Origin: a virus
Direction: 5' to 3' (one strand)
Length of the DNA stretch: 40,896 nucleotides
Virus record (IMG/VR): IMGVR_UViG_3300025324_000004
A program made the translations under genes and the position numbers. Within the stretch, counting starts at the first letter, position 1, and the number at the start of each line of letters is the position of its first letter. A model generated the notes under the pieces. That model saw nothing but the letters and a program-made list of their open reading frames with translations. It searched no databases and was not told the origin of the DNA. Below, in pieces: positions 1-40,896 of this stretch.

Positions 1-99
1 AGACCACAACAGGATTCCAGATCGGTTGTCTCAGATTTCGATCAAGATGTCGGTGAATATTTCGAAGTTTGGGACAAAAGAGGCCAAAGCCGGTTCTAT
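1..99. repeat. Terminal overlap: bases 1-99 are identical to 40798-40896 (circular closure of the assembly; unit length 40797 bp)
   Basis: Read directly: both copies run agaccacaacaggattccag ... ccaaagccggttctat. Confidence 0.95.
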
Positions 100-1281
100 T
101 TGGCCGATGGGCTTGACGGCTATCTGAGAGAACCCGACCCGTGGCCTTATTGGTGTGACGGCTTTCCATACGAATGCCTCACCTATCGGGACGAGGCGTT
201 TCATCCCGAATGCACCATGTTCTACACTACCCCTGATTTAATCGTTTTCGAACCGCAGCTAGTCAATATCTCAAACATGATTTCTCAGATGGCGAATCAT
301 CGGAAGAGATTCAACCGCAAATACTTAGTGCCTCCAGGCATCCTGACTGAAACCCAAAAAGAGCTTCTTGCCGAGCCGGAAGATGGCGGGATTGTCGAGA
401 TAAGCGGCGATCCTCTCCAAGTCAGAGAGCTTAAAGACCTTCCATTGCCGACCGATGTTTACCGCCAATATCAACTTGAGCTAGAGAATTTCAGAATGAC
501 TTCAGGCATTCTTCAGACCGGATTTTCCGGTATACCCGGTGTGGATACGGCTACCGAGTCAAAGATTGTAGCTCAAGGGCCGATGGTCAGAGTTCAAGAC
601 AGGCAAAGTAAGACCGAAGATTTTATGCGACGCATATCGAGAAAGAGAGTACAGCTTATCTGGCAGTTCTATCATCCGTCCCGAATCGAGGAAATTCTTG
701 GCCGTCCGCTTGATTTTGTTTGGCCCGAACCGTCCAGGCGTAGGGTACAGCAGGAACTTGTCTACAAGATAGAACCCGGCTCGGCTAAACCGCCTGACGA
801 CGAAGCGCTCGAAGCTGTCAATTATCTCAAGACGGTTTCAGTCATTAGCGCGCCTCAGTTTATGGGTCAGATTCAGGATTGGGGCATTATCCTCAAGCAG
901 CTTCTCGATAAGGTCGGATTCAAGGAAGTCGAGCTTGCAATCGGTGACCAGAACAAAGAGATGCAAGACGCTCAGGTTGAGAACGAGTTTTTAGCCCAGA
1001 ATCTTCCTCAGGCGGTGACTGGAAACGATCAAGTTCATATGAAAGTTCATATGCAAAGCGGAATCAAAAACGATGCCATGATGCTTCATATCCAGGGACA
1101 TGCAGGCAGATTGCCTGAAGGCAAAGCGGAAATCGGCCCTCAAAAAGGGGACACTTCCACTCCTCGAAGTGGGGCCAGCCCTGAAATTGAAAGATCGGGC
1201 GCCACACGAATGTCTGATTTGCGCGGGGCCGCTTCAAATATCCGTGGCGGTACTGGAACTGAAACTGGGATGATGCGCTAG
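1..1281 (+). CDS. Portal protein, C-terminal part. Frame 1 is open from base 1 and continues the ORF starting at 40084. The joined ORF is about 664 aa.
   Basis: The frame is continuous across the 99-bp overlap. The gene lies directly downstream of the large terminase and upstream of scaffold and capsid genes. Its size is typical of portals. Stop is TAG at 1279-1281. Confidence 0.75.
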   Translation, partial: RPQQDSRSVVSDFDQDVGEYFEVWDKRGQSRFYLADGLDGYLREPDPWPYWCDGFPYECLTYRDEAFHPECTMFYTTPDLIVFEPQLVNISNMISQMANHRKRFNRKYLVPPGILTETQKELLAEPEDGGIVEISGDPLQVRELKDLPLPTDVYRQYQLELENFRMTSGILQTGFSGIPGVDTATESKIVAQGPMVRVQDRQSKTEDFMRRISRKRVQLIWQFYHPSRIEEILGRPLDFVWPEPSRRRVQQELVYKIEPGSAKPPDDEALEAVNYLKTVSVISAPQFMGQIQDWGIILKQLLDKVGFKEVELAIGDQNKEMQDAQVENEFLAQNLPQAVTGNDQVHMKVHMQSGIKNDAMMLHIQGHAGRLPEGKAEIGPQKGDTSTPRSGASPEIERSGATRMSDLRGAASNIRGGTGTETGMMR

Positions 1282-1320
1282 GCGGATGCGCTAGGCGGAT
1301 GCGCTAGGCGGATGCATTAG
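1272..1320. repeat. 13-bp tandem repeat gatgcgctaggcg x3 plus a degenerate fourth unit (gatgcattag)
   Basis: Read directly. It starts in the last portal codons. TAG triplets lie at 1279, 1292, 1305 and 1318. Confidence 0.9.
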
Positions 1321-1321
1321 C

Positions 1322-1609
1322 ATGATCTACGATTTCAAATGCACGGTTTGTTCCGAGGAGTTCAGCATTAGCCAGAAGATGAACGAGAAACATCAGGCCA
1401 AGCATTGCGGAACCAAGGCTCAGCGTGTTTACCGCCATGAAATCTCGGCTGATAGACTGTATCCGTACATGGAACACAATTTAGACCGGAATCCGATTGA
1501 GGTCAGAAGTAGAAATCATAGAAAAAAACTTTGCAATGAACGAAATCTAACTGATGAAGTTTCTTGGACAGGGAAGCGGCACAAGACAAAAACACTGTTC
1601 TTTACTTAA
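1322..1609 (+). CDS. Small Cys/His-containing protein, zinc-ribbon-like N-terminus (CTVC ... HCG)
   Basis: 95-aa ORF in the operon gap. The N-terminus MIYDFKCTVCSEEF resembles FmdB-type zinc ribbons. No clear SD. Confidence 0.45.
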   Translation: MIYDFKCTVCSEEFSISQKMNEKHQAKHCGTKAQRVYRHEISADRLYPYMEHNLDRNPIEVRSRNHRKKLCNERNLTDEVSWTGKRHKTKTLFFT

Positions 1610-1635
1610 AACCAGGTTGAAAAAGGAGGTAGATC

Positions 1636-1779
1636 ATGGCTGATAAGTTCGCGGCTAAAACTGGCGCGAAGCCTTTTAAGGGAGCGGAAGGTCTCAAGCG
1701 CCCAAAATCGGCGGTTATCGCGGTTGTCCAAGATGACGAGAGCCAGTTCACGCCGAATGCTCACAGCAAGAAGAAGTAA
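1636..1779 (+). CDS. Hypothetical 47-aa basic protein (below the ORF-track cutoff)
   Basis: ATG is preceded by AAGGAGG at 1623-1629. It fills the gap between 1609 and 1850. The antisense 1606..1884 ORF is less likely. Confidence 0.45.
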   Translation: MADKFAAKTGAKPFKGAEGLKRPKSAVIAVVQDDESQFTPNAHSKKK

Positions 1780-1831
1780 CTTGCATACAGCAAGAAGAAG
1801 TAACTGTACTAACAGAAGTAACTGTACTAAC
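1763..1831. repeat. Nested direct repeats: acagcaagaagaagtaact x2 (24-bp period) and agaagtaactgtactaac x2 (18-bp tandem)
   Basis: Read directly. The repeat duplicates the last codons plus the TAA stop of the 1636..1779 ORF. Confidence 0.9.
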
Positions 1832-1849
1832 AAAGGATAGGAGTCAATC

Positions 1850-2704
1850 ATGCCAAACCAGGTTCCGGCAACTGAGCAGGGCATCCTAAATGGTGAACCC
1901 GAATCTCAGACTGGAGCCGATTCTTCCACCGGAGACGAGAAATCCGATTCGGGGAAAAAGGAAGAAGGCGGTTCAAAGGAAGAAAAAGCCTTCAAGTATT
2001 GGCAATCTCAACATGACAAACTCGATAGGGAAACGAAAGAACTTCGTGAACTTAGAGAGTTGGTCGGCGGGGAGGAAACGCTGAAAGCCGGGGCGCAAAT
2101 CGCGCTTTGGGCTAAGAAAAATCCTGAAGAGTTTCGCAGATTTCAGGAATTTTTAGCCAATCCCAATCACTCGAAGGATGCGGTCGAAGATCAAGCGGCA
2201 GAGCTATTGGACGATCCGTCATTAAGCGGGGAACAACGAAAGAGCCTGAAGAAGCTCATCGACGGTGTTGTTCAGAGAGCGGAAAAAGCGTCGGACCGTA
2301 AATACGGTGAGAAGCTATCTTCTCTCGAACAAAAACTGGCTTCCCTGGAAGGGTCTGTGGGTTCCACTCTCGATGATAGCGCAGTGGCCAAAATAGCCAA
2401 TCTGAAACAGGAGTTTCCGGCTGAGTTGGTCGAAAAATACCAGTCCGAAATGAAAAAGGTCTTGCGGGACCGAACCGTGACGGCATTGGAAGCGTTCAAG
2501 AGAGTGGCGACCTGGGAGGATTTGAAGATAGCTCTGGACGACAAAAATAAAAGACAGGTCGAAAAAGCAAAAGGAGCTTCTTCAGATGGAAGAGGAAGCG
2601 GCGCCAAACCATCGAGTTCACCGTCTACCGGGAAATATCGGGATATCCGACAGACCGTTTCTGAAATCGGTCAAAAACTGCTCGGCAAGCACGGTCTCTC
2701 CTGA
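1850..2704 (+). CDS. Scaffolding-like protein (acidic, coiled-coil-rich, 284 aa)
   Basis: SD GGAG lies upstream. It sits between the portal and major capsid genes. Composition is K/E-rich and helical. Confidence 0.55.
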   Translation: MPNQVPATEQGILNGEPESQTGADSSTGDEKSDSGKKEEGGSKEEKAFKYWQSQHDKLDRETKELRELRELVGGEETLKAGAQIALWAKKNPEEFRRFQEFLANPNHSKDAVEDQAAELLDDPSLSGEQRKSLKKLIDGVVQRAEKASDRKYGEKLSSLEQKLASLEGSVGSTLDDSAVAKIANLKQEFPAELVEKYQSEMKKVLRDRTVTALEAFKRVATWEDLKIALDDKNKRQVEKAKGASSDGRGSGAKPSSSPSTGKYRDIRQTVSEIGQKLLGKHGLS

Positions 2705-2728
2705 GTTCTGGCCTGCATTCTCTTGCGT

Positions 2729-2806
2729 TTGAGCGAAGCTCCTGTTGAGCGAAGCTCCTGTTGAGCGAAGCTCCTGTTGAGCGAAGCTCCTGTTGAGCGA
2801 AGCTCT
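2729..2806. repeat. 16-bp tandem repeat ttgagcgaagctcctg, about 4.9 units; each unit contains the mini-palindrome GAGC-GAA-GCTC
   Basis: Read directly. gagcgaagctc starts at 2731, 2747, 2763, 2779 and 2795. The array ends about 12 nt before the capsid SD. Confidence 0.95.
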
Positions 2807-2829
2807 AATAATGAAACATAGGAGAGTGC

Positions 2830-3828
2830 ATGGCTACGACAGCATTGCAAACAAGCTATGACACATTCCTTACTGAGACGTTAGATAACGTCGTCAAGCA
2901 AATCGCGGACAACGTAACCACTCGTATTCCGCTCTTGTATTGGATGTATTCTAACGGACGAGTTAGGAAAACGTCAGGCGGCGCCCAAATTCGGCTCCCG
3001 ATCATTAAGGAACTGAATAATACGGCGCAATCCTACAACGACGATGATACGCTCGGAGTAGGAAAGCAAGACCCCGTGGAAGCGGCCTTCTATAACTGGA
3101 AGCAGCACGCTGTTTCTGTTTATGTGACTGGCCGTGAAATGATTCTGAATTCCGGGCCGGAAGGTATTATTGATCTGGTGGCGACATTGACCGAGCAGGC
3201 GGAAACGTCACTGATCGAAGTGCTTGACGATGACTTGCATAGTGCCAATACCGAATCCGACAATGGACTCACCGGGCTTCAGAATCTTGTCTCAACCTCA
3301 GTCTCTACAGGAACGACTGGGAACATCGCCAGAACGAACGCTTATTGGCGGAATATCGCTGATACGGTTTCGACCAACTGGTCAACCGATGGAATCCCAT
3401 CCATGCTTCGTCTCTGGAGACAGGTAGCTCGCGGTGGGGAACATCCTGACATCATCGAGTTCACCGGTTCGATGTTCGAGAATTACGAAAGAGTCCTTTC
3501 GGCAACGATCAGCTACAACTTGCCGCTTGGCTCAGTCGGAACCCCGATGGCGAACAAGACGCTCGGAGATATCGGGATTCAAAACCTGATGTTCAAGGGA
3601 GCGCCGATCATCTACGGCGATAGCGTTCCTGCGAACACGGGTTATTTCCTCAACACGAAATACCTGTGGTGGCAGATTCAGAGGGATCGAGACTTCGTGA
3701 ACACTCCGTTTATTCGGCCATCGAATAAGGATGTTCTCGTTGCTCAGATTCTTCTGATGTCCAACGTCGTTTCTAACCGTTTGGCGGCGCAAGGGGTCTT
3801 GACCGGCTCCGGCGACACCTACAGCTAA
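2830..3828 (+). CDS. Major capsid protein (332 aa)
   Basis: SD AGGAGAG lies upstream. The gene order terL-portal-scaffold-capsid is canonical, and the size fits HK97-fold coat proteins. Confidence 0.7.
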   Translation: MATTALQTSYDTFLTETLDNVVKQIADNVTTRIPLLYWMYSNGRVRKTSGGAQIRLPIIKELNNTAQSYNDDDTLGVGKQDPVEAAFYNWKQHAVSVYVTGREMILNSGPEGIIDLVATLTEQAETSLIEVLDDDLHSANTESDNGLTGLQNLVSTSVSTGTTGNIARTNAYWRNIADTVSTNWSTDGIPSMLRLWRQVARGGEHPDIIEFTGSMFENYERVLSATISYNLPLGSVGTPMANKTLGDIGIQNLMFKGAPIIYGDSVPANTGYFLNTKYLWWQIQRDRDFVNTPFIRPSNKDVLVAQILLMSNVVSNRLAAQGVLTGSGDTYS

Positions 3829-3841
3829 AAAGGAGGCAAAA

Positions 3842-4339
3842 ATGAGAAGGTTTGCATTCGCTTTTGCGTTTCTCTTTGCCTTCGCATTGGCGACTGGTAA
3901 TGCGCTGGCAAACAACCCGAATAACCCTGAGTCTTACCAGGAGCTTATTACCGTCTACAACAACTCCGGGTCTGCTCTCACTTCCGGAACTGTGGTTATT
4001 TGGGATACGACTGGAACTGCAGGCACTACGCTTGGTGGGTACGTTACAACAACTACTTCTGCCGACAGCAACTTGGCGGCAGGCGTTGTTGTGTCTGATT
4101 CCATCCCGGCTGCGGAAAGGGGAGTTATCTGCACCAAAGGCCCCTGCCAAGTCTTGATGGCTAACTCGACTGATGGAACGGCGGCGGCAGGAACGCCTAT
4201 CGGAACCAGTACGGTTTCCGGTCAGGCTGGTAATGCCGCATCGGACGCACCGATTGTTGGGACTTCGCTCCAAACTTCGGCAGTGTCGTCGGACACTCTC
4301 GTTATTTGGGCGTATATCAATCCTCAGTCGATCCCGTAA
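3842..4339 (+). CDS. Head-decoration-like Thr/Ser/Gly/Ala-rich protein with an N-terminal Sec-type signal peptide
   Basis: Strong SD AAAGGAGG. The N-terminus is MRRFAFAFAFLFAFALATGNALA/NN. The body resembles small beta-rich decoration proteins of the DUF2190 type (from memory). It lies immediately after the capsid gene. Confidence 0.5.
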   Translation: MRRFAFAFAFLFAFALATGNALANNPNNPESYQELITVYNNSGSALTSGTVVIWDTTGTAGTTLGGYVTTTTSADSNLAAGVVVSDSIPAAERGVICTKGPCQVLMANSTDGTAAAGTPIGTSTVSGQAGNAASDAPIVGTSLQTSAVSSDTLVIWAYINPQSIP

Positions 4340-4340
4340 C

Positions 4341-4420
4341 GAGGGAGAGTGGCGGTGGGCGGCAATAGGTTGGTGGCTTGAGGGACGTCACTTGTTGCTG
4401 CCCACTCCCTCAACTTTTCG
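4341..4420 (+). terminator. Long imperfect hairpin followed by CTTTTCGG; candidate rho-independent terminator after the capsid/decoration genes
   Basis: GAGGGAG..GTGGGCGGCAA (4341-4365) pairs with TTGCTGCCCAC-TCCCTC (4394-4410), then the T-tract follows. Confidence 0.5.
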
Positions 4421-4433
4421 GTAAAGGCAATAC

Positions 4434-5564
4434 TTGAAAGCTCTTTACGCTTTGTTTGCATTGATGCCGTTTTTCGCGCTTCCGTTTGCGGCTGATCAAG
4501 GCCGAATTCCTAGAATCGGATTGTTCCTTATTTCCGTAGGTGCGGCGAATCTGCTTGAAATGGCGAAAAGGCCGCTGAGAGTCTATTGGAACCGCGATCT
4601 GGCTCTGTTCTTGGGTTGGCTTGGCATCCTGTGGATATACAGGCTGGCTTGGCCCATGATGTGTTCCAAGTCAATGGTTCTCAATTTCTCTGAGGTCATG
4701 GCCTACTTCAATTTCGCGGCTGCCGTTTCCCTTTTCTGGCTTCTGGCGACACGGACTACGGCTAGAGATTGGGCGAGTCTCAATTTCATTATCCAGGTTA
4801 CAACTCTTGCGATAGCCCTGGTCGGAATCGGCCAAAAATTTGGGCTGTCTCCAATAGAGTTAAACACAAAAATAGGCCCGAATCCGGTCGCCGGATTTTT
4901 CGATAACCCGACTATATTTGGGTCATTCGTAGCGCTTGGAGCCTGCTCAATGCTCTCTTTTGAGGGCATTTTAGGCATTTGGGGCTATCTCATCTGCGGG
5001 ATAGCTATCGCCTTAAGCAATAGCGCGTCCGGGCTTACGGTTTGGTTCCTGGCGCTTGCAGTTCATTGGGTTATTGGCTTTGAGTTCAAAAGAGGAATGA
5101 TTCTTGGACTGTCCGCCTTTTTTGCGTGGTGGTTTCTCTCGCTCAGAGACGGTTTTTTCAGCATCGGAGACCGACTTGTCTATTGGGGATGGGCGAAAGA
5201 CTTGTGGCTTGAAAAATTTTGGTTTGGGTGGGGACTAGGAGCCTATCAGTTAATCGGATCGACCGAAGGCAAGCCCGGTTTTTGGAATAACGGGCATTGG
5301 GCTGCTCAGGCGCATAACGATTATTTGCAGCTTGGAGTCGAGGCCGGAATTATCGGACTCGGCCTTCTCTTTTGGTTCATCTATGGGATTTTGAGGAATT
5401 ACTTCAAAGCTCAGAAACCTGAAATATCTCGCGGCTGGCTTTCAGGATTTGTTGGATTTGGGGCGCTTGCTTTTGTTGGATTCCCGGCCCACCTGCCGAT
5501 GACTGCCATGCTTGGAGTCTTTTATTTAGCAGGCCTTGAATCCGTCGGGAAGCAGAACGGTTAG
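4434..5564 (+). CDS. O-antigen ligase / Wzy_C-family polytopic membrane protein (WaaL/Wzy/PglL-like)
   Basis: Multiple hydrophobic segments. It carries the Wzy_C signature AHNDYLQLGVEAGIIGLGLLFWF. The start is TTG with a weak SD, or alternatively ATG at 4464. Confidence 0.75.
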   Translation: MKALYALFALMPFFALPFAADQGRIPRIGLFLISVGAANLLEMAKRPLRVYWNRDLALFLGWLGILWIYRLAWPMMCSKSMVLNFSEVMAYFNFAAAVSLFWLLATRTTARDWASLNFIIQVTTLAIALVGIGQKFGLSPIELNTKIGPNPVAGFFDNPTIFGSFVALGACSMLSFEGILGIWGYLICGIAIALSNSASGLTVWFLALAVHWVIGFEFKRGMILGLSAFFAWWFLSLRDGFFSIGDRLVYWGWAKDLWLEKFWFGWGLGAYQLIGSTEGKPGFWNNGHWAAQAHNDYLQLGVEAGIIGLGLLFWFIYGILRNYFKAQKPEISRGWLSGFVGFGALAFVGFPAHLPMTAMLGVFYLAGLESVGKQNG

Positions 5565-5583
5565 ATAACTAAAGGGGAGATGT

Positions 5584-5808
5584 ATGCCTATTTTCGTGTC
5601 TCAACATGAAGTCAAAGATAAGTTAGGTCTTGATTGGGATTCGCTCACCAAAGAGCAAAAAGACTATTTTGGAGACGGTACCTGTCCTGACGGATACCCA
5701 ACAGTCGAAGGGTTCAACAAGCGATTCGGTAATAGCGATTCCGTTAATAGCGAAAATCAGGGAGAACCCGCCGTAAAGAAAGCTCAGAAGAAAGGAAGCA
5801 AGAAATGA
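5584..5808 (+). CDS. Hypothetical 74-aa protein
   Basis: SD AAAGGGGAG lies upstream. The stop overlaps the next start (ATGA). Confidence 0.5.
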   Translation: MPIFVSQHEVKDKLGLDWDSLTKEQKDYFGDGTCPDGYPTVEGFNKRFGNSDSVNSENQGEPAVKKAQKKGSKK

Positions 5809-6605
5809 GTCCATCTCTTGATTTCGATCCTAAACTCGTTCTTAAGGTGAATGATCTTAAAAGAGAATACGACTCTCTCAACAAAGCCATTATTGACTTG
5901 AGGGACCGCAAAAAAAAGGAAGAGCAAACCGAAAACGACGAACTCAAAAGGTCGCTCAGAGAATTCAATGCAAGACGCAGAGAAGAGGAACAGACATACG
6001 CGAAAAAGATGAGGGAGTTTTCAGACGCTCAGGCTCTTTTGGACAAGAGAATAAAATCCGTTGAAAAGCTGGAACTCCAGCGAAACGAGCTTGCCGAAAA
6101 GGAGAAAACGGTCAATCTTTTCGCTGTTCAGGTAGAGAAGCGCCGCCATGAATTGAATGAGAGAGAGCGGGTTTTGGGTAATCGGGAAAACGAAGTTGCC
6201 TCCAAGCTCGATCATGCGGCCAAACTCAAGGACGAAACCGAAGTGTTGAGATTGCGGCTTGAGAATGAAAGAAGGGATTTCTCGGCCCAAAAAGCAAAAG
6301 GCGAAGATGAACTCAAGAATGCGAAAGAGACTATTGATTATATGCTCAAGTTGCAGAATCAGGTTTCAGACCAATTAAGAGAAGCAAATACCAAAAGCGA
6401 TGAATCCCAAAAGCAGCTTAAGGAAGCAAAAGAGGCTTTGGATAAAGCGAATGAGAAAGAAGCCGAGGCCAAATCTCTTTTTGAGAAGGCGGTTGAATAC
6501 AAAAGGAATGCCGACAATATCAAAATTCTATATGAGAGAAAAGAACGCGATCTTGAAACAAAAAAGACGCAATTTGATCTGAAGCAATTAAAAGGGGAGA
6601 AATAA
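5805..6605 (+). CDS. K/E-rich coiled-coil protein (266 aa)
   Basis: ATGA coupling to the upstream ORF. The heptad-like charged composition runs throughout. Confidence 0.6.
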   Translation: MSPSLDFDPKLVLKVNDLKREYDSLNKAIIDLRDRKKKEEQTENDELKRSLREFNARRREEEQTYAKKMREFSDAQALLDKRIKSVEKLELQRNELAEKEKTVNLFAVQVEKRRHELNERERVLGNRENEVASKLDHAAKLKDETEVLRLRLENERRDFSAQKAKGEDELKNAKETIDYMLKLQNQVSDQLREANTKSDESQKQLKEAKEALDKANEKEAEAKSLFEKAVEYKRNADNIKILYERKERDLETKKTQFDLKQLKGEK

Positions 6606-6608
6606 TAG

Positions 6609-6983
6609 ATGGCTGGAAACCAACCCCCGGCAATTATTGGAGACCCTAGAAACGCCGGTCTGCCCACTATTCCAGGCAGGGAAATCGGGCCTGCTTCTGC
6701 GAGAACTGTCACTATCGGCACTGCTCCGACTCAGTTGGTTATCGGGGCAGGCAAATATCATATCGACCTGCATTATGCGACTTCCACAGTTAGGGGTGGG
6801 AATACGGACAACTATCTTAAATACGGCGGGAGCGATTGCGATAGTGGCGGGGCCGGCATTCTCTATCAGGGCCAGACTTTTCAATATCGAAACGTGACCA
6901 GCGACTTTTCGATTTATCTTGCCTCTTTAACAGGCGACATGACATTGGATGTGATCGAATATGAAACCACTCCAGAAACTTAA
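6609..6983 (+). CDS. Hypothetical structural-module protein (124 aa)
   Basis: SD AAAGGGGAG lies upstream. It is in the operon and overlaps the next gene by 23 nt. Confidence 0.5.
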   Translation: MAGNQPPAIIGDPRNAGLPTIPGREIGPASARTVTIGTAPTQLVIGAGKYHIDLHYATSTVRGGNTDNYLKYGGSDCDSGGAGILYQGQTFQYRNVTSDFSIYLASLTGDMTLDVIEYETTPET

Positions 6984-9900
6984 GACTTGGCTTTATAGTT
7001 TATCGGTTTTCTTTTTTGCGACTGCTGTTTGTTTTGCTCAAGTAGTCAATCCTCCTCTTAGAGTGAGAGAGGACGACGGTTCGCCGGATGCTCAACCTGT
7101 GTTCGATGTGATCGTACCGGCAGGGCATCTGCTACAAACAGGAACAACAGTCGAACTATACGACCTTGGGACCGCTTCGGGAGGTTCAACCACATTATCC
7201 GGGTTGAGCGACACCAATATTTCTGCGCTTGCTTCAGGCCATATTCTTATCTATGACGGGACCGACAGTTGGGACAATAAAACAATGTCCGGGGATGTGG
7301 CGATCACTTCCGCAGGCGCAACGACTATTCAAGCAAATTCGGTTGCTCTTACAACAGACACTACTGGGAATTATGTGGCATCGGTCGCAAATGGGACAAG
7401 CATAACCGGCGGGGCTGCCGGTTCTGAGGGGGCTGCGCTTACTTTAGATGTCGCAGACGATTCTATAGACGGGACTGAACTGGATGATTCAATCACTTTA
7501 GACGCCGCGACTCTTGTTTTCAATGATGGGGCAAACACCTTACTTACTATTACTGATGCCGGGACTACGGGGGATCTCACGGCGACAGGGACAATAGAAG
7601 GAGCGACTCTGACCGAAGGCGGTGCAACAGTTTTTAACTCAGGAGAAACTCCAGGCGGTGAACTTGGCGGGACTTGGGCTTCTCCGACGGTAGATGACAC
7701 TTTGGCTGTAACCGATTGGAATCTCACGACTCCGACCATTACGACCCAGTTCACATTAACGGCTCAAGCTACTCCTCTGACCGATGCCGATGGCGAGGTG
7801 GCGTTAGACACAGACGGATGGGGGACCGGGTTTGACGCATATGAGGTATTCAATGGAACGGCGTCAGCTTACCTGGTAGCTACCACGGCCTCAGACGTTC
7901 CTTCAAACGGGCAAGTCCCTCAGTTCAATACGGGTGGTTCGATTACTTGGGAAACGGTCGCGGCTGGGGCGGGAGGAGCTACTACTGAGATACAGTTTAA
8001 TAACGCGGGGGTTTTAGATGGAGATGCGGGCCTGACTTGGGATGATACCAATAAAGTTGTGGGGATAACTTCAACCGTCGATAATTCTCCGATTAATATA
8101 ACTCATACCGAAACTGGAAGCACCACGGCGGCTACCATTGCTGCAAGTGGAGATACGGCGGGAGATGGGTTTATGGGAGCTTCCATCAGTGGAGATACTT
8201 TTTCGAGATTCAGATTTTTATATGACGGAACAATGACTGTGGGGCCTGGGAGTGCAGCAAGAGATGTGAGGCTATATCGTAGTGACACAAAAATTTTTAC
8301 CATTGATGATACGGCTGGTGCAGCGGCTACTTTAGCGGTCATTGGGGAGATTGATATATCAAATGCGGCAGCTGGGGCCGGAACTCTGAAAATTCTAGAG
8401 GACACGGATAACGGAATCAATTATACAACGATAACAGTGCCGGCTTTAGCTGGGAATGTTGCATATACTTTGCCACCTGATGATGGAGATGCGGGTGAAC
8501 AATTACAGACTGACGGATCAGGAATTTTAACATGGGAATCCGCAGGAGGAAGTGGCGACTCGATTACAGTCAACACGACCGCAGCCACAGACGCCAATTT
8601 CCTAGACAATCTTTACATGGACTGGGGGTTGGATACAGTGGCAGCTCCTGACGATATTACGGCAAAATTCAATTATGCGACCACGCTTGCAGGAAACCCC
8701 GCTTTGTTGGTGGATGAGATTGTTTTGTTTGCGGATGCGATCGGGCCAGGATTTTTATCTGAGGGTTCAACAGCAGACACGAATGAACAACTGTACCGAT
8801 TTCCAGATGTGAATGGGGTGGACACTACCAGCTATTTCATGTTGGATGATACGTCAATCACATCAATAGACGATGCCAGTTTGGAGGTGGCTTCTGGTGT
8901 ATTGAGAAGGGCGGCATTGAGTGGGGATATAACGGCCTCGGCAGGAAGTAACACAACTGCGATTGCTGCGGGAGTTATCGTAGATGCAGACATGGCGAAT
9001 GACGCTTTGGACGCGGACAAAGTAGTTGGAGACGCGACAGACGATGATGATTTGGATTTAGCGGCTGGCGGAACAGGGCAATCTTTGGTCGATCCAGGAG
9101 CAGACGGCATATTTATTTGGGACGACTCAGACACGGGCACTGAATGGAATTTTGCTGTGATTGGGTCAGGACTTTCGTTTGATGGGACGACTCTAACGGC
9201 CACTGGAAGCGCGCCGACTTGGGATGTGATCGGTGACGCCTCTGGAAACGGATCAATCGGATTTGGTGATACTGAGCAGACGATAGTTTCCAGCCAAACA
9301 ACGGGTGATGTGAGTGTTTTGAATATCGATTTCAACCAAATTAACGATGCAGCAGCCACAGATGATGTTGACGTTTTCAGATTGGATTTAACATCTGAAA
9401 GCGAGGATGCAGGTGATACGTTAGACGGGTTTGTTATTAACTATGAAGAAGGAACAGCTAACACCATCCTAGACACTGCTATTACTATCAACAATTCCGA
9501 GACTACGGCTTCTACGTTGACTGATGCTATTCTGGTGACTTCCAGTGGGGTAGACGGCGGAGTGGTTGATGCCATTGACGTTTCAGCGGCGAACATCACA
9601 AACGCTATCAACATAGGCGCAAACAATATCATCACGGGCGCAGCAACCATTGCGAGTACGGAATTAGACCGATTAGACGGGCTGGCTTCAGCAATTATAG
9701 AAGATGATGCCATTGATACAACTGCCGAGCTGGAAACTATACAGGGCAGTGTAAATATTTTGCTTGAAACCGAAATAGACGCTTCCTCAGAACTTTTGGC
9801 ATTGATGGATGATGAAACTGGTACCGGCGTTTTAGTTTTTGGGACTTCGCCTACATTCACAACCGGAATTACCGTTCCTGCCGATTCAATTAGTAACTCT

Positions 9901-10461
9901 GAATTGGATGAAGCGGCCACGTTTACTTGGACGGGTGTTCATGATTTCGGCGGAACATCCAGCGTTGAAATGTTAAATGCCGCCTCTGCCACCATTGACG
10001 CAGACGGTGAGTTCTACCTGGAAACGGATTCAAACAGCATCAATATTCAAGCTGGAGACGGTACCACTATCGCTGCGAATCAAGATGTGGCATTGCCTCT
10101 CATCCAGTCTCGCAATGTTACAATTTTAGAGCCTGATGTTATACAGGTTTTAGTAGATCATGTTCGTTTATTCTGTGTCGATACTTATGATTATCCTAGT
10201 GGTATTAAGATCGTGGCTATTAGGTTAGATGCAGATGTTTCAGCAACAACCACTGTTAACATCGAGGAATGGGATCAGGCAGCGGTATCAGGAGCCACGA
10301 TTGCTACGATTGATTCAATCGCTCTCAGCGGGGCTACTGAAACGACTGAAACGACTATCACAGATTCAGACATCGCTACAGGCGCATATGTGATGGCTGA
10401 TTTGGATACGGCCAATATAAACGAGATGGGAATAACGGTGTGGTTCTATGCGAAAGATTAA
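6961..10461 (+). CDS. Large tail-fibre-like protein (1166 aa) with a signal-peptide-like N-terminus
   Basis: Composition is T/G/A/D-rich. It contains the fibre-type motif YTLPPDDGDAGEQLQTDGSGILTWE. The N-terminus is MKPLQKLKTWLYSLSVFFFATAVCFA/QV. Confidence 0.7.
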   Translation: MKPLQKLKTWLYSLSVFFFATAVCFAQVVNPPLRVREDDGSPDAQPVFDVIVPAGHLLQTGTTVELYDLGTASGGSTTLSGLSDTNISALASGHILIYDGTDSWDNKTMSGDVAITSAGATTIQANSVALTTDTTGNYVASVANGTSITGGAAGSEGAALTLDVADDSIDGTELDDSITLDAATLVFNDGANTLLTITDAGTTGDLTATGTIEGATLTEGGATVFNSGETPGGELGGTWASPTVDDTLAVTDWNLTTPTITTQFTLTAQATPLTDADGEVALDTDGWGTGFDAYEVFNGTASAYLVATTASDVPSNGQVPQFNTGGSITWETVAAGAGGATTEIQFNNAGVLDGDAGLTWDDTNKVVGITSTVDNSPINITHTETGSTTAATIAASGDTAGDGFMGASISGDTFSRFRFLYDGTMTVGPGSAARDVRLYRSDTKIFTIDDTAGAAATLAVIGEIDISNAAAGAGTLKILEDTDNGINYTTITVPALAGNVAYTLPPDDGDAGEQLQTDGSGILTWESAGGSGDSITVNTTAATDANFLDNLYMDWGLDTVAAPDDITAKFNYATTLAGNPALLVDEIVLFADAIGPGFLSEGSTADTNEQLYRFPDVNGVDTTSYFMLDDTSITSIDDASLEVASGVLRRAALSGDITASAGSNTTAIAAGVIVDADMANDALDADKVVGDATDDDDLDLAAGGTGQSLVDPGADGIFIWDDSDTGTEWNFAVIGSGLSFDGTTLTATGSAPTWDVIGDASGNGSIGFGDTEQTIVSSQTTGDVSVLNIDFNQINDAAATDDVDVFRLDLTSESEDAGDTLDGFVINYEEGTANTILDTAITINNSETTASTLTDAILVTSSGVDGGVVDAIDVSAANITNAINIGANNIITGAATIASTELDRLDGLASAIIEDDAIDTTAELETIQGSVNILLETEIDASSELLALMDDETGTGVLVFGTSPTFTTGITVPADSISNSELDEAATFTWTGVHDFGGTSSVEMLNAASATIDADGEFYLETDSNSINIQAGDGTTIAANQDVALPLIQSRNVTILEPDVIQVLVDHVRLFCVDTYDYPSGIKIVAIRLDADVSATTTVNIEEWDQAAVSGATIATIDSIALSGATETTETTITDSDIATGAYVMADLDTANINEMGITVWFYAKD

Positions 10462-11698
10462 TTTTGCTTTAGCTTTATTTCTTTTATTCCAATCTGAAGT
10501 TTTTGCCGCTAAACAGGTTTTTGTGGGAGGAGATAGCTCGAACCCTGCTGCAACTGCTGTTAGATATAACGCGCTCCAGGGGCCTTTCGCGTCTTGGGTA
10601 GCTGATATTGATGATGTTGAATCAATTACTCCATCTGCCGGAACAGTCAGCAATTTTAGAATCAAAGTAGATACGACTCCAACCGGAGCAGAGACATGGA
10701 CGTTTGATCTTTTGCTGGATGGAGCAGCAACCGATTTAAGTATAGTTATCTCTGCCGGAGAAACGGATGAACTTGATACAAGCAGCGTTTCTGTAAGCGC
10801 GGGTCAAGAGATTGTGATTCGATCGACTCCATCCGGCACCCCTGATTTAACCAGCGTTCAATGGGCTTTGGATTTTGAGCCGACCACCACAGACTATTTT
10901 TGGATACTCGGTGGATCTGATGGGACAAATGCTCAAACAAATAGAACAATTCCACTAGGCGGGCATGAGGCTATAGACGGTTCTCCTGTTGATGTGGAGA
11001 TTGTGACTCCGGTTTCAGGAACTTTTAGGAATATGTATATCAGTCTGGAAACAGCGGTCGCGGCTGGAGAATCTTGGACTTTTACTCTTAGGAAGGCAGG
11101 AGTAGCGACAGCGTTAACCCTTACAATCACTGAGGGGTTGACTGAAGGGTCGGACACATCTAATACAGTTGCGGCAGCGGCTGGTGAACGATGGGGTATA
11201 TATATTGAGGAAGTAGCTGTTGGCGGTGTTGGGCCTCCTATTTGCGGGATTGTGTTTGATCCAGACACGACAGGTCAATTTTTGATACCAATGATGGACG
11301 ATAGTTCTCTCGCTTTAGGAGAAACTTTTAATGTTCCATCTGGAATTGGATTAGCTTGGACAGCGACAGAGACTAGTTTTGATCAACTCGCTAATGCGTT
11401 CACCGCTAAAATGATTTATTGCAGTATGACAGTGGCTCCTACTGCTGGAAATAGCCACATTTTAACGTTGAGAACTAACATGACAACTGACACTGCATTG
11501 GCGGTAACTGTAAATGATACGGAAACAAGTGATTCAGTGACAACAGATGTATCTATAAGTGCCGCTGATTTGTTGACACTCAAGCATACAGTCAGCGGCA
11601 CTCCGGCATCAAGCGTCGAGAATCGGATTACCCTTGTTGGAATTGTTCCCGCAGCTGGCGGCGGCCCTAAAAAAGGTGCTGTCATGGTGGTCAATTAG
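10448..11698 (+). CDS. Secreted-type structural-module protein (416 aa)
   Basis: Overlaps the upstream gene by 14 nt. The N-terminus is MRKINFALALFLLFQSEVFA/AK. The body is T/S/A-rich and beta-like. Confidence 0.6.
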   Translation: MRKINFALALFLLFQSEVFAAKQVFVGGDSSNPAATAVRYNALQGPFASWVADIDDVESITPSAGTVSNFRIKVDTTPTGAETWTFDLLLDGAATDLSIVISAGETDELDTSSVSVSAGQEIVIRSTPSGTPDLTSVQWALDFEPTTTDYFWILGGSDGTNAQTNRTIPLGGHEAIDGSPVDVEIVTPVSGTFRNMYISLETAVAAGESWTFTLRKAGVATALTLTITEGLTEGSDTSNTVAAAAGERWGIYIEEVAVGGVGPPICGIVFDPDTTGQFLIPMMDDSSLALGETFNVPSGIGLAWTATETSFDQLANAFTAKMIYCSMTVAPTAGNSHILTLRTNMTTDTALAVTVNDTETSDSVTTDVSISAADLLTLKHTVSGTPASSVENRITLVGIVPAAGGGPKKGAVMVVN

Positions 11699-11706
11699 GA
11701 GATGAA

Positions 11707-12168
11707 ATGATAAATTTATTGGTTTTAATTGTTTCATTAATGCTGAGCACATCAGCTTTAGCCGCTATTCAATCAATTACAATTGATACTTCCACTTGGG
11801 ATCAGCGGCAAAAGAATCTTTTGACCGCAGCTGTCATCAAAGAATCTTATGCGATCAACAACACCATCAAACCACCTATTTCAGTCAATTCGAATACTGG
11901 AGAAGTTGTCTTCCAAGACCCGCCGTTTAATGTTTCTGTTTTGACGACACAGTTAATTTTTAATGCTGTAAATCAAATCATAATTGATTCCACTCAAACG
12001 CCAGACCAAATCAAGGCAGATGAAGTCATAGCTGCTTATAATTTTCTTGAGAAGGTGTTAGCTGCCTACACACAAGTCTTGAAAGCGAAAAACCCCACTT
12101 TGATTGTTTCCAATATGAAGCAAGCAGTGATTGACCAAATGAAAATAAACGAAGGGCTGACTCCGTAA
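11707..12168 (+). CDS. Hypothetical protein with signal peptide (153 aa)
   Basis: SD AGGAG lies upstream. The N-terminus is MINLLVLIVSLMLSTSALA/AI. Confidence 0.55.
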   Translation: MINLLVLIVSLMLSTSALAAIQSITIDTSTWDQRQKNLLTAAVIKESYAINNTIKPPISVNSNTGEVVFQDPPFNVSVLTTQLIFNAVNQIIIDSTQTPDQIKADEVIAAYNFLEKVLAAYTQVLKAKNPTLIVSNMKQAVIDQMKINEGLTP

Positions 12169-12473
12169 TGGGTGCGCCATCTGAAGAAATCTATAAGAAT
12201 CTGCCAAGTATGGTTCAGATGCCACTTGATCAGGTGGTCGATAGATTACAGGACGCGCCGCCTGACGTTGTGGCAAATGCGGTCGATCAGCTTGTGCAAG
12301 GGGCGGGCTACGATCCTGGCTTCTTCCATGATTTTTTCGGGATGTTCGGCAAATATCCGGTTGAAGTAGCAAGCATGGTCGGCTTCGCGGGAGCGGGCGT
12401 GTTGTTCATTTTCAGGAAGAAGGTGCAGACAATTGTTACAGACTATTTAGGGCTGAAGCGAGCTGGGAAATGA
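12168..12473 (+). CDS. Hypothetical protein with a C-terminal hydrophobic segment (101 aa)
   Basis: TAATG overlap with the upstream gene and ATGA overlap with the downstream gene. Confidence 0.5.
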   Translation: MGAPSEEIYKNLPSMVQMPLDQVVDRLQDAPPDVVANAVDQLVQGAGYDPGFFHDFFGMFGKYPVEVASMVGFAGAGVLFIFRKKVQTIVTDYLGLKRAGK

Positions 12474-12736
12474 TTGAAAATAAGACGAACGTAGCAGTGA
12501 ATGTGGTTGTTGGAGTTCTTGTCCCTCTTTGTCTTATTTATTTGAGTACGGTAACTACTTTTGGAGTGAAGACGATTTCCAGCATGGAAAAACAATTAAG
12601 CAATTTGACTGTTAAGGTAGAAACTTTAACGGAATGGTCAATCGAAAACAAGAAAGACAACGAGCGGCAGGACAAAGAAATTGACCGATTGGAGAGGCTG
12701 AAATTTTCCAACTTTGCACCTCATGTCGGCGGATGA
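12470..12736 (+). CDS. Small single-pass membrane protein (88 aa)
   Basis: ATGA coupling. The N-terminal TM segment is VAVNVVVGVLVPLCLIYL. Confidence 0.5.
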   Translation: MIENKTNVAVNVVVGVLVPLCLIYLSTVTTFGVKTISSMEKQLSNLTVKVETLTEWSIENKKDNERQDKEIDRLERLKFSNFAPHVGG

Positions 12737-13145
12737 TGGAAGTCGCTCCGAAGTAGAGAAACTGATGAGCCACCAGATTCTAAATCAGAACTCGGAACAT
12801 ATTATTTATTCCAGGGAATTGGCTCCTGGAGTATTCACGATCTGGTATGAAAATGGGACTGGAATTTCACGGGGGTGTCTAATTTTGACGGCAAGGGGGG
12901 GTGCGGTCGCGGAAATGCAGATACCGCTTCAGAGCTTGCCAATGAACAAATTTTTGGTATGGAAACAGGAGACGGAAAATTTTTGCAGAAACCACGGATG
13001 GGATTTGGTGTATGGATATACGGTTAAGGCGCTTGGGGATTTTTTGATTTTATCCGATCCAAGAGTGTTTTGGACGGACGAGGAAATTTCGGTCGGCCCG
13101 AATTACAAAAGGAAACTGGTTTGGGATTTAAACAAGAGTTTATAG
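12723..13145 (+). CDS. Hypothetical protein (140 aa from the ATG; the ORF track starts at TTG 12714)
   Basis: In-operon ORF. The start is uncertain and there is no clear SD. Confidence 0.45.
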   Translation: MSADDGSRSEVEKLMSHQILNQNSEHIIYSRELAPGVFTIWYENGTGISRGCLILTARGGAVAEMQIPLQSLPMNKFLVWKQETENFCRNHGWDLVYGYTVKALGDFLILSDPRVFWTDEEISVGPNYKRKLVWDLNKSL

Positions 13146-13167
13146 GTTGACTAAATTTGGTCAACCT
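13144..13167 (+). terminator. 8-bp perfect hairpin AGGTTGAC-N8-GTCAACCT just after the stop at 13145; weak terminator candidate
   Basis: Read directly. The T-tract is poor (ttgtaatt). It is followed by two copies of attgtaaacct at 13179 and 13201. Confidence 0.3.
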
Positions 13168-13239
13168 TGTAATTCCTTATTGTAAACCTTAAGGATCTAC
13201 ATTGTAAACCTATTGAATCCATTAAGGAAGGTGTAGCCA

Positions 13240-14370
13240 ATGATTCCTACATTGAACGACTTGAGAACAAGTATCCAAAAGAAGATGCAAGACACCTCTT
13301 CCGGGCCGCCGATTGACTACTGGATCAATCAGGGCAAGGACTTGATTGAGGCGTCTTGGCCTTGGCCTTTTCTTAGGCGCAGAGGGACGATTGTGACCGT
13401 TGCCCCTGTGACAGCAGGCGACGCCGATGTGACGAATGGCTCGAAGAACGTCTCTTCGGATAACGGCAGCACTTCATGGGCAGCCGGAGTAGTTGGGAGG
13501 AAGTTCAGGATAGACGGAGAGAACGCTTATTACGATATCGCTACCCGTTCTTCGGCTACGGCTCTTATCCTAGAGCAGGTTTACCAAGGCTCTACTGCTA
13601 CTGATAGCGCCTATAGCATCTTCCAAAACGAATACAAGCTGCCTCCTGACATGATCGCGCCAAAAAGCCTTGTAACCATGAATAAGCCTGTAAAGTTGAC
13701 ATGGGTTACTCTCGGCCTGTTCGATGAGAAATTCCCATCTCCCGAAGATACGGGCGAGCCGGATTATTCGGTTCTCCTGGGGCGAGAGAATGATATCTAT
13801 GAGACAGGGACGATCTCGGCAACTGTCAATACAAGCATCATGACTGGGAGCGGCACTTCTTGGCTGAGTGTCGAGGGGCTTGCGAGAGGGTCAAAGATCA
13901 CGGTTGGAGAAAATGTTTACATGATTAAATCGGTCGATTCGGACACTCAAATCACCGTGTATCAAAATATCGCAGCGACCATCTCATCCGGAACTTCTTA
14001 CACCATCCATCTTGATAACTGGATTGTCCTTCTGCATGACATCCCTGATGCGGTTTATAACCTCCCGTTTAGGTATCAGGGGCATACTCCGCCGATGGTA
14101 GATGATCAGGACTTGCTGATTTGCTGGCCTGAAAGCATGGCTGATTTGCTTGAACTCTACGGAGATATAAAGGCTTCTGATTTCAACCATGACTACAACA
14201 GGATGGATAGAAGCGAGAAACGATTTGCTCTGAGACTTTTGGAAGCGCAGAGAGATCATGGGAAAGGCGCGCTTGAGCAAGTAACTGTTTTGAGGTCAAC
14301 CGACGATCTGAAATTAGGCAGAAGGGCAGTTCGGTTCCCTTCTGAATATCCTCTACCTTGGTCAAGATAA
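13240..14370 (+). CDS. Virion structural protein, function unassigned (376 aa)
   Basis: SD AAGGAAGG lies upstream. It is in the tail-module position and has no signal peptide. Confidence 0.6.
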   Translation: MIPTLNDLRTSIQKKMQDTSSGPPIDYWINQGKDLIEASWPWPFLRRRGTIVTVAPVTAGDADVTNGSKNVSSDNGSTSWAAGVVGRKFRIDGENAYYDIATRSSATALILEQVYQGSTATDSAYSIFQNEYKLPPDMIAPKSLVTMNKPVKLTWVTLGLFDEKFPSPEDTGEPDYSVLLGRENDIYETGTISATVNTSIMTGSGTSWLSVEGLARGSKITVGENVYMIKSVDSDTQITVYQNIAATISSGTSYTIHLDNWIVLLHDIPDAVYNLPFRYQGHTPPMVDDQDLLICWPESMADLLELYGDIKASDFNHDYNRMDRSEKRFALRLLEAQRDHGKGALEQVTVLRSTDDLKLGRRAVRFPSEYPLPWSR

Positions 14371-15971
14371 TGAGCAAAGCTCGAAAGAGATTTCTAGCAT
14401 TAGGCGTAGCCTATTTCGGCTTAGCAGTTTTTCTGATGGCTGGAGTTACGTTTGCTTCCACGCCGAAGGCTAATAAATATGAGTTCTTTAATAATGCGGG
14501 CGGTCTCAACTCGAAGCTGTCTTCGATCTCGATTGACGATGATGAGGCAAGCGACATAAATAATATGTCGTTTTCTCGCGGAGGCTCTATCCAGACGAGA
14601 AGCGGCTACATCAAGTACAACTCGACTGCAATCACCGGCACTCCGTCAATCACAGGGCTTTTTTACAACCGATTCACCGATGGGACCAGGATGCTTCTGG
14701 CCACGACCTCCAACTCCAAGCTCTACAAATCGGAGATGGATGGAACGATGGATGACGTTACAGGTTCATTCAGCCTTCCGTCCGGTCAGGATTCCAGAAC
14801 ATCGTTCACCGTCGGCAGAGACATGGTGTTTATCGGGTTCAGCGATACGGCTCTTAGCCCGATTTGGGTTTCATCGACTGGTGCGGTTGTCTCTCTGGCC
14901 GGTAATCCTCCGGAAGCCAAATACAACAAATTCAACAAGAACGTCCTGTTTTGGGCCAACGGCAACCAAGATGGCACTCTCTATAAATCAAGAGTTTGGT
15001 ATACGCCACTTGGCGATCTAGGCTCTTCAAAGAATGTCGAGAGATATCCAGACGAGTATTTCTTTGATGTCGCTTGGGATGACGGAACGGAAATAACCGC
15101 TCTTTTTACTATCCTGGACACTATTTATATCGGGAAAGATACCTCTATTTGGAGGCTCAGTGGCAGCGACCATGACAGTTTCGTGCTTGAAAGGATGATT
15201 GTAGACACAGGACCGATAGCTCATGAAGTTGTTCAGGTCATTGATAACGTGGCCTATTTCATGGATTCGAAAAACAGGATTGTCTCCTATGATGGAGGCA
15301 TCAAGGTCGTCGATATATCCGACAGAATCGAGACGACTTTAAATGCGCTCAATGAGAACAGAAATATTTATTCGGTCAGTTCGAGATATAACGACGATTA
15401 CCAGATTTCGGTAACTGATGCAGGAGGTTCAACACATGATACGATCTTTTATTACGACACTTTTCAGGACGCTTGGACCATTTACAAAGGTATAGCCGCT
15501 AATGCCATGGCGATTGCGTCAACGGTAAACGATCCGGAAGTTTGGTATACGGGCAATTATGCCGGGAGAATCTATGAACAGGATTCAGGTACAAACGACG
15601 ATGGGACGGCTATTGATTGGTATTACACATCAAAACAATATAGATTCCCTGATGTTTGGGGCAAAAAAACTTTCAGGGCTGTTGATATCACATACAACAC
15701 GGAATCCAATTACAACATCAATGTAGAGCATCGAACAGATTTCGCTTCAACTGGGGTGGCGGTAACTCTTAATCTGAATCCTGGTGGGTCACTGTGGGAC
15801 TCAGGAGTATATGGAACAGCGACATATGGTGGGATTGAAGTGGCAGACGCAGACATTAACGTCAATAATAGTGGGGAGTTTTTCTCCTTAAAAATATGGA
15901 ACGACCAACTAAATCAACCAGCTACTATTCTAGGCTGGAAAATATATGTCGAGCCAATAGAGCGAAGATAG
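14370..15971 (+). CDS. Tail-module protein with signal-peptide-like N-terminus (533 aa from ATG 14370; the track starts at TTG 14358)
   Basis: TAATG overlap with the upstream stop. The N-terminus is MSKARKRFLALGVAYFGLAVFLMAGVTFA/ST. Confidence 0.6.
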   Translation: MSKARKRFLALGVAYFGLAVFLMAGVTFASTPKANKYEFFNNAGGLNSKLSSISIDDDEASDINNMSFSRGGSIQTRSGYIKYNSTAITGTPSITGLFYNRFTDGTRMLLATTSNSKLYKSEMDGTMDDVTGSFSLPSGQDSRTSFTVGRDMVFIGFSDTALSPIWVSSTGAVVSLAGNPPEAKYNKFNKNVLFWANGNQDGTLYKSRVWYTPLGDLGSSKNVERYPDEYFFDVAWDDGTEITALFTILDTIYIGKDTSIWRLSGSDHDSFVLERMIVDTGPIAHEVVQVIDNVAYFMDSKNRIVSYDGGIKVVDISDRIETTLNALNENRNIYSVSSRYNDDYQISVTDAGGSTHDTIFYYDTFQDAWTIYKGIAANAMAIASTVNDPEVWYTGNYAGRIYEQDSGTNDDGTAIDWYYTSKQYRFPDVWGKKTFRAVDITYNTESNYNINVEHRTDFASTGVAVTLNLNPGGSLWDSGVYGTATYGGIEVADADINVNNSGEFFSLKIWNDQLNQPATILGWKIYVEPIERR

Positions 15972-16246
15972 TTTGGGGCGTCTTCTGTTTCCTGTGGTGT
16001 GCAGGATACACCCATGCGGCTAAGATTACGCAGCCTCCGCCTTTGCCCGACGAGCCTGTAGCTGAACAACTTTATCTGAAACAGCTTTATGATAACTTCA
16101 ATAATTTGGAGACCGTCACATACGACCCCAACGGGAACCGGGACGGAGTTCTTGGAGATGTGGTTTACTATCAATCAGGGGCAAACAGATTTCTCAAGGT
16201 TTGCGATGGAGGCACGACATGGTACGAAGTCTCTTTAAGTCTGTAA
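15896..16246 (+). CDS. Small fibre-module protein; start uncertain
   Basis: The only canonical start (ATG 15896) overlaps the upstream gene by 76 nt and lacks an SD. A signal-like segment KIVWGVFCFLWCAGYTHA/AK begins exactly where the upstream gene ends. Confidence 0.4.
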   Translation: MERPTKSTSYYSRLENICRANRAKIVWGVFCFLWCAGYTHAAKITQPPPLPDEPVAEQLYLKQLYDNFNNLETVTYDPNGNRDGVLGDVVYYQSGANRFLKVCDGGTTWYEVSLSL

Positions 16247-17478
16247 TTCCAGCTTCGGTATTAGCCTTTTCGGTATTAGCCTTTTCGGTATTAGTATGGG
16301 CAGTGCCCGACACGCTTATGACTATTGCCCCTTCCGCTCAGTCCGGGACGACTATCACGGCGGCAGATGAAAACGATAGAAATAACGACGTTTCAACGGT
16401 TTATAATGGGCATTCTCATGCCGATATCTCATCAACAAGCGCCAATACGTTTACTATCGGAAACGGAGCTGCAGGGAATAAGGATTATGCGATAAGTGAT
16501 GGCACAAATAGCGCGGCAGTCAGATGGGATGGGACAAATACGCGATGGGAAGTTACCAATGACGGCTCGACTTATTTGAGTCTTGTTACAACGACCGGCA
16601 CGACCACAACATTCAATACATTACCGAATTCGGCTTCTGCGAACACTATTTTGTATTCAGACGGAAATTCATGGAATGCAGGAACAGACAGGGTTGCTGA
16701 TTTAGCTACAGGCGCAGGAGAGATCCTTTATTCGACTGGTGTGGATGCTTTGGCTGTATTAGCTGCTGGAACATCCGGGCAAGTTCTTCAAAGCAATGGA
16801 GCCGCCGCTCCATCATGGGTTGATTCAAGTGATCCTACGGATTACGTTACTTTCTATGAAGAATTCCTTACTTCAGATGAGGCTTCTACCGGCGCGGCGA
16901 GAATGATCCGGTCTCAATATGCTTGGCGTGTAAGAGGGAAGGCTATAACCGGCACTTATGATGATAATGGCCTTTGGGAGATTGATGGTGACGCGGCAGC
17001 TGATGTAGGAGAGATGTTCCTATCGAATGGGGGAACCGCTACAACAGATATCGCTCTTCCATTCAAAGCGTCCCTTAATCCGACCGTCATTATAAATTGG
17101 AGAAATGATAATGGTTCTGCGAGTGGGGCAAATTGCTATTTAGGTCTTTTCAGCGATTTTACAAGCGCAGCGGCCCCTACAAACGGCGTTTATTTTAATT
17201 GGGATGGTAATTCTAGAGATATCAACTTGATTACTAATGCAGCCGGGATCACCACAACTGATACGCTTGTTAATTCTGACACAGCAACATCCCACACATT
17301 TAAATTGGTGTTTACCGACACTACCAACATAGCTCTTACTGTTGATGGAGGTTCAGTTATAAACATCACGGCAAATATTCCAAGCGACGATTTGGGGATT
17401 GCCTTTACCGGGCCAAACAGCACCGCTAATCGCGGAGTTATCATCGACTACATCTATGTAAAGCAAAATAGGAGTTAG
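16219..17478 (+). CDS. Tail-fibre-like protein with signal peptide (419 aa from ATG 16219)
   Basis: GGAGG lies 6 nt upstream of ATG 16219. The N-terminus is MVRSLFKSVIPASVLAFSVLAFSVLVWA/VP. The body is T/G/A/N-rich. Confidence 0.6.
   Translation: MVRSLFKSVIPASVLAFSVLAFSVLVWAVPDTLMTIAPSAQSGTTITAADENDRNNDVSTVYNGHSHADISSTSANTFTIGNGAAGNKDYAISDGTNSAAVRWDGTNTRWEVTNDGSTYLSLVTTTGTTTTFNTLPNSASANTILYSDGNSWNAGTDRVADLATGAGEILYSTGVDALAVLAAGTSGQVLQSNGAAAPSWVDSSDPTDYVTFYEEFLTSDEASTGAARMIRSQYAWRVRGKAITGTYDDNGLWEIDGDAAADVGEMFLSNGGTATTDIALPFKASLNPTVIINWRNDNGSASGANCYLGLFSDFTSAAAPTNGVYFNWDGNSRDINLITNAAGITTTDTLVNSDTATSHTFKLVFTDTTNIALTVDGGSVINITANIPSDDLGIAFTGPNSTANRGVIIDYIYVKQNRS
16254..16294. repeat. 15-bp tandem repeat (ttcggtattagcctt) x about 3 inside the signal-peptide coding region
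   Basis: Read directly. ttcggtattag occurs at 16254, 16269 and 16284. It encodes SVLAF-SVLAF-SVLV. Confidence 0.9.
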
Positions 17479-17487
17479 GAGGCTACT

Positions 17488-18411
17488 ATGGCTTTTATGG
17501 CGGCAATTATGCCTGCGATAATCTCGGCTATGAGTTCTTTAGTCAGCGGGAGAGACAGAAAAAACAAGGAAGAATCGGCTCAAGAGAGGCAGACCGATAT
17601 TGCCAATCAGGAACTTGCACGGCAACTGAGCTATGGTGATCAGCTTTACAACGTCTACAAGCCGAACAAGAAAGACTTGGATATTCTTTCTTCTCTCGAA
17701 TCTCTATTTAAGATGCCTGGCGAGAAGGAGTACGCTTCCAAAGGACCTCTGTCGAAAGAATTACTTTCTTCTCTATTATCGGCTTTGACGACTTCCGAAT
17801 ATGAGCCGACTCTTGACGACCAAATAGAACTGGCTAGGCAATCGATCAATGCTAGGGAAAATCAGTCAGGGTTCTTTTCAAGCGGCAGAAGATTCGAGGA
17901 TGTGGGTCGTGCGGCTTCCGAACTGGCGGTGAGAAGCGCAGAAGGGAAACTGGCTGAAAGGCAGCAGGCCAGGTCGAATGCTTTCCAGCTTGCCAATTAC
18001 ATCAATCAGATGGATCAAAATTCCAGACAGAGCTTTTTGGATTTCCAGAACAATCTCAGAAGCAGGGAAATGGCCGGAGCAACAGGAAGGGCTGAACTCG
18101 CTTCAGGCGGTTCGAGAACAAAAGCAGGCATTGAAGCCGGTGCACTGGACAGGCTTTATGGAAGAGCTGATCAGGCCGCGCAAAGAACCGGGGGGCTGGA
18201 AGAATTGGCGACCAATTTTCTTATGAATGCGCCTTTCTTTTCAGGAGGACAAGTTCCTATTAGCCCAGGTGGAATTGAAGATTACGTTTCAGGAGACGCT
18301 CCATTACCAACCGCTCCAAGGCGATCATTGGCCGATATTTTCGGTATGAGGAGTTCTGGCATACCAAGTCCTCAAGAAGAATTGGCCCTTTCCAGAAACA
18401 GGAGGTATTGA
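17488..18411 (+). CDS. Internal-virion/ejection-like protein (307 aa)
   Basis: SD AGGAGG lies upstream. It has a hydrophobic N-terminus and a Q/R/E-rich helical body, and it follows the fibre genes. Confidence 0.5.
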   Translation: MAFMAAIMPAIISAMSSLVSGRDRKNKEESAQERQTDIANQELARQLSYGDQLYNVYKPNKKDLDILSSLESLFKMPGEKEYASKGPLSKELLSSLLSALTTSEYEPTLDDQIELARQSINARENQSGFFSSGRRFEDVGRAASELAVRSAEGKLAERQQARSNAFQLANYINQMDQNSRQSFLDFQNNLRSREMAGATGRAELASGGSRTKAGIEAGALDRLYGRADQAAQRTGGLEELATNFLMNAPFFSGGQVPISPGGIEDYVSGDAPLPTAPRRSLADIFGMRSSGIPSPQEELALSRNRRY

Positions 18412-19580
18412 TGCCTCAAGAAAGACGGGATTTCGGGACTGCATCCGGTTCAGGCGTTTTGAACGCTATCTTTGGGGCGCTTGCCAGAAAGCAAGAGCAG
18501 GAAGATCAAAGACAAGAACTGTTAAAGGAAGTGGCTATTCTTAAAGCTAAATCAGATATCGAGAAACAGGCCGGGCTTGAGCAAATTTCAGCTTATGAGG
18601 CCCTATTATCCGGATTGGGTATGGGTGGCGGAACGCCTATGGGGGGAGGAGCGCCTGAAGATAAGACGCGCTCTTCTCAAGAGGGGGTTTCTAGCGGTCT
18701 CGAAGCGGTTGGGTTGGCTCCTACCGCTCCAAAACCGACTCCCTCTCCTACTCCACTTGCCGGACCGACACCGACTCCATCCAGCCAGCCAGGGTACAGA
18801 ATGAAAAACGTTAACTTACCCATTCCGGGCGGCGGCTCTATGGCTCTCGAATCAGTTCCAAGTGAGGCAGAGTTCCAGAATGAAATGCAGAGAAAGTTGC
18901 GTGAAACTGTGATGACTACTAGAGCTAAGAAAGCCGCTGAAGGATCATCCCCGCCGGAAGCCGTGACTTTAGCTTCATCCAAATCAGTATATGATTCAGT
19001 TAGTTCGGTATTAGCCGATGCAGAAGGACAGCTTGGAGAGGAATTCGCCGCTGCCGTAAGAACTCAAAGCATGGGAACTGAATTCGGCAGGTTTGCCAGG
19101 ATGTTTACTAAGGCGGGGCTAAGCAAAGAATCGAAAAAGATTCTCAAAAATCTCGATACTATTCTTGTCGAATATGTCCAAAGCAAGGGCGGAAAACAGC
19201 TTACCCAAACTGAAATTATGTTCATTACGAGGACGATGCCTGACTGGTTAGACGATCCTGAAACTCAACTGATGGCCCTAAAAAACATCAGAGATATCTC
19301 AGCTAGGGTCATGGAAAGAATAAATGGATCTGAATCGCTTGGCTTAATTCAAGTTGAAAATGGGGCGTTTATCGACCAATACGGGAATGAAGTAAGGCCT
19401 GAAGAAATAGATCAAGCTCTTGGGTTGCCTCCTGTTCGCGGCATTGAAATCGGTCAGATACCGGCCCCTGACCTTTCCGAATCAGAACTTCTTCGTCTTA
19501 AAAGCAAAGGGGCCGCAAGATGGGATGATGTGCAAGGCACTTTCGTTGACGCACAAGGCAATGAAGTGGATTGGAGATAA
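18411..19580 (+). CDS. Internal-virion-like protein with a Pro/Thr-rich linker (389 aa)
   Basis: GGAGG lies 5 nt upstream of the ATG. TGATG overlap with the upstream stop. Confidence 0.55.
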   Translation: MPQERRDFGTASGSGVLNAIFGALARKQEQEDQRQELLKEVAILKAKSDIEKQAGLEQISAYEALLSGLGMGGGTPMGGGAPEDKTRSSQEGVSSGLEAVGLAPTAPKPTPSPTPLAGPTPTPSSQPGYRMKNVNLPIPGGGSMALESVPSEAEFQNEMQRKLRETVMTTRAKKAAEGSSPPEAVTLASSKSVYDSVSSVLADAEGQLGEEFAAAVRTQSMGTEFGRFARMFTKAGLSKESKKILKNLDTILVEYVQSKGGKQLTQTEIMFITRTMPDWLDDPETQLMALKNIRDISARVMERINGSESLGLIQVENGAFIDQYGNEVRPEEIDQALGLPPVRGIEIGQIPAPDLSESELLRLKSKGAARWDDVQGTFVDAQGNEVDWR

Positions 19581-19583
19581 CAA

Positions 19584-21524
19584 ATGCCTTCCGTTTCGAT
19601 TGACGATCTAATCAGCGCCAGCAGGAATCCTCCTGCTTCGACAGGAATCTCTATAGATGATTTGATAAAGGCCAAAAAGCCTAAAACCTATACAGACAGG
19701 CTGAGAGAACAGCAAGAGGACATTGAGTTTGAAATTTCTCAGAGACGCTCTTCCCTTCCTTTCTTGGGGCAGGCTGTCCATAAAGCTGCCAAACCTTCGC
19801 CGCTTGGCACTTTGGCTTCAACTGGAAACGTGATGGGCCAGTTGTTAGCCCATGCCGCCCCTGAAGCATTGAATTACGGGCTTGAAATATCGGAAGGGAC
19901 TGCGGCTGATGTTCTGCTTGGAGTCCAAAGAAACAAATCAGGTCAGGCCATTTTGAAGGATATCGGGCAAACCATTATCGGGAAGAGACCGGCTCAAATA
20001 GGGGATGTTGTCCGTAGTGCCGGCCTGCCGCAATCATACAAGCCTATTTCAGATAAATTCCCTTTCAATCTCGTAACTCAGAAACAGGCGACAGAAGGAC
20101 TTGCTGCGACTGCGGGAATCATGGCAATAGGAGCGAGTCCCGCTCGAGCGGTCACAAAAGCAGGAAACCTTGTGAGACAGGCGATGGCGATTGTAAGGAG
20201 TCCTACTTTCGCCGCTACAAAGACAACTGAAGCCGCAGCCGCTGCCGTAGGGAAAATAGCCGCGCTTCCTGCGCGCTGGATTGCTAGAGAAACTCTAGCT
20301 CCGTTTAGGGCTAAATTTGCCGTTCCTGAAATTCCAAAATTCGATTCCAGAACCCCTAAATTGGAACTCCAAAAGGCAATGGATCAACTTAATTCTTCAG
20401 AAGTTGCGGTTGTCGAACCGCTTAAGAAAATGGTTGATGAGTTCCCTGCCAAACTCAGAACCTCAGTTGGCGATATCGTCAACCCAGTTAAGGACGGACT
20501 GACCGATACATATAGAAGTCTTAACTCATGGTATGGCAAGAGGATAGATCAGATTTTTGCTAGCGCCACCCAGGAAGTGCCGACTGACCGGATCAGCAGC
20601 AGCATTTCCGGCAGGTTCCAATCCAGGGGACTCATGGATAATTCCGGCAAATGGATTCCTGACAGACTCGCAAAAGCGACCTCTATTGAGAATGATGTGG
20701 TCGGAATCTATAAGAGAATGTTTCAGAAAAAGGGCGTGGAACCTCTTAAACTTTTTGGGCCATCTGGTGAATTTCTCACAGGATTGGAAACGGTCCCGAA
20801 GAATTTGCCGCCTGTCGAAATCAACCGAGCCGTCAAATCTTTGCGCGAAAAACTCAGTTCCGGATTTAAGGCAGGGACTCAATCGGCGACTGCAGAAGAT
20901 AGGTTCATTCTGGATATTATTAACGATATCGGGGAAGCGGTTGCCCCTTACTATGGCAGGCAGCTTCAGAGAATCAACAGAGTCTATGCAAAGATCAGGA
21001 ACCCGCTAAATGAAGCAATGCGCGTTTTCCAGCCTTGGAAAAAGACTTCTGCGATTGATCGTGGCGGAAGAATCCTAGAATCATTACCGAAAAGGACTCC
21101 AAATGAAATCAGATTCTTGAGAACCGTTGAGGATCTTACAGGCGTTAAGTTTGTGGATGATCTTCAAAAATCTTTCACCAACTTCGATACTGCCAAAGCC
21201 AGAATCAACGATATCAAGGCCGCAACCAGACTCCAGCGCGTCAAATTAAGACGCGAATACGAAGAAACCGTTTACCAGGCCAAGAAACGGCTTGAACCGG
21301 CTGTGAAAGAAGCAAAGGAAACAATTAAGAAAACCGGAGAGGAGCTTTCTTCCGGGATTTTCTTCGGTATCGGGCCGCCTCCGAAAAGGGTGGCAGGTTC
21401 TTCTAGGTATTACGGGAAGATAGGCGAAGTTCTTACTAGGCCGTTTAGAACAAGGCAGGCAAAATCGATCGGGCTGAGGGAAGCTCTTAACTACTTCTAC
21501 CCAGAACTCGATAAAGAGGAATAG
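19584..21524 (+). CDS. Large internal-virion-like protein (646 aa)
   Basis: SD GGAGA lies upstream. It is the third of three consecutive large non-fibre proteins at the end of the structural operon. Confidence 0.55.
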   Translation: MPSVSIDDLISASRNPPASTGISIDDLIKAKKPKTYTDRLREQQEDIEFEISQRRSSLPFLGQAVHKAAKPSPLGTLASTGNVMGQLLAHAAPEALNYGLEISEGTAADVLLGVQRNKSGQAILKDIGQTIIGKRPAQIGDVVRSAGLPQSYKPISDKFPFNLVTQKQATEGLAATAGIMAIGASPARAVTKAGNLVRQAMAIVRSPTFAATKTTEAAAAAVGKIAALPARWIARETLAPFRAKFAVPEIPKFDSRTPKLELQKAMDQLNSSEVAVVEPLKKMVDEFPAKLRTSVGDIVNPVKDGLTDTYRSLNSWYGKRIDQIFASATQEVPTDRISSSISGRFQSRGLMDNSGKWIPDRLAKATSIENDVVGIYKRMFQKKGVEPLKLFGPSGEFLTGLETVPKNLPPVEINRAVKSLREKLSSGFKAGTQSATAEDRFILDIINDIGEAVAPYYGRQLQRINRVYAKIRNPLNEAMRVFQPWKKTSAIDRGGRILESLPKRTPNEIRFLRTVEDLTGVKFVDDLQKSFTNFDTAKARINDIKAATRLQRVKLRREYEETVYQAKKRLEPAVKEAKETIKKTGEELSSGIFFGIGPPPKRVAGSSRYYGKIGEVLTRPFRTRQAKSIGLREALNYFYPELDKEE

Positions 21525-21535
21525 GAGGTGTTCAT

Positions 21536-21739
21536 ATGGAATTTTTAAAGACCCTTGATTGGGGGACCATCTTGGGGGCATTGGCCGCTATTTCCGCCGC
21601 TGCGCTTGTGCCGTGGATTAAAAGGGTGCAAAACGCTCTAAACAAGCTGACAGACGCCGTGGCCTCCGAATCTGCAAACGGGGCCGGCATTACAAAAGAG
21701 GAATGGCAAGCAGTGAAAGAAGCCTTGCTGAACAAATGA
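21536..21739 (+). CDS. Holin-like single-TM protein (67 aa)
   Basis: SD AGGAGG lies upstream. The TM segment is WGTILGALAAISAAALVPWI. It sits at the end of the late operon. Confidence 0.35.
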   Translation: MEFLKTLDWGTILGALAAISAAALVPWIKRVQNALNKLTDAVASESANGAGITKEEWQAVKEALLNK

Positions 21740-21966
21740 ATTGGTTCAAGGCGATAGCGGCTTTCATCAATGTGGCTGCCGAATCGTATTTGAGATTTAC
21801 CGACCCAAAAAGAAAAGCCGCCTCTTTACGGAAAGAGAAGGAGAAACTTCTTGCAAAACTGGTCTCGATTCAAGGCAATGAGCCTGCAGATGTTAATTTG
21901 CGTTCTAGTCTTAACGACCGCATCTTGCGGCTGGATGAGGAAATCGCCCGTATTGAACGCAACTGA
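21736..21966 (+). CDS. Coiled-coil protein, possible i-spanin-like (76 aa)
   Basis: ATGA overlap with the holin-like gene. It has a weakly hydrophobic N-terminus followed by a charged helix. Confidence 0.3.
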   Translation: MNWFKAIAAFINVAAESYLRFTDPKRKAASLRKEKEKLLAKLVSIQGNEPADVNLRSSLNDRILRLDEEIARIERN

Positions 21967-22090
21967 GCTTGGCCCGATTTACCGCTATCCAAAAGGCTCA
22001 AACATCAATCCGTATGTGACTGAGGAGGGGACTCCAAGGGAGTCTGCGGTCATGAGTTGGGATAGGGCCGTTTACCTTATTGGGCGCTGA
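21878..22090 (+). CDS. Possible lipoprotein (o-spanin-like), starting inside the previous gene in another frame (70 aa)
   Basis: The N-terminus is MSLQMLICVLVLTTAS-C. The overlapped architecture resembles Rz/Rz1. Confidence 0.3.
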   Translation: MSLQMLICVLVLTTASCGWMRKSPVLNATELGPIYRYPKGSNINPYVTEEGTPRESAVMSWDRAVYLIGR

Positions 22091-22580
22091 TAACAAGATC
22101 AGGTTCCTTCTCTATCTTCATGGTTCGCCCAACAAGCCTGGCGGGGAATTCCCTGATTCGGCTTGAGCCAAGCCAATCCTCATTGTTGATTTCCTGAGAG
22201 ATCCCCGGCCTGAAATAGTCCATGCTTTCCCAGGTATACCCCCAATAAATGGCCGGGTTATCCATCTTGACCCACTTACCTTTTTCGAGAATCCAGCTTT
22301 TGGACACTTCTATTTTCTCGAACTTTTTATGCAGCTTGATTTCTTCCAGCAAATCCCACGGTAAATCCCACCGCACATAAGCTCTCCAGTGTGTTGTGCT
22401 GTCTTGGCCGGCGGCTATAAGTGGGCTTTCGATCTTGGCTAGGTTATCTTTTCTCATGCCTGAAAGTATTTGGTATCCAACATAGAGAGCAGGCAGCAAG
22501 AACGTAAAGAAAGCCACTATCAAGAAATCAATAATGTTGATTTTCCCGAACAGCCGCCCTTCCGAATCAATGAGTTTCAT
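22077..22580 (-). CDS. Membrane-anchored protein resembling the DUF4330 type (167 aa from the internal ATG)
   Basis: The N-terminus MKLIDSEGRLFGKINIIDFLIVAFF matches my memory of DUF4330. It is the last gene of the minus-strand glycan cluster. Confidence 0.45.
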   Translation of the reverse strand: MKLIDSEGRLFGKINIIDFLIVAFFTFLLPALYVGYQILSGMRKDNLAKIESPLIAAGQDSTTHWRAYVRWDLPWDLLEEIKLHKKFEKIEVSKSWILEKGKWVKMDNPAIYWGYTWESMDYFRPGISQEINNEDWLGSSRIREFPARLVGRTMKIEKEPDLVISAQ

Positions 22581-23751
22581 ATTTATCCAGCAAATCCGTA
22601 TACCAAGCTTGTCTTCTTTGCATGTTTGTCTCGATGTCATGGAAAGTCTTAGCGATTTTTAGGGCGGAGATACTTACTTGAATTGCATAATCAGGATAGT
22701 CAAGCAAATCTCTAATGCTCTCTGCCGCGCCTTGAATGTCTCCTTCTGAAAGCAGAAGGCCGCCCCATTTTGTCTTTTCGATCAGTTCATTGTGCCAATC
22801 AACGTCATAAGCGACGATTGGTCTCCCTCCAAGCGCGGCCTCAACCAATGAGTTCCCGGCCATGAGACAGATGTTTATATCTGCCAATTTGCGCCAAGTG
22901 GGTATCTCCGCATAAGGCCGCCACCCATAGAAAATGACGTTCTGGCCGATAGTAGAGTCCGAAAGCCTCTTATATTCCGGCCCATCTCCGATAAAGAGAA
23001 GAGCGGTCTTGGGATGGGTTTGTCTGACTCTGCGGTGGATTTCAACGATATCGTCCACATAGTTCTCTTTGCTTAACCTACCGATGCTGACAAGCAGCTT
23101 GCAATCTGGAATCTCTTTCTGAATCCTCTCAACGGCAAACGCCACTATCGGCAAGTTCGGCTCGTTATATTCCTCTTGCGCCACCTGGAATCTGTCCAGA
23201 AGCAGGTTTTTTGCACCATCCTTTTCGGCTTCCTTCAGTAGATTCATGGACCTTGCCATAACCCCATGGGCGCGGCTAAGCACAAATCGCCTCAACTTCT
23301 TTGCCAGCCATCTTGAGCCAAGGATTTTTGGGAATAGATAAGTCGGGCCAACAAGTCGGTATCTCAAATCTTCAGGTGTTCTGAGGCTGACCATAAACGG
23401 CACATTGGCTTTCTTGGATGCCAGCCAAGCAATAAATCCGCCGACATAAGGGTCGTGAACCTTAATTAAATTCCTGTCTCCTGGGGAGACGCTCCATCGG
23501 ATAGTTGTATACAAATTGATTAAATATCTCAGTTTTCCTTTCCATCCATTGCCGCATTTTTTTCTGCCTAATTCAGTGACGAAATGTTTACCATTTACCC
23601 ATTGTTCATGATTGTATAAAACGGGGAAATGAATCGAAGTAATTCTTTCCCAGTAGCCGCCGTCTGACCGTTCTTCCAGTTTTTCTTCCATTTTCCTGTC
23701 TTTTAAGGCGGTAAGAGATGTCGGTACGATGCAAATCAAGTTATTTCCCAT
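22567..23751 (-). CDS. Glycosyltransferase, GT1/GT4 (Glycos_transf_1) family (394 aa from ATG 23751)
   Basis: The C-terminal motif region is LLFIGDGPEYKRL ... NSLVEAALGGRPIVAYD. SD AAGGA lies upstream of the internal ATG. Confidence 0.8.
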   Translation of the reverse strand: MGNNLICIVPTSLTALKDRKMEEKLEERSDGGYWERITSIHFPVLYNHEQWVNGKHFVTELGRKKCGNGWKGKLRYLINLYTTIRWSVSPGDRNLIKVHDPYVGGFIAWLASKKANVPFMVSLRTPEDLRYRLVGPTYLFPKILGSRWLAKKLRRFVLSRAHGVMARSMNLLKEAEKDGAKNLLLDRFQVAQEEYNEPNLPIVAFAVERIQKEIPDCKLLVSIGRLSKENYVDDIVEIHRRVRQTHPKTALLFIGDGPEYKRLSDSTIGQNVIFYGWRPYAEIPTWRKLADINICLMAGNSLVEAALGGRPIVAYDVDWHNELIEKTKWGGLLLSEGDIQGAAESIRDLLDYPDYAIQVSISALKIAKTFHDIETNMQRRQAWYTDLLDKYETH

Positions 23752-24076
23752 CTTCAATCCTTTTGAGCGACTCCTGTATTTTTTGTATATCTCTCTTGAG
23801 AGCATTCCAATCATCGAACTTGGCATAATTGAACTTGAGTTCCCGACCATAGAAAATTTTCCTGTCTATCCAACCAAAGATGAGGAATGTGGACACCGTA
23901 GCAAGATAGAGAAGGACAAACATCTTTTTCAGGTCGAATGCGACCAGAAGGTCTTGAGATTGGAGGTTGGACAGGAAGATATATAACAGCATCCCCGAAT
24001 TGAGCAAGCTGGCCCAAGACGCGCTTCTACTCAATAGGATTTTAGCGAATACCAGACTATCTAGTATTCTGTTCAT
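23741..24076 (-). CDS. Small 2-3-TM membrane protein with a charged C-terminal helix (111 aa)
   Basis: ATGA overlap with the upstream gene stop at 24073-24076. Confidence 0.5.
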   Translation of the reverse strand: MNRILDSLVFAKILLSRSASWASLLNSGMLLYIFLSNLQSQDLLVAFDLKKMFVLLYLATVSTFLIFGWIDRKIFYGRELKFNYAKFDDWNALKRDIQKIQESLKRIEDGK

Positions 24077-25170
24077 TTGAATTGAGGGTACTTGTCCAGA
24101 GAGTACTCCAAATAGCCGGGCGGTATCTTCTTGATTCTGACCTCCTGCGACCACGGCCACCTTGCTTTTCCGCTGGCTTCAAGAGCTGTAAAGAATGGAA
24201 CGTAATAGTCTGTCAGACTGTTCGGCCAATACTGGTAATAGTTCCCGGCCTCGCTAAAGAACATGGGTGAGTCACCGCACTCCTTATCGCGCCATTCCAA
24301 GGAGTCAAAGAAAACAAACTGTCTTGGATGCCACCAGGGATATTTCACCGTGAAGTTATTTCTCATTCTGAGCGCAATCTTCCAATAGCGGTCAAAATAT
24401 TTGGCCTTGTTTGGATTCTCTACTTCCTGTGAATAGAAATTGACAACCTTAATTGAATCCAGCTTATTATCCAAAACCGCCCTATGCAGACCTATGGCCG
24501 ACATTATCTGGCCTCCTGCCGTGTAATAGACGCCAAGATCAGGGTCGAGAACACCCCAAATGTTGTCCTCATCCAAATATTCGGTCACAACATGGCCGTT
24601 CTTGTTCTTGTCTTGGAGAATCACCACCCTAGCTGGGATGCCTACAGATACCAGACATTGCATGAGCGTGTAGGCCGATTCGCCGCAGAGGAAAGTTTCC
24701 CCCTTTTCCGCTCTTCTCAGGACATGGAGCGCATCGAAATTCCCGAAATTGGTCGGTTCTTTCGGCGAGTTGTGGCCCCACTGTTCATGCACCCACTTTC
24801 CCAGAGCGATTGGGTTGTCTTTGAATCGGTCCAGTTTGAACTCATCTCTTAACTGTCTAAGGTTTCGTTCAGGGTCTTTTTCGGCAAGAAAGAAAGGCTC
24901 CTTGAATAGAAATGATGCCGGGTCAAGAAGCCTCTTTAGACTGATGCTGCCTGTCAAAAGAACAGTTAGCCCCGCCCAAAAGATTAGAACTCCGAGTGCC
25001 CCCTGCCATATCCATCTTGTTTGCTGTCTACACTCCTCTTCTGTGCGAACTATCTTGATATACACGGCATCTAAGGCATTCCTGAAATCGAAATCAAGCA
25101 AAAGAGTAATCGTCCTTGCAATCATTAGAACGCCTACAGTTATGAGAGAAAAGCAAATTAGTATAGTCAC
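24073..25170 (-). CDS. Membrane protein with a transglutaminase-like Cys-His-Asp core (365 aa)
   Basis: The motif is FLCGESAYTLMQCLVSVGIPARVV...GHVVTEY...WGVLDPD. It has N-terminal TM segments and a GTG start. Confidence 0.6.
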   Translation of the reverse strand: MTILICFSLITVGVLMIARTITLLLDFDFRNALDAVYIKIVRTEEECRQQTRWIWQGALGVLIFWAGLTVLLTGSISLKRLLDPASFLFKEPFFLAEKDPERNLRQLRDEFKLDRFKDNPIALGKWVHEQWGHNSPKEPTNFGNFDALHVLRRAEKGETFLCGESAYTLMQCLVSVGIPARVVILQDKNKNGHVVTEYLDEDNIWGVLDPDLGVYYTAGGQIMSAIGLHRAVLDNKLDSIKVVNFYSQEVENPNKAKYFDRYWKIALRMRNNFTVKYPWWHPRQFVFFDSLEWRDKECGDSPMFFSEAGNYYQYWPNSLTDYYVPFFTALEASGKARWPWSQEVRIKKIPPGYLEYSLDKYPQFK

Positions 25171-25263
25171 TTTATTTCTTTATTAATTGGGCCGCATTTC
25201 CAACACGGATTATCATTAAAATCGTTATCCCCCGTCCCGCCGCACTAGAGGCGGCAGCTCCGT

Positions 25264-25584
25264 CTAAACCGTCATTGTCTGATAATCGCCACAAATCCTG
25301 AATAACGAATCCATGTATCGAGTGCCGATCCACTTTTCTTTGTCGGCCATATAGAACTGAGTTTTAAATTTCCTTGTTTCTCCGTTTTCAAGCATGATAT
25401 TGCCTTTAACACATTGAGCAACCTCCCACCAATATTCCATTTTATTAGGTAACACTTTCAGGAAAACGCAATCAGTACAATGGACTCGTTTCCGCTCTAA
25501 TGCTATCGGCAAAGGATCGCCCACCGTATCTACGTTTGGCACGCTACCTTCCCTTTCTCCCAAAAAACCAGAGTCCGTCATCAT
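25264..25584 (-). CDS. Hypothetical protein (106 aa)
   Basis: ORF in the co-directional operon; no recognisable motif. Confidence 0.45.
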   Translation of the reverse strand: MMTDSGFLGEREGSVPNVDTVGDPLPIALERKRVHCTDCVFLKVLPNKMEYWWEVAQCVKGNIMLENGETRKFKTQFYMADKEKWIGTRYMDSLFRICGDYQTMTV

Positions 25585-25604
25585 CAGCTTGTTCTTTAAC
25601 CAAT

Positions 25605-25799
25605 TTATTCAGACTGGCTAGGTATGTTTGGTTCATTTTCCCCTTTCAAAATCAATGCCAGATTGTTTAATGCCTCCGCTATGATAACCGCCACCGCTAC
25701 CACTACAATCTGATTCCTCTCCTTGTCCGTCATTTCAAACGATTCCCCCAACGCGTCCCTCAATAAATCCTGCGCCACTCTTACCGGATTTCCTACCAT
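25605..25799 (-). CDS. Hypothetical protein (64 aa)
   Basis: ORF in the co-directional operon. Confidence 0.4.
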   Translation of the reverse strand: MVGNPVRVAQDLLRDALGESFEMTDKERNQIVVVAVAVIIAEALNNLALILKGENEPNIPSQSE

Positions 25800-25812
25800 C
25801 TGTACTCCCTCT

Positions 25813-26085
25813 TTATTCAGCGCCCTCTAAAAATTCAACGTCACCATCCGAACTCTCTGTGTATACCCTCAACCACGTTGTTGCCGTCTCTTTCAGCGGA
25901 ATAGATACTTCAAAAGATTGGCTGCTTGCCGAAACAGCGATGTTTTTTAGAATTTCATTGTCTAATGGGACATCTTTCGGCCACCAAACGGATACCAACA
26001 ACGGCAACTGCATCACAACTCGAACTTCTCCCATACTCTCCATCCTTATTTGGGGTTGCGATCTGGCAGGGTTTGATACCTGCAA
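25813..26085 (-). CDS. Hypothetical protein (90 aa; TTG start uncertain)
   Basis: ORF in the co-directional operon. Confidence 0.4.
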   Translation of the reverse strand: MQVSNPARSQPQIRMESMGEVRVVMQLPLLVSVWWPKDVPLDNEILKNIAVSASSQSFEVSIPLKETATTWLRVYTESSDGDVEFLEGAE

Positions 26086-26187
26086 CGCGCCGAGCTTAGT
26101 CAGTCCCCAGGCAGAGCCTGCACTTCGTCATCGGCACCGCCCATCAGTTGGGTGCATGTCCTATCCACGCGGCAGACCGCTTCCCAC

Positions 26188-26457
26188 TTATTTCTTCAAA
26201 TCCTCGATTTCCGCGAGCGCATTTTCCGCCAAATCTTGCATCCGCTGTCCTTCAATCAGCAGCTTTTCATAATTAACGAAATCGCCAACCAGTCTTGGCT
26301 CAACAATTTCCCTCAATGCATCCAACGCAATCTGTTCTCGCTTTTCAGAAAAGGTAAGCTGTCCTTCCAAGTCTTCAATTTCACAATGAGGGCATTGCCG
26401 CCGCTGATGACCATGTTCACAGGCTAAATGCGCGTTCTGAATTGTAATCTCACTCAC
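26188..26457 (-). CDS. Zinc-finger-like (CEHGH..CPHC) plus coiled-coil protein (89 aa)
   Basis: GTG start with AGGAGG 8 nt upstream. Confidence 0.5.
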   Translation of the reverse strand: MSEITIQNAHLACEHGHQRRQCPHCEIEDLEGQLTFSEKREQIALDALREIVEPRLVGDFVNYEKLLIEGQRMQDLAENALAEIEDLKK

Positions 26458-26460
26458 TAT

Positions 26461-26618
26461 TTAACCTCCTAAATCGGCCAGAGTATTGCAGTGGTTGGAA
26501 GCGACCCCTCATCGGCCAGGAGCGCGAATCGGGTGGCGCATCCTAGAGGGCTGCTTGTATGACTGGTCTGAGCAGTTCAAACGTCATACCCCGACTACCT
26601 TTTCCGATGAGAGGTTAA
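26461..26618 (-). promoter_or_regulatory. Structured 5' leader with two mutually exclusive helices, one of which sequesters the SD of the 26188..26457 gene
   Basis: Complementary segments were read directly; details are in the finding covering the same coordinates. Confidence 0.4.
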
Positions 26619-26809
26619 TCCTTGTACAAACTCGATAACCCAACGTAAAGAAGACGCATTTGAGAGCGGGTTAGAAATATCCATCTACCGTGAGAGTCTA
26701 TAATTTCAAGCGACCAAACACCTTTAGGGTCATCTATATGATCTTCTCCCCAATCTGCTCTCGCCTCTTTTCCTAAACTCCATTTCTTTGCCGGTATCTT
26801 TCCAGCCAT
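26615..26809 (-). CDS. Hypothetical protein (64 aa)
   Basis: SD AAGGAGG lies upstream. The ATG directly follows the upstream stop. Confidence 0.5.
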   Translation of the reverse strand: MAGKIPAKKWSLGKEARADWGEDHIDDPKGVWSLEIIDSHGRWIFLTRSQMRLLYVGLSSLYKD

Positions 26810-26989
26810 CTAGGCCTCCTTAGGCAAATACTTCTTCAATTCAGATTTGTTGGTGCCATATTTTCCAATGATCACAGCCTTTTCGTTCTCGGCGAAAGAG
26901 ACCAGCTCTTCCTCAATGAACCGCCTAACAATGAAGTCGGTGCTTGCGTGCATCGGCTTATCTATATTCATGTACACAATCTTCTCCAT
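26810..26989 (-). CDS. Hypothetical protein (59 aa, below the track cutoff)
   Basis: ATG 26989 is preceded by GGAGA. It translates to MEKIVYMNIDKPMH...KKYLPKEA and fills the gap exactly. Confidence 0.45.
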   Translation of the reverse strand: MEKIVYMNIDKPMHASTDFIVRRFIEEELVSFAENEKAVIIGKYGTNKSELKKYLPKEA

Positions 26990-26990
26990 G

Positions 26991-27260
26991 TTATCTCCTC
27001 AGACGATTAAAAAATTTTACCGCACCAGTCCATACAAACGTCCATGATTCTTTACAATACTCGCTAAATGTTAATCCGGAATACACAATAAAAAATCTGA
27101 TAAACCATACCAAAAAAATGAATAACGATATGAAAACAATTATGGGAACCAGTATATTTTCCGATGTATCTTCTTCAATCCATTGATGACCGCATTTAGG
27201 ACAATTCGTATAATCGTTTTTCTGATTGTATGGAATAATGATCGGCATAAAAAAATTCAT
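26991..27260 (-). CDS. Small membrane protein with a CPKCG zinc-ribbon half-site (89 aa)
   Basis: ATGA coupling to the upstream micro-ORF. The TM segment is ILVPIIVFISLFIFLVWFIRFF. Confidence 0.5.
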   Translation of the reverse strand: MNFFMPIIIPYNQKNDYTNCPKCGHQWIEEDTSENILVPIIVFISLFIFLVWFIRFFIVYSGLTFSEYCKESWTFVWTGAVKFFNRLRR

Positions 27261-27430
27261 TTTCTTTTTCGTTTGTAAACAATCCGCCCTTTGTCACAAC
27301 AAGAACATTGCCCGCAATGGCAATATGGGTGGTTCGCCCGACAAGCTGCACAAATCACATGCGCTCCACAACAGCGGCACCAACCACAATGGCCTTCTAA
27401 TCGACGGCATTGATCACATGGGCTATACAT
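27257..27430 (-). CDS. Cys-rich 57-aa protein (13 Cys; below the track cutoff)
   Basis: My own translation is MYSPCDQCRRLEGHCGWCRCCGAHVICAACRANHPYCHCGQCSCCDKGRIVYKRKRK. ATGA overlap with the next gene. Confidence 0.45.
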   Translation of the reverse strand: MYSPCDQCRRLEGHCGWCRCCGAHVICAACRANHPYCHCGQCSCCDKGRIVYKRKRK

Positions 27431-27504
27431 TATTTAATCACCCCTTAGCACACTCCGGGCAGGTGTGTTCCCACTCTCCCCCTGATTTTGAGATGCGCCA
27501 ATTA

Positions 27505-27639
27505 TCATCTTTTGCCTCCTGGATGAAATCGCTGAATGACGAATCTTCGTCTCCACAGGTCTTTGACAATTTCTGATAAGACGATTAGATGAATTTTCAG
27601 TTCAAGAGTTTCTAGGTGAAGGTGTTCAATGTCAATCAT
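27505..27639 (-). CDS. Hypothetical 44-aa protein
   Basis: TAATG overlap with the stop of the 389-aa gene. The track ORF 27505..27696 was shortened to the coupled ATG. Confidence 0.35.
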   Translation of the reverse strand: MIDIEHLHLETLELKIHLIVLSEIVKDLWRRRFVIQRFHPGGKR

Positions 27640-28808
27640 TAGGTCAACACCTTTGGATAACGTCTCACGGATTTTGCCGATTTCGGCCAAACACAAACAT
27701 CTCCCTGTTGGAACCAGGAATCTCCTGTTTCGTCGTTAATTGGGAGTGCCTGTAATTGTGGTGGTTTCCTGGCGTGTAATGCCTGTTCAACGGTTTCACA
27801 TTCATTTGGCACACCTTCAACATGCCAAATGCCGACAGATGGATTTTTCATCTTGAGATAACGGCATTGTTGGTCATTTAAGGCAACACTCAGCAATTCA
27901 TAATCACCTTGTCTGTTTAGGACATTCGCTCCGGACAATTGAATAAATCGCTCAATTCCAATTTTTCTAATCAATGCTGCTCTCTGTTCCGCATTTTTGA
28001 GACTGAAAATCTGATCTTTAGTGATTTCTTGCGTTTTAGTCAGAACTGCCCATTCAGGCAAACGAACTCCCCAGAGAGCGTAAATCCCCCATCCATCCGG
28101 ATAAGCTAAAGCCATGGCACCTTCTTCATGCAACCGCCCTTGGGCATCTTTATGGATAACTTCAGGCCGTTCACAAACGATAGCAAATTCGTTAAGTGCC
28201 CAAATCGGCCCAGATTCAGTAAGGACTTTTAATTCATCATAAAACGGGACTGAAATGTTAACTCCGATATTTTTCATCGATTCGAAATAAGACCACCAGC
28301 TTGCTTCGAAACTACCAAATAGATAAGGCCAAATAAAATAACCACCATACAAGTCAACCTTCCCCTCAACCTGCTGCCTAACCTGCTGCTCAACCTGCTG
28401 CTCAACCTGCTGCTCAACCTGCTGCCACATCTGTTGCCACACCTGCTGTATAACCTGCTGCTCAACCTGCTGCTCAACCTGCTGCTCAACCTGCTGCCTA
28501 ACCTGCTGCATAACCTGCTGCATAACCTGCTGATCAACCTTCGGCACAACCTGCTGCCACACTTGCTGCCTAACCTGCTGCAACGAATTACAAAATAACG
28601 TTGCCCTCCATGCCTGTATCGGCGAATCCATAAAAATTACAGCCTTTAAATTTTTACGATTTAAAAACGATGGATAAATTTTCCTCAGTGTCTGTTCGAT
28701 TAATTTTTTATCTAACGGTTCGGTACAAAGTCCTCTTTTTATCCAAAAATCTGCCGTTTCCTTCAGAATTTGTAGATGACTTTTAGTGAGTCTGGTTATT
28801 TTAGTCAT
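27639..28808 (-). CDS. Protein with a central (QQVx)18 repeat and a conserved-looking C-terminal domain (389 aa); I recall DUF6745-type proteins looking like this
   Basis: Long ORF. The C-terminal part reads CERPEVIHKDAQGRLHEEGAMALAYPDGWGIYALWGVRLPEW. The family assignment is from memory only. Confidence 0.65.
   Translation of the reverse strand: MTKITRLTKSHLQILKETADFWIKRGLCTEPLDKKLIEQTLRKIYPSFLNRKNLKAVIFMDSPIQAWRATLFCNSLQQVRQQVWQQVVPKVDQQVMQQVMQQVRQQVEQQVEQQVEQQVIQQVWQQMWQQVEQQVEQQVEQQVRQQVEGKVDLYGGYFIWPYLFGSFEASWWSYFESMKNIGVNISVPFYDELKVLTESGPIWALNEFAIVCERPEVIHKDAQGRLHEEGAMALAYPDGWGIYALWGVRLPEWAVLTKTQEITKDQIFSLKNAEQRAALIRKIGIERFIQLSGANVLNRQGDYELLSVALNDQQCRYLKMKNPSVGIWHVEGVPNECETVEQALHARKPPQLQALPINDETGDSWFQQGDVCVWPKSAKSVRRYPKVLT
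28367..28584. repeat. About 18 tandem 12-bp units (consensus caacctgctgct on the plus strand) inside the 389-aa gene
   Basis: Read directly. The repeat is in frame and encodes QQVE/QQVR/QQVW/QQVM units. Confidence 0.95.
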
Positions 28809-28817
28809 TTCTAATCA

Positions 28818-29063
28818 TCAATCGTTCACTACGATTAGTTGATTTTCCAGATGATCAAATTCCATCACTCTACCGCTCACCCATTCCCCAACTGGGATTT
28901 CTAATGCTTTGTGTTCTTCATGAGTGATTGTAGTTGCTCCTTCAAATTCAAGTAAATTGTCACTACCTTCAAAAACGTCCACATCTACACGATGAGCATG
29001 ACCCGTAACTTCTCCATAAGCCAACACGTTCTCTTTCGTCTTTTTTCTTTTCACGGTTCCCAT
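28818..29063 (-). CDS. Hypothetical protein with GEVTGHAH and HEEH motifs (81 aa)
   Basis: SD GGGGA lies upstream. This motif pair recurs in small phage proteins of unknown function (from memory). Confidence 0.5.
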   Translation of the reverse strand: MGTVKRKKTKENVLAYGEVTGHAHRVDVDVFEGSDNLLEFEGATTITHEEHKALEIPVGEWVSGRVMEFDHLENQLIVVND

Positions 29064-29160
29064 TCCCCAATTTCTCGTTTGAGACGTTTAATCCACTGCG
29101 CCATTCGCTCAATCCTGCGGCGGAAGATGATCCGTAATATCCAATTCCACAGAGCACAGC

Positions 29161-29412
29161 TCATTTGAAAGATGAAATGAATTCATACAGTTTTGACATT
29201 TGCCCTCTAGAAATGCCCTTGACTGAAATAGGAAGCCTGGCCTCACCCACAAAACAAAATGCGCCATGGGCGCCGTCGATAGTAGGCGATTTGACAGTAG
29301 GAAAGGCTTTCGGGTTCCAGACAGCAAAGAGGCCGTTGCCTAAATGAACTGTCTTGCTTTCTACTTTGTATCTTTCTTCGGTGGTGAGTTTGTCCCAATT
29401 CGTTCTAGGCAT
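29161..29412 (-). CDS. Hypothetical protein (83 aa from ATG 29412)
   Basis: GGAGA lies 4 nt upstream of the internal ATG. The longer track ORF would overlap the upstream micro-ORF. Confidence 0.45.
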   Translation of the reverse strand: MPRTNWDKLTTEERYKVESKTVHLGNGLFAVWNPKAFPTVKSPTIDGAHGAFCFVGEARLPISVKGISRGQMSKLYEFISSFK

Positions 29413-29429
29413 GATGTCTCCTATCAGAG

Positions 29430-29540
29430 CTAGTCTAAACTGCAACCATTCGGGCATTTAACCGCATCATAGGTTTTGTCCGTTAATTCGTCATAGCCGA
29501 CACAATCCACCAATTCTGAGCCGCATTCAGGACAGTTCAT
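29430..29540 (-). CDS. 36-aa zinc-ribbon micro-protein (CPEC ... CPNGC)
   Basis: My own translation is MNCPECGSELVDCVGYDELTDKTYDAVKCPNGCSLD. ATGA overlap with the upstream micro-ORF. Confidence 0.4.
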   Translation of the reverse strand: MNCPECGSELVDCVGYDELTDKTYDAVKCPNGCSLD

Positions 29541-29677
29541 TTTTCTTCCTTTTGAGGTGGATAATAATCCTCCCATAACTGCGAATGCCATTTTCGCATT
29601 CGTCTAATGTCCCGTCGAAAAACCAAGAACAGAATGCCGATAAGGATCGAGAGCGCGGCGAGAAGGTAGAAGATCAC
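29537..29677 (-). CDS. 46-aa single-TM micro-protein (GTG start)
   Basis: GTGA overlap with the stop of 29674..29898. It translates to (M)IFYLLAALSILIGILFLVFRRD... Confidence 0.35.
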   Translation of the reverse strand: MIFYLLAALSILIGILFLVFRRDIRRMRKWHSQLWEDYYPPQKEEK

Positions 29678-29898
29678 AGGCCGTGTCTTTCTTCCAGGTG
29701 ACGGGCGATAAGATCATCGACATAATCCCAATAGGTGTATGGCCGTTTCCAGCCCCAACAATCGCATTGAGAGCAGTTGCGCCCGGCCATCGGGTAATCG
29801 TCTTTTTCTTGATCGTTTAGGTTTTCAGCTTCGACTGGCAGGACATGATCAAATGAAGCATGGCCGCAGGAACATGGACTGAGTAATGGATATCCCAT
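29674..29898 (-). CDS. Cys/His/Trp-rich hypothetical protein (74 aa)
   Basis: SD GGAGG lies upstream. It is the first gene after the 29940..29969 promoter. Confidence 0.5.
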   Translation of the reverse strand: MGYPLLSPCSCGHASFDHVLPVEAENLNDQEKDDYPMAGRNCSQCDCWGWKRPYTYWDYVDDLIARHLEERHGL

Positions 29899-29939
29899 AG
29901 TTATCCTCCAGGTTGCCTGCAGGCTGCAAGCGTGAGGTT

Positions 29940-29969
29940 AATTTACCACATTAAATGAACGATTGTCAA
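29940..29969 (-). promoter_or_regulatory. Sigma70-type promoter: TTGACA, 18-nt spacer, extended -10 TGgTAAATT
   Basis: Read on the minus strand as TTGACAATCGTTCATTTAATGTGGTAAATT. It lies immediately downstream of the OMP terminator. Confidence 0.5.
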
Positions 29970-29970
29970 C

Positions 29971-30012
29971 AAAAAAAGAAAGGCCCGATAGGATTTTCCT
30001 ACCGAGCCTTTC
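29971..30012 (-). terminator. Rho-independent terminator after the OMP gene
   Basis: The minus strand reads GAAAGGCTCGGTAGGAAAATCCTATCGGGCCTTTC followed by TTTTTTT. Confidence 0.8.
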
Positions 30013-30043
30013 CGTTTGATCACCATAACCCTGGAGAGAACAG

Positions 30044-30646
30044 TTAGAAGCGTAGCACCAGACCGGATGAGATGTCAATACTGTCGTTATCTGCATCCAC
30101 GTTCAGGCTGCCGATTTGGTACTGAGTGTCTGAGAAAATCACAGATGCGTCTGCGAACAATGCCAATTCCACACCTGTCCAAGACTGGCTTTCGTCCGAT
30201 GCCCCGTGAATCTGCCATTCGAACCCGACGCCGGCCAGATACCGAGCGCCGTTTTTCGCGTTTAGCGGAAGTCCCTGCACATCGGAATCGAGGTCAATGT
30301 CTCCGTATCCGATCCCGGCCAGCAGATACGGCTGGAGCTTCTTGTAATTAGGCAGCCCGGCATATTTTACGAGCAGATCGAGTGACGTTTGGCTTTGGTC
30401 GGCGATATCCGTCTTTGAAAACGGCGATTCAACTTCATGATTCGTGATTCCGAACCTCACACCGCCTTCCAGCCCGGCCACATCCGGCACAGTCGCAAAA
30501 ACCCCGACTTGGCCTCCGGCTCCAACCTGAACATAATCCGCATCCGGATTAGAGATTTTCATTCCCGCCTCTGCCGACAAATCCAAAGCGTAAGCAGGCG
30601 CAGTCACTACCAGAACCATCCCAAGCAACAGAAACAGCTTCCTCAT
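30044..30646 (-). CDS. Outer-membrane beta-barrel protein (small OMP_b-brl / OmpX-Ail-Lom-like), 200 aa
   Basis: Signal peptide MRKLFLLLGMVLVVTAPAYA/LD. It has alternating amphipathic strands, a PYLLAGIGYG motif and the C-terminal signature ...GLVLRF. Confidence 0.8.
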   Translation of the reverse strand: MRKLFLLLGMVLVVTAPAYALDLSAEAGMKISNPDADYVQVGAGGQVGVFATVPDVAGLEGGVRFGITNHEVESPFSKTDIADQSQTSLDLLVKYAGLPNYKKLQPYLLAGIGYGDIDLDSDVQGLPLNAKNGARYLAGVGFEWQIHGASDESQSWTGVELALFADASVIFSDTQYQIGSLNVDADNDSIDISSGLVLRF

Positions 30647-30779
30647 GAGGTACCCCCGTTTTTTGGCCTACAGGCCATTTCTTGGTTATAACCATTTCCT
30701 CTTGTAACACATCATTAAAATCGTTTCTATCCCTATTTCCGTTCGATCCTGGCCTATCTGGATCAGTTTAGCTGGTTAT

Positions 30780-31232
30780 CTAGCTTAATTTGGCTAATTC
30801 CGCCTTCAATTCGAGTTCAAGCGCTTCCAGATCACGCCCCTTACCGCTTCCATTGGCCCGAATCCTGAGTTCATCCAATGAACTCCGCTCAAAGACTGAT
30901 GAACCTATAATGTTTTTAGCCAAGTCCATTGCATAAATGGGATCGCGATGCCAACCGTAGAGGTGGTGGCGTAAACAGAGCGCGAATCCGTTAGCCAAAT
31001 CCCATCTTGTTGCGGGATGGGCGCCCCTGGAATAAATATGAGATGCTTGCAAAGAGGCTGTCTTGCCGCAGCCAGGCCATAGACATTTCCCATCTCGCTT
31101 ACGAATAACAAGGCTCCAGAGCTTGTCGAGATCCTTTCGGAGTCTTGCTCTTGCTCTTGTTTTTGTTGACTTTCCATTTTTGGCCCATCTCCTTAACCGA
31201 GTTCTACTTTTGAGAGGCTTCCGCCCTTTCAT
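30780..31232 (-). CDS. NinG/Rap-like protein (HNH-like Cys/His motif), 150 aa
   Basis: It has a basic N-terminus. The motif is CLWPGCGKTASLQASHIYSRGAHPATRWDLANGFALCLRHH, as in lambda NinG-family proteins (from memory). Confidence 0.55.
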   Translation of the reverse strand: MKGRKPLKSRTRLRRWAKNGKSTKTRARARLRKDLDKLWSLVIRKRDGKCLWPGCGKTASLQASHIYSRGAHPATRWDLANGFALCLRHHLYGWHRDPIYAMDLAKNIIGSSVFERSSLDELRIRANGSGKGRDLEALELELKAELAKLS

Positions 31233-31250
31233 CGAGCCGCGCCCGGAAGG

Positions 31251-31453
31251 TTATCCACAGGATAAACCATAGCAGCTAAATATCTTAACTTATTTGTCAA
31301 CATAGAAATAGGTATTTTACAAAAGTTATCCACAGGATAAATAGTTGCGAATAAAGCACTTAACATACTTATCCACAGGCAAAAAAGCCGTTTTTACAGA
31401 GTTATACACAGGATAACCCATTATCAATACAGCAGTTAAGGTAGTTATCCACA
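31251..31453 (+). repeat. Five iterons carrying DnaA-box sequence: TTATCCACA at 31251, 31326, 31369 and 31445; TTATACACA at 31402
   Basis: Read directly. All are in the same orientation and extend to TTATCCACAGG(A/C)(T/A)AA. Confidence 0.85.
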
Positions 31454-31546
31454 GGCAAGCTACTACTACTACTATTTATATCATTCAATATAAGAGAATT
31501 AGTTATTAGTAATAGTGCTAGGTAACTAGTAACTAAGTAATAAGTA
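31454..31546. other. AT-rich tract with (tac)n and repeated (t)agtaa(c/t)t motifs; candidate DNA-unwinding element of the origin
   Basis: It reads ctactactactactatttatatcattcaatataagagaattagttattagtaatagtgctaggtaactagtaactaagtaataagtatta. Confidence 0.5.
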
Positions 31547-31813
31547 TTATAGGAGCGTTGCATTATTTAGACATGTAGTGGATGGTGTGGAGGGTGTTGA
31601 GAATCTTAGACGCCAAACAGTGTGTTTGTCGCCGTTGACAATCTTTGAATCGCAGTCTATTTGCCAGCCTTCTTTTCTGAGGTCGGAAATTCGAGCGCGA
31701 TAACTTGCTCCTAATCCGGCATCGGTGAAATCACAGGTCAGAACAGGGCCGCATCTTAGAAGCCAAAGGACGAATTCTTTATCAGACCGGATAAAAGCAG
31801 GTCGGTAAATCAT
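31547..31813 (-). CDS. Small winged-helix-like DNA-binding protein (88 aa)
   Basis: The motif ASYRARISDLRKEGWQI ... HTVWRL is typical of wHTH phage proteins (from memory). It is adjacent to the origin. Confidence 0.45.
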   Translation of the reverse strand: MIYRPAFIRSDKEFVLWLLRCGPVLTCDFTDAGLGASYRARISDLRKEGWQIDCDSKIVNGDKHTVWRLRFSTPSTPSTTCLNNATLL

Positions 31814-31820
31814 TTGATTC

Positions 31821-32090
31821 TCATTTCACACGCCAGACACGAATTCCGCCGGGCATTCGTCGGGTTGTAATTTCCGTAGAGAGGTCGGCTTTGCAGCGCT
31901 TGCGCCTGAATGTGCCTAAAATAGAACGCTGTGTATGGCCGATATTCAGCTCGTCACAGGAAACGAAGAAAGAGTCCCCGACATTCATTTGTTCGATTCT
32001 AGGATATTTTCTGGGCCTTCCAGAGGATTTGCCGTTTTCAGGAACAGGGAAATCCACCTTGATTTTGTACGCTTCCCTTCTTTTCGGCAT
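31821..32090 (-). CDS. Hypothetical basic protein (89 aa)
   Basis: Operon ORF. It carries a KYPRIEQMNVGDSFFV ... IRVWRV pattern seen in small phage proteins. Confidence 0.5.
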   Translation of the reverse strand: MPKRREAYKIKVDFPVPENGKSSGRPRKYPRIEQMNVGDSFFVSCDELNIGHTQRSILGTFRRKRCKADLSTEITTRRMPGGIRVWRVK

Positions 32091-32098
32091 GTGTCTCC

Positions 32099-32434
32099 TT
32101 AAATGCTTCTAGTAACTTGAATGAACAGGCTCACGGCCACCGCTTGTCGTTCAGCGGGACCATAATAAATGACGACACTTGAGCCTGTATCGCATATCCT
32201 ATTGGCCGCTTTGAAACAAAGAGTCATCAGCAATTCGAATTTCTCAAGAGCGCCTCTGATATCCGCAGGCAAATGATCTTTCTGTCTCTCTTCCATTATC
32301 CCCCTGACCAATTTAATGACCCCAGGCTTGATTTCGGGGATGGTTTCGGGAAATGGTTTGTGCTCTGTCACAGGGGGTTTGTGCTCTGTCTCGGATCGGG
32401 AAGCGGGAAGCGGGGAGGCTTCAGAAGGGGGCAT
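32099..32434 (-). CDS. Hypothetical protein (111 aa from ATG 32434)
   Basis: GGAGGT lies 7 nt upstream of the internal ATG. It overlaps the upstream gene by 14 nt. Confidence 0.5.
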   Translation of the reverse strand: MPPSEASPLPASRSETEHKPPVTEHKPFPETIPEIKPGVIKLVRGIMEERQKDHLPADIRGALEKFELLMTLCFKAANRICDTGSSVVIYYGPAERQAVAVSLFIQVTRSI

Positions 32435-32873
32435 CGGTTTTAACCTCCGGTGAACCTGTAGACTCCAGGTCATCCAATAATTCAACTGTATAAAGCACAG
32501 GTTTCTTTGCGCCGAATCTTTGAATCCTGATCGCTTGTCCTTTGACTGGTCGCGCATTACAAAGGGCAAACAAAAGCGGTTTCGACGTTGAAGAAAGGAT
32601 CATCGGCTTGCTGTCTACAGTGATTTTGAAATTCGCTTGAATGCCGTATTTGCCGCTGCCTGTCTCATAACCCTGATAGACGCCCATAATCGGCTCATAT
32701 GTTTGGAGCCAACACAGCACTCTCTCGTTTTGTTCCGAATCCCAAGCGTCCTTTTTGACAAGTCGCGGCCTGCCGTCTTGTTCATAAACAGGCACCCACT
32801 TGAGGTATTTTCCTGTCCCGTTGCTTTGATTTTTAAATCCCATTGCCTTTCTTAACCCGTCCCAATCATCCAT
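32421..32873 (-). CDS. Hypothetical protein (150 aa)
   Basis: Operon ORF overlapping the upstream stop by 8 nt. Confidence 0.55.
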   Translation of the reverse strand: MDDWDGLRKAMGFKNQSNGTGKYLKWVPVYEQDGRPRLVKKDAWDSEQNERVLCWLQTYEPIMGVYQGYETGSGKYGIQANFKITVDSKPMILSSTSKPLLFALCNARPVKGQAIRIQRFGAKKPVLYTVELLDDLESTGSPEVKTDAPF

Positions 32874-33057
32874 TTCGCCGCTCCCTCTCCCAGGTGTCTA
32901 GGTCTCTGTCGATTTCGTCCCTGCAAACATCGCAAAAATCTTCATATTTAACGGCCCATGTCGCGCATTCATTGACGCATGTTGTCCCTCCGATTCTGAA
33001 CTGCAGCACTCCCACTTGCCGCTTGAGGGCTAATTCAGATTGGTTTAGGCTTCCCAT
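32866..33057 (-). CDS. Cys-containing hypothetical protein (63 aa)
   Basis: Operon ORF. Confidence 0.4.
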   Translation of the reverse strand: MGSLNQSELALKRQVGVLQFRIGGTTCVNECATWAVKYEDFCDVCRDEIDRDLDTWERERRNG

Positions 33058-33238
33058 TTCCGGCCTCCTTCAACATCGGTTTTAAGATCACGCATTCTTT
33101 TGCGCCTTTCTTGGCCCAACAGATAAAGCAAGCGCAAACAATAAACTTGTCCGGGCTTCTTGGTTCCCAAGCCACATCCGCCGGTAAAGAGCAATGATCG
33201 CAGTTTGGCGGGTAGACTTGTTTTTTATTCAATTTCAT
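33035..33238 (-). CDS. Cys-rich hypothetical protein (67 aa)
   Basis: Operon ORF. Confidence 0.4.
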   Translation of the reverse strand: MKLNKKQVYPPNCDHCSLPADVAWEPRSPDKFIVCACFICWAKKGAKECVILKPMLKEAGNGKPKPI

Positions 33239-33476
33239 TCCTCCAAGTCTTGTTCTTATTGAATCGGGCTTCTATCCAGCCGTTTAGTTTCTGTAAGCCA
33301 TAAAACACAAGTCCAATGGCAAGCCACCAACCTATAAAATTTGACGTAGTTTCCGGATCAGTCTTGAGACAGTAAGCCAGGAATCCGACGGCGCCGACAA
33401 CCAAGATCGGGAGCCAAAACACCATCAGGAAGCCAAGCGCCAGCAAGAAAACAAGGGCAGGAACTAAGATATCCAT
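33225..33476 (-). CDS. Three-TM small membrane protein (83 aa)
   Basis: AGGAG lies 8 nt upstream. It is the first gene after the strong promoter at 33506..33534. Confidence 0.55.
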   Translation of the reverse strand: MDILVPALVFLLALGFLMVFWLPILVVGAVGFLAYCLKTDPETTSNFIGWWLAIGLVFYGLQKLNGWIEARFNKNKTWRNEIE

Positions 33477-33505
33477 TTTTCAGGCTCCTATGTGCACACA
33501 TTAGT

Positions 33506-33534
33506 AATATACATTTCTCAACCTAAAATGTCAA
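33506..33534 (-). promoter_or_regulatory. Near-consensus sigma70 promoter: TTGACA, 17-nt spacer, TATATT
   Basis: Read on the minus strand as TTGACATTTTAGGTTGAGAAATGTATATT. The 8-bp palindrome TGTGCACA (33491-33498) lies just downstream. Confidence 0.6.
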
Positions 33535-33542
33535 GCTATTAG

Positions 33543-34073
33543 TCAAGCTCGGTTCATCCCCGTGTGTATGGGTAACACATCTACTACTTTGCAGGTTACA
33601 GGATTTGTGATTTTTCGATAAAACACATGGCGGCCTATTGTTACAGTTTTTTCCATGGAATCTGCCCAATAGGGATACTTTTTCATTGTGGCGGCGTGAT
33701 AATGAGTGGCGCCTTCGGTTATATCCGCCTGGATAGGCGAATTTACGATTCTTTGCCATACTAGGCTCGAGTTCTTTAGTTCTGAAGCCCAACTAGGCAT
33801 TGACATGCGGGAGGTCCTCCAAGATGCCGTTTTAGCGTCTTTATTCCAGCAGGAAAACTGATAGGGGCGCAGGACCTCAAATTCCGGCGTAGTGCCATGA
33901 TCTCGCGCTCTATTCAGAATCACCCATGCAACGGCTTCCATGCCTACTACACCCTCTCCAGAGGCTTCCAGGGCTATTGTGGCTGGTACTCTGATCACAA
34001 CATCCAATTCGCCGGCATAAGCCGTAACCGCTAAACTGCACACCGCCATAGCCAAACATGCCCCTAAACGCAT
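33543..34073 (-). CDS. Secreted cell-wall hydrolase, SleB/Hydrolase_2 family (176 aa from ATG 34073)
   Basis: Signal peptide MRLGACLAMAVCSLAVTAYA/GE. The motifs are EAVAWVILNRARD ... QFSCWN ... GATHYHA. ATGA overlap with the upstream gene. Confidence 0.75.
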   Translation of the reverse strand: MRLGACLAMAVCSLAVTAYAGELDVVIRVPATIALEASGEGVVGMEAVAWVILNRARDHGTTPEFEVLRPYQFSCWNKDAKTASWRTSRMSMPSWASELKNSSLVWQRIVNSPIQADITEGATHYHAATMKKYPYWADSMEKTVTIGRHVFYRKITNPVTCKVVDVLPIHTGMNRA

Positions 34074-34483
34074 CACCCTTCGAACCTGCAGCAAATTTCT
34101 TCTGCCGCTAACCAGGCCATGGCATTGCTTATCCTTGGAAATTTGATGTTGTCTAGGTTGTCCCATTTGCCGAAAATTACCTGGCCTATGTCCGTTTCGC
34201 TAAAAACTCCGCTAAGGCATCGAAAATCTTTTATCATAACTAACATCTCCACTCCAACTTCTTCAGCCAGATTTTTTGCCATTTGACAAATTGCAGCTCG
34301 GTGTTTTCGGAAAAAATTACTGGTGTCAGTGTAGTAAGTAAATCCGCTAAAACCGCCGCTAATGCCGTTATTGCAAACATCCTGGATGAAGTCCCTGCCT
34401 ATGCGCCGATAGACAGCTCGGATTAAAGGCTTTTCAAATTCTTGAGCCTCGCCCAATACCTGATTTAACGTTTTCATTTTCAT
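34073..34483 (-). CDS. Hypothetical protein, paralog A of 35411..35827 (136 aa)
   Basis: The proteins align over their full length. The C-terminal 40 aa are almost identical (SETDIGQVIFGKWDNLDNIKFPRISNAMAW..). Confidence 0.6.
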   Translation of the reverse strand: MKMKTLNQVLGEAQEFEKPLIRAVYRRIGRDFIQDVCNNGISGGFSGFTYYTDTSNFFRKHRAAICQMAKNLAEEVGVEMLVMIKDFRCLSGVFSETDIGQVIFGKWDNLDNIKFPRISNAMAWLAAEEICCRFEG

Positions 34484-34501
34484 CCTCCTGTGTTTTAGTG
34501 G

Positions 34502-34798
34502 TTACTTGCCTTGCGCTTTGGCGATTGCACTTGCGGCTTGTGCATCGGCAGCACAAAGATTAAATCTCTTTCTAGCGTCTAGTAGGTGGTGTTCATATAA
34601 TTCCGCTTTCAATAATTTCAACGCTTCCAGCAATTCAGGCGCGGCAGCTATGATACGCGCGTTACTAATTTCTCTATCGCCACAAACATCATGCCCCACT
34701 AACGGCGCAATATGACAAATTGTATTTTGTTTGGTATCTTTTACAGAGGACGCACTAGCTAGCCAAGGCCCAGGCGTATGCGTTGATTTGTTTTTCAT
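34502..34798 (-). CDS. Hypothetical protein with GPW ... ARIIAAAPELLEAL motif (98 aa from ATG 34798)
   Basis: GGAGG lies 4 nt upstream of the internal ATG. The motif is common in small phage proteins of unknown function (from memory). Confidence 0.55.
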   Translation of the reverse strand: MKNKSTHTPGPWLASASSVKDTKQNTICHIAPLVGHDVCGDREISNARIIAAAPELLEALKLLKAELYEHHLLDARKRFNLCAADAQAASAIAKAQGK

Positions 34799-34968
34799 TT
34801 TTCCTCCAATATTGTTTTGACGCTCTCGCACGCCAGCCAAGCCTCAAGAATTGGCGTTGCCTTCGGTGATTCAAACGGCACAAATTCGATGCCCTCAGAA
34901 GTAACCCGTCGGATTTCATTTAGTCTCACGTCAATTGTCCAGCCGTTGATTTGCGGTAATTTTCTCAT
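34795..34968 (-). CDS. Hypothetical 57-aa protein (below the track cutoff)
   Basis: My own translation is MRKLPQINGWTIDVRLNEIRRVTSEGIEFVPFESPKATPILEAWLACESVKTILEEK. ATGA overlaps occur at both ends. Confidence 0.4.
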   Translation of the reverse strand: MRKLPQINGWTIDVRLNEIRRVTSEGIEFVPFESPKATPILEAWLACESVKTILEEK

Positions 34969-35234
34969 GCCAGGACTCCTTTTTTAAAGACGCTGTCGTC
35001 AATCATCTTCAGCCTGTTAACGGCTTGCCTTAACGCATTAATTTTGCCTTGCCTAACATCTAGACGCATCCCTGAAACTCCATCAATATCAAATAGAAAT
35101 TCTACAGTGAGGTACGGCTCCTTATAACCAAAAGCGGCGACTTTGTCTGTATTCAATAGGACGTTTTCAAGGTTCCGTATTTCTGCAAGATTCTCTCGAA
35201 TTGTTTTCACCCTTTTTTGCGGTAATTTGTTCAT
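34965..35234 (-). CDS. Hypothetical protein (89 aa)
   Basis: Operon ORF. Confidence 0.5.
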   Translation of the reverse strand: MNKLPQKRVKTIRENLAEIRNLENVLLNTDKVAAFGYKEPYLTVEFLFDIDGVSGMRLDVRQGKINALRQAVNRLKMIDDSVFKKGVLA

Positions 35235-35410
35235 GCAATCACTTCCGTTGTTAATGACACCATTCCGTACTTGTCCCGTGGGTCAATGTTACGGTTGTGA
35301 ATTGTCGGATAACCGCAATTGTGTTGCCATGCCTTGCGCTTTGTGTTCCAGCGGAATCCGCATGCGCTTAGAGTGCTCCGAATTTCAGCGCTCGGCTTCT
35401 TCTAAAAATC

Positions 35411-35827
35411 TCATCCTTCGAACCTCCGGCAAATTTCTCCTGCTGCAAACCAGGCCATGGCATTGCTTATCCTTGGAAATTTGATGTTGTCTAGATTGTC
35501 CCATTTGCCGAAAATTACCTGGCCTATGTCCGTTTCGCTAAAATCGTCGCTGAGGCGGCCTTCAAGACAACCCCAGCTCTTTATCATCGTCAACATATCC
35601 TCTCCACGTCCGTAAGCCAGATTTTCTGCCATTTGACAAATTGCAGATCGGTATTTTCGGAAAAATTTACTGGTATCAGGGTAGTAAAAAAATCCTGGGA
35701 ACCCTGTCTCTATGCCGCGAGTGTAAACAGCCTGTACGTTGTCACTGCCGAGGCGTCGGTAGACAGCTCGAATTATCGGCTGTTCAAATTCGCGAGCCTC
35801 ATTTAGGACCCGCGTAAAGGTTTTCAT
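35411..35827 (-). CDS. Hypothetical protein, paralog B of 34073..34483 (138 aa)
   Basis: See paralog A. SD GGGAGAAAA lies upstream. Confidence 0.6.
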   Translation of the reverse strand: MKTFTRVLNEAREFEQPIIRAVYRRLGSDNVQAVYTRGIETGFPGFFYYPDTSKFFRKYRSAICQMAENLAYGRGEDMLTMIKSWGCLEGRLSDDFSETDIGQVIFGKWDNLDNIKFPRISNAMAWFAAGEICRRFEG

Positions 35828-35966
35828 TTTAGTTTTCTCCCGTGTTGTGCCGGACTTGGAACCGGCCTTGTGGTTTACAGGGCTTTCGCCCTGTCCTCAC
35901 CGTGAAAGAAGCTCGAAAGCTCTTTGTCTTAAAGCGGCGCCAGAACCTACCAAAGATGAAAATTCC

Positions 35967-36122
35967 CTATTGGAAGGTAAGACCAGAATCTTCACGCTGA
36001 ATAGCTTTGAATCCCTCAAGTTCCCTACCGTTGTTATCGTATATAGGTGAGCTTACAACGCGCCAATTAAGACCATTGTTTATAAGGGTTTCTGTCGCAG
36101 TTCTTAAGGTTGTTTGTTCCAT
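35967..36122 (-). pseudogene. 51-aa ORF resembling only the N-terminus of DUF932 / TIGR03299 phage-plasmid proteins; probably a truncated remnant
   Basis: AAGGAGAG lies 4 nt upstream of the ATG. The sequence TATETLINNGLNWRVVSSPIY..GRELEGFKAIQREDSGL matches the start of roughly 300-aa DUF932 proteins (from memory), then stops. Confidence 0.4.
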
Positions 36123-36153
36123 GATCTCTCCTTTTGGTTTGTCAACCAATACA

Positions 36154-36182
36154 AGACTACATTAGTCAATCTATTTTGTCAA
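36154..36182 (-). promoter_or_regulatory. Candidate early promoter: TTGACA, 17-nt spacer, TAGTCT
   Basis: Read on the minus strand. It lies in the divergent region between the minus-strand operon and terS. Confidence 0.4.
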
Positions 36183-36210
36183 GTAATATTCTCAAGGTAT
36201 TTATGATATA

Positions 36211-36783
36211 ATGGAAGGCATGAAAGAGGAGAGACAGGCACCACAGATCGAGCCGCAAATTGAGGGAGGGTTATCTATTCCGGAGCCGGGAAGAAAACCG
36301 CGAAAGTATGTCGAAGCCGTTGACAACAAAAATAAAGTCAATCCCGCCTCTATCGCGGAAACGCTAACAGGCAAAGACGTTGCGAGCCGTAAGGTATCTT
36401 TGAGAAAACAAGTTAAGACCCAACCGACTAAGAGACAATCACTATTAGCTAAAAACCTGCTAAACCCGAATACTATGACAACTAAAAAAGCTATCCTAAA
36501 TGCAGGATATGCTCAGTCTACCGCAGAAGCACAGACTAAAGGCATTTTGGCTTCAGTCGGGTTAGGTATAGCCATAAGACAGGCCACTGCTTTAATGCCA
36601 ACACTTTACGACATTGCTCCAAGGATAAAACACTGGTTAAATTCTCACGATCCTGCCCCTAGTCTGAAGGCAGCAGAGCTTTCCCTGAAGCATTTACAGG
36701 ATTCTCCAACCAGAGAAGATGAAGACATTTACGCTAAAGACGCCTTAACCTATCTCAACAGTCCTTCCTCTTCTGTTCTATAA
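36211..36783 (+). CDS. terS: Terminase small subunit (190 aa; alternative start ATG 36220)
   Basis: The HTH-like motif KRQSLLAKNLLNPNTMTTKKAILNAGYAQSTAEAQ is typical of Terminase_2-type small subunits. It lies upstream of terL. An extended -10 (TGaTATAAT, 36204-36212) overlaps the first ATG. Confidence 0.6.
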   Translation: MEGMKEERQAPQIEPQIEGGLSIPEPGRKPRKYVEAVDNKNKVNPASIAETLTGKDVASRKVSLRKQVKTQPTKRQSLLAKNLLNPNTMTTKKAILNAGYAQSTAEAQTKGILASVGLGIAIRQATALMPTLYDIAPRIKHWLNSHDPAPSLKAAELSLKHLQDSPTREDEDIYAKDALTYLNSPSSSVL

Positions 36784-36876
36784 GATGTGTTATGTTAACT
36801 AGAAGCCTATCAATAGCCTCATGGAATACAAGGCCTTTCGAGCTGTAAGTTAATCATTAGTAAAGGGTAAGGGAAC

Positions 36877-36931
36877 CGGAGTGGGGGAGGGGTACTATTA
36901 TTATTAGAGTCCCTCCCATCCCTCCAATTTT
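36877..36931 (+). terminator. G/C-rich hairpin (GGGGGAGGGG ... CCCTCCC) followed by AATTTTG; weak terminator candidate after terS
   Basis: Read directly. The T-tract has only 4 T. Confidence 0.3.
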
Positions 36932-37261
36932 GTAGAAATTCTATGAAGGTTTGTAGAAATTCAGATAGAATGGGATGTAATACAGAACAGGCAGGAAGAG
37001 GCTTGTAGGGCGGTTAGCGGAGGGAAGGGATGAAGAAGAGGGGTAAGCACAGGGGTAAGCACATAGGTAAGAGGGAGGTAGGGTCTCGTTCTTTCTCTAG
37101 CGGCGGATTTTCTTTTATGGAGTCCCTTCCTTGTAGCGGCGGCCTCCCAAAATCCATCCTCTGCCTCTCTCTTGAAGACCTTGAAGGCTGTGTCACGGAA
37201 CTTGACTTTTTGATTGTATTTGTCAAAGATCATCGATGGAATTAAGAAATGGAATTAAGTG

Positions 37262-37291
37262 TTGACAAACATAGTGTTGACAAAAGATACT
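37262..37291 (+). promoter_or_regulatory. Candidate promoter: TTGACA, 18-nt spacer, GATACT
   Basis: Read directly. It is part of a cluster of TTGAC(A/T) motifs at 37202-37312. Confidence 0.35.
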
Positions 37292-37300
37292 TCTCAAGAA

Positions 37301-37648
37301 ATGGAATTGACAAATGAATGCCCCAAATGCGGTTCCGGGTATATCTGGATTCTGATGCCGAAATATCAAGGGAGGGTGTGGGCGTGCGGCAAATATCCTG
37401 GTCATGTGCTTGGGATCGCCTTTGTGAGATATTTTCAGGGATGTAGGAAGGATGAAGAGGGTAATATCGTGGCGTATGGAAACTTCTACGCTTTGACCAG
37501 AGGCGGGATTCCGATCACAAAGAGGGTTAAGAAGGAGTATTATGACTTTGAGCGAAGCTCATTGGAAGGTAAAGATGGCAAAAGGGAAGAGACCTTACAA
37601 GATTACCAAGGAGCGCAGCTCAAAAGCAGGAAAGGTGGTTGGTACTAG
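37301..37648 (+). CDS. Zinc-ribbon protein (CPKCG ... ACGKYPGH), 115 aa from ATG 37301 (the track starts at GTG 37259)
   Basis: ORF between the non-coding gap and terL. Its 3' part overlaps 37542..37712 in another frame, so the true end is uncertain. Confidence 0.4.
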   Translation: MELTNECPKCGSGYIWILMPKYQGRVWACGKYPGHVLGIAFVRYFQGCRKDEEGNIVAYGNFYALTRGGIPITKRVKKEYYDFERSSLEGKDGKREETLQDYQGAQLKSRKGGWY

Positions 37649-37712
37649 CAAGACAAGAGCAAAAGCCCTCTCCTCCGTGAGAGCCAGATATGCAGGATCA
37701 AAAGGAAAATGA
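37542..37712 (+). CDS. Very basic 56-aa protein (alternative frame)
   Basis: AAGGAG lies 6 nt upstream of the ATG. It translates to MTLSEAHWKVKMAKGKRPYKITKERSSKAGKVVGTSKTRAKALSSVRARYAGSKGK. Confidence 0.35.
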   Translation: MTLSEAHWKVKMAKGKRPYKITKERSSKAGKVVGTSKTRAKALSSVRARYAGSKGK

Positions 37713-37764
37713 AGAAACCTAAACCGCCTAGACCGCCGGAACATCCTTTGAACGGAGTTCATTG

Positions 37765-38055
37765 ATGTTGACAGATTCGATCCCTGTGCAACCGCCTAAC
37801 CAGCCTCCCCTGAGCGAAGCTCATCAATCAGAAGTTCTTCTTGTCGTTTCCCGCTCGGCGCCGGACTCGAACGGGATCGGAAAGATTTCTCTCAATAGCC
37901 CTCTTCCTCCGCTGGCGATTTTGTCTTTGATTTCGACTCTGATCGAGATGCTTGTCAAAGACATTACCTTCAAATCTCAAAAACGGATTGATATAGCTAA
38001 ACCGGGTGGTCTTACGCCGGGTGGCCTGATGAATTTCCTGCGCCATAAGAAATGA
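37765..38055 (+). CDS. Hypothetical protein (96 aa)
   Basis: ATGA overlap with the terL start. Confidence 0.5.
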   Translation: MLTDSIPVQPPNQPPLSEAHQSEVLLVVSRSAPDSNGIGKISLNSPLPPLAILSLISTLIEMLVKDITFKSQKRIDIAKPGGLTPGGLMNFLRHKK

Positions 38056-39962
38056 GTAATGAACCATTTCAAGAGGAAGTTCCTCAACCCAAATCAGAAG
38101 AGTCCCCGCTAGAGTCATTCGAGCTTCGCTCACACGAGCTTCGCTCACACGAGCTTCGCTCACAATCTTTCCCTGCGGAAGTCCATTTCGAGAAAGTTAG
38201 CACCAAAAAAAGTCTGTATGCCTGCGGTTGCGGAGAACTCAAACAGAAATTCCAGATTCTGAGACTGACCGCCGCATTGGACCTTTTCTATCTGACGAAA
38301 TATGTTCTTGGATATAAAGACCTAAACGAAAAACACAGACTCATCTGTGATCTTGTCGCAGCCCAAAATATCATCTGGTGGAAGAAAGCCTCTTCCCAAT
38401 CTTCTCAGAAAAGAGTAATGGTTCACCCATGCTCGGAATCCGTTTTTAAAACGCCGAGAATCACGAAATTGAGGGCCGATATGCAAGCCTTCAAAGAGAA
38501 TCCGATCTATCAAAGATTGTGGCTCATGTTCCGAGGCGCGTTCAAAACGACCATCATCTCGAAAGCGCATACTATCCAGGCCATGCTCATCTATCCTGAT
38601 ATCCGAATCCTGATCGCCCATAACAAACTTGGGAACGCGGAAGCGATCCTGAGAGAAATTAAGAACCAGTTCATCTTCAACGCCCTTTTTAGACAGCTAT
38701 ATCCCGAATATTGCCCGAAAAGAGGGCCTGGCGGGAAAGTGGAGTGGGGCACTACCGAACAAGTCACTCTCCCTAATCGCAGTCAGACTTTGCAGGTGCA
38801 GGAGCCGACCATTGATACGATGGGCGTAGATACCATGAAAACGGGCATGCACTACGACTTGCATAAAAGAGACGACCTTGTAACCGAACTGAGCGTTACC
38901 AATGAAGAACAGATCAATTCGTCCATTCTTGGGGATGCTTCCATGCAGCAGCTTTTTAACCGGCCTGCCGTCGGGTTTGTGGATAGAATCGGGACTCCGT
39001 ATCACTACGCGGATTTGTACCAGAAATTGCAGACGGATGAAGTAAAGAAAATGGATCACGGCTATTGGAGGGAAGGAGCGCAAAGCGTTTTCAAATTGCC
39101 TGTTCATGACGAGGCCGGCATTTACCAAATACCTGAAATCCTGAATGAAGAAGGGTTTGAGAGAATCAAAAGTTCTCCCACAATGGACCCTTATACAGTC
39201 AATACACAATATCTTTTGAAGCCAGTTAACCCATCCAACCAGGAATTTAAACCGGATTGGTTCAGAGTTTGGCATGAACCTGTTGCGTTGGAAGGAACTG
39301 TCGCTTATCTCAAAATCGACCCGGCCACCTCCAAAAGAAAGAAATCGGATTACACGGTCATTCTTTATACTCAGATAGACGGCAAGAAAATTAAATACAC
39401 CACAGACGGAATCAGGGACAAACTCAACGTCACGGAAAGGATTCATGCGGTTATTAGGTTCCTTAAGGCGTATCCCAATATCATCGGCATCTTGTACGAG
39501 ACGGTCGGGTTCCAAGAAACGGACGCTGTTTATCTCAGAGAAGCAATGAGAGAAAACAAATGCGAAAGAATCATCTATGAGATAAAAAGTCCGAAACATT
39601 CAAAGGCTGACCGAATCCGAAGGCTGATTGCCCCATATTCGAATTCCTCCTGGTACTGGAAAAACCAGATTTTCTATACCGCCCTCCATGACGGCAAGGT
39701 CCATAATCTGACCGAGGAAGCACGGTATGAGGCTTATACTTTTCCATTTTCGGAACATGACGATATCCTCGACTGCCAAAGCCAGCTTCTTGACCCGGAC
39801 ATCATGCTGGCTATGGGCTATTCTGTGAAGAAAGAAACTAAGTCGGATAAAACCACCTACCGCGATATCCATAATATGCTCAGACGAGAGAAGAAAGTTT
39901 CGTTCCGGTCTAAAGAGGACAGGACTCGCTTCTGGCAAGCTAAAATGGGCATTGAATTGTAG
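38052..39962 (+). CDS. terL: Terminase large subunit (636 aa)
   Basis: The ATPase region reads MFRGAFKTT. The RNaseH-like nuclease motifs are YLKIDPATSKRKKSDYTVI, YETVGFQE and FSEHDDILDC. The portal gene follows. Confidence 0.9.
   Translation: MSNEPFQEEVPQPKSEESPLESFELRSHELRSHELRSQSFPAEVHFEKVSTKKSLYACGCGELKQKFQILRLTAALDLFYLTKYVLGYKDLNEKHRLICDLVAAQNIIWWKKASSQSSQKRVMVHPCSESVFKTPRITKLRADMQAFKENPIYQRLWLMFRGAFKTTIISKAHTIQAMLIYPDIRILIAHNKLGNAEAILREIKNQFIFNALFRQLYPEYCPKRGPGGKVEWGTTEQVTLPNRSQTLQVQEPTIDTMGVDTMKTGMHYDLHKRDDLVTELSVTNEEQINSSILGDASMQQLFNRPAVGFVDRIGTPYHYADLYQKLQTDEVKKMDHGYWREGAQSVFKLPVHDEAGIYQIPEILNEEGFERIKSSPTMDPYTVNTQYLLKPVNPSNQEFKPDWFRVWHEPVALEGTVAYLKIDPATSKRKKSDYTVILYTQIDGKKIKYTTDGIRDKLNVTERIHAVIRFLKAYPNIIGILYETVGFQETDAVYLREAMRENKCERIIYEIKSPKHSKADRIRRLIAPYSNSSWYWKNQIFYTALHDGKVHNLTEEARYEAYTFPFSEHDDILDCQSQLLDPDIMLAMGYSVKKETKSDKTTYRDIHNMLRREKKVSFRSKEDRTRFWQAKMGIEL
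38121..38165. repeat. 15-bp tandem repeat gagcttcgctcacac x3 inside the terL 5' end (encodes ELRSH x3)
   Basis: Read directly. The unit is the reverse complement of the tgagcgaagctc motif of the 2729-2806 array. Confidence 0.95.
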
Positions 39963-39990
39963 CCGGACACCAATTCACATCTTCATGCCC

Positions 39991-40019
39991 TTGACTTTTT
40001 AAGTGTATTGGGATATATA
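39991..40019 (+). promoter_or_regulatory. Sigma70-type promoter: TTGACT, 17-nt spacer, TATATA, upstream of the portal gene
   Basis: Read directly as ttgactttttaagtgtattgggatatata. Confidence 0.5.
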
Positions 40020-40083
40020 CGGGTATATTGGGGGCGCGAAATCAATCACAGATCAAACCATTGAATCAGACGTAAGAGTCTGG

Positions 40084-40896
40084 ATGGCGCGTATCCGTCG
40101 CGCCGAGGAATACCAGAAAAAGCAGCATGATTTCTGGAATCGAAGTCGCGACCTTGCTACCGGGGCCAGGTTTGCCAATGACCCTTTTTACATGGCGCGT
40201 GGCGGGCATTTCACGAATCTTGCGACCGCCTATATTGACACCCACCTTCCGGCTGTTGTGTTTAGATACCCTAAAATCAATATCAAAGCGAAACAACGAC
40301 ATGCTTCTCTTGACATGATCCGATTCGCTCAGGCCATGTCCGATACGGAAAATCATCTTTGGGAAGATCAGGATCAAAAATCTGAAGACCGAAAATCAGT
40401 TTTGGATGCCATCTGCTACTCAATCGGCTGGATGAAAATTGGATTTCAAGCTCAATTCGGAGCAGTGGAAACGGAACAAAATCAGGAAATGAGCTTTGAA
40501 AACCTCAATACCGCCCTTCTGGAACAGGAAAAAGACCTTTCTAGGCAGACAAAACAGGGCAAAGTGATCGAAATGTCTGAGAAAGTCCAGTCGGAAAGCG
40601 TTTATTCCTGTTGGGTGTCTGCTTTCGATATGTTTGTGCCGGAAGGGTATCATTATATTGAGGACATGCCATATCTTATTCAAAGATATGTCCAGCCCAT
40701 TGAAGATATTCGTAACAATACTCTTTTCAACGAGAACCGTGAATTTGTCCAGTCTAAAAAGAGATCGTTTACCTCTTCTAAGGGCGTTTTGTTCCAGAGA
40801 CCACAACAGGATTCCAGATCGGTTGTCTCAGATTTCGATCAAGATGTCGGTGAATATTTCGAAGTTTGGGACAAAAGAGGCCAAAGCCGGTTCTAT
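40084..40896 (+). CDS. Portal protein, N-terminal part (open to the window end; continues at base 100 after the 99-bp overlap)
   Basis: My own translation from ATG 40084 is MARIRRAEEYQKKQHDFWNRSRDLATG... with no stop to 40896. It is in frame with 1..1281. The ORF track misses it because it has no stop in the window. Confidence 0.75.
   Translation, partial: MARIRRAEEYQKKQHDFWNRSRDLATGARFANDPFYMARGGHFTNLATAYIDTHLPAVVFRYPKINIKAKQRHASLDMIRFAQAMSDTENHLWEDQDQKSEDRKSVLDAICYSIGWMKIGFQAQFGAVETEQNQEMSFENLNTALLEQEKDLSRQTKQGKVIEMSEKVQSESVYSCWVSAFDMFVPEGYHYIEDMPYLIQRYVQPIEDIRNNTLFNENREFVQSKKRSFTSSKGVLFQRPQQDSRSVVSDFDQDVGEYFEVWDKRGQSRFY
40798..40896. repeat. Second copy of the 99-bp terminal overlap
   Basis: Identical to 1-99. 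Confidence 0.95.

Follow-up and report, generated by a model that had tools for sequence, protein, structure and literature searches.

Capsid cement or decoration proteins bind to finished capsids, which they can also do in vitro, and to our knowledge none of the known ones carries a signal peptide. The coat proteins of the Inoviridae and Sec-exported or SAR endolysins depend on Sec and signal peptidase of the host, in which they resemble the proteins described here, but the Inoviridae are extruded through the envelope and lack a capsid that is filled in the cytoplasm, and the endolysins are no virion parts. Glycosylated virions of Che8-type mycobacteriophages were reportedly described by Freeman et al. 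in 2023. Two glycosyltransferases are named in mycobacteriophage genome announcements (PMC11256854). The Che8-type phages and the phage analysed here would share a phage-encoded glycosylation function tied to capsid surface proteins, but the former have soluble cytoplasmic glycosyltransferases with cytoplasmic targets, whereas the ligase predicted here would act en bloc and face the periplasm, so that its targets must be exported. In bacteria the tfpO gene lies directly downstream of pilA, the gene of a Sec-exported structural protein. All known O-oligosaccharyltransferases of the PglL, PglS, TfpO and TfpM types share a Wzy_C domain, in which a histidine is essential, and use lipid-linked glycans in the periplasm (PMC9829042). 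No published precedent for exported virion parts of the kind described below was found in tailed phages.

The window, i.e. the whole stretch of 40,896 nucleotides that was analysed, is a complete podovirus genome (a 40.8-kb circle with a 99-bp overlap). In the region 3842-17478, seven genes, each present in a single copy, encode proteins with predicted Sec/signal peptidase I-type signal peptides at their N-termini, as an earlier note on this DNA had pointed out; the signals have the canonical n/h/c layout, canonical -3/-1 residues and a positive-inside topology. The signal calls were made with our own script, using the n-, h- and c-regions and the -3/-1 rule, together with the evolutionary conservation of the feature. 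The genes had been described as consecutive, which is not strictly the case, since they represent 7 of the 15 genes of this region (Table 1) and are interspersed with genes of a polytopic Wzy_C protein, a coiled-coil protein, small proteins, two small single-TM proteins and a signal-less adaptor.

Table 1. Genes of the window discussed in the text; a slash marks the predicted cleavage site.
Product	Position	Strand	Predicted signal peptide	Basis
Major capsid protein	2830..3828	+	none	phrog_9953 major head protein, 1.7e-51; Mx8/Mx9/Brucella Tb-like by tblastn
Capsid cement/decoration precursor	3842..4339	+	3842-3910, 23 aa, ALA/N; MRRFAFAFAFLFAFALATGNALA/N	
Wzy_C (WaaL/PglL/TfpO) superfamily polytopic inner-membrane glycan ligase	4434..5564	+		Pfam PF04932, clade profile
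Coiled-coil protein, no TM segment	5805..6605	+	none	synteny
1166-aa fibre precursor	6961..10461	+	6961-7038, 26 aa, ...FFFATAVCFA/Q	
416-aa exported protein (predicted)	10448..11698	+	10448-10507, ...LFQSEVFA/A	
153-aa exported protein (predicted)	11707..12168	+	11707-11763, ...MLSTSALA/A	
Head-to-tail adaptor	13240..14370	+	none	PF24175 SU10_adaptor, 2.4e-5, below Pfam cutoff
Tail nozzle precursor (tail tubular protein B / P22 gp10 class)	14370..15971	+	14370-14456, 29 aa, ...MAGVTFA/S	
Small post-nozzle protein	15896..16246	+	24-aa basic n-region, h-region residues 25-38, ...WCAGYTHA/A	
419-aa fibre precursor	16219..17478	+	16219-16302, ...FSVLVWA/V	
Three large proteins, presumed internal/ejection	17488..21524	+	no Sec-type signal	position equals that of internal proteins in relatives
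Endolysin, Hydrolase_2	33543-34166	-	Sec-type	PF07486, 5.7e-14
Small multi-TM holin-like protein	33225-33476	-		sequence; lysis pair with endolysin (33225..34166)

All proteins predicted to be on the particle's outer side beyond the adaptor, namely the capsid cement protein, the nozzle, the small post-nozzle protein (kept in relatives) and the two fibres, are precursors with a predicted cleavable Sec-type signal peptide. The predicted divide is clean: the outer parts have an export signal, and none is seen on the inner or shell parts encoded by the same genome (portal, scaffold, capsid protein, adaptor, internal proteins). From its context the major capsid protein would be made in the cytoplasm. 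Two further products, those of 10448 and 11707, bear the signal as well, and a family search with the former gave no match. The Ser+Thr content is higher in the exported proteins (0.19-0.27 in five of the seven versus 0.13-0.18) and their Lys+Arg content is lower than in the comparison proteins. The earlier note had missed the outer/inner split, the Wzy_C ligase gene and the lineage-wide distribution of the trait.

The premise that virion-module proteins bear export signals which are unexpected there proved right. Structure prediction identifies two of the seven, the nozzle and the cement protein, as core components of the virion. The cement gene lies directly 3' of the major capsid gene. The AF2 model of the mature cement protein (pLDDT 85, pTM 0.83) found its top Foldseek matches among the decoration proteins of Pam3, Sf11, HFTV1, TW1, phi29 (gp8.5 base), T1 and lambda (gpD), with TM values of 0.60-0.66 to known decoration proteins; the Pfam Phage_cement_2 match was below the cutoff (18.2 vs 24). 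In predicted fold and post-capsid gene place it is like lambda gpD, TW1 gp56, the phi29 gp8.5 base and the proteins of Pam3 and HFTV1. A loop that is conserved in it, YVTTTTSADSN, may be a patch for O-glycosylation. In case of the nozzle (pLDDT 90.8, pTM 0.90) the best Foldseek match was the Pa223 tail (6.6e-27, TM 0.80), followed by VP1, Pan3, P22 gp10, SU10, Sf6 and T7 gp12, and its profile matches 9k09_U at 2.8e-8. It shares the beta-propeller fold, the single copy and the gene position directly after the adaptor, whose orthologues in relatives are recorded as SU10_adaptor, with the nozzles of T7 (gp12), P22 (gp10), SU10 and Pa223, but differs from them in its predicted cleavable Sec signal; close relatives of it were not found in cultured phages.

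This signal is an N-terminal extra relative to the signal-less nozzle homologues. Both for the nozzle and for the fibre, the start of the homologues without signal is shifted by about 25 residues and coincides with the shared conserved motifs. The motif following the signal of the 16219 fibre aligns to residues 10-39 of signal-less fibres (hhalign 82%, 1.1e-5), and in two orthologues of the 6961 fibre (L004 and L147) the signal peptide is followed by a conserved mature N-terminus, EEDGSPSTFP. The signal peptides are N-terminal additions on otherwise conventional proteins. The objection that starts downstream of the hydrophobic segments might be used was not borne out: no in-frame downstream start backed by a Shine-Dalgarno site was found near any of the seven cleavage sites, in several orthologues an alternative start is absent altogether, and the 15896 ORF has no ATG, GTG or TTG between codons 8 and 49. 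None of the seven genes has a predicted usable downstream start. The assigned starts have strong Shine-Dalgarno sites upstream of 3842 (GGAGG), 11707 (AGGAG) and 16219 (GGAGG), the 14370 start overlaps the adaptor stop codon (TAATG), and those of 6961 and 10448 overlap the ends of their upstream genes.

A survey of related phages, which the earlier note had proposed, revealed the same pattern in at least 14 uncultured relatives, which stem from groundwater and from hadal sediment and span GC contents of 32 to 56%. The signals are conserved despite the diverged sequence in 12 loci (L001, L002, L004, L062, L066, L147, L150, L173, L185, L189, L192 and L199; GC 0.32 to 0.56). Using one heuristic for all loci, 35 of the 67 ORFs downstream of the capsid gene were signal-like in the clade, versus 27 of 899 in about 90 related phage loci. 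Nozzle homologues had a signal in 6/6 cases within the clade and in 0/96 outside it, in more distant relatives; no signal peptide was seen on the post-capsid proteins of 13 relatives outside the clade. Misassigned starts, N-termini that are hydrophobic by chance or chimerism of the assembly are a hardly credible source of the pattern: the signal calls do come from a home-made heuristic and the 15896 start is uncertain, but ENA, JGI and Logan data gave independent assemblies of this phage, the pattern recurs in more than 14 genomes and in 33/33 cement homologues, the starts have Shine-Dalgarno sites or stop-start coupling, and the genome is a complete circle.

The product of the gene next to the cement gene matches Pfam PF04932 (5.2e-10, 39.7 bits, cutoff 31.7). 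The ligase is highly divergent (21-24% identity even inside the clade); R247 (5172-5174) and H294 with N295 (5313-5318) in its large loop are invariant. Among solved structures the clade profile matches a single one, 7tpg, the WaaL of Cupriavidus metallidurans (8.6e-7), with the periplasmic-loop motifs R..W and AHND aligned. Like PglL, PglS, TfpM and TfpO of Pseudomonas, Neisseria and Acinetobacter, which use Und-PP-linked glycans, it is an inner-membrane Wzy_C enzyme. WaaL transfers glycan to lipid A-core, whereas the gene context of the present ligase points to a protein as a possible acceptor. The cement-ligase pair resembles the pilA-tfpO gene order, but it is phage-encoded, part of a late structural operon, and its presumed substrate is a capsid cement protein. 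Protein-directed glycosylation by this ligase is putative.

We give an even chance to a model, built on the sequence, in which the heads would be made in the cytoplasm, while the nozzle, the fibres and the cement protein would pass into the periplasm for processing and, probably, O-glycosylation, heads and outer parts joining when the inner membrane is breached at lysis. After Sec export and cleavage by signal peptidase I the outer parts would fold in the periplasm where, as a further guess, nozzle and fibres may be pre-assembled as a tail. The ligase, its catalytic loop on the periplasmic side, would transfer an Und-PP-linked host glycan to the cement protein and possibly to other exported parts. 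DNA-filled heads with the adaptor, the proposed boundary between cytoplasmic and periplasmic sub-assembly, would wait in the cytoplasm until a holin opens the inner membrane and they can meet the periplasmic parts while the outer membrane is still closed. Spontaneous binding of the tail and the cement protein to the heads, as known in vitro for tailspikes and decoration proteins, would come next, and then cell lysis. The endolysin/holin-like pair is a candidate means to breach the inner membrane. One point against the model is that endolysins of the Sec-exported or SAR type often come with a pinholin, through whose small holes capsids would not fit. Another is that P22-like phages depend on the gp10-class hub for the retention of DNA in the head, so nozzle-less waiting heads would need another plug; no alternative head plug was identified in the genome of the window. 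The endolysin likewise bears a Sec signal, which was counted as support for the export model.

The three explanations offered in the earlier note were supported in part. Periplasmic maturation with joining at lysis is favoured by the positive-inside topology, the conserved signal peptidase I sites and the cement-linked, periplasm-side ligase, while uncleaved inner-membrane anchors are disfavoured. For the nozzle and the cement protein a secreted adhesin set could be discarded, since their predicted folds match solved podovirus nozzles and capsid decoration proteins and they are the sole copies in a complete genome.

It appears unlikely that the ligase has nothing to do with the signals and modifies the LPS or a polysaccharide of the host in the manner of an O-antigen ligase or polymerase, serving seroconversion or release, the export having a cause of its own, e.g. 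that tail parts are kept apart, up to lysis, from the heads or from immune sensors of the cytoplasm. Lipid A-core and O-units are the substrates of WaaL and Wzy and D3-type phage Wzy enzymes are known, which speaks for this reading, as does the fact that no PglL-specific domain was found; nor was an NCBIfam match or a known sequon. One relative, L153, likewise agrees with it, having signals on nozzle and fibres, a cement protein without signal and no Wzy_C gene; ligase glycosylation is therefore not the sole reason for tail export. What argues against the separation is the gene order. The cement profile found 36 metagenome loci; in 23 of them the ligase gene directly follows the signal-bearing cement gene, and 11 of the other 13 end less than 500 nt past the cement gene, i.e. 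the order holds in 23 of the 25 loci having more than 500 nt of downstream sequence. It is kept in 7/7 fetched relatives with a signal-bearing cement gene, and in the distant L150 too. The ligase always lies within the late structural operon; it is absent from every other capsid-homologue locus (147 surveyed) and wherever the cement protein has no signal peptide. The association may stem largely from shared ancestry. In six relatives (L001, L002, L004, L062, L066 and L147) the ligase gene is followed by the coiled-coil gene, whose product gave no match in a family search.

Quite unlikely, too, is the possibility that the hydrophobic N-termini hold the nozzle, the fibres and the cement protein at the inner membrane for the last assembly steps, the bulk of the proteins being reachable by cytoplasmic heads and the segments uncleaved or removed late. 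Prohead assembly of T4 is membrane-associated, and the h-regions of the window's nozzle and 16219 fibre, with about 19-20 residues, are possible anchors; in most orthologues, however, the h-regions are short (10-14 residues). Positive n-regions followed by acidic, Lys/Arg-poor mature parts indicate an N-in/C-out topology, i.e. export, and the linked ligase works on the periplasmic face. The cement protein has 33 homologues in the databases, all with a signal (20-28 aa, n-region +1 to +3, called with our own heuristic) that has Ala at -1 and A, V or S at -3, and nearly all nozzle signals have A, G or S at -1. This conservation of the -1 residue argues for selection for cleavage by signal peptidase I, the active site of which is periplasmic.

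We consider it decidedly improbable that the exported pool has an envelope job of its own, such as blocking or destroying the receptor from inside, preventing re-adsorption of the progeny to debris or superinfection exclusion, and that virions are built from a fraction escaping export late in infection. Fibres bind cell-surface structures and exported phage-encoded exclusion proteins are common, but it is not obvious what a nozzle hub and a capsid cement protein would do in the envelope, signal-less isoforms cannot be made, and the trait is found on all outer parts and on no inner part. Furthermore, an uncleaved signal would stay beside the fibre and nozzle motifs, which lie just past the cleavage site, where the signal-less homologues start.

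Returning to the export model, the ligase gene adjacent to the cement gene suggests the periplasm, not the cytoplasm, as the place where the virion exterior is made and probably glycosylated; the export-signal trait defines a whole lineage.

The N-termini that the earlier note had quoted as Sec-type signal peptides, those of the ORFs starting at 3842, 6961, 10448, 11707, 14370, 15896 and 16219, were all confirmed in the sequence. The basic n-region claimed for each of them was found in six (net charge +2 to +4) and is missing in the 11707 protein, and the genes are not strictly consecutive, as had been stated, but make up seven of the 15 genes of the interval 3842-17478. The h-regions of all seven are uncharged, with maximum 8-residue Kyte-Doolittle means of 2.5-3.4, and those of the orthologues are alike. 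The predicted cleavage sites (slash) are ALA/N (3842), CFA/Q (6961), VFA/A (10448), ALA/A (11707), TFA/S (14370), THA/A (15896) and VWA/V (16219); in all seven, positions -1 and -3 are occupied by small neutral residues, and Pro never follows at +1. No lipobox was found among these signals, whereas L189 encodes a separate small lipoprotein (LSGC). An RR pair, as in Tat signals, is present only in 3842 and a few orthologues, most having KK or a single K, and the h-regions are very hydrophobic. A Tat or lipoprotein nature of the signals is not supported by the sequence data.

The start codons of the signal-bearing genes are credible. A Shine-Dalgarno sequence (GGAGG or AGGAG) lies upstream of 3842, 11707 and 16219, the start at 14370 overlaps the adaptor stop codon (TAATG), and the starts at 6961 and 10448 overlap the 3' ends of the preceding genes. 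Translation from start codons downstream of the hydrophobic segments, allowed for in the earlier note, finds no counterpart in the sequence, where no in-frame start backed by a Shine-Dalgarno sequence occurs near any cleavage site. Dual-start isoforms were rejected on the same ground, and several orthologues lack any alternative start. In the 15896 ORF ATG, GTG and TTG are absent between codons 8 and 49, thus its hydrophobic segment is always translated. Each of the seven proteins is single-copy, with no signal-less paralogue elsewhere in the complete genome. The predicted signals are of canonical type, are conserved and cannot be bypassed in translation; it is the outer parts of the virion that bear them, the inner parts having none.

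The protein encoded at 14370-15971 is predicted to be the tail nozzle (tail tubular protein B / P22 gp10). Its gene is directly 3' of the adaptor gene, and the profile built from it and its relatives matches 'Tail tubular protein B' of cyanophage A4 (9k09_U, 2.8e-8). The AlphaFold2 model of the mature protein (pLDDT 90.8, pTM 0.90) matches solved podovirus nozzles in Foldseek, the Pa223 tail being the best (6.6e-27, TM 0.80), followed by VP1, Pan3, P22 gp10, SU10, Sf6 and T7 gp12. Export for the formation of disulfide bonds was considered for the nozzles and rejected: even cysteine counts were at 0.54 in the signal-bearing and 0.47 in the signal-less ones, which is no excess, and the nozzle of the window contains no cysteine at all.

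A decoration fold, suspected earlier for one of the proteins, was borne out for the 3842 product by its AlphaFold2 model (33-sequence alignment, pLDDT 85, pTM 0.83). In Foldseek the model matches Pam3, Sf11, HFTV1, TW1 gp56 and the phi29 gp8.5 head-fibre base (E 6e-5 to 1e-3, TM 0.57-0.66) and also the T1 and lambda gpD decoration proteins; the gene is directly 3' of the capsid gene, and its product is predicted to be a capsid cement protein. Pfam Phage_cement_2 stayed below its cutoff (18.2 bits, cutoff 24), and hhalign with the post-capsid proteins of relatives reached only 72% probability (E 3.3e-5). In view of the folds of nozzle and cement protein, the suggestion that part of the module is a secreted adhesin set instead of virion parts was rejected.

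A search of 5.8 billion proteins gave 33 cement homologues, and every one of them has a signal peptide of 20-28 aa, with Ala at -1, A/V/S at -3 and an n-region charge of +1 to +3. Conservation within the family is highest in two stretches, LTSGxVVxW and [YW][VI][TN]T[TS]T[ST][AV]D[SD]. Since the latter runs in the model from a strand end into a surface coil (loop TTTTSADS in the window), we infer from its position that it may be a glycosylation patch, as a candidate only.

The fibres are assigned with more reserve. The protein starting at 16219 and its orthologues may share the post-signal N-terminal motif of related-phage fibres (hhalign 82% probability, 1.1e-5, over 30 residues), and it is regarded as a putative fibre. 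The 1166-aa protein starting at 6961 gave no family match; its mature N-terminus (EDDGSP...) is common to the long fibres of the relatives L004 and L147, which are also signal-bearing, and it is regarded as a putative long fibre. Within the tail module, two small membrane proteins are encoded at 12168-12736, one having its TM segment at the C-terminus, the other at the N-terminus with a coiled coil behind it. The latter resembles an i-spanin or holin. Comparable small TM proteins are encoded upstream of the adaptor in the loci L153, L156 and L158; they may serve to breach the membrane in connection with assembly.

The nozzles of distant relatives (L005, L063, L064, L051 and others) align over the full length and start about 25 residues later, at F..GGLN; the same relation was found for the fibres and the post-capsid protein. 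The signal peptide is a module added to conventional proteins. The survey of related phages proposed earlier showed that the pattern recurs across a clade: among 147 loci with a capsid homologue retrieved by HMM search, the nozzle carries a signal peptide in 6/6 cases within the clade and in 0/96 outside, and a single heuristic applied to all loci scored 35 of 67 ORFs 3' of the capsid gene as signal-like in the clade versus 27 of 899 elsewhere. In six relatives (L001, L002, L004, L062, L066 and L147; capsid identity 40-44%, GC 0.32-0.56) the capsid gene is followed by those of a signal-bearing cement protein, the Wzy_C ligase, a coiled-coil protein and, further on, the adaptor, a signal-bearing nozzle, a small signal-bearing protein and signal-bearing fibres. 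At the sequence level the signal peptides are not conserved among these phages. The pattern was also present in five more metagenome contigs (L173, L185, L189, L192, L199) and in a more distant IMG/VR contig, L150, which encodes a multi-TM protein homologous to the clade ligase (hhalign 94%, 1.4e-7). As a trait, the pattern marks out a lineage.

A nozzle scan of 1.84 billion representatives gave 1,983 homologues, and 37 of the 148 scored among the best 150 of these, in several groups, bear signal peptides. A neighbour-joining tree of the nozzles gave at least 8 state changes; its branches are long and the tree is weak, therefore it was not relied on for counting independent origins. No cultured phage has a close nozzle relative, and no close relative was found in IMG/VR by single-protein search. 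The IMG/VR profile search returned only relatives of at most 38% identity, and the GTDB scan only distant prophages (mainly of Rhizobium) and MAG contigs, all of them without the trait. The samples are mostly from groundwater (Hainich 0.1-um fraction, Rifle), and L147 is from Challenger Deep sediment.

The product of the gene next to that of the cement protein matches Pfam Wzy_C PF04932 (39.7 bits, cutoff 31.7, E 5.2e-10), and its orthologues are also recorded as Wzy_C. It is polytopic, with 6-9 hydrophobic windows. R247, H294 and N295 are invariant in the clade alignment, and the clade profile matches the WaaL structure 7tpg (8.6e-7) over the loop with R..W and AHND, with which the three residues align. 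A PglL-specific signature was not found, since the protein has no additional Pfam domain (e.g. PglL_A) and five clade members had no NCBIfam match; PADLOC gave nothing on the ligase. With only 3 database homologues at E<=1e-3, the homologue search was uninformative. Linkage was scored in 36 metagenome loci that the cement profile had retrieved. In these loci all cement genes recovered with their N-terminus encode a signal peptide, and a ligase homologue is directly 3' of the cement gene in 23 of the 36. In 11 of the 13 others less than 500 nt remain past the cement gene, and the last two, L180 (821 nt) and L191 (614 nt), would reach only the poorly conserved ligase start. No relative with a signal-less cement protein has the ligase. 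The ligase is intact, and its gene is linked to that of the cement protein.

The known bacterial O-oligosaccharyltransferases (PglL, PglS, TfpO, TfpM) all have the Wzy_C domain with an essential histidine and act in the periplasm on lipid-linked glycans (PMC9829042). The adjacency of the ligase to a protein predicted to be Sec-exported, with a conserved TTTTSADS loop, makes it a candidate protein O-oligosaccharyltransferase, which would transfer Und-PP-linked glycan to Ser/Thr. Other genes around the module were recorded as well. Three genes at 22077-25170 are convergent with the structural module. Their products are a DUF4330 protein that has one TM segment, a glycosyltransferase of family GT4 (Glycos_transf_1, 4e-16) and a membrane protein whose core is transglutaminase-like, and the set may build glycan or modify the envelope and so feed the ligase. 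In L147 (15872-17613) the stretch between long fibre and adaptor contains an APS kinase gene (PF01583, 1.1e-15) and, as a weak match, a GT2-like gene, a hint that glycans may be sulfated or modified in another way. Between the signal-bearing cement and the ligase genes, a small ORF whose product has an N-terminal signal is located in L189 (10090-10329) and L173 (7458-7685), the signal in L189 ending in a canonical lipobox (LLSGC). L156 (7387-8724) and L158 (7342-8769) have a conserved polytopic 8-TM protein upstream of the adaptor, 37% identical and with 'IIDD' near the N-terminus; as GT-C glycosyltransferases these proteins were rejected, having no Pfam match. The nozzles of both loci are without signal; in L158, large fibre proteins that bear signals are encoded as well.

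The window ends in an exact 99-bp direct repeat (1-99 and 40798-40896), thus it represents a complete genome of about 40.8 kb, circular or circularly permuted. Independent assemblies of this phage exist in ENA, JGI and Logan data; the JGI samples (C687J...) are presumably from Rifle groundwater. The capsid protein and the terminase are only 23-33% identical to their nearest phage-collection matches (e.g. Mx8/Mx9, Brucella Tb-like phages and marine podoviruses), and there are no tRNA genes in the window. The N-terminus of the terminase (38052-38200) contains the tandem peptide repeat ELRSHELRSHELRS, and the N-terminal half of the DUF6745 protein is a long run of a (V/E)QQV-type four-residue repeat. 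The two paralogues on the minus strand are identical over 30 residues close to the C-terminus, SETDIGQVIFGKWDNLDNIKFPRISNAMAW, which points to gene conversion or a duplication of recent date. Of the presumed internal proteins, the first opens (17488-17550) with the hydrophobic segment MAFMAAIMPAIISAMSSLVSG, without a basic n-region, followed by RDRKNK; this charge layout is the reverse of that of the Sec signals and is as expected for a membrane-inserting ejection protein.

Main features of the virus genome (coordinates of the window)
Feature	Coordinates	Strand	Remarks
Portal	ends at 1281, spans genome junction	+	up to ~690 codons
Zinc-ribbon protein	between portal and scaffold	+	
Scaffold	1850-2704	+	
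Major capsid protein	2830-3828	+	phrog_9953, 1.7e-51
Region with the signal-bearing proteins	3842-17478	+	
Predicted cement protein	3842-4339		
Wzy_C ligase	4434-5564		
Putative long fibre	6961-10461		1166 aa
Two small membrane proteins	12168-12736	+	101 aa and 88 aa
Adaptor (SU10_adaptor)	13240-14370		without signal
Predicted nozzle	14370-15971		
Putative fibre	16219-17478		
Three large proteins	17488-21524	+	without Sec signals
Convergent genes	22077-25170	-	
DUF6745 protein	27639-28808	-	2.5e-21
Outer-membrane beta-barrel protein (OMP_b-brl)	30044-30646	-	2.6e-8; signal peptide AYA/L; C-terminal Phe
Lysis pair	33225-34166	-	endolysin (Hydrolase_2/SleB-like, 5.7e-14) and 83-aa multi-TM holin-like protein
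Two paralogous genes	34073-34483, 35411-35827	-	136 and 138 aa
Large terminase	38052-39962	+	

The OMP beta-barrel gene and the ligase indicate a diderm host. The endolysin has a Sec-type signal peptide, MRLGACLAMAVCSLAVTAYA/G, and no spanin candidate was identified. In the mechanism that we propose, the outer parts would be exported by Sec, cleaved by SPase I and folded in the periplasm, where nozzle and fibres might pre-assemble and the cement protein, at least, would be O-glycosylated. Heads with the adaptor would wait in the cytoplasm, to be joined by the outer parts once the holin, for which the lysis pair is the candidate, breaches the inner membrane. Tailspikes and decoration proteins can be added in vitro, which makes late joining plausible. 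The weak points are the retention of DNA in nozzle-less heads and the size of the holin lesion, and we regard the mechanism overall as evenly balanced between right and wrong. The fuller claim is that this widespread, uncultured podovirus lineage has a two-compartment assembly: heads would be packaged in the cytoplasm, while cement, nozzle and fibres, all of the outer shell, would be exported by Sec and cleaved, and a PglL/TfpO-like oligosaccharyltransferase of the phage would O-glycosylate them in the periplasm with host lipid-linked glycans, the two halves joining only after the breach of the inner membrane. This claim is more tentative, and we would lean slightly against it as a whole.

Among the alternatives, it is possible that the ligase acts on LPS and not on protein, but the strict adjacency of the ligase and cement genes opposes an LPS target. 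Two further weak points of the proposed mechanism are that the ligase and the signals may occur together as one inherited event and that tail export can exist without the ligase: L153 (3184-5583) has a signal-bearing nozzle and fibres, a cement protein without signal and no Wzy_C gene, a methyltransferase-polysaccharide deacetylase fusion being present in its structural module instead. A dual use of the exported pool would leave the nozzle and the cement protein without a role. Uncleaved anchors tethering the proteins to the membrane without export, offered in the earlier note beside the periplasmic maturation that we prefer, are disfavoured by the topology and the conserved cleavage sites. 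An artefact is excluded by the independent assemblies and the conservation.

Tailed-phage assembly is taught as purely cytoplasmic. No description was found in the literature of Sec signals on tailed-phage capsid, nozzle or fibre proteins, nor of a Wzy_C ligase or oligosaccharyltransferase in a phage structural module, and the absence of a signal peptide has been taken as support for the phage origin of a protein (PMC6199706). The nearest cases are the pilA-tfpO-type substrate/enzyme gene pairs, WaaL, the cytoplasmic glycosylation of mycobacteriophage virions and the Sec-dependent coat proteins of filamentous phages, each of which differs essentially from the system of the window. We rate the finding as genuine, lineage-wide and distant from known systems.

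The lineage is common in groundwater and present in hadal sediment, and annotation filters that discard signal-peptide proteins as 'not virion' would miss such phages. For glyco-engineering, the cement and ligase genes could offer a new and compact combination of substrate and O-oligosaccharyltransferase and, if the model is true, this would be the first periplasmic, en-bloc glycosylation of a phage particle. Passage of nozzle, fibre and cement proteins across the inner membrane would overturn the rule of cytoplasmic assembly and imply head-tail joining timed by lysis. There would then be a Sec-dependent branch of tailed-phage morphogenesis, with virions cloaked in host-type glycan.

Follow-up and report, generated by a model that had tools for sequence, protein, structure and literature searches.

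A Wzy_C-family membrane enzyme paired with an exported decoration-fold protein in uncultured phages suggests glycosylation of virion proteins in the host periplasm

The dedicated O-oligosaccharyltransferases (O-OTases) are encoded immediately downstream of their Sec-exported acceptor and use Und-PP-linked glycans at the periplasmic face, with a conserved His that is essential in the Wzy_C-domain enzymes (PMC9829042). In PilA-TfpO (PilO), ComP-PglS and pilin-TfpM, a polytopic Wzy_C enzyme is encoded directly 3' of the gene for an exported protein, a type IV pilin. Related enzymes with structures include WaaL from Cupriavidus metallidurans (7TPG), with 12 transmembrane (TM) helices in an N-in/C-in architecture and a catalytic loop with Arg and His, and a 610-aa protein deposited as 'Oligosaccharyltransferase' (9RMK chain A). 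Wzy_C-domain membrane proteins are also encoded by phages, namely Wzy-beta of P. aeruginosa phage D3 and VG_p25 of VarioGold (PMC4815439, PMC9658991). These are morons located by the integrase or lysis genes of temperate phages, in opposite orientation or under separate regulation, and they act on the O-antigen. Sugars are found on the capsid or tail of mycobacteriophages (Freeman et al. 2023, as summarized in PMC11256854) and, in the account given there, are added by soluble cytoplasmic glycosyltransferases at the site of virion assembly. A literature search for virion proteins with signal peptides, O-OTases of phages and Wzy_C genes within phage structural modules found no precedent; a paper on a Leptospira 'wzyC' concerns a host gene, not a phage gene.

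The window analyzed here is the complete 40,896-nucleotide stretch of IMG/VR record IMGVR_UViG_3300025324_000004, in which a Wzy_C-family gene is located between the genes for a decoration-fold protein and further structural proteins (Table 1).

Table 1. Features of the window discussed in the text. Slashes mark predicted signal peptide cleavage sites.
Feature	Coordinates	Strand	Basis
Major capsid protein (MCP) gene, head of the MCP/decoration/Wzy_C block	2830..3828	+	phrog_9953 major head protein, E 1.7e-51
165-aa capsid cement/decoration-fold protein, proposed acceptor or partner	3842..4339	+	AF2, Foldseek, N-terminus
GC-rich hairpin (stem 4341-4411), then short T run	4341..4420	+	Folding energy, recurrence in relatives
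Wzy_C-family (WaaL/PglL-like) polytopic inner-membrane enzyme gene, 376 aa, start codon TTG	4434..5564	+	Pfam, AF2, Foldseek, clade profile
Predicted periplasmic loop of the enzyme, residues 237-295, with Arg247 (5172-5174) and His294 (5313-5315)	5142..5318	+	Alignment, model
1166-aa Thr/Ala/Gly-rich fibre-like protein, signal peptide …ATAVCFA/QV	6961..10461	+	Hydropathy, AXA site
416-aa Thr-rich protein, signal peptide …SEVFA/AK	10448..11698	+	N-terminal heuristic
153-aa protein, signal peptide …TSALA/AI	11707..12168	+	N-terminal heuristic
Head-tail adaptor (SU10_adaptor-like) without signal peptide, downstream edge of the conserved slot	13240..14370	+	PF24175, E 2.4e-5
537-aa conserved post-adaptor tail protein (p537), signal peptide …GVTFA/ST	14358..15971	+	Heuristic, homologues
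116-aa conserved protein, signal-peptide-like N-terminus	15896..16246	+	Heuristic, homologues
425-aa Thr/Ser/Ala-rich protein, signal peptide …VLVWA/VP	16201..17478	+	Heuristic, homologues
GT4-family cytoplasmic glycosyltransferase	22567..23850	-	Glycos_transf_1, E 4.3e-16

The enzyme gene belongs to the Wzy_C/WaaL/PglL superfamily (PF04932; GT-C-type). Its product has 12 predicted TM helices and matches Pfam Wzy_C over residues 185-312 (E 5.2e-10, 39.7 bits; gathering cutoff (GA), 31.7 bits), as does the homologue from locus L028 (39.0 bits), so the family assignment proposed in the initial annotation stands, and the signature quoted there, AHNDYLQLGVEAGIIGLGLLFWF, lies at residues 293-315. 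The TTG start that had been proposed is favored by the family alignment, which prefers the longer form, but near-identical cluster members are annotated from the alternative ATG at 4464 (366 aa). The AF2 model (pLDDT 88, pTM 0.89) has WaaL as its sole significant PDB fold match (Foldseek; 7tpg_B, TM 0.62/0.59, probability 1.0), at 17% sequence identity, and shares the 12-TM N-in/C-in architecture and the Arg/His catalytic loop of that enzyme. A profile built from the clade has 9RMK as its best match, aligning near full length (profile 9-359 to residues 27-407; E 8e-14, 54.5 bits), with ~200 extra C-terminal residues in 9RMK, and matches WaaL over the Wzy_C core (E 1e-11, 47.3 bits), such that the O-OTase outscores the ligase by only ~7 bits. 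Of the NCBIfam models, none was matched by the protein itself, TfpM included; amongst 30 clade members TfpM was touched most often, yet weakly and in only 3 of them (best E 2.5e-4).

The family is highly divergent, with just 11 library matches at E < 1e-10. A word-indexed search with the enzyme returned two weak relatives, and it was an exhaustive HMMER search that found the family. The protein had no match in PHROGs, PADLOC or, by phmmer, the PDB. In species genomes, the Wzy_C motif gave only partial cellular matches (Acidobacteriota, Verrucomicrobiota, Atribacterota and others), and the single full-length match in cellular genomes is a domain of a 1895-aa protein.

The gene directly upstream, itself directly 3' of the MCP gene, had been described from its letters as encoding a secreted, Thr/Ser/Ala-rich, decoration-like protein, a description now supported by composition (T 13%, S 10%, A 15%), N-terminus and predicted fold. 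The AF2 model (pLDDT 83) has the fold of the capsid cement/decoration proteins of Pam3, T1/Sf11/TW1 and lambda (gpD) and of the base of phi29 gp8.5; every one of the best 50 PDB matches that Foldseek listed is a capsid/head entry from a phage or other virus, nearly all with probability 1.0, and Pam3, HFTV1, T1, TW1, phi29 gp8.5 and lambda gpD are among them. The Pfam profile Phage_cement_2 matches residues 38-94 of the mature domain only, below its cutoff (E 0.0034, 18.2 bits; GA 24), and reaches E <= 0.05 in 3 of 12 relatives. The N-terminus, MRRFAFAFAFLFAFALATGNALA/NN, is signal-peptide-like, with a Sec-type signal peptide at residues 1-23 (nucleotides 3842-3910; predicted cleavage ALA/NN) that is of type I (AXA) and carries no prepilin leader.

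Unusually for a capsid protein, the decoration fold is thus combined with a cleavable Sec signal peptide. Known decoration proteins attach to capsids in the cytoplasm, whereas 100 of 100 homologues of this protein have a hydrophobic, Sec-type N-terminus, as called by our own hydropathy/AXA heuristic rather than by SignalP. One subfamily carries a conserved Cys pair right behind the cleavage site, which fits an oxidizing compartment. A conserved acceptor motif was sought across the homologues and none was common to the family: an NP[S/T] tail closes the C-terminus of 31 of the 100, the C-terminus of the other subfamily is a beta-strand (DAYITVV), and an N-N/D-S motif, which differs from the PglL-type site, is invariant only amongst close relatives.

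The order MCP, ~165-aa protein, Wzy_C enzyme and adaptor is kept in more than 15 other phage contigs (L003/4, L005, L007-10, L012-14, L016, L024, L028-30, L111-120), with identities of 22-27% for the Wzy_C homologues, 25-42% for the MCPs of the syntenic loci and, in L003, L010, L013 and L028, 35-40% for the adaptors. Distance matrices of the Wzy_C enzymes correlate with those of the MCPs (Spearman 0.69, Mantel p <= 0.0005) and of the decoration proteins (0.63). As the same slot is occupied in this many divergent contigs, the gene co-diverges with the MCP and its GC content is unremarkable, the Wzy_C gene belongs to the core of the structural module and is inherited vertically, and the label of moron that it had been given does not hold. 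In every locus, the gene for a signal-peptide protein of ~160-210 aa precedes Wzy_C, either immediately or by one or two genes, and the pairing persists in otherwise unrelated phage types (L019, L020, L023, L015). Conversely, ten IMG/VR loci were retrieved by the decoration-protein motif alone, and in all nine that could be assessed a Wzy_C ORF follows within ~300 bp downstream, the tenth stopping at a contig edge. The two genes are a fixed cassette across a clade of uncultured phages.

Export signals in the structural module extend beyond the decoration protein. Six further products (those starting at 6961, 10448, 11707, 14358, 15896 and 16201) have a hydrophobic core followed by an AXA-type site at the N-terminus, in agreement with the exported, Thr-rich fibre proteins that the initial annotation had placed downstream. 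The 6961 product contains 14% T. This 1166-aa protein had no match in Pfam, PHROG or PDB, and is a candidate for a further acceptor; PDB sequence searches with it, p537 and the adaptor yielded nothing useful. Homologues of p537 carry a signal peptide in L003, L007, L010, L013 and L028 and lack one in L017/L018, and its presence in most lineages is hard to reconcile with an early role in tail assembly. The PHROG family of p537 bears the putative label 'amidase'. In an Mx8-like relative without Wzy_C, the structural module is also without signal peptides. Elsewhere in the window, the GT4 glycosyltransferase could possibly supply or modify the lipid-linked glycan of the cassette, a link drawn by inference, and L028 has an APS kinase, a sulfotransferase-like gene and a weak GT2 match near a 1050-aa signal-peptide protein. 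No tRNA was found in the window and the decoration motif matched none of 185,579 species genomes; a diderm host is indicated only by a phage gene for an OMP beta-barrel and by the short signal peptides.

Between the two genes of the cassette, nucleotides 4341-4411 are predicted to fold into ~26 pairs (-41.1 kcal/mol; z = -3.05 against 200 dinucleotide shuffles). The long hairpin noted in the initial annotation is thus supported, though the T-tract reported with it is weak, with only CAACTTTTCGG at the 3' end; a simple terminator scan did not list it, stem and loop being beyond the limits of the scan. GC-rich hairpins directly past the stop codon of the decoration gene recur in L003, L007, L010, L013, L023, L024 and L028, where position is conserved and sequences are unrelated. 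The element probably acts as a partial terminator, or as an attenuator, that separates the enzyme gene from the highly expressed MCP and decoration genes ahead of it.

The acceptor-then-transferase layout of the phage pair mirrors the pilin-TfpO, -PglS and -TfpM pairs. It differs from these in that the protein encoded upstream is no type IV pilin but folds like a capsid cement/decoration protein, the pair lies inside a head-tail structural operon, the enzyme is shorter (~376 aa), and no curated OTase model is passed. Taken together, the comparative data favor the less conventional of the two hypotheses in the initial annotation, namely that the phage O-glycosylates its own exported proteins in the periplasm, and the enzyme is most likely a phage O-OTase acting on exported virion proteins. 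We give a probability of roughly 45% to the reading in which an active, Und-PP-glycan-dependent WaaL/PglL-type transferase and its exported decoration partner glycosylate virion proteins in the periplasm. Judged from sequence, an O-OTase is preferred to WaaL by a small margin (54.5 against 47.3 bits, and the three weak TfpM matches), and we infer that a protein is the acceptor, what glycan it receives and that attachment follows lysis.

Under this model of periplasmic glycosylation, the enzyme would reside in the host inner membrane with the Arg247/His294 site toward the periplasm. Transcription of the MCP and decoration genes would be strong at the late stage of infection, with the hairpin dampening read-through to the enzyme gene. 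Export to the periplasm would follow for the decoration protein and for several Thr/Ser-rich fibre and tail proteins with signal peptides, and there the enzyme would move a lipid-linked glycan, either host-derived or phage-modified, onto their Ser/Thr residues, as TfpO, PglS and TfpM do on the pilin whose gene directly precedes theirs. Once the holin breaches the inner membrane, these proteins would attach, in modified form, to capsids filled in the cytoplasm. This differs from the mycobacteriophages, at least as the summary cited above describes them, in proposing export and en-bloc periplasmic transfer. Tailed-phage virions assemble in the cytoplasm, and the export of decoration and tail proteins therefore poses a topological problem that is answered only by assuming attachment after membrane disruption. 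A full two-compartment assembly, in which Sec-exported decoration, fibre and some tail proteins are O-glycosylated, possibly form disulfides and are joined to the capsid post-breach, is a more doubtful proposition than the reading given above.

The strongest competing explanation, though an unlikely one, is that the enzyme is a WaaL- or Wzy-like ligase or polymerase directed at lipid or polysaccharide and acting in late remodeling of the host envelope. LPS or capsule might be capped or altered against re-adsorption to debris, or the envelope might be weakened, with the exported decoration-like protein serving as a separate periplasmic factor and not as the substrate. Lytic phages do possess late-expressed receptor-masking proteins, such as Llp of T5, and such a role would suit an enzyme whose only significant structural match is WaaL, whose Wzy_C core can be aligned to WaaL and keeps the catalytic Arg and His, and whose superfamily has acceptor classes that are inseparable by sequence. 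It would leave unexplained the strict pairing with a signal-peptide decoration-fold protein across unrelated backbones, the co-divergence of the two genes, and the occurrence of structural-module signal peptides only in phages that carry Wzy_C. Further, none of the RfaL and Wzy models of NCBIfam was matched by the protein or by the 30 clade members, and the gene lies outside an LPS core cluster (waa/rfa), a genetic context that points to a protein partner and not to lipid A-core.

Less likely again is that the protein has lost transferase activity, or never possessed it, and instead assists the decoration protein as a membrane dock, chaperone or export factor, or else works as an IctB-like transporter. 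The great divergence of the family and weak matches of 2 of the 30 clade members to the IctB model would be in keeping with this, but the positions kept invariant at a mean identity of ~24% are precisely the Arg and His of the catalytic loop along with a G-x-G-x-G motif, as would be expected of a working enzyme. R247 and H294 are invariant in a 30-sequence alignment and, together with Q134, G265/267/269 and G305, in 16 of 16 phage loci, and in the clade profile the pair falls on the Arg and His that are conserved in WaaL and in the 9rmk OTase. As the flanking loops (216-222 and 324-336) are Lys/Arg-rich, residues 237-295 are placed outside. A role in lysis, including that of a holin, was considered and rejected, as the conserved residues are those of a transferase active site.

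The more conventional proposal in the initial annotation, that the gene is a moron for O-antigen seroconversion or superinfection exclusion in a lysogen, has precedent in D3 Wzy-beta and VarioGold p25 (PMC4815439, PMC9658991) and could draw on the hairpin that precedes the gene, but is very improbable given that no integrase or repressor was found in the window, where every ORF of at least 180 aa is accounted for, that the gene lies in the same orientation inside a late structural operon with no promoter-like site in a sigma-70-like search of the + strand from 3500 to 6000, that synteny is kept and the gene co-diverges with the MCP instead of being patchily distributed, that its GC content is not atypical, that tblastn against 50,697 deposited phages (INPHARED) gave no match, D3 Wzy included, and that no prophage copy was found amongst 185,579 species genomes. 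The phage is apparently non-temperate.

The pairing suggests that phages of this clade add sugars to their own outer proteins in the periplasm of the host. If true, two textbook views would need amending, that the whole of the tailed-phage virion is assembled in the cytoplasm and that phage Wzy_C genes serve lysogenic conversion, and the two-compartment reading, should it hold, would describe the first phage-encoded system for en-bloc protein O-glycosylation. The clade would also constitute a highly divergent family of compact (~376 aa) O-OTases that brings a natural acceptor, small and well folded, with it. Bioconjugate vaccine technology, to which enzyme/acceptor pairs of this kind are of direct interest, depends on PglL, PglS and TfpM and their sequons. 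Even if the acceptor is a lipid, the Sec signal peptides on all 100 decoration-family members stay an anomaly, and one that is experimentally tractable. If virion proteins are indeed the acceptor, the cassette would provide environmental phages with a route to a host-derived glycan coat, with a role in stability, camouflage or adhesion.

The Wzy_C-family protein of the window is best read as a putative O-oligosaccharyltransferase (O-OTase) that would act in the periplasm on the exported decoration protein encoded upstream, a reading based on sequence, structural models and analogy to which we assign a probability of roughly 45%. The features described in the initial annotation, a Wzy_C open reading frame, a hairpin and a Thr/Ser/Ala-rich neighbour of secreted type, are all present, and the protein passes the Pfam gathering threshold for Wzy_C in a profile search (39.7 versus 31.7 bits). 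Near-identical database copies are called from an ATG at 4464 (366 aa, ten codons shorter), and the longer TTG form is favoured by the family alignment. By sequence the protein is very divergent, with zero matches in PHROG, NCBIfam, PADLOC and PDB sequence searches and none by tblastn against 50,697 deposited phages. Searched exhaustively with HMMER, 1.84 billion representatives yielded 349 relatives at E ≤ 1e-3, of which just 11 reach E ≤ 1e-10; full-length proteins (375–390 aa) account for many of the top ones.

An AlphaFold model, built from an alignment with 29 relatives, confidently predicts ~12 transmembrane helices (pLDDT 88, pTM 0.89), and the WaaL O-antigen ligase 7TPG is its only significant PDB fold match (TM 0.62/0.59). 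The alignment profile matches 9RMK, deposited as ‘Oligosaccharyltransferase’, over nearly the full length (E 8e-14), and WaaL over the Wzy_C core only (E 1e-11). R247 (…GDRLVYW…) and H294 (…AHNDYLQ…) align to the conserved Arg/His of both and, based on the Lys/Arg-rich loops (residues 45–53, 216–222 and 324–336), the loop that bears them (237–295) is predicted to be periplasmic. Together, sequence and model indicate a bona fide member of the WaaL/Wzy/PglL superfamily that is probably active. There is a weak lean in the sequence towards the O-OTases over WaaL; the margin of 9RMK over WaaL in the profile search is 7 bits, and TfpM is the NCBIfam model matched by the most clade members, yet by only 3 of 30. 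Late in infection the enzyme could instead act on LPS or polysaccharide in the manner of WaaL or Wzy; this is somewhat unlikely, though it draws on WaaL as the sole fold match and on an acceptor class (protein versus lipid or polysaccharide) that is not readable from sequence. Residues Q134, R247, G265, G267, G269, H294 and G305 are invariant across 16 loci, and the invariance of the active-site residues among them makes a non-catalytic docking role improbable.

The window, 40,896 bases long, is a tailed phage, and an exact 99-bp direct repeat at its ends (1–99 and 40798–40896) implies a complete genome of ~40.8 kb that is either circular or circularly permuted, terminally redundant, or carries an assembly overlap. 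The same genome was also assembled in at least two ENA metagenomes (40,862-bp contigs). The major capsid protein (MCP) is distant kin of the Mx8/Mx9, Brucella Tb-like and other podovirus MCPs, and no tRNA was found in the window. With the very stable mini-hairpin GCGAAGC inside it, the 11-mer GAGCGAAGCTC occurs 10 times in the window versus 0.03 expected, possibly as a signal for late regulation or packaging. A twister ribozyme occupies part of the region separating the leftward early genes from the rightward ones. The TCAACCTGCTGC array, with higher-order periods of 48, 60 and 72, is coding and gives a tetrapeptide repeat in the DUF6745 protein, and the two DUF7222 paralogues have near-identical N-termini (…VLGEAQEFEKPLIRAVYRRIG… and …VLNEAREFEQPIIRAVYRRLG…).

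Features of the phage genome, in order of position
Feature	Coordinates	Strand	Remarks
Portal, C-terminal part	100-1281		Match to portals of syntenic loci
Scaffold-like protein	1850-2704
GAGCGAAGCTC, five copies	2729-2805		Perfect 16-bp tandem units, scaffold-MCP intergenic region
Major capsid protein (MCP)	2830-3828		phrog_9953, E 1.7e-51
Decoration protein	3842-4339	+	165 aa
Intergenic hairpin	4341-4411		-41 kcal/mol, z = -3.05
Wzy_C-family protein	4434-5564	+	376 aa, TTG start
SU10-type adaptor	13240-14370
GT4 cluster: DUF4330, GT4 glycosyltransferase, transglutaminase-like protein	22077-25170	-	GT4 E 4e-16
12-bp unit TCAACCTGCTGC, ~19 repeats	28354-28581	-	Inside DUF6745 gene 27639-28808
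OMP beta-barrel protein	30044-30646	-	200 aa, signal peptide; early/leftward region; OMP_b-brl E 2.6e-8
Two paralogous DUF7222 proteins	34073-34483 and 35411-35827	-
Type-P5 twister ribozyme	35850-35901	-	Match spans the whole model; 54.7 bits against a gathering cutoff of 37.6, E 8e-9
GAGCGAAGCTC, two single copies	37550-37560, 37812-37822		Upstream of TerL
Terminase large subunit (TerL)	38052-39962
GAGCGAAGCTC, three tandem copies	38121-38161	-	Opposite strand, inside TerL 5' end

The best Wzy_C relatives are encoded in an identical slot in other phage contigs. The shared order, observed in related loci L003/L004, L007–L010, L012–L014 and L028–L030 and in ten further IMG/VR loci (L111–L120), runs TerL, portal, Zn-ribbon protein, scaffold, MCP, a ~165–190-aa protein, Wzy_C, coiled-coil protein and adaptor, followed by a ~520–620-aa protein and then small proteins. 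BLASTP identities to the window are 22–27% for Wzy_C, 25–42% for the MCP, 33–38% for TerL and ~30% for the portal, and the MCP and Wzy_C distance matrices of 16 loci are correlated (Spearman 0.69, Mantel p ≤ 0.0005). The GC content near the Wzy_C gene is unremarkable. Neither an integrase, with all ORFs ≥180 aa accounted for, nor a repressor was found in the genome, a search of 185,579 species genomes returned no prophage copy, and no promoter-like site was detected on the + strand at 3500–6000 in a scan that presumes promoters of the sigma-70 type. Rather than the moron insertion initially proposed, the conserved slot, co-divergence, ordinary GC and these absences mark the gene as an old late gene passed on by vertical inheritance, unlike D3 Wzy-beta and VarioGold p25, which are lysogenic-conversion cassettes (PMC4815439, PMC9658991). 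With this late-gene signature and no integrase, repressor or prophage copy found, lysogenic seroconversion, the conventional framing, is very improbable.

The protein encoded between the MCP and Wzy_C genes is Thr/Ser/Ala-rich, with the N-terminus MRRFAFAFAFLFAFALATGNALA preceding a predicted cleavage site and NN. Its model (pLDDT 83) resembles capsid cement/decoration proteins, as the PDB fold matches listed, 50 in number, are without exception capsid or head entries of phages or viruses (including cyanophage Pam3, HFTV1, Sf11, T1, TW1, phi29 gp8.5 base, Borrelia BB1 and lambda gpD); the Pfam Phage_cement_2 match is weak. Clustered at 90% identity, the family forms at least 100 clusters; its members all measure 136–200 aa, and several homologues are located on 37–43 kb contigs. 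Signal peptides were called in the window, its relatives and 100 homologues with our own hydropathy/AXA heuristic, and a Sec-type N-terminus (MKK…, hydrophobic core, AXA site) is present in 100 of 100 homologues. In one large subfamily, two conserved Cys residues lie just past the predicted cleavage site (…ALQCKxGNxGSDECW…), which would fit an oxidising, extracytoplasmic location. No glycosite motif could be defined in the homologues.

The decoration and enzyme genes are found together from either direction. Ten IMG/VR loci were retrieved via the decoration protein alone, and a Wzy_C ORF lies no more than ~300 bp downstream in all nine that are long enough. Starting from the enzyme instead, a ~160–210-aa signal-peptide protein is encoded directly or nearly directly upstream in each of the Wzy_C loci examined. 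The pairing holds in quite different phage backbones (loci L015, L019, L020, L023 and L024), and the two proteins co-diverge (r 0.63). One lineage has a gene for a predicted lipoprotein of 72 aa (L007, 3293–3511; lipobox …LFLIGC|STQ) between its decoration and Wzy_C genes. The intergenic hairpin stands as first described, except that its supposed T-tract is a run of just four bases and it is absent from the list of a simple terminator scan. At least seven other loci have a GC-rich hairpin of unrelated sequence straight after the decoration stop codon, a recurrence that suggests attenuation of read-through from the abundant MCP and decoration proteins to a low-abundance enzyme.

Six more structural-module products (genes starting at 6961, 10448, 11707, 14358, 15896 and 16201) have a signal peptide and AXA site; most are Thr/Ser/Ala-rich, that of 6961 has 1166 aa, and their clade homologues mostly possess signal peptides too. 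In loci L017/L018 (11390–13170), homologues of the 537-aa (14358; 28% identity over 521 aa) and 116-aa (15896) proteins begin at the mature N-terminus; as the mature parts align, the export signal appears to be an add-on gained or lost lineage by lineage. None of the structural-module proteins of MW202489, an Mx8-like relative that lacks Wzy_C, carries a signal peptide. The GT4 cluster, whose transglutaminase-like protein has an N-terminal hydrophobic segment, possibly supplies or alters a glycan pathway, for which neither a flippase nor an initiating transferase was found. The OMP beta-barrel gene implies a diderm host, and its product possibly has a role in receptor masking. The structural module of L028 (15872–17613; 42-kb contig JAODGZ010000781.1) has, near the gene for a signal-peptide-bearing 1050-aa fibre protein, a Sulfotransfer_2-like ORF (E 7e-4, under the cutoff), a weak GT2 match and an APS kinase gene (E 1e-15); the last lies directly 3' of the fibre gene, a hint that some glycan or protein is sulfated.

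With model phages, the addition of decoration proteins and fibres works in vitro. Export raises a topological puzzle here, since capsids fill in the cytoplasm and any exported part would have to wait for a breach of the inner membrane before joining. Under O-glycosylation of the decoration protein, the enzyme would place lipid-linked glycans onto it in the periplasm, other exported Thr/Ser-rich proteins perhaps being glycosylated likewise, and we infer that the exported components would attach to filled capsids once the inner membrane opens. This reading is the best supported because the layout is that of TfpO, PglS and TfpM, dedicated bacterial O-OTases in which a pilin acceptor gene is followed by the gene for a Wzy_C-domain enzyme with a required conserved His (PMC9829042); the phage enzyme gene likewise immediately follows an exported-protein gene and its product has the conserved His. 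The bolder proposal of the initial annotation, that the phage glycosylates its own exported proteins, is strengthened, albeit unproven, by the pairing, co-divergence, catalytic residues and partner fold. No precedent was found in the literature outside subscription journals. Within a known superfamily the enzyme forms a new and deeply divergent branch, and its setting is new both genetically and biologically, since it belongs to a core cassette of the phage together with a capsid-decoration protein that is exported.

Follow-up and report, generated by a model that had tools for sequence, protein, structure and literature searches.

Textbook tailed phages bring their own initiator, as with O and P in phage lambda, A in P2, the RNA polymerase in T7 and recombination in T4, and to our knowledge the part of DnaA in the phage and plasmid origins described so far does not go beyond that of a helper. 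The stretch of phage DNA analysed here (40,896 nucleotides, hereafter the window) carries a cluster of consensus DnaA boxes next to AT-rich DNA, and it raises the question of whether a phage can leave the opening of its own origin to the DnaA of its host. An earlier note, made from the letters of this DNA, had proposed a host-DnaA-dependent origin at this locus, and had named a phage-encoded dimeric initiator and titration of host DnaA as alternatives.

The window has an exact terminal overlap of 99 bp, from which it follows that the genome is complete and circular, with a length of 40,797 bp; an ORF of portal size (664-691 aa) runs across the circular junction. Identical or ~99% identical copies of the region are present in at least 12 independent assemblies (ENA, JGI, Logan), including two contigs of 40,862 bp, so that the element is no assembly chimera. 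Population variants of the phage (L122-L130, L170, L172) are identical over the element, their divergence being limited to a mosaic patch at ~33.2-34.3 kb, and this identity makes evolutionary footprinting impossible.

The box array and its AT-rich flank

The genes around the element are all on the minus strand, with an 88-aa ORF upstream of the AT-rich tract and a NinG/Rap-like gene downstream of the boxes. The features of the locus, in order of position, are these:

30780..31232, minus strand: NinG/Rap-like HNH junction endonuclease (phrog_5034, E 9e-12)
31247..31457, plus strand: repeat array of three tandem units, each with an A-type and a B-type DnaA box (from repeat analysis)
31251..31265, plus strand: A1, a perfect TTATCCACA box followed by GGATAA, forming the palindrome TTATCC-ACA-GGATAA, 19 bp upstream of the start codon of the NinG-like gene
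31294..31302, plus strand: B1, a degenerate box, TTGTCAACA, with two mismatches, 43 bp past A1
31326..31340, plus strand: A2, a perfect box followed by GGATAA, with a perfect palindrome
31369..31377, plus strand: B2, a perfect DnaA box, then GGCAAA
31402..31416, plus strand: A3, TTATACACA, with one mismatch but fitting TTWTNCACA, followed by GGATAA; palindrome imperfect
31445..31453, plus strand: B3, the proximal perfect DnaA box, pointing at the trios as in bacterial unwinding modules
31454..31459, plus strand: G+C-rich gap of 6 bp, GGCAAG, from the proximal box to the first trio
31460..31480, minus strand: DnaA-trio run, CTAx5 TTT ATA on the plus strand and 3'-GATx5 AAA TAT-5' on the minus strand
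31474..31546, no strand assigned: AT-rich candidate unwinding element, 78% A+T (from the stability scan)
31547..31813, minus strand: 88-aa winged-helix protein (HTH_39-like), with a putative role as modulator at the palindromic A sites (from homologues and predicted structure)

Four perfect TTATCCACA boxes, at 31251, 31326, 31369 and 31445, and a TTATACACA box at 31402 share one orientation on the plus strand and span 203 bp (31251-31453), exactly as the earlier note had described them. The 40.9-kb window holds no further perfect TTATCCACA box, and when both strands of the whole genome were searched with the relaxed DnaA consensus TTWTNCACA, the five array boxes were the sole matches; by our own arithmetic, chance would give ~2.5 matches, scattered over the genome. 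Box quality is expressed here against the DnaA consensus.

All of these boxes are contained in a direct repeat of 75/76 bp that is present in three copies at 31247-31457, the tandem units being 64-73% identical to one another. Each unit consists of an A site, GTTAT(C/A)CACAGGATAA, and, 43 bp further on, a B site, TTATCCACAGGCAA, which in unit 1 has decayed (at 31294). Spacings from box to box are 75, 43, 33 and 43 bp, all in direct repeat. The core of the A site is the palindrome, and the 9-mers are extended by GGATAA in three cases and by GGCAAA and GGCAAG in one case each. A longer iteron, which had been ascribed to every box, is therefore found at four of the five sites and is missing from the one followed by GGCAAG; similarly, two of the three inverted repeats reported earlier are perfect, and the third, at A3, is imperfect. 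The description of the locus as the largest minus-strand intergenic gap depends on the gene calls, as 26990-27638 is left uncalled by ENA and holds a 112-aa gene in the JGI call. Other perfect iteron-like arrays are present in the genome, for example at 2729-2805, an observation that counts against reading the element as an origin.

Measured from the proximal box at 31445, the distal boxes are 43, 76, 119 and 194 bp away. A fitted period of 10.8 bp aligns all of them (R = 0.99), with a duplication-corrected p of ~0.13, since the array is a tandem duplication in which just two spacings are independent; at 10.5 bp per turn the phasing is non-significant. Helical phasing of the boxes is suggestive only, and we do not rely on it as support.

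Beyond the proximal box the plus strand reads TTATCCACA GGCAAG CTA CTA CTA CTA CTA TTT ATA. What had previously been recorded as (tac)n is indeed a repeat, but it was under-read: it is precisely (CTA)5 at 31460-31474, a run of in-phase DnaA-trios, and the only trinucleotide repeat of at least four units in the window. The complete run comprises seven trios with a central A, five of which are the consensus 3'-GAT-5'. The AT-rich tract downstream of the boxes is confirmed, as 87 bp (31460-31546) with 76% A+T. When nearest-neighbour duplex stability was computed along the entire window, segment 31474-31513 came out as the least stable 40 bp of the genome (-39.2 kcal/mol, against a mean of -55.0 and an sd of 3.8), its instability being ~4 sd above the mean; the segment begins on the final base of (CTA)5, at 31474. 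As single-stranded DNA, the AT-rich tract has no significant self-structure (z = 0.66). Neither an Rfam family nor a tRNA was found in the region, and no promoter or terminator there is convincing.

Likeness to the unwinding module of bacterial oriC

The basal unwinding system (BUS) of bacterial oriC is composed of a DnaA box, a spacer, DnaA-trios and AT-rich DNA (Richardson 2016, 2019; Pelliciari 2021, 2023). Its published rules allow up to two mismatches in the box and a spacer of 0-16 bp, and they call for at least three NAN trios, with 3'-GAT-5' as the consensus; the G+C-rich gap is given as ~4 bp on average in the BUS paper and measures 3-4 bp in the experimentally validated bacterial modules. 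The top strand of Bacillus subtilis, taken from the oligonucleotides and tables of that paper, reads TTATCCACA AATCCACA GGCC CTA CTA TTA CTT CTA CTA. In this bacterium the proximal box has to be correctly oriented, and a distal box needs to be at least 44 bp upstream, acts best in helical phase and is functional even hundreds of bp away.

When set against the B. subtilis oligonucleotides and Table S1, the phage element has an identical strand relationship and polarity. A perfect box (31445-31453) is backed by four co-oriented boxes further upstream, and the box, read as 5'-TTATCCACA-3', is upstream of the trios and on the other strand. The spacer of 6 bp, GGCAAG, falls inside the range of 0-16 bp and off the typical 3-4 bp; five consensus trios are followed by AAA and TAT, where at least three consecutive trios with a central A are called for; and easily melted AT-rich DNA (31474-31513) adjoins the run. 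Two of the distal boxes, at 43 and 76 bp, agree with the positions (at least 44 bp, in helical phase) that function in B. subtilis. On a trio scale of GAT 4, AAT 3, TAT 2 and AAA 1, which we inferred from the examples in Table S1 as no formula is stated, the phage scores ~23, B. subtilis 25, Staphylococcus aureus 19 and Escherichia coli 7. Judged by its sequence, then, the element has every feature by which a DnaA-driven unwinding module is recognised.

The phage element is thus like the BUS in a proximal box that faces the trios, a short G+C-rich gap, a run of 3'-GAT-5' on the opposite strand, AT-rich DNA and distal boxes at least 43 bp upstream. It is unlike the BUS in that its gap is 6 bp instead of 3-4 bp, that no tandem weak box stands beside its proximal box, and that its boxes belong to a triplicated 76-bp unit, three of them with a palindromic extension. 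It also differs in location, as it is found not beside dnaA or dnaN but between the winged-helix and NinG-like genes of a circular tailed-phage genome, and for this reason we treat it as working like the BUS and not as a chromosomal oriC.

A gap of 6 bp is rare among bacteria, as TTATCCACAGG-N4-(CTA)3 was matched in only 2 of 185,579 reference genomes. One match, in a Clostridia MAG, is TTTTCCACA TTATCCACA GGGAAA (CTA)4 AAATATATATA, immediately upstream of dnaN. The other, in an Alphaproteobacteria MAG, is TTTTCCACA TTATCCACA GGATAA CTACTACTACTT ATTTATTTTATATAA, in a chromosomal context amid nusG, rplA and rplJ, and its gap, GGATAA, is identical to the extension of the A sites in the phage. 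Both loci look like real origins; rare as it is, the 6-bp gap is used by a putative chromosomal origin region.

Gene content, relatives and recurrence

The genes that could be recognised encode the large terminase, the major head protein, a tail fibre, an amidase, a Hydrolase_2 lysin and the NinG/Rap-like nuclease, together with an outer-membrane beta-barrel protein, a glycosyltransferase, a transglutaminase-like protein and a Wzy_C-like protein. The outer-membrane beta-barrel gene suggests a diderm host. In lambdoid phages NinG is placed after the replication genes, an arrangement that the position of the NinG/Rap-like gene recalls. Pfam and PHROGs searches over the complete genome, along with precomputed Pfam annotations, matched no ORF to an initiator, helicase, helicase loader, primase, polymerase, integrase or partition family, in agreement with the earlier statement that no phage replication protein is recognisable; this result concerns recognisable replication genes, as most ORFs belong to no family at all and a novel initiator or helicase loader would escape a family search. 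Searches of PDB sequences with the 88-aa, 150-aa and 1166-aa proteins gave no match.

Cumulative GC skew, which had been suggested as a check, has its peak at ~22 kb and its minima at ~36-40 kb and 0.5 kb, exactly at strand switches and not at the element. However, the skew follows the coding strand (+0.09 for genes on the plus strand, -0.13 for those on the minus strand), which makes it uninformative for the location of an origin and unable to discriminate between the readings. Inside the minus-strand block it changes from -0.151 on the left side of the element to -0.087 on the right side, a weak shift that has the sign expected for an origin and is confounded by gene content.

No deposited phage genome was matched in a DNA similarity search, the 88-aa and NinG-like proteins had no relatives in IMG/VR and yielded self-matches alone in word-indexed homology searches, and the terminase matched just a 5.8-kb fragment in IMG/VR and found no relative in a search of reference genomes. 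There are terminase relatives of 35-43% identity on contigs of 43-46 kb, in which terL is preceded by a leftward early block, as here. None of them has a DnaA-box cluster within 10 kb of terL, and two bear AAA_25 helicase-type, AAA_24 and ERCC4 genes in the early block. This pattern fits a modular replacement of a replication module, and, as these distant relatives are without the element, conservation of the element is not demonstrable.

The module itself recurs elsewhere. The strict pattern TTATCCACA-N(2-16)-(CTA)4 was found in 17 IMG/VR contigs, 16 of them independent, where we estimate a chance expectation below one. At least three co-oriented boxes lie within 400 bp upstream in 16 of the 17, and nearly all of the contigs have 3-8 boxes of this kind upstream. 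In many of them a weak box stands in tandem and the gap measures 4 nt, for example tATCCACAGG-NN-CTA, which is the arrangement of boxes 6 and 7 in B. subtilis, and the DNA downstream of the trios is often AT-rich. The contigs are mutually unrelated save for one pair (L133 and L140), and against the present phage the only match is a distant terL in L135; all 17 lack a dnaA signature, and flanking genes include terminase (L135, L146), capsid (L144), RecT (L142) and a GH25 lysin (L145). Polarity controls gave a different picture: trios on the wrong strand were found in one contig, and an inverted box in five, which represent one coding-like sequence four times and a microsatellite. No box cluster accompanied any of these wrong-polarity matches, and none was origin-like. 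A looser pattern, TCCACAGG-NN-(CTA)3, added 21 contigs, 7 of which have at least three co-oriented boxes upstream. By these matches, box-plus-trio modules recur in unrelated phages, and the lineage of the present phage is not among them. A full-text literature search, with subscription-only papers outside its scope, turned up no connection between a phage genome and DnaA-trios or oriC-like origins.

Viral contigs commonly contain clusters of 2-20 perfect boxes that are not accompanied by strict trios. More than 120 viral clusters found by means of TTATCCACAGG pairs were considered and set aside as support; strict CTA trios are absent from them, and they form a separate, unexplained class. Unrelated loci with paired A-type sites were also seen, and these are uninformative on the host.

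Competing readings and a proposed mechanism

The palindromic A sites invite the view that a phage protein, and not DnaA, is the intended reader of the array. The 88-aa ORF was passed over by most gene callers, and its codon usage is marginal. An exhaustive HMMER search with its product nevertheless brought up small homologues of 74-85 aa, Pfam HTH_39 is matched by three of the seven aligned family members (best E 2e-7), and an alignment-based AlphaFold model has a pLDDT of 84 with three helices and a beta-hairpin wing; it replaced a single-sequence model that was too poor (pLDDT 60). The best structural matches of the model in the PDB are PadR, MarR and HxlR regulators, at weak E values of 0.03-0.2, and the modelled protein looks like a PadR/MarR-type regulator. 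Regulators of the PadR and MarR types are dimeric. The array could therefore be an iteron or operator array at which a dimeric phage protein, such as this one, binds TTATCC-ACA-GGATAA, either as an initiator in the manner of lambda O or as a regulator of the genes from NinG to OMP, with DnaA at most accessory. It speaks for such a role that GGATAA has been kept in all three A sites of units that are otherwise only 64-73% identical, that the same extension is rare elsewhere (3 of 403 boxes followed by GG in other viral clusters), and that A1 is so close to the NinG-like start codon. However, the two B sites without the palindrome have kept the perfect 9-mer, the box next to the trios is itself a B site, and neither the trio run nor its polarity would be explained. 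The winged-helix protein weakly resembles generic regulators and not initiators; those of its homologues that could be placed in context (L159-L163; four other contexts) have no DnaA boxes or repeats beside them; the palindrome is found nowhere else in the genome, the divergent early-promoter region included; and no sigma-70-like promoter stands out in the region. The idea that the adjacent winged-helix protein is a dimeric initiator thus holds as far as the fold is concerned and is weakened as regards the function, and we consider a phage-protein array of either kind unlikely. Iteron origins (P1 oriR, RK2 oriV, pSC101, F; lambda ori) are a useful comparison, as they too are found on mobile replicons and combine repeated sites and DnaA boxes with an adjoining AT-rich region for unwinding. 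Such origins depend on a cognate Rep or O initiator that is encoded close by, with DnaA boxes in an accessory role. In the phage, by contrast, the repeats are themselves consensus DnaA boxes and are joined to a DnaA-trio run, and no Rep/O-type family was detected, the neighbour being the PadR/MarR-like protein. Iteron origins have at least three close direct repeats of ~17-22 bp; the phage has three A sites of 15-17 bp, set 75-76 bp apart with B sites between them, a comparison that points in neither direction.

Two further readings accept DnaA as the ligand and deny the element a role as an origin. In the manner of datA, multiplying phage copies might titrate or inactivate host DnaA and stop chromosomal initiation. 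Five high-affinity boxes per genome copy would suit a sink of this kind, and some of the trio-less viral box clusters may be sinks, but a sink would have no use for trios in the correct polarity or for an adjoining least stable duplex, and the phage would still need an origin, for which no other candidate or initiator was found. The E. coli datA and DARS loci are similar in being clusters of a few high-affinity boxes outside oriC. They lack both trios and an unwinding element and depend on IHF and on particular orientations of their boxes, with DARS boxes I and II head-to-head, whereas the phage boxes are co-oriented and adjoin an unwinding-type module. Titration, which had been raised before as a third possibility, accordingly accounts for the boxes and leaves the trios and the unwinding-prone tract unexplained, and we regard it as quite improbable. 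Alternatively, DnaA could act here outside replication altogether, in the timing of transcription of the genes from NinG to OMP, for which the closeness of A1 to the next gene might be cited, or as a membrane anchor or DNA-entry pause as proposed for T5. T5-like phages have ~8 consensus DnaA boxes in the injection-stop region, conserved and non-coding, that were argued not to be an origin (bioRxiv 10.1101/866236). Those boxes are paired 3 bp apart within large inverted repeats of the terminal repeat, with no trios described, whereas the phage boxes are direct repeats at spacings of 75, 43, 33 and 43 bp in a circular assembly without a long terminal repeat. The trios and the unstable tract again find no explanation, and such a role seems very improbable to us. 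No rival accounts at once for the trios, the polarity in which they stand and the unstable tract.

On computational evidence we therefore favour, as the probable though by no means certain reading, a host-DnaA-dependent phage origin that mimics oriC and resembles the BUS. This proposal, already the leading one in the earlier note, gains its support from trios in the correct polarity, from the least stable duplex beside them, from a gene content without recognisable replication genes, and from recurrence in other phages under polarity controls.

From this architecture we infer DnaA binding, unwinding and helicase loading as follows. Host DnaA-ATP would fill the five co-oriented high-affinity boxes (31251-31453), and DnaA on the proximal box at 31445 would seed an AAA+ filament that reaches across the 6-bp gap. 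The filament would bind the minus-strand trios (3'-GAT-5' five times, AAA, TAT) as single-stranded DNA, and would stretch and open the duplex into the unstable AT-rich tract at 31474-31546. The distal boxes, 43 to 194 bp upstream, may feed or stabilise the complex by looping, as distal boxes do in B. subtilis. Host helicase, loader, primase and polymerase would then begin theta replication, with no replication protein supplied by the phage. Leftward early transcription would cross the element and, because the trio strand is the non-template strand, may help to expose it. At a later stage, the neighbouring NinG/Rap-like nuclease may act in recombination-dependent formation of concatemers. As to the palindrome, the simplest proposal is that access of DnaA to three of the five boxes may be modulated by the winged-helix protein or by another dimer, the GGATAA extension perhaps allowing the adjacent protein to act as a gate.

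It is tempting to go further, and we do so tentatively, considering what follows possible but rather less than even in its chances: some tailed phages may form a class, so far unrecognised, whose members have no initiator, helicase, primase or polymerase of their own but carry a mimic of the chromosomal unwinding module, thereby replicating as impostors of oriC that host DnaA fully controls, and in the present phage the winged-helix protein may gate DnaA through the palindromes as a phage-encoded regulator of the origin, in analogy to CtrA, Spo0A or SeqA. The BUS itself is already known; what would be new here is that a phage replicon has an origin of this type, in which a unit is triplicated and boxes have a palindromic extension. 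If the origin reading is correct, the phage has a working copy of a chromosomal unwinding module, and the box-plus-trio module is portable between replicon types. The phage would also be coupled to the cell-cycle control of DnaA-ATP in its host, competing directly with oriC for the initiator. The element offers a compact natural substrate of ~300 bp on which the BUS model can be tested, and the box-plus-trio signature could be used to predict origins in many uncultivated phages without replication genes.

DnaA-box clusters in viruses and bacterial chromosomes

Clusters of 2-20 perfect DnaA boxes were detected in more than 120 IMG/VR viral contigs (L001-L120), with boxes usually spaced by 11, 22 or 33 bp, and strict CTA trios, the triplets found beside the proximal DnaA box in bacterial oriC, were present in none of these contigs. 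These viral box clusters are a separate, widespread class, and possibly represent either sinks or origins with degenerate trios.

Tandem boxes with a 6-bp gap and CTA trios were found in two bacterial chromosomal modules, each within a metagenome-assembled genome (MAG):

L174, 4347-4370, tandem-box module
L175, 7205-7228, tandem-box module

The module from a Clostridia MAG lies directly upstream of dnaN, and in the module from an Alphaproteobacteria MAG the 6-bp gap is GGATAA, which is also the palindromic extension that follows three of the DnaA boxes in the window phage (whose own gap is GGCAAG).

Within the AT-rich tract that adjoins the phage's boxes, recurring 6-8-nt units with TAG or AAG ends occupy 31495-31546, in the order TTATTAG, TAATAG, TGCTAG, GTAACTAG, TAACTAAG, TAATAAG and TATTATAG. 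These units may constitute a second motif for single-strand binding or helicase loading.

Tandem arrays and the divergent early control region

Several further repeats and a control region were located in the window:

2729-2805, perfect 16-bp tandem array (TTGAGCGAAGCTCCTG), 4.8 copies, a short distance upstream of the major head protein gene
37549-37562, 37811-37824 and 38115-38164, further sites grouped with the 16-bp array
1272-1315, 1796-1832 and 16254-16294, perfect short tandem arrays in or near structural genes (13 bp x 3.4, 18 bp x 2.1 and 15 bp x 2.7, respectively)
36123-36210, early control region from which the leftward and rightward gene blocks diverge

The dyad core of the 16-bp array, TGAGCGAAGCTC, recurs in two more copies ahead of the large terminase gene (terL) and in three reverse-orientation copies within the 5' end of terL. 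The array and the copies of its core are candidate sites for pac/TerS binding or for a late regulator. Two TTTGTCAA motifs lie in the divergent early control region, which also includes the genome's second least stable duplex (36172-36211).

Gene content and circular assembly

A set of cell-surface genes (4434-5564, 22567-23850, 24073-25170 and 30044-30646) encodes a Wzy_C-like O-antigen ligase domain, located amid head and tail genes, together with a GT1 glycosyltransferase, a transglutaminase-like protein and an outer-membrane beta-barrel protein. The terminase relatives, phage contigs whose terminases are 35-43% identical, have large modules of sugar- and methyl-transferases.

Internal repetition and paralogy were noted in these genes:

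27639-28808, DUF6745 protein gene (389 aa)
34073-34477 and 35411-35827, pair of DUF7222 paralogues in the early block

Inside the former, a 12-nt unit is repeated in frame about 19 times (28354-28581), and thus gives the protein a tetrapeptide-repeat domain. The DUF7222 paralogues share about 79% nucleotide identity, and divergence among population variants falls mostly in a mosaic patch at ~33.2-34.3 kb that spans lysin and DUF7222 genes.

Positions 1-99 of the window are repeated exactly at 40798-40896, and this 99-bp terminal overlap indicates a circular assembly of 40,797 bp. Because a portal-sized ORF (40003-1281, 664-691 aa) runs across the junction, the ORFs on the minus strand at 40066-40806 are probably not real.
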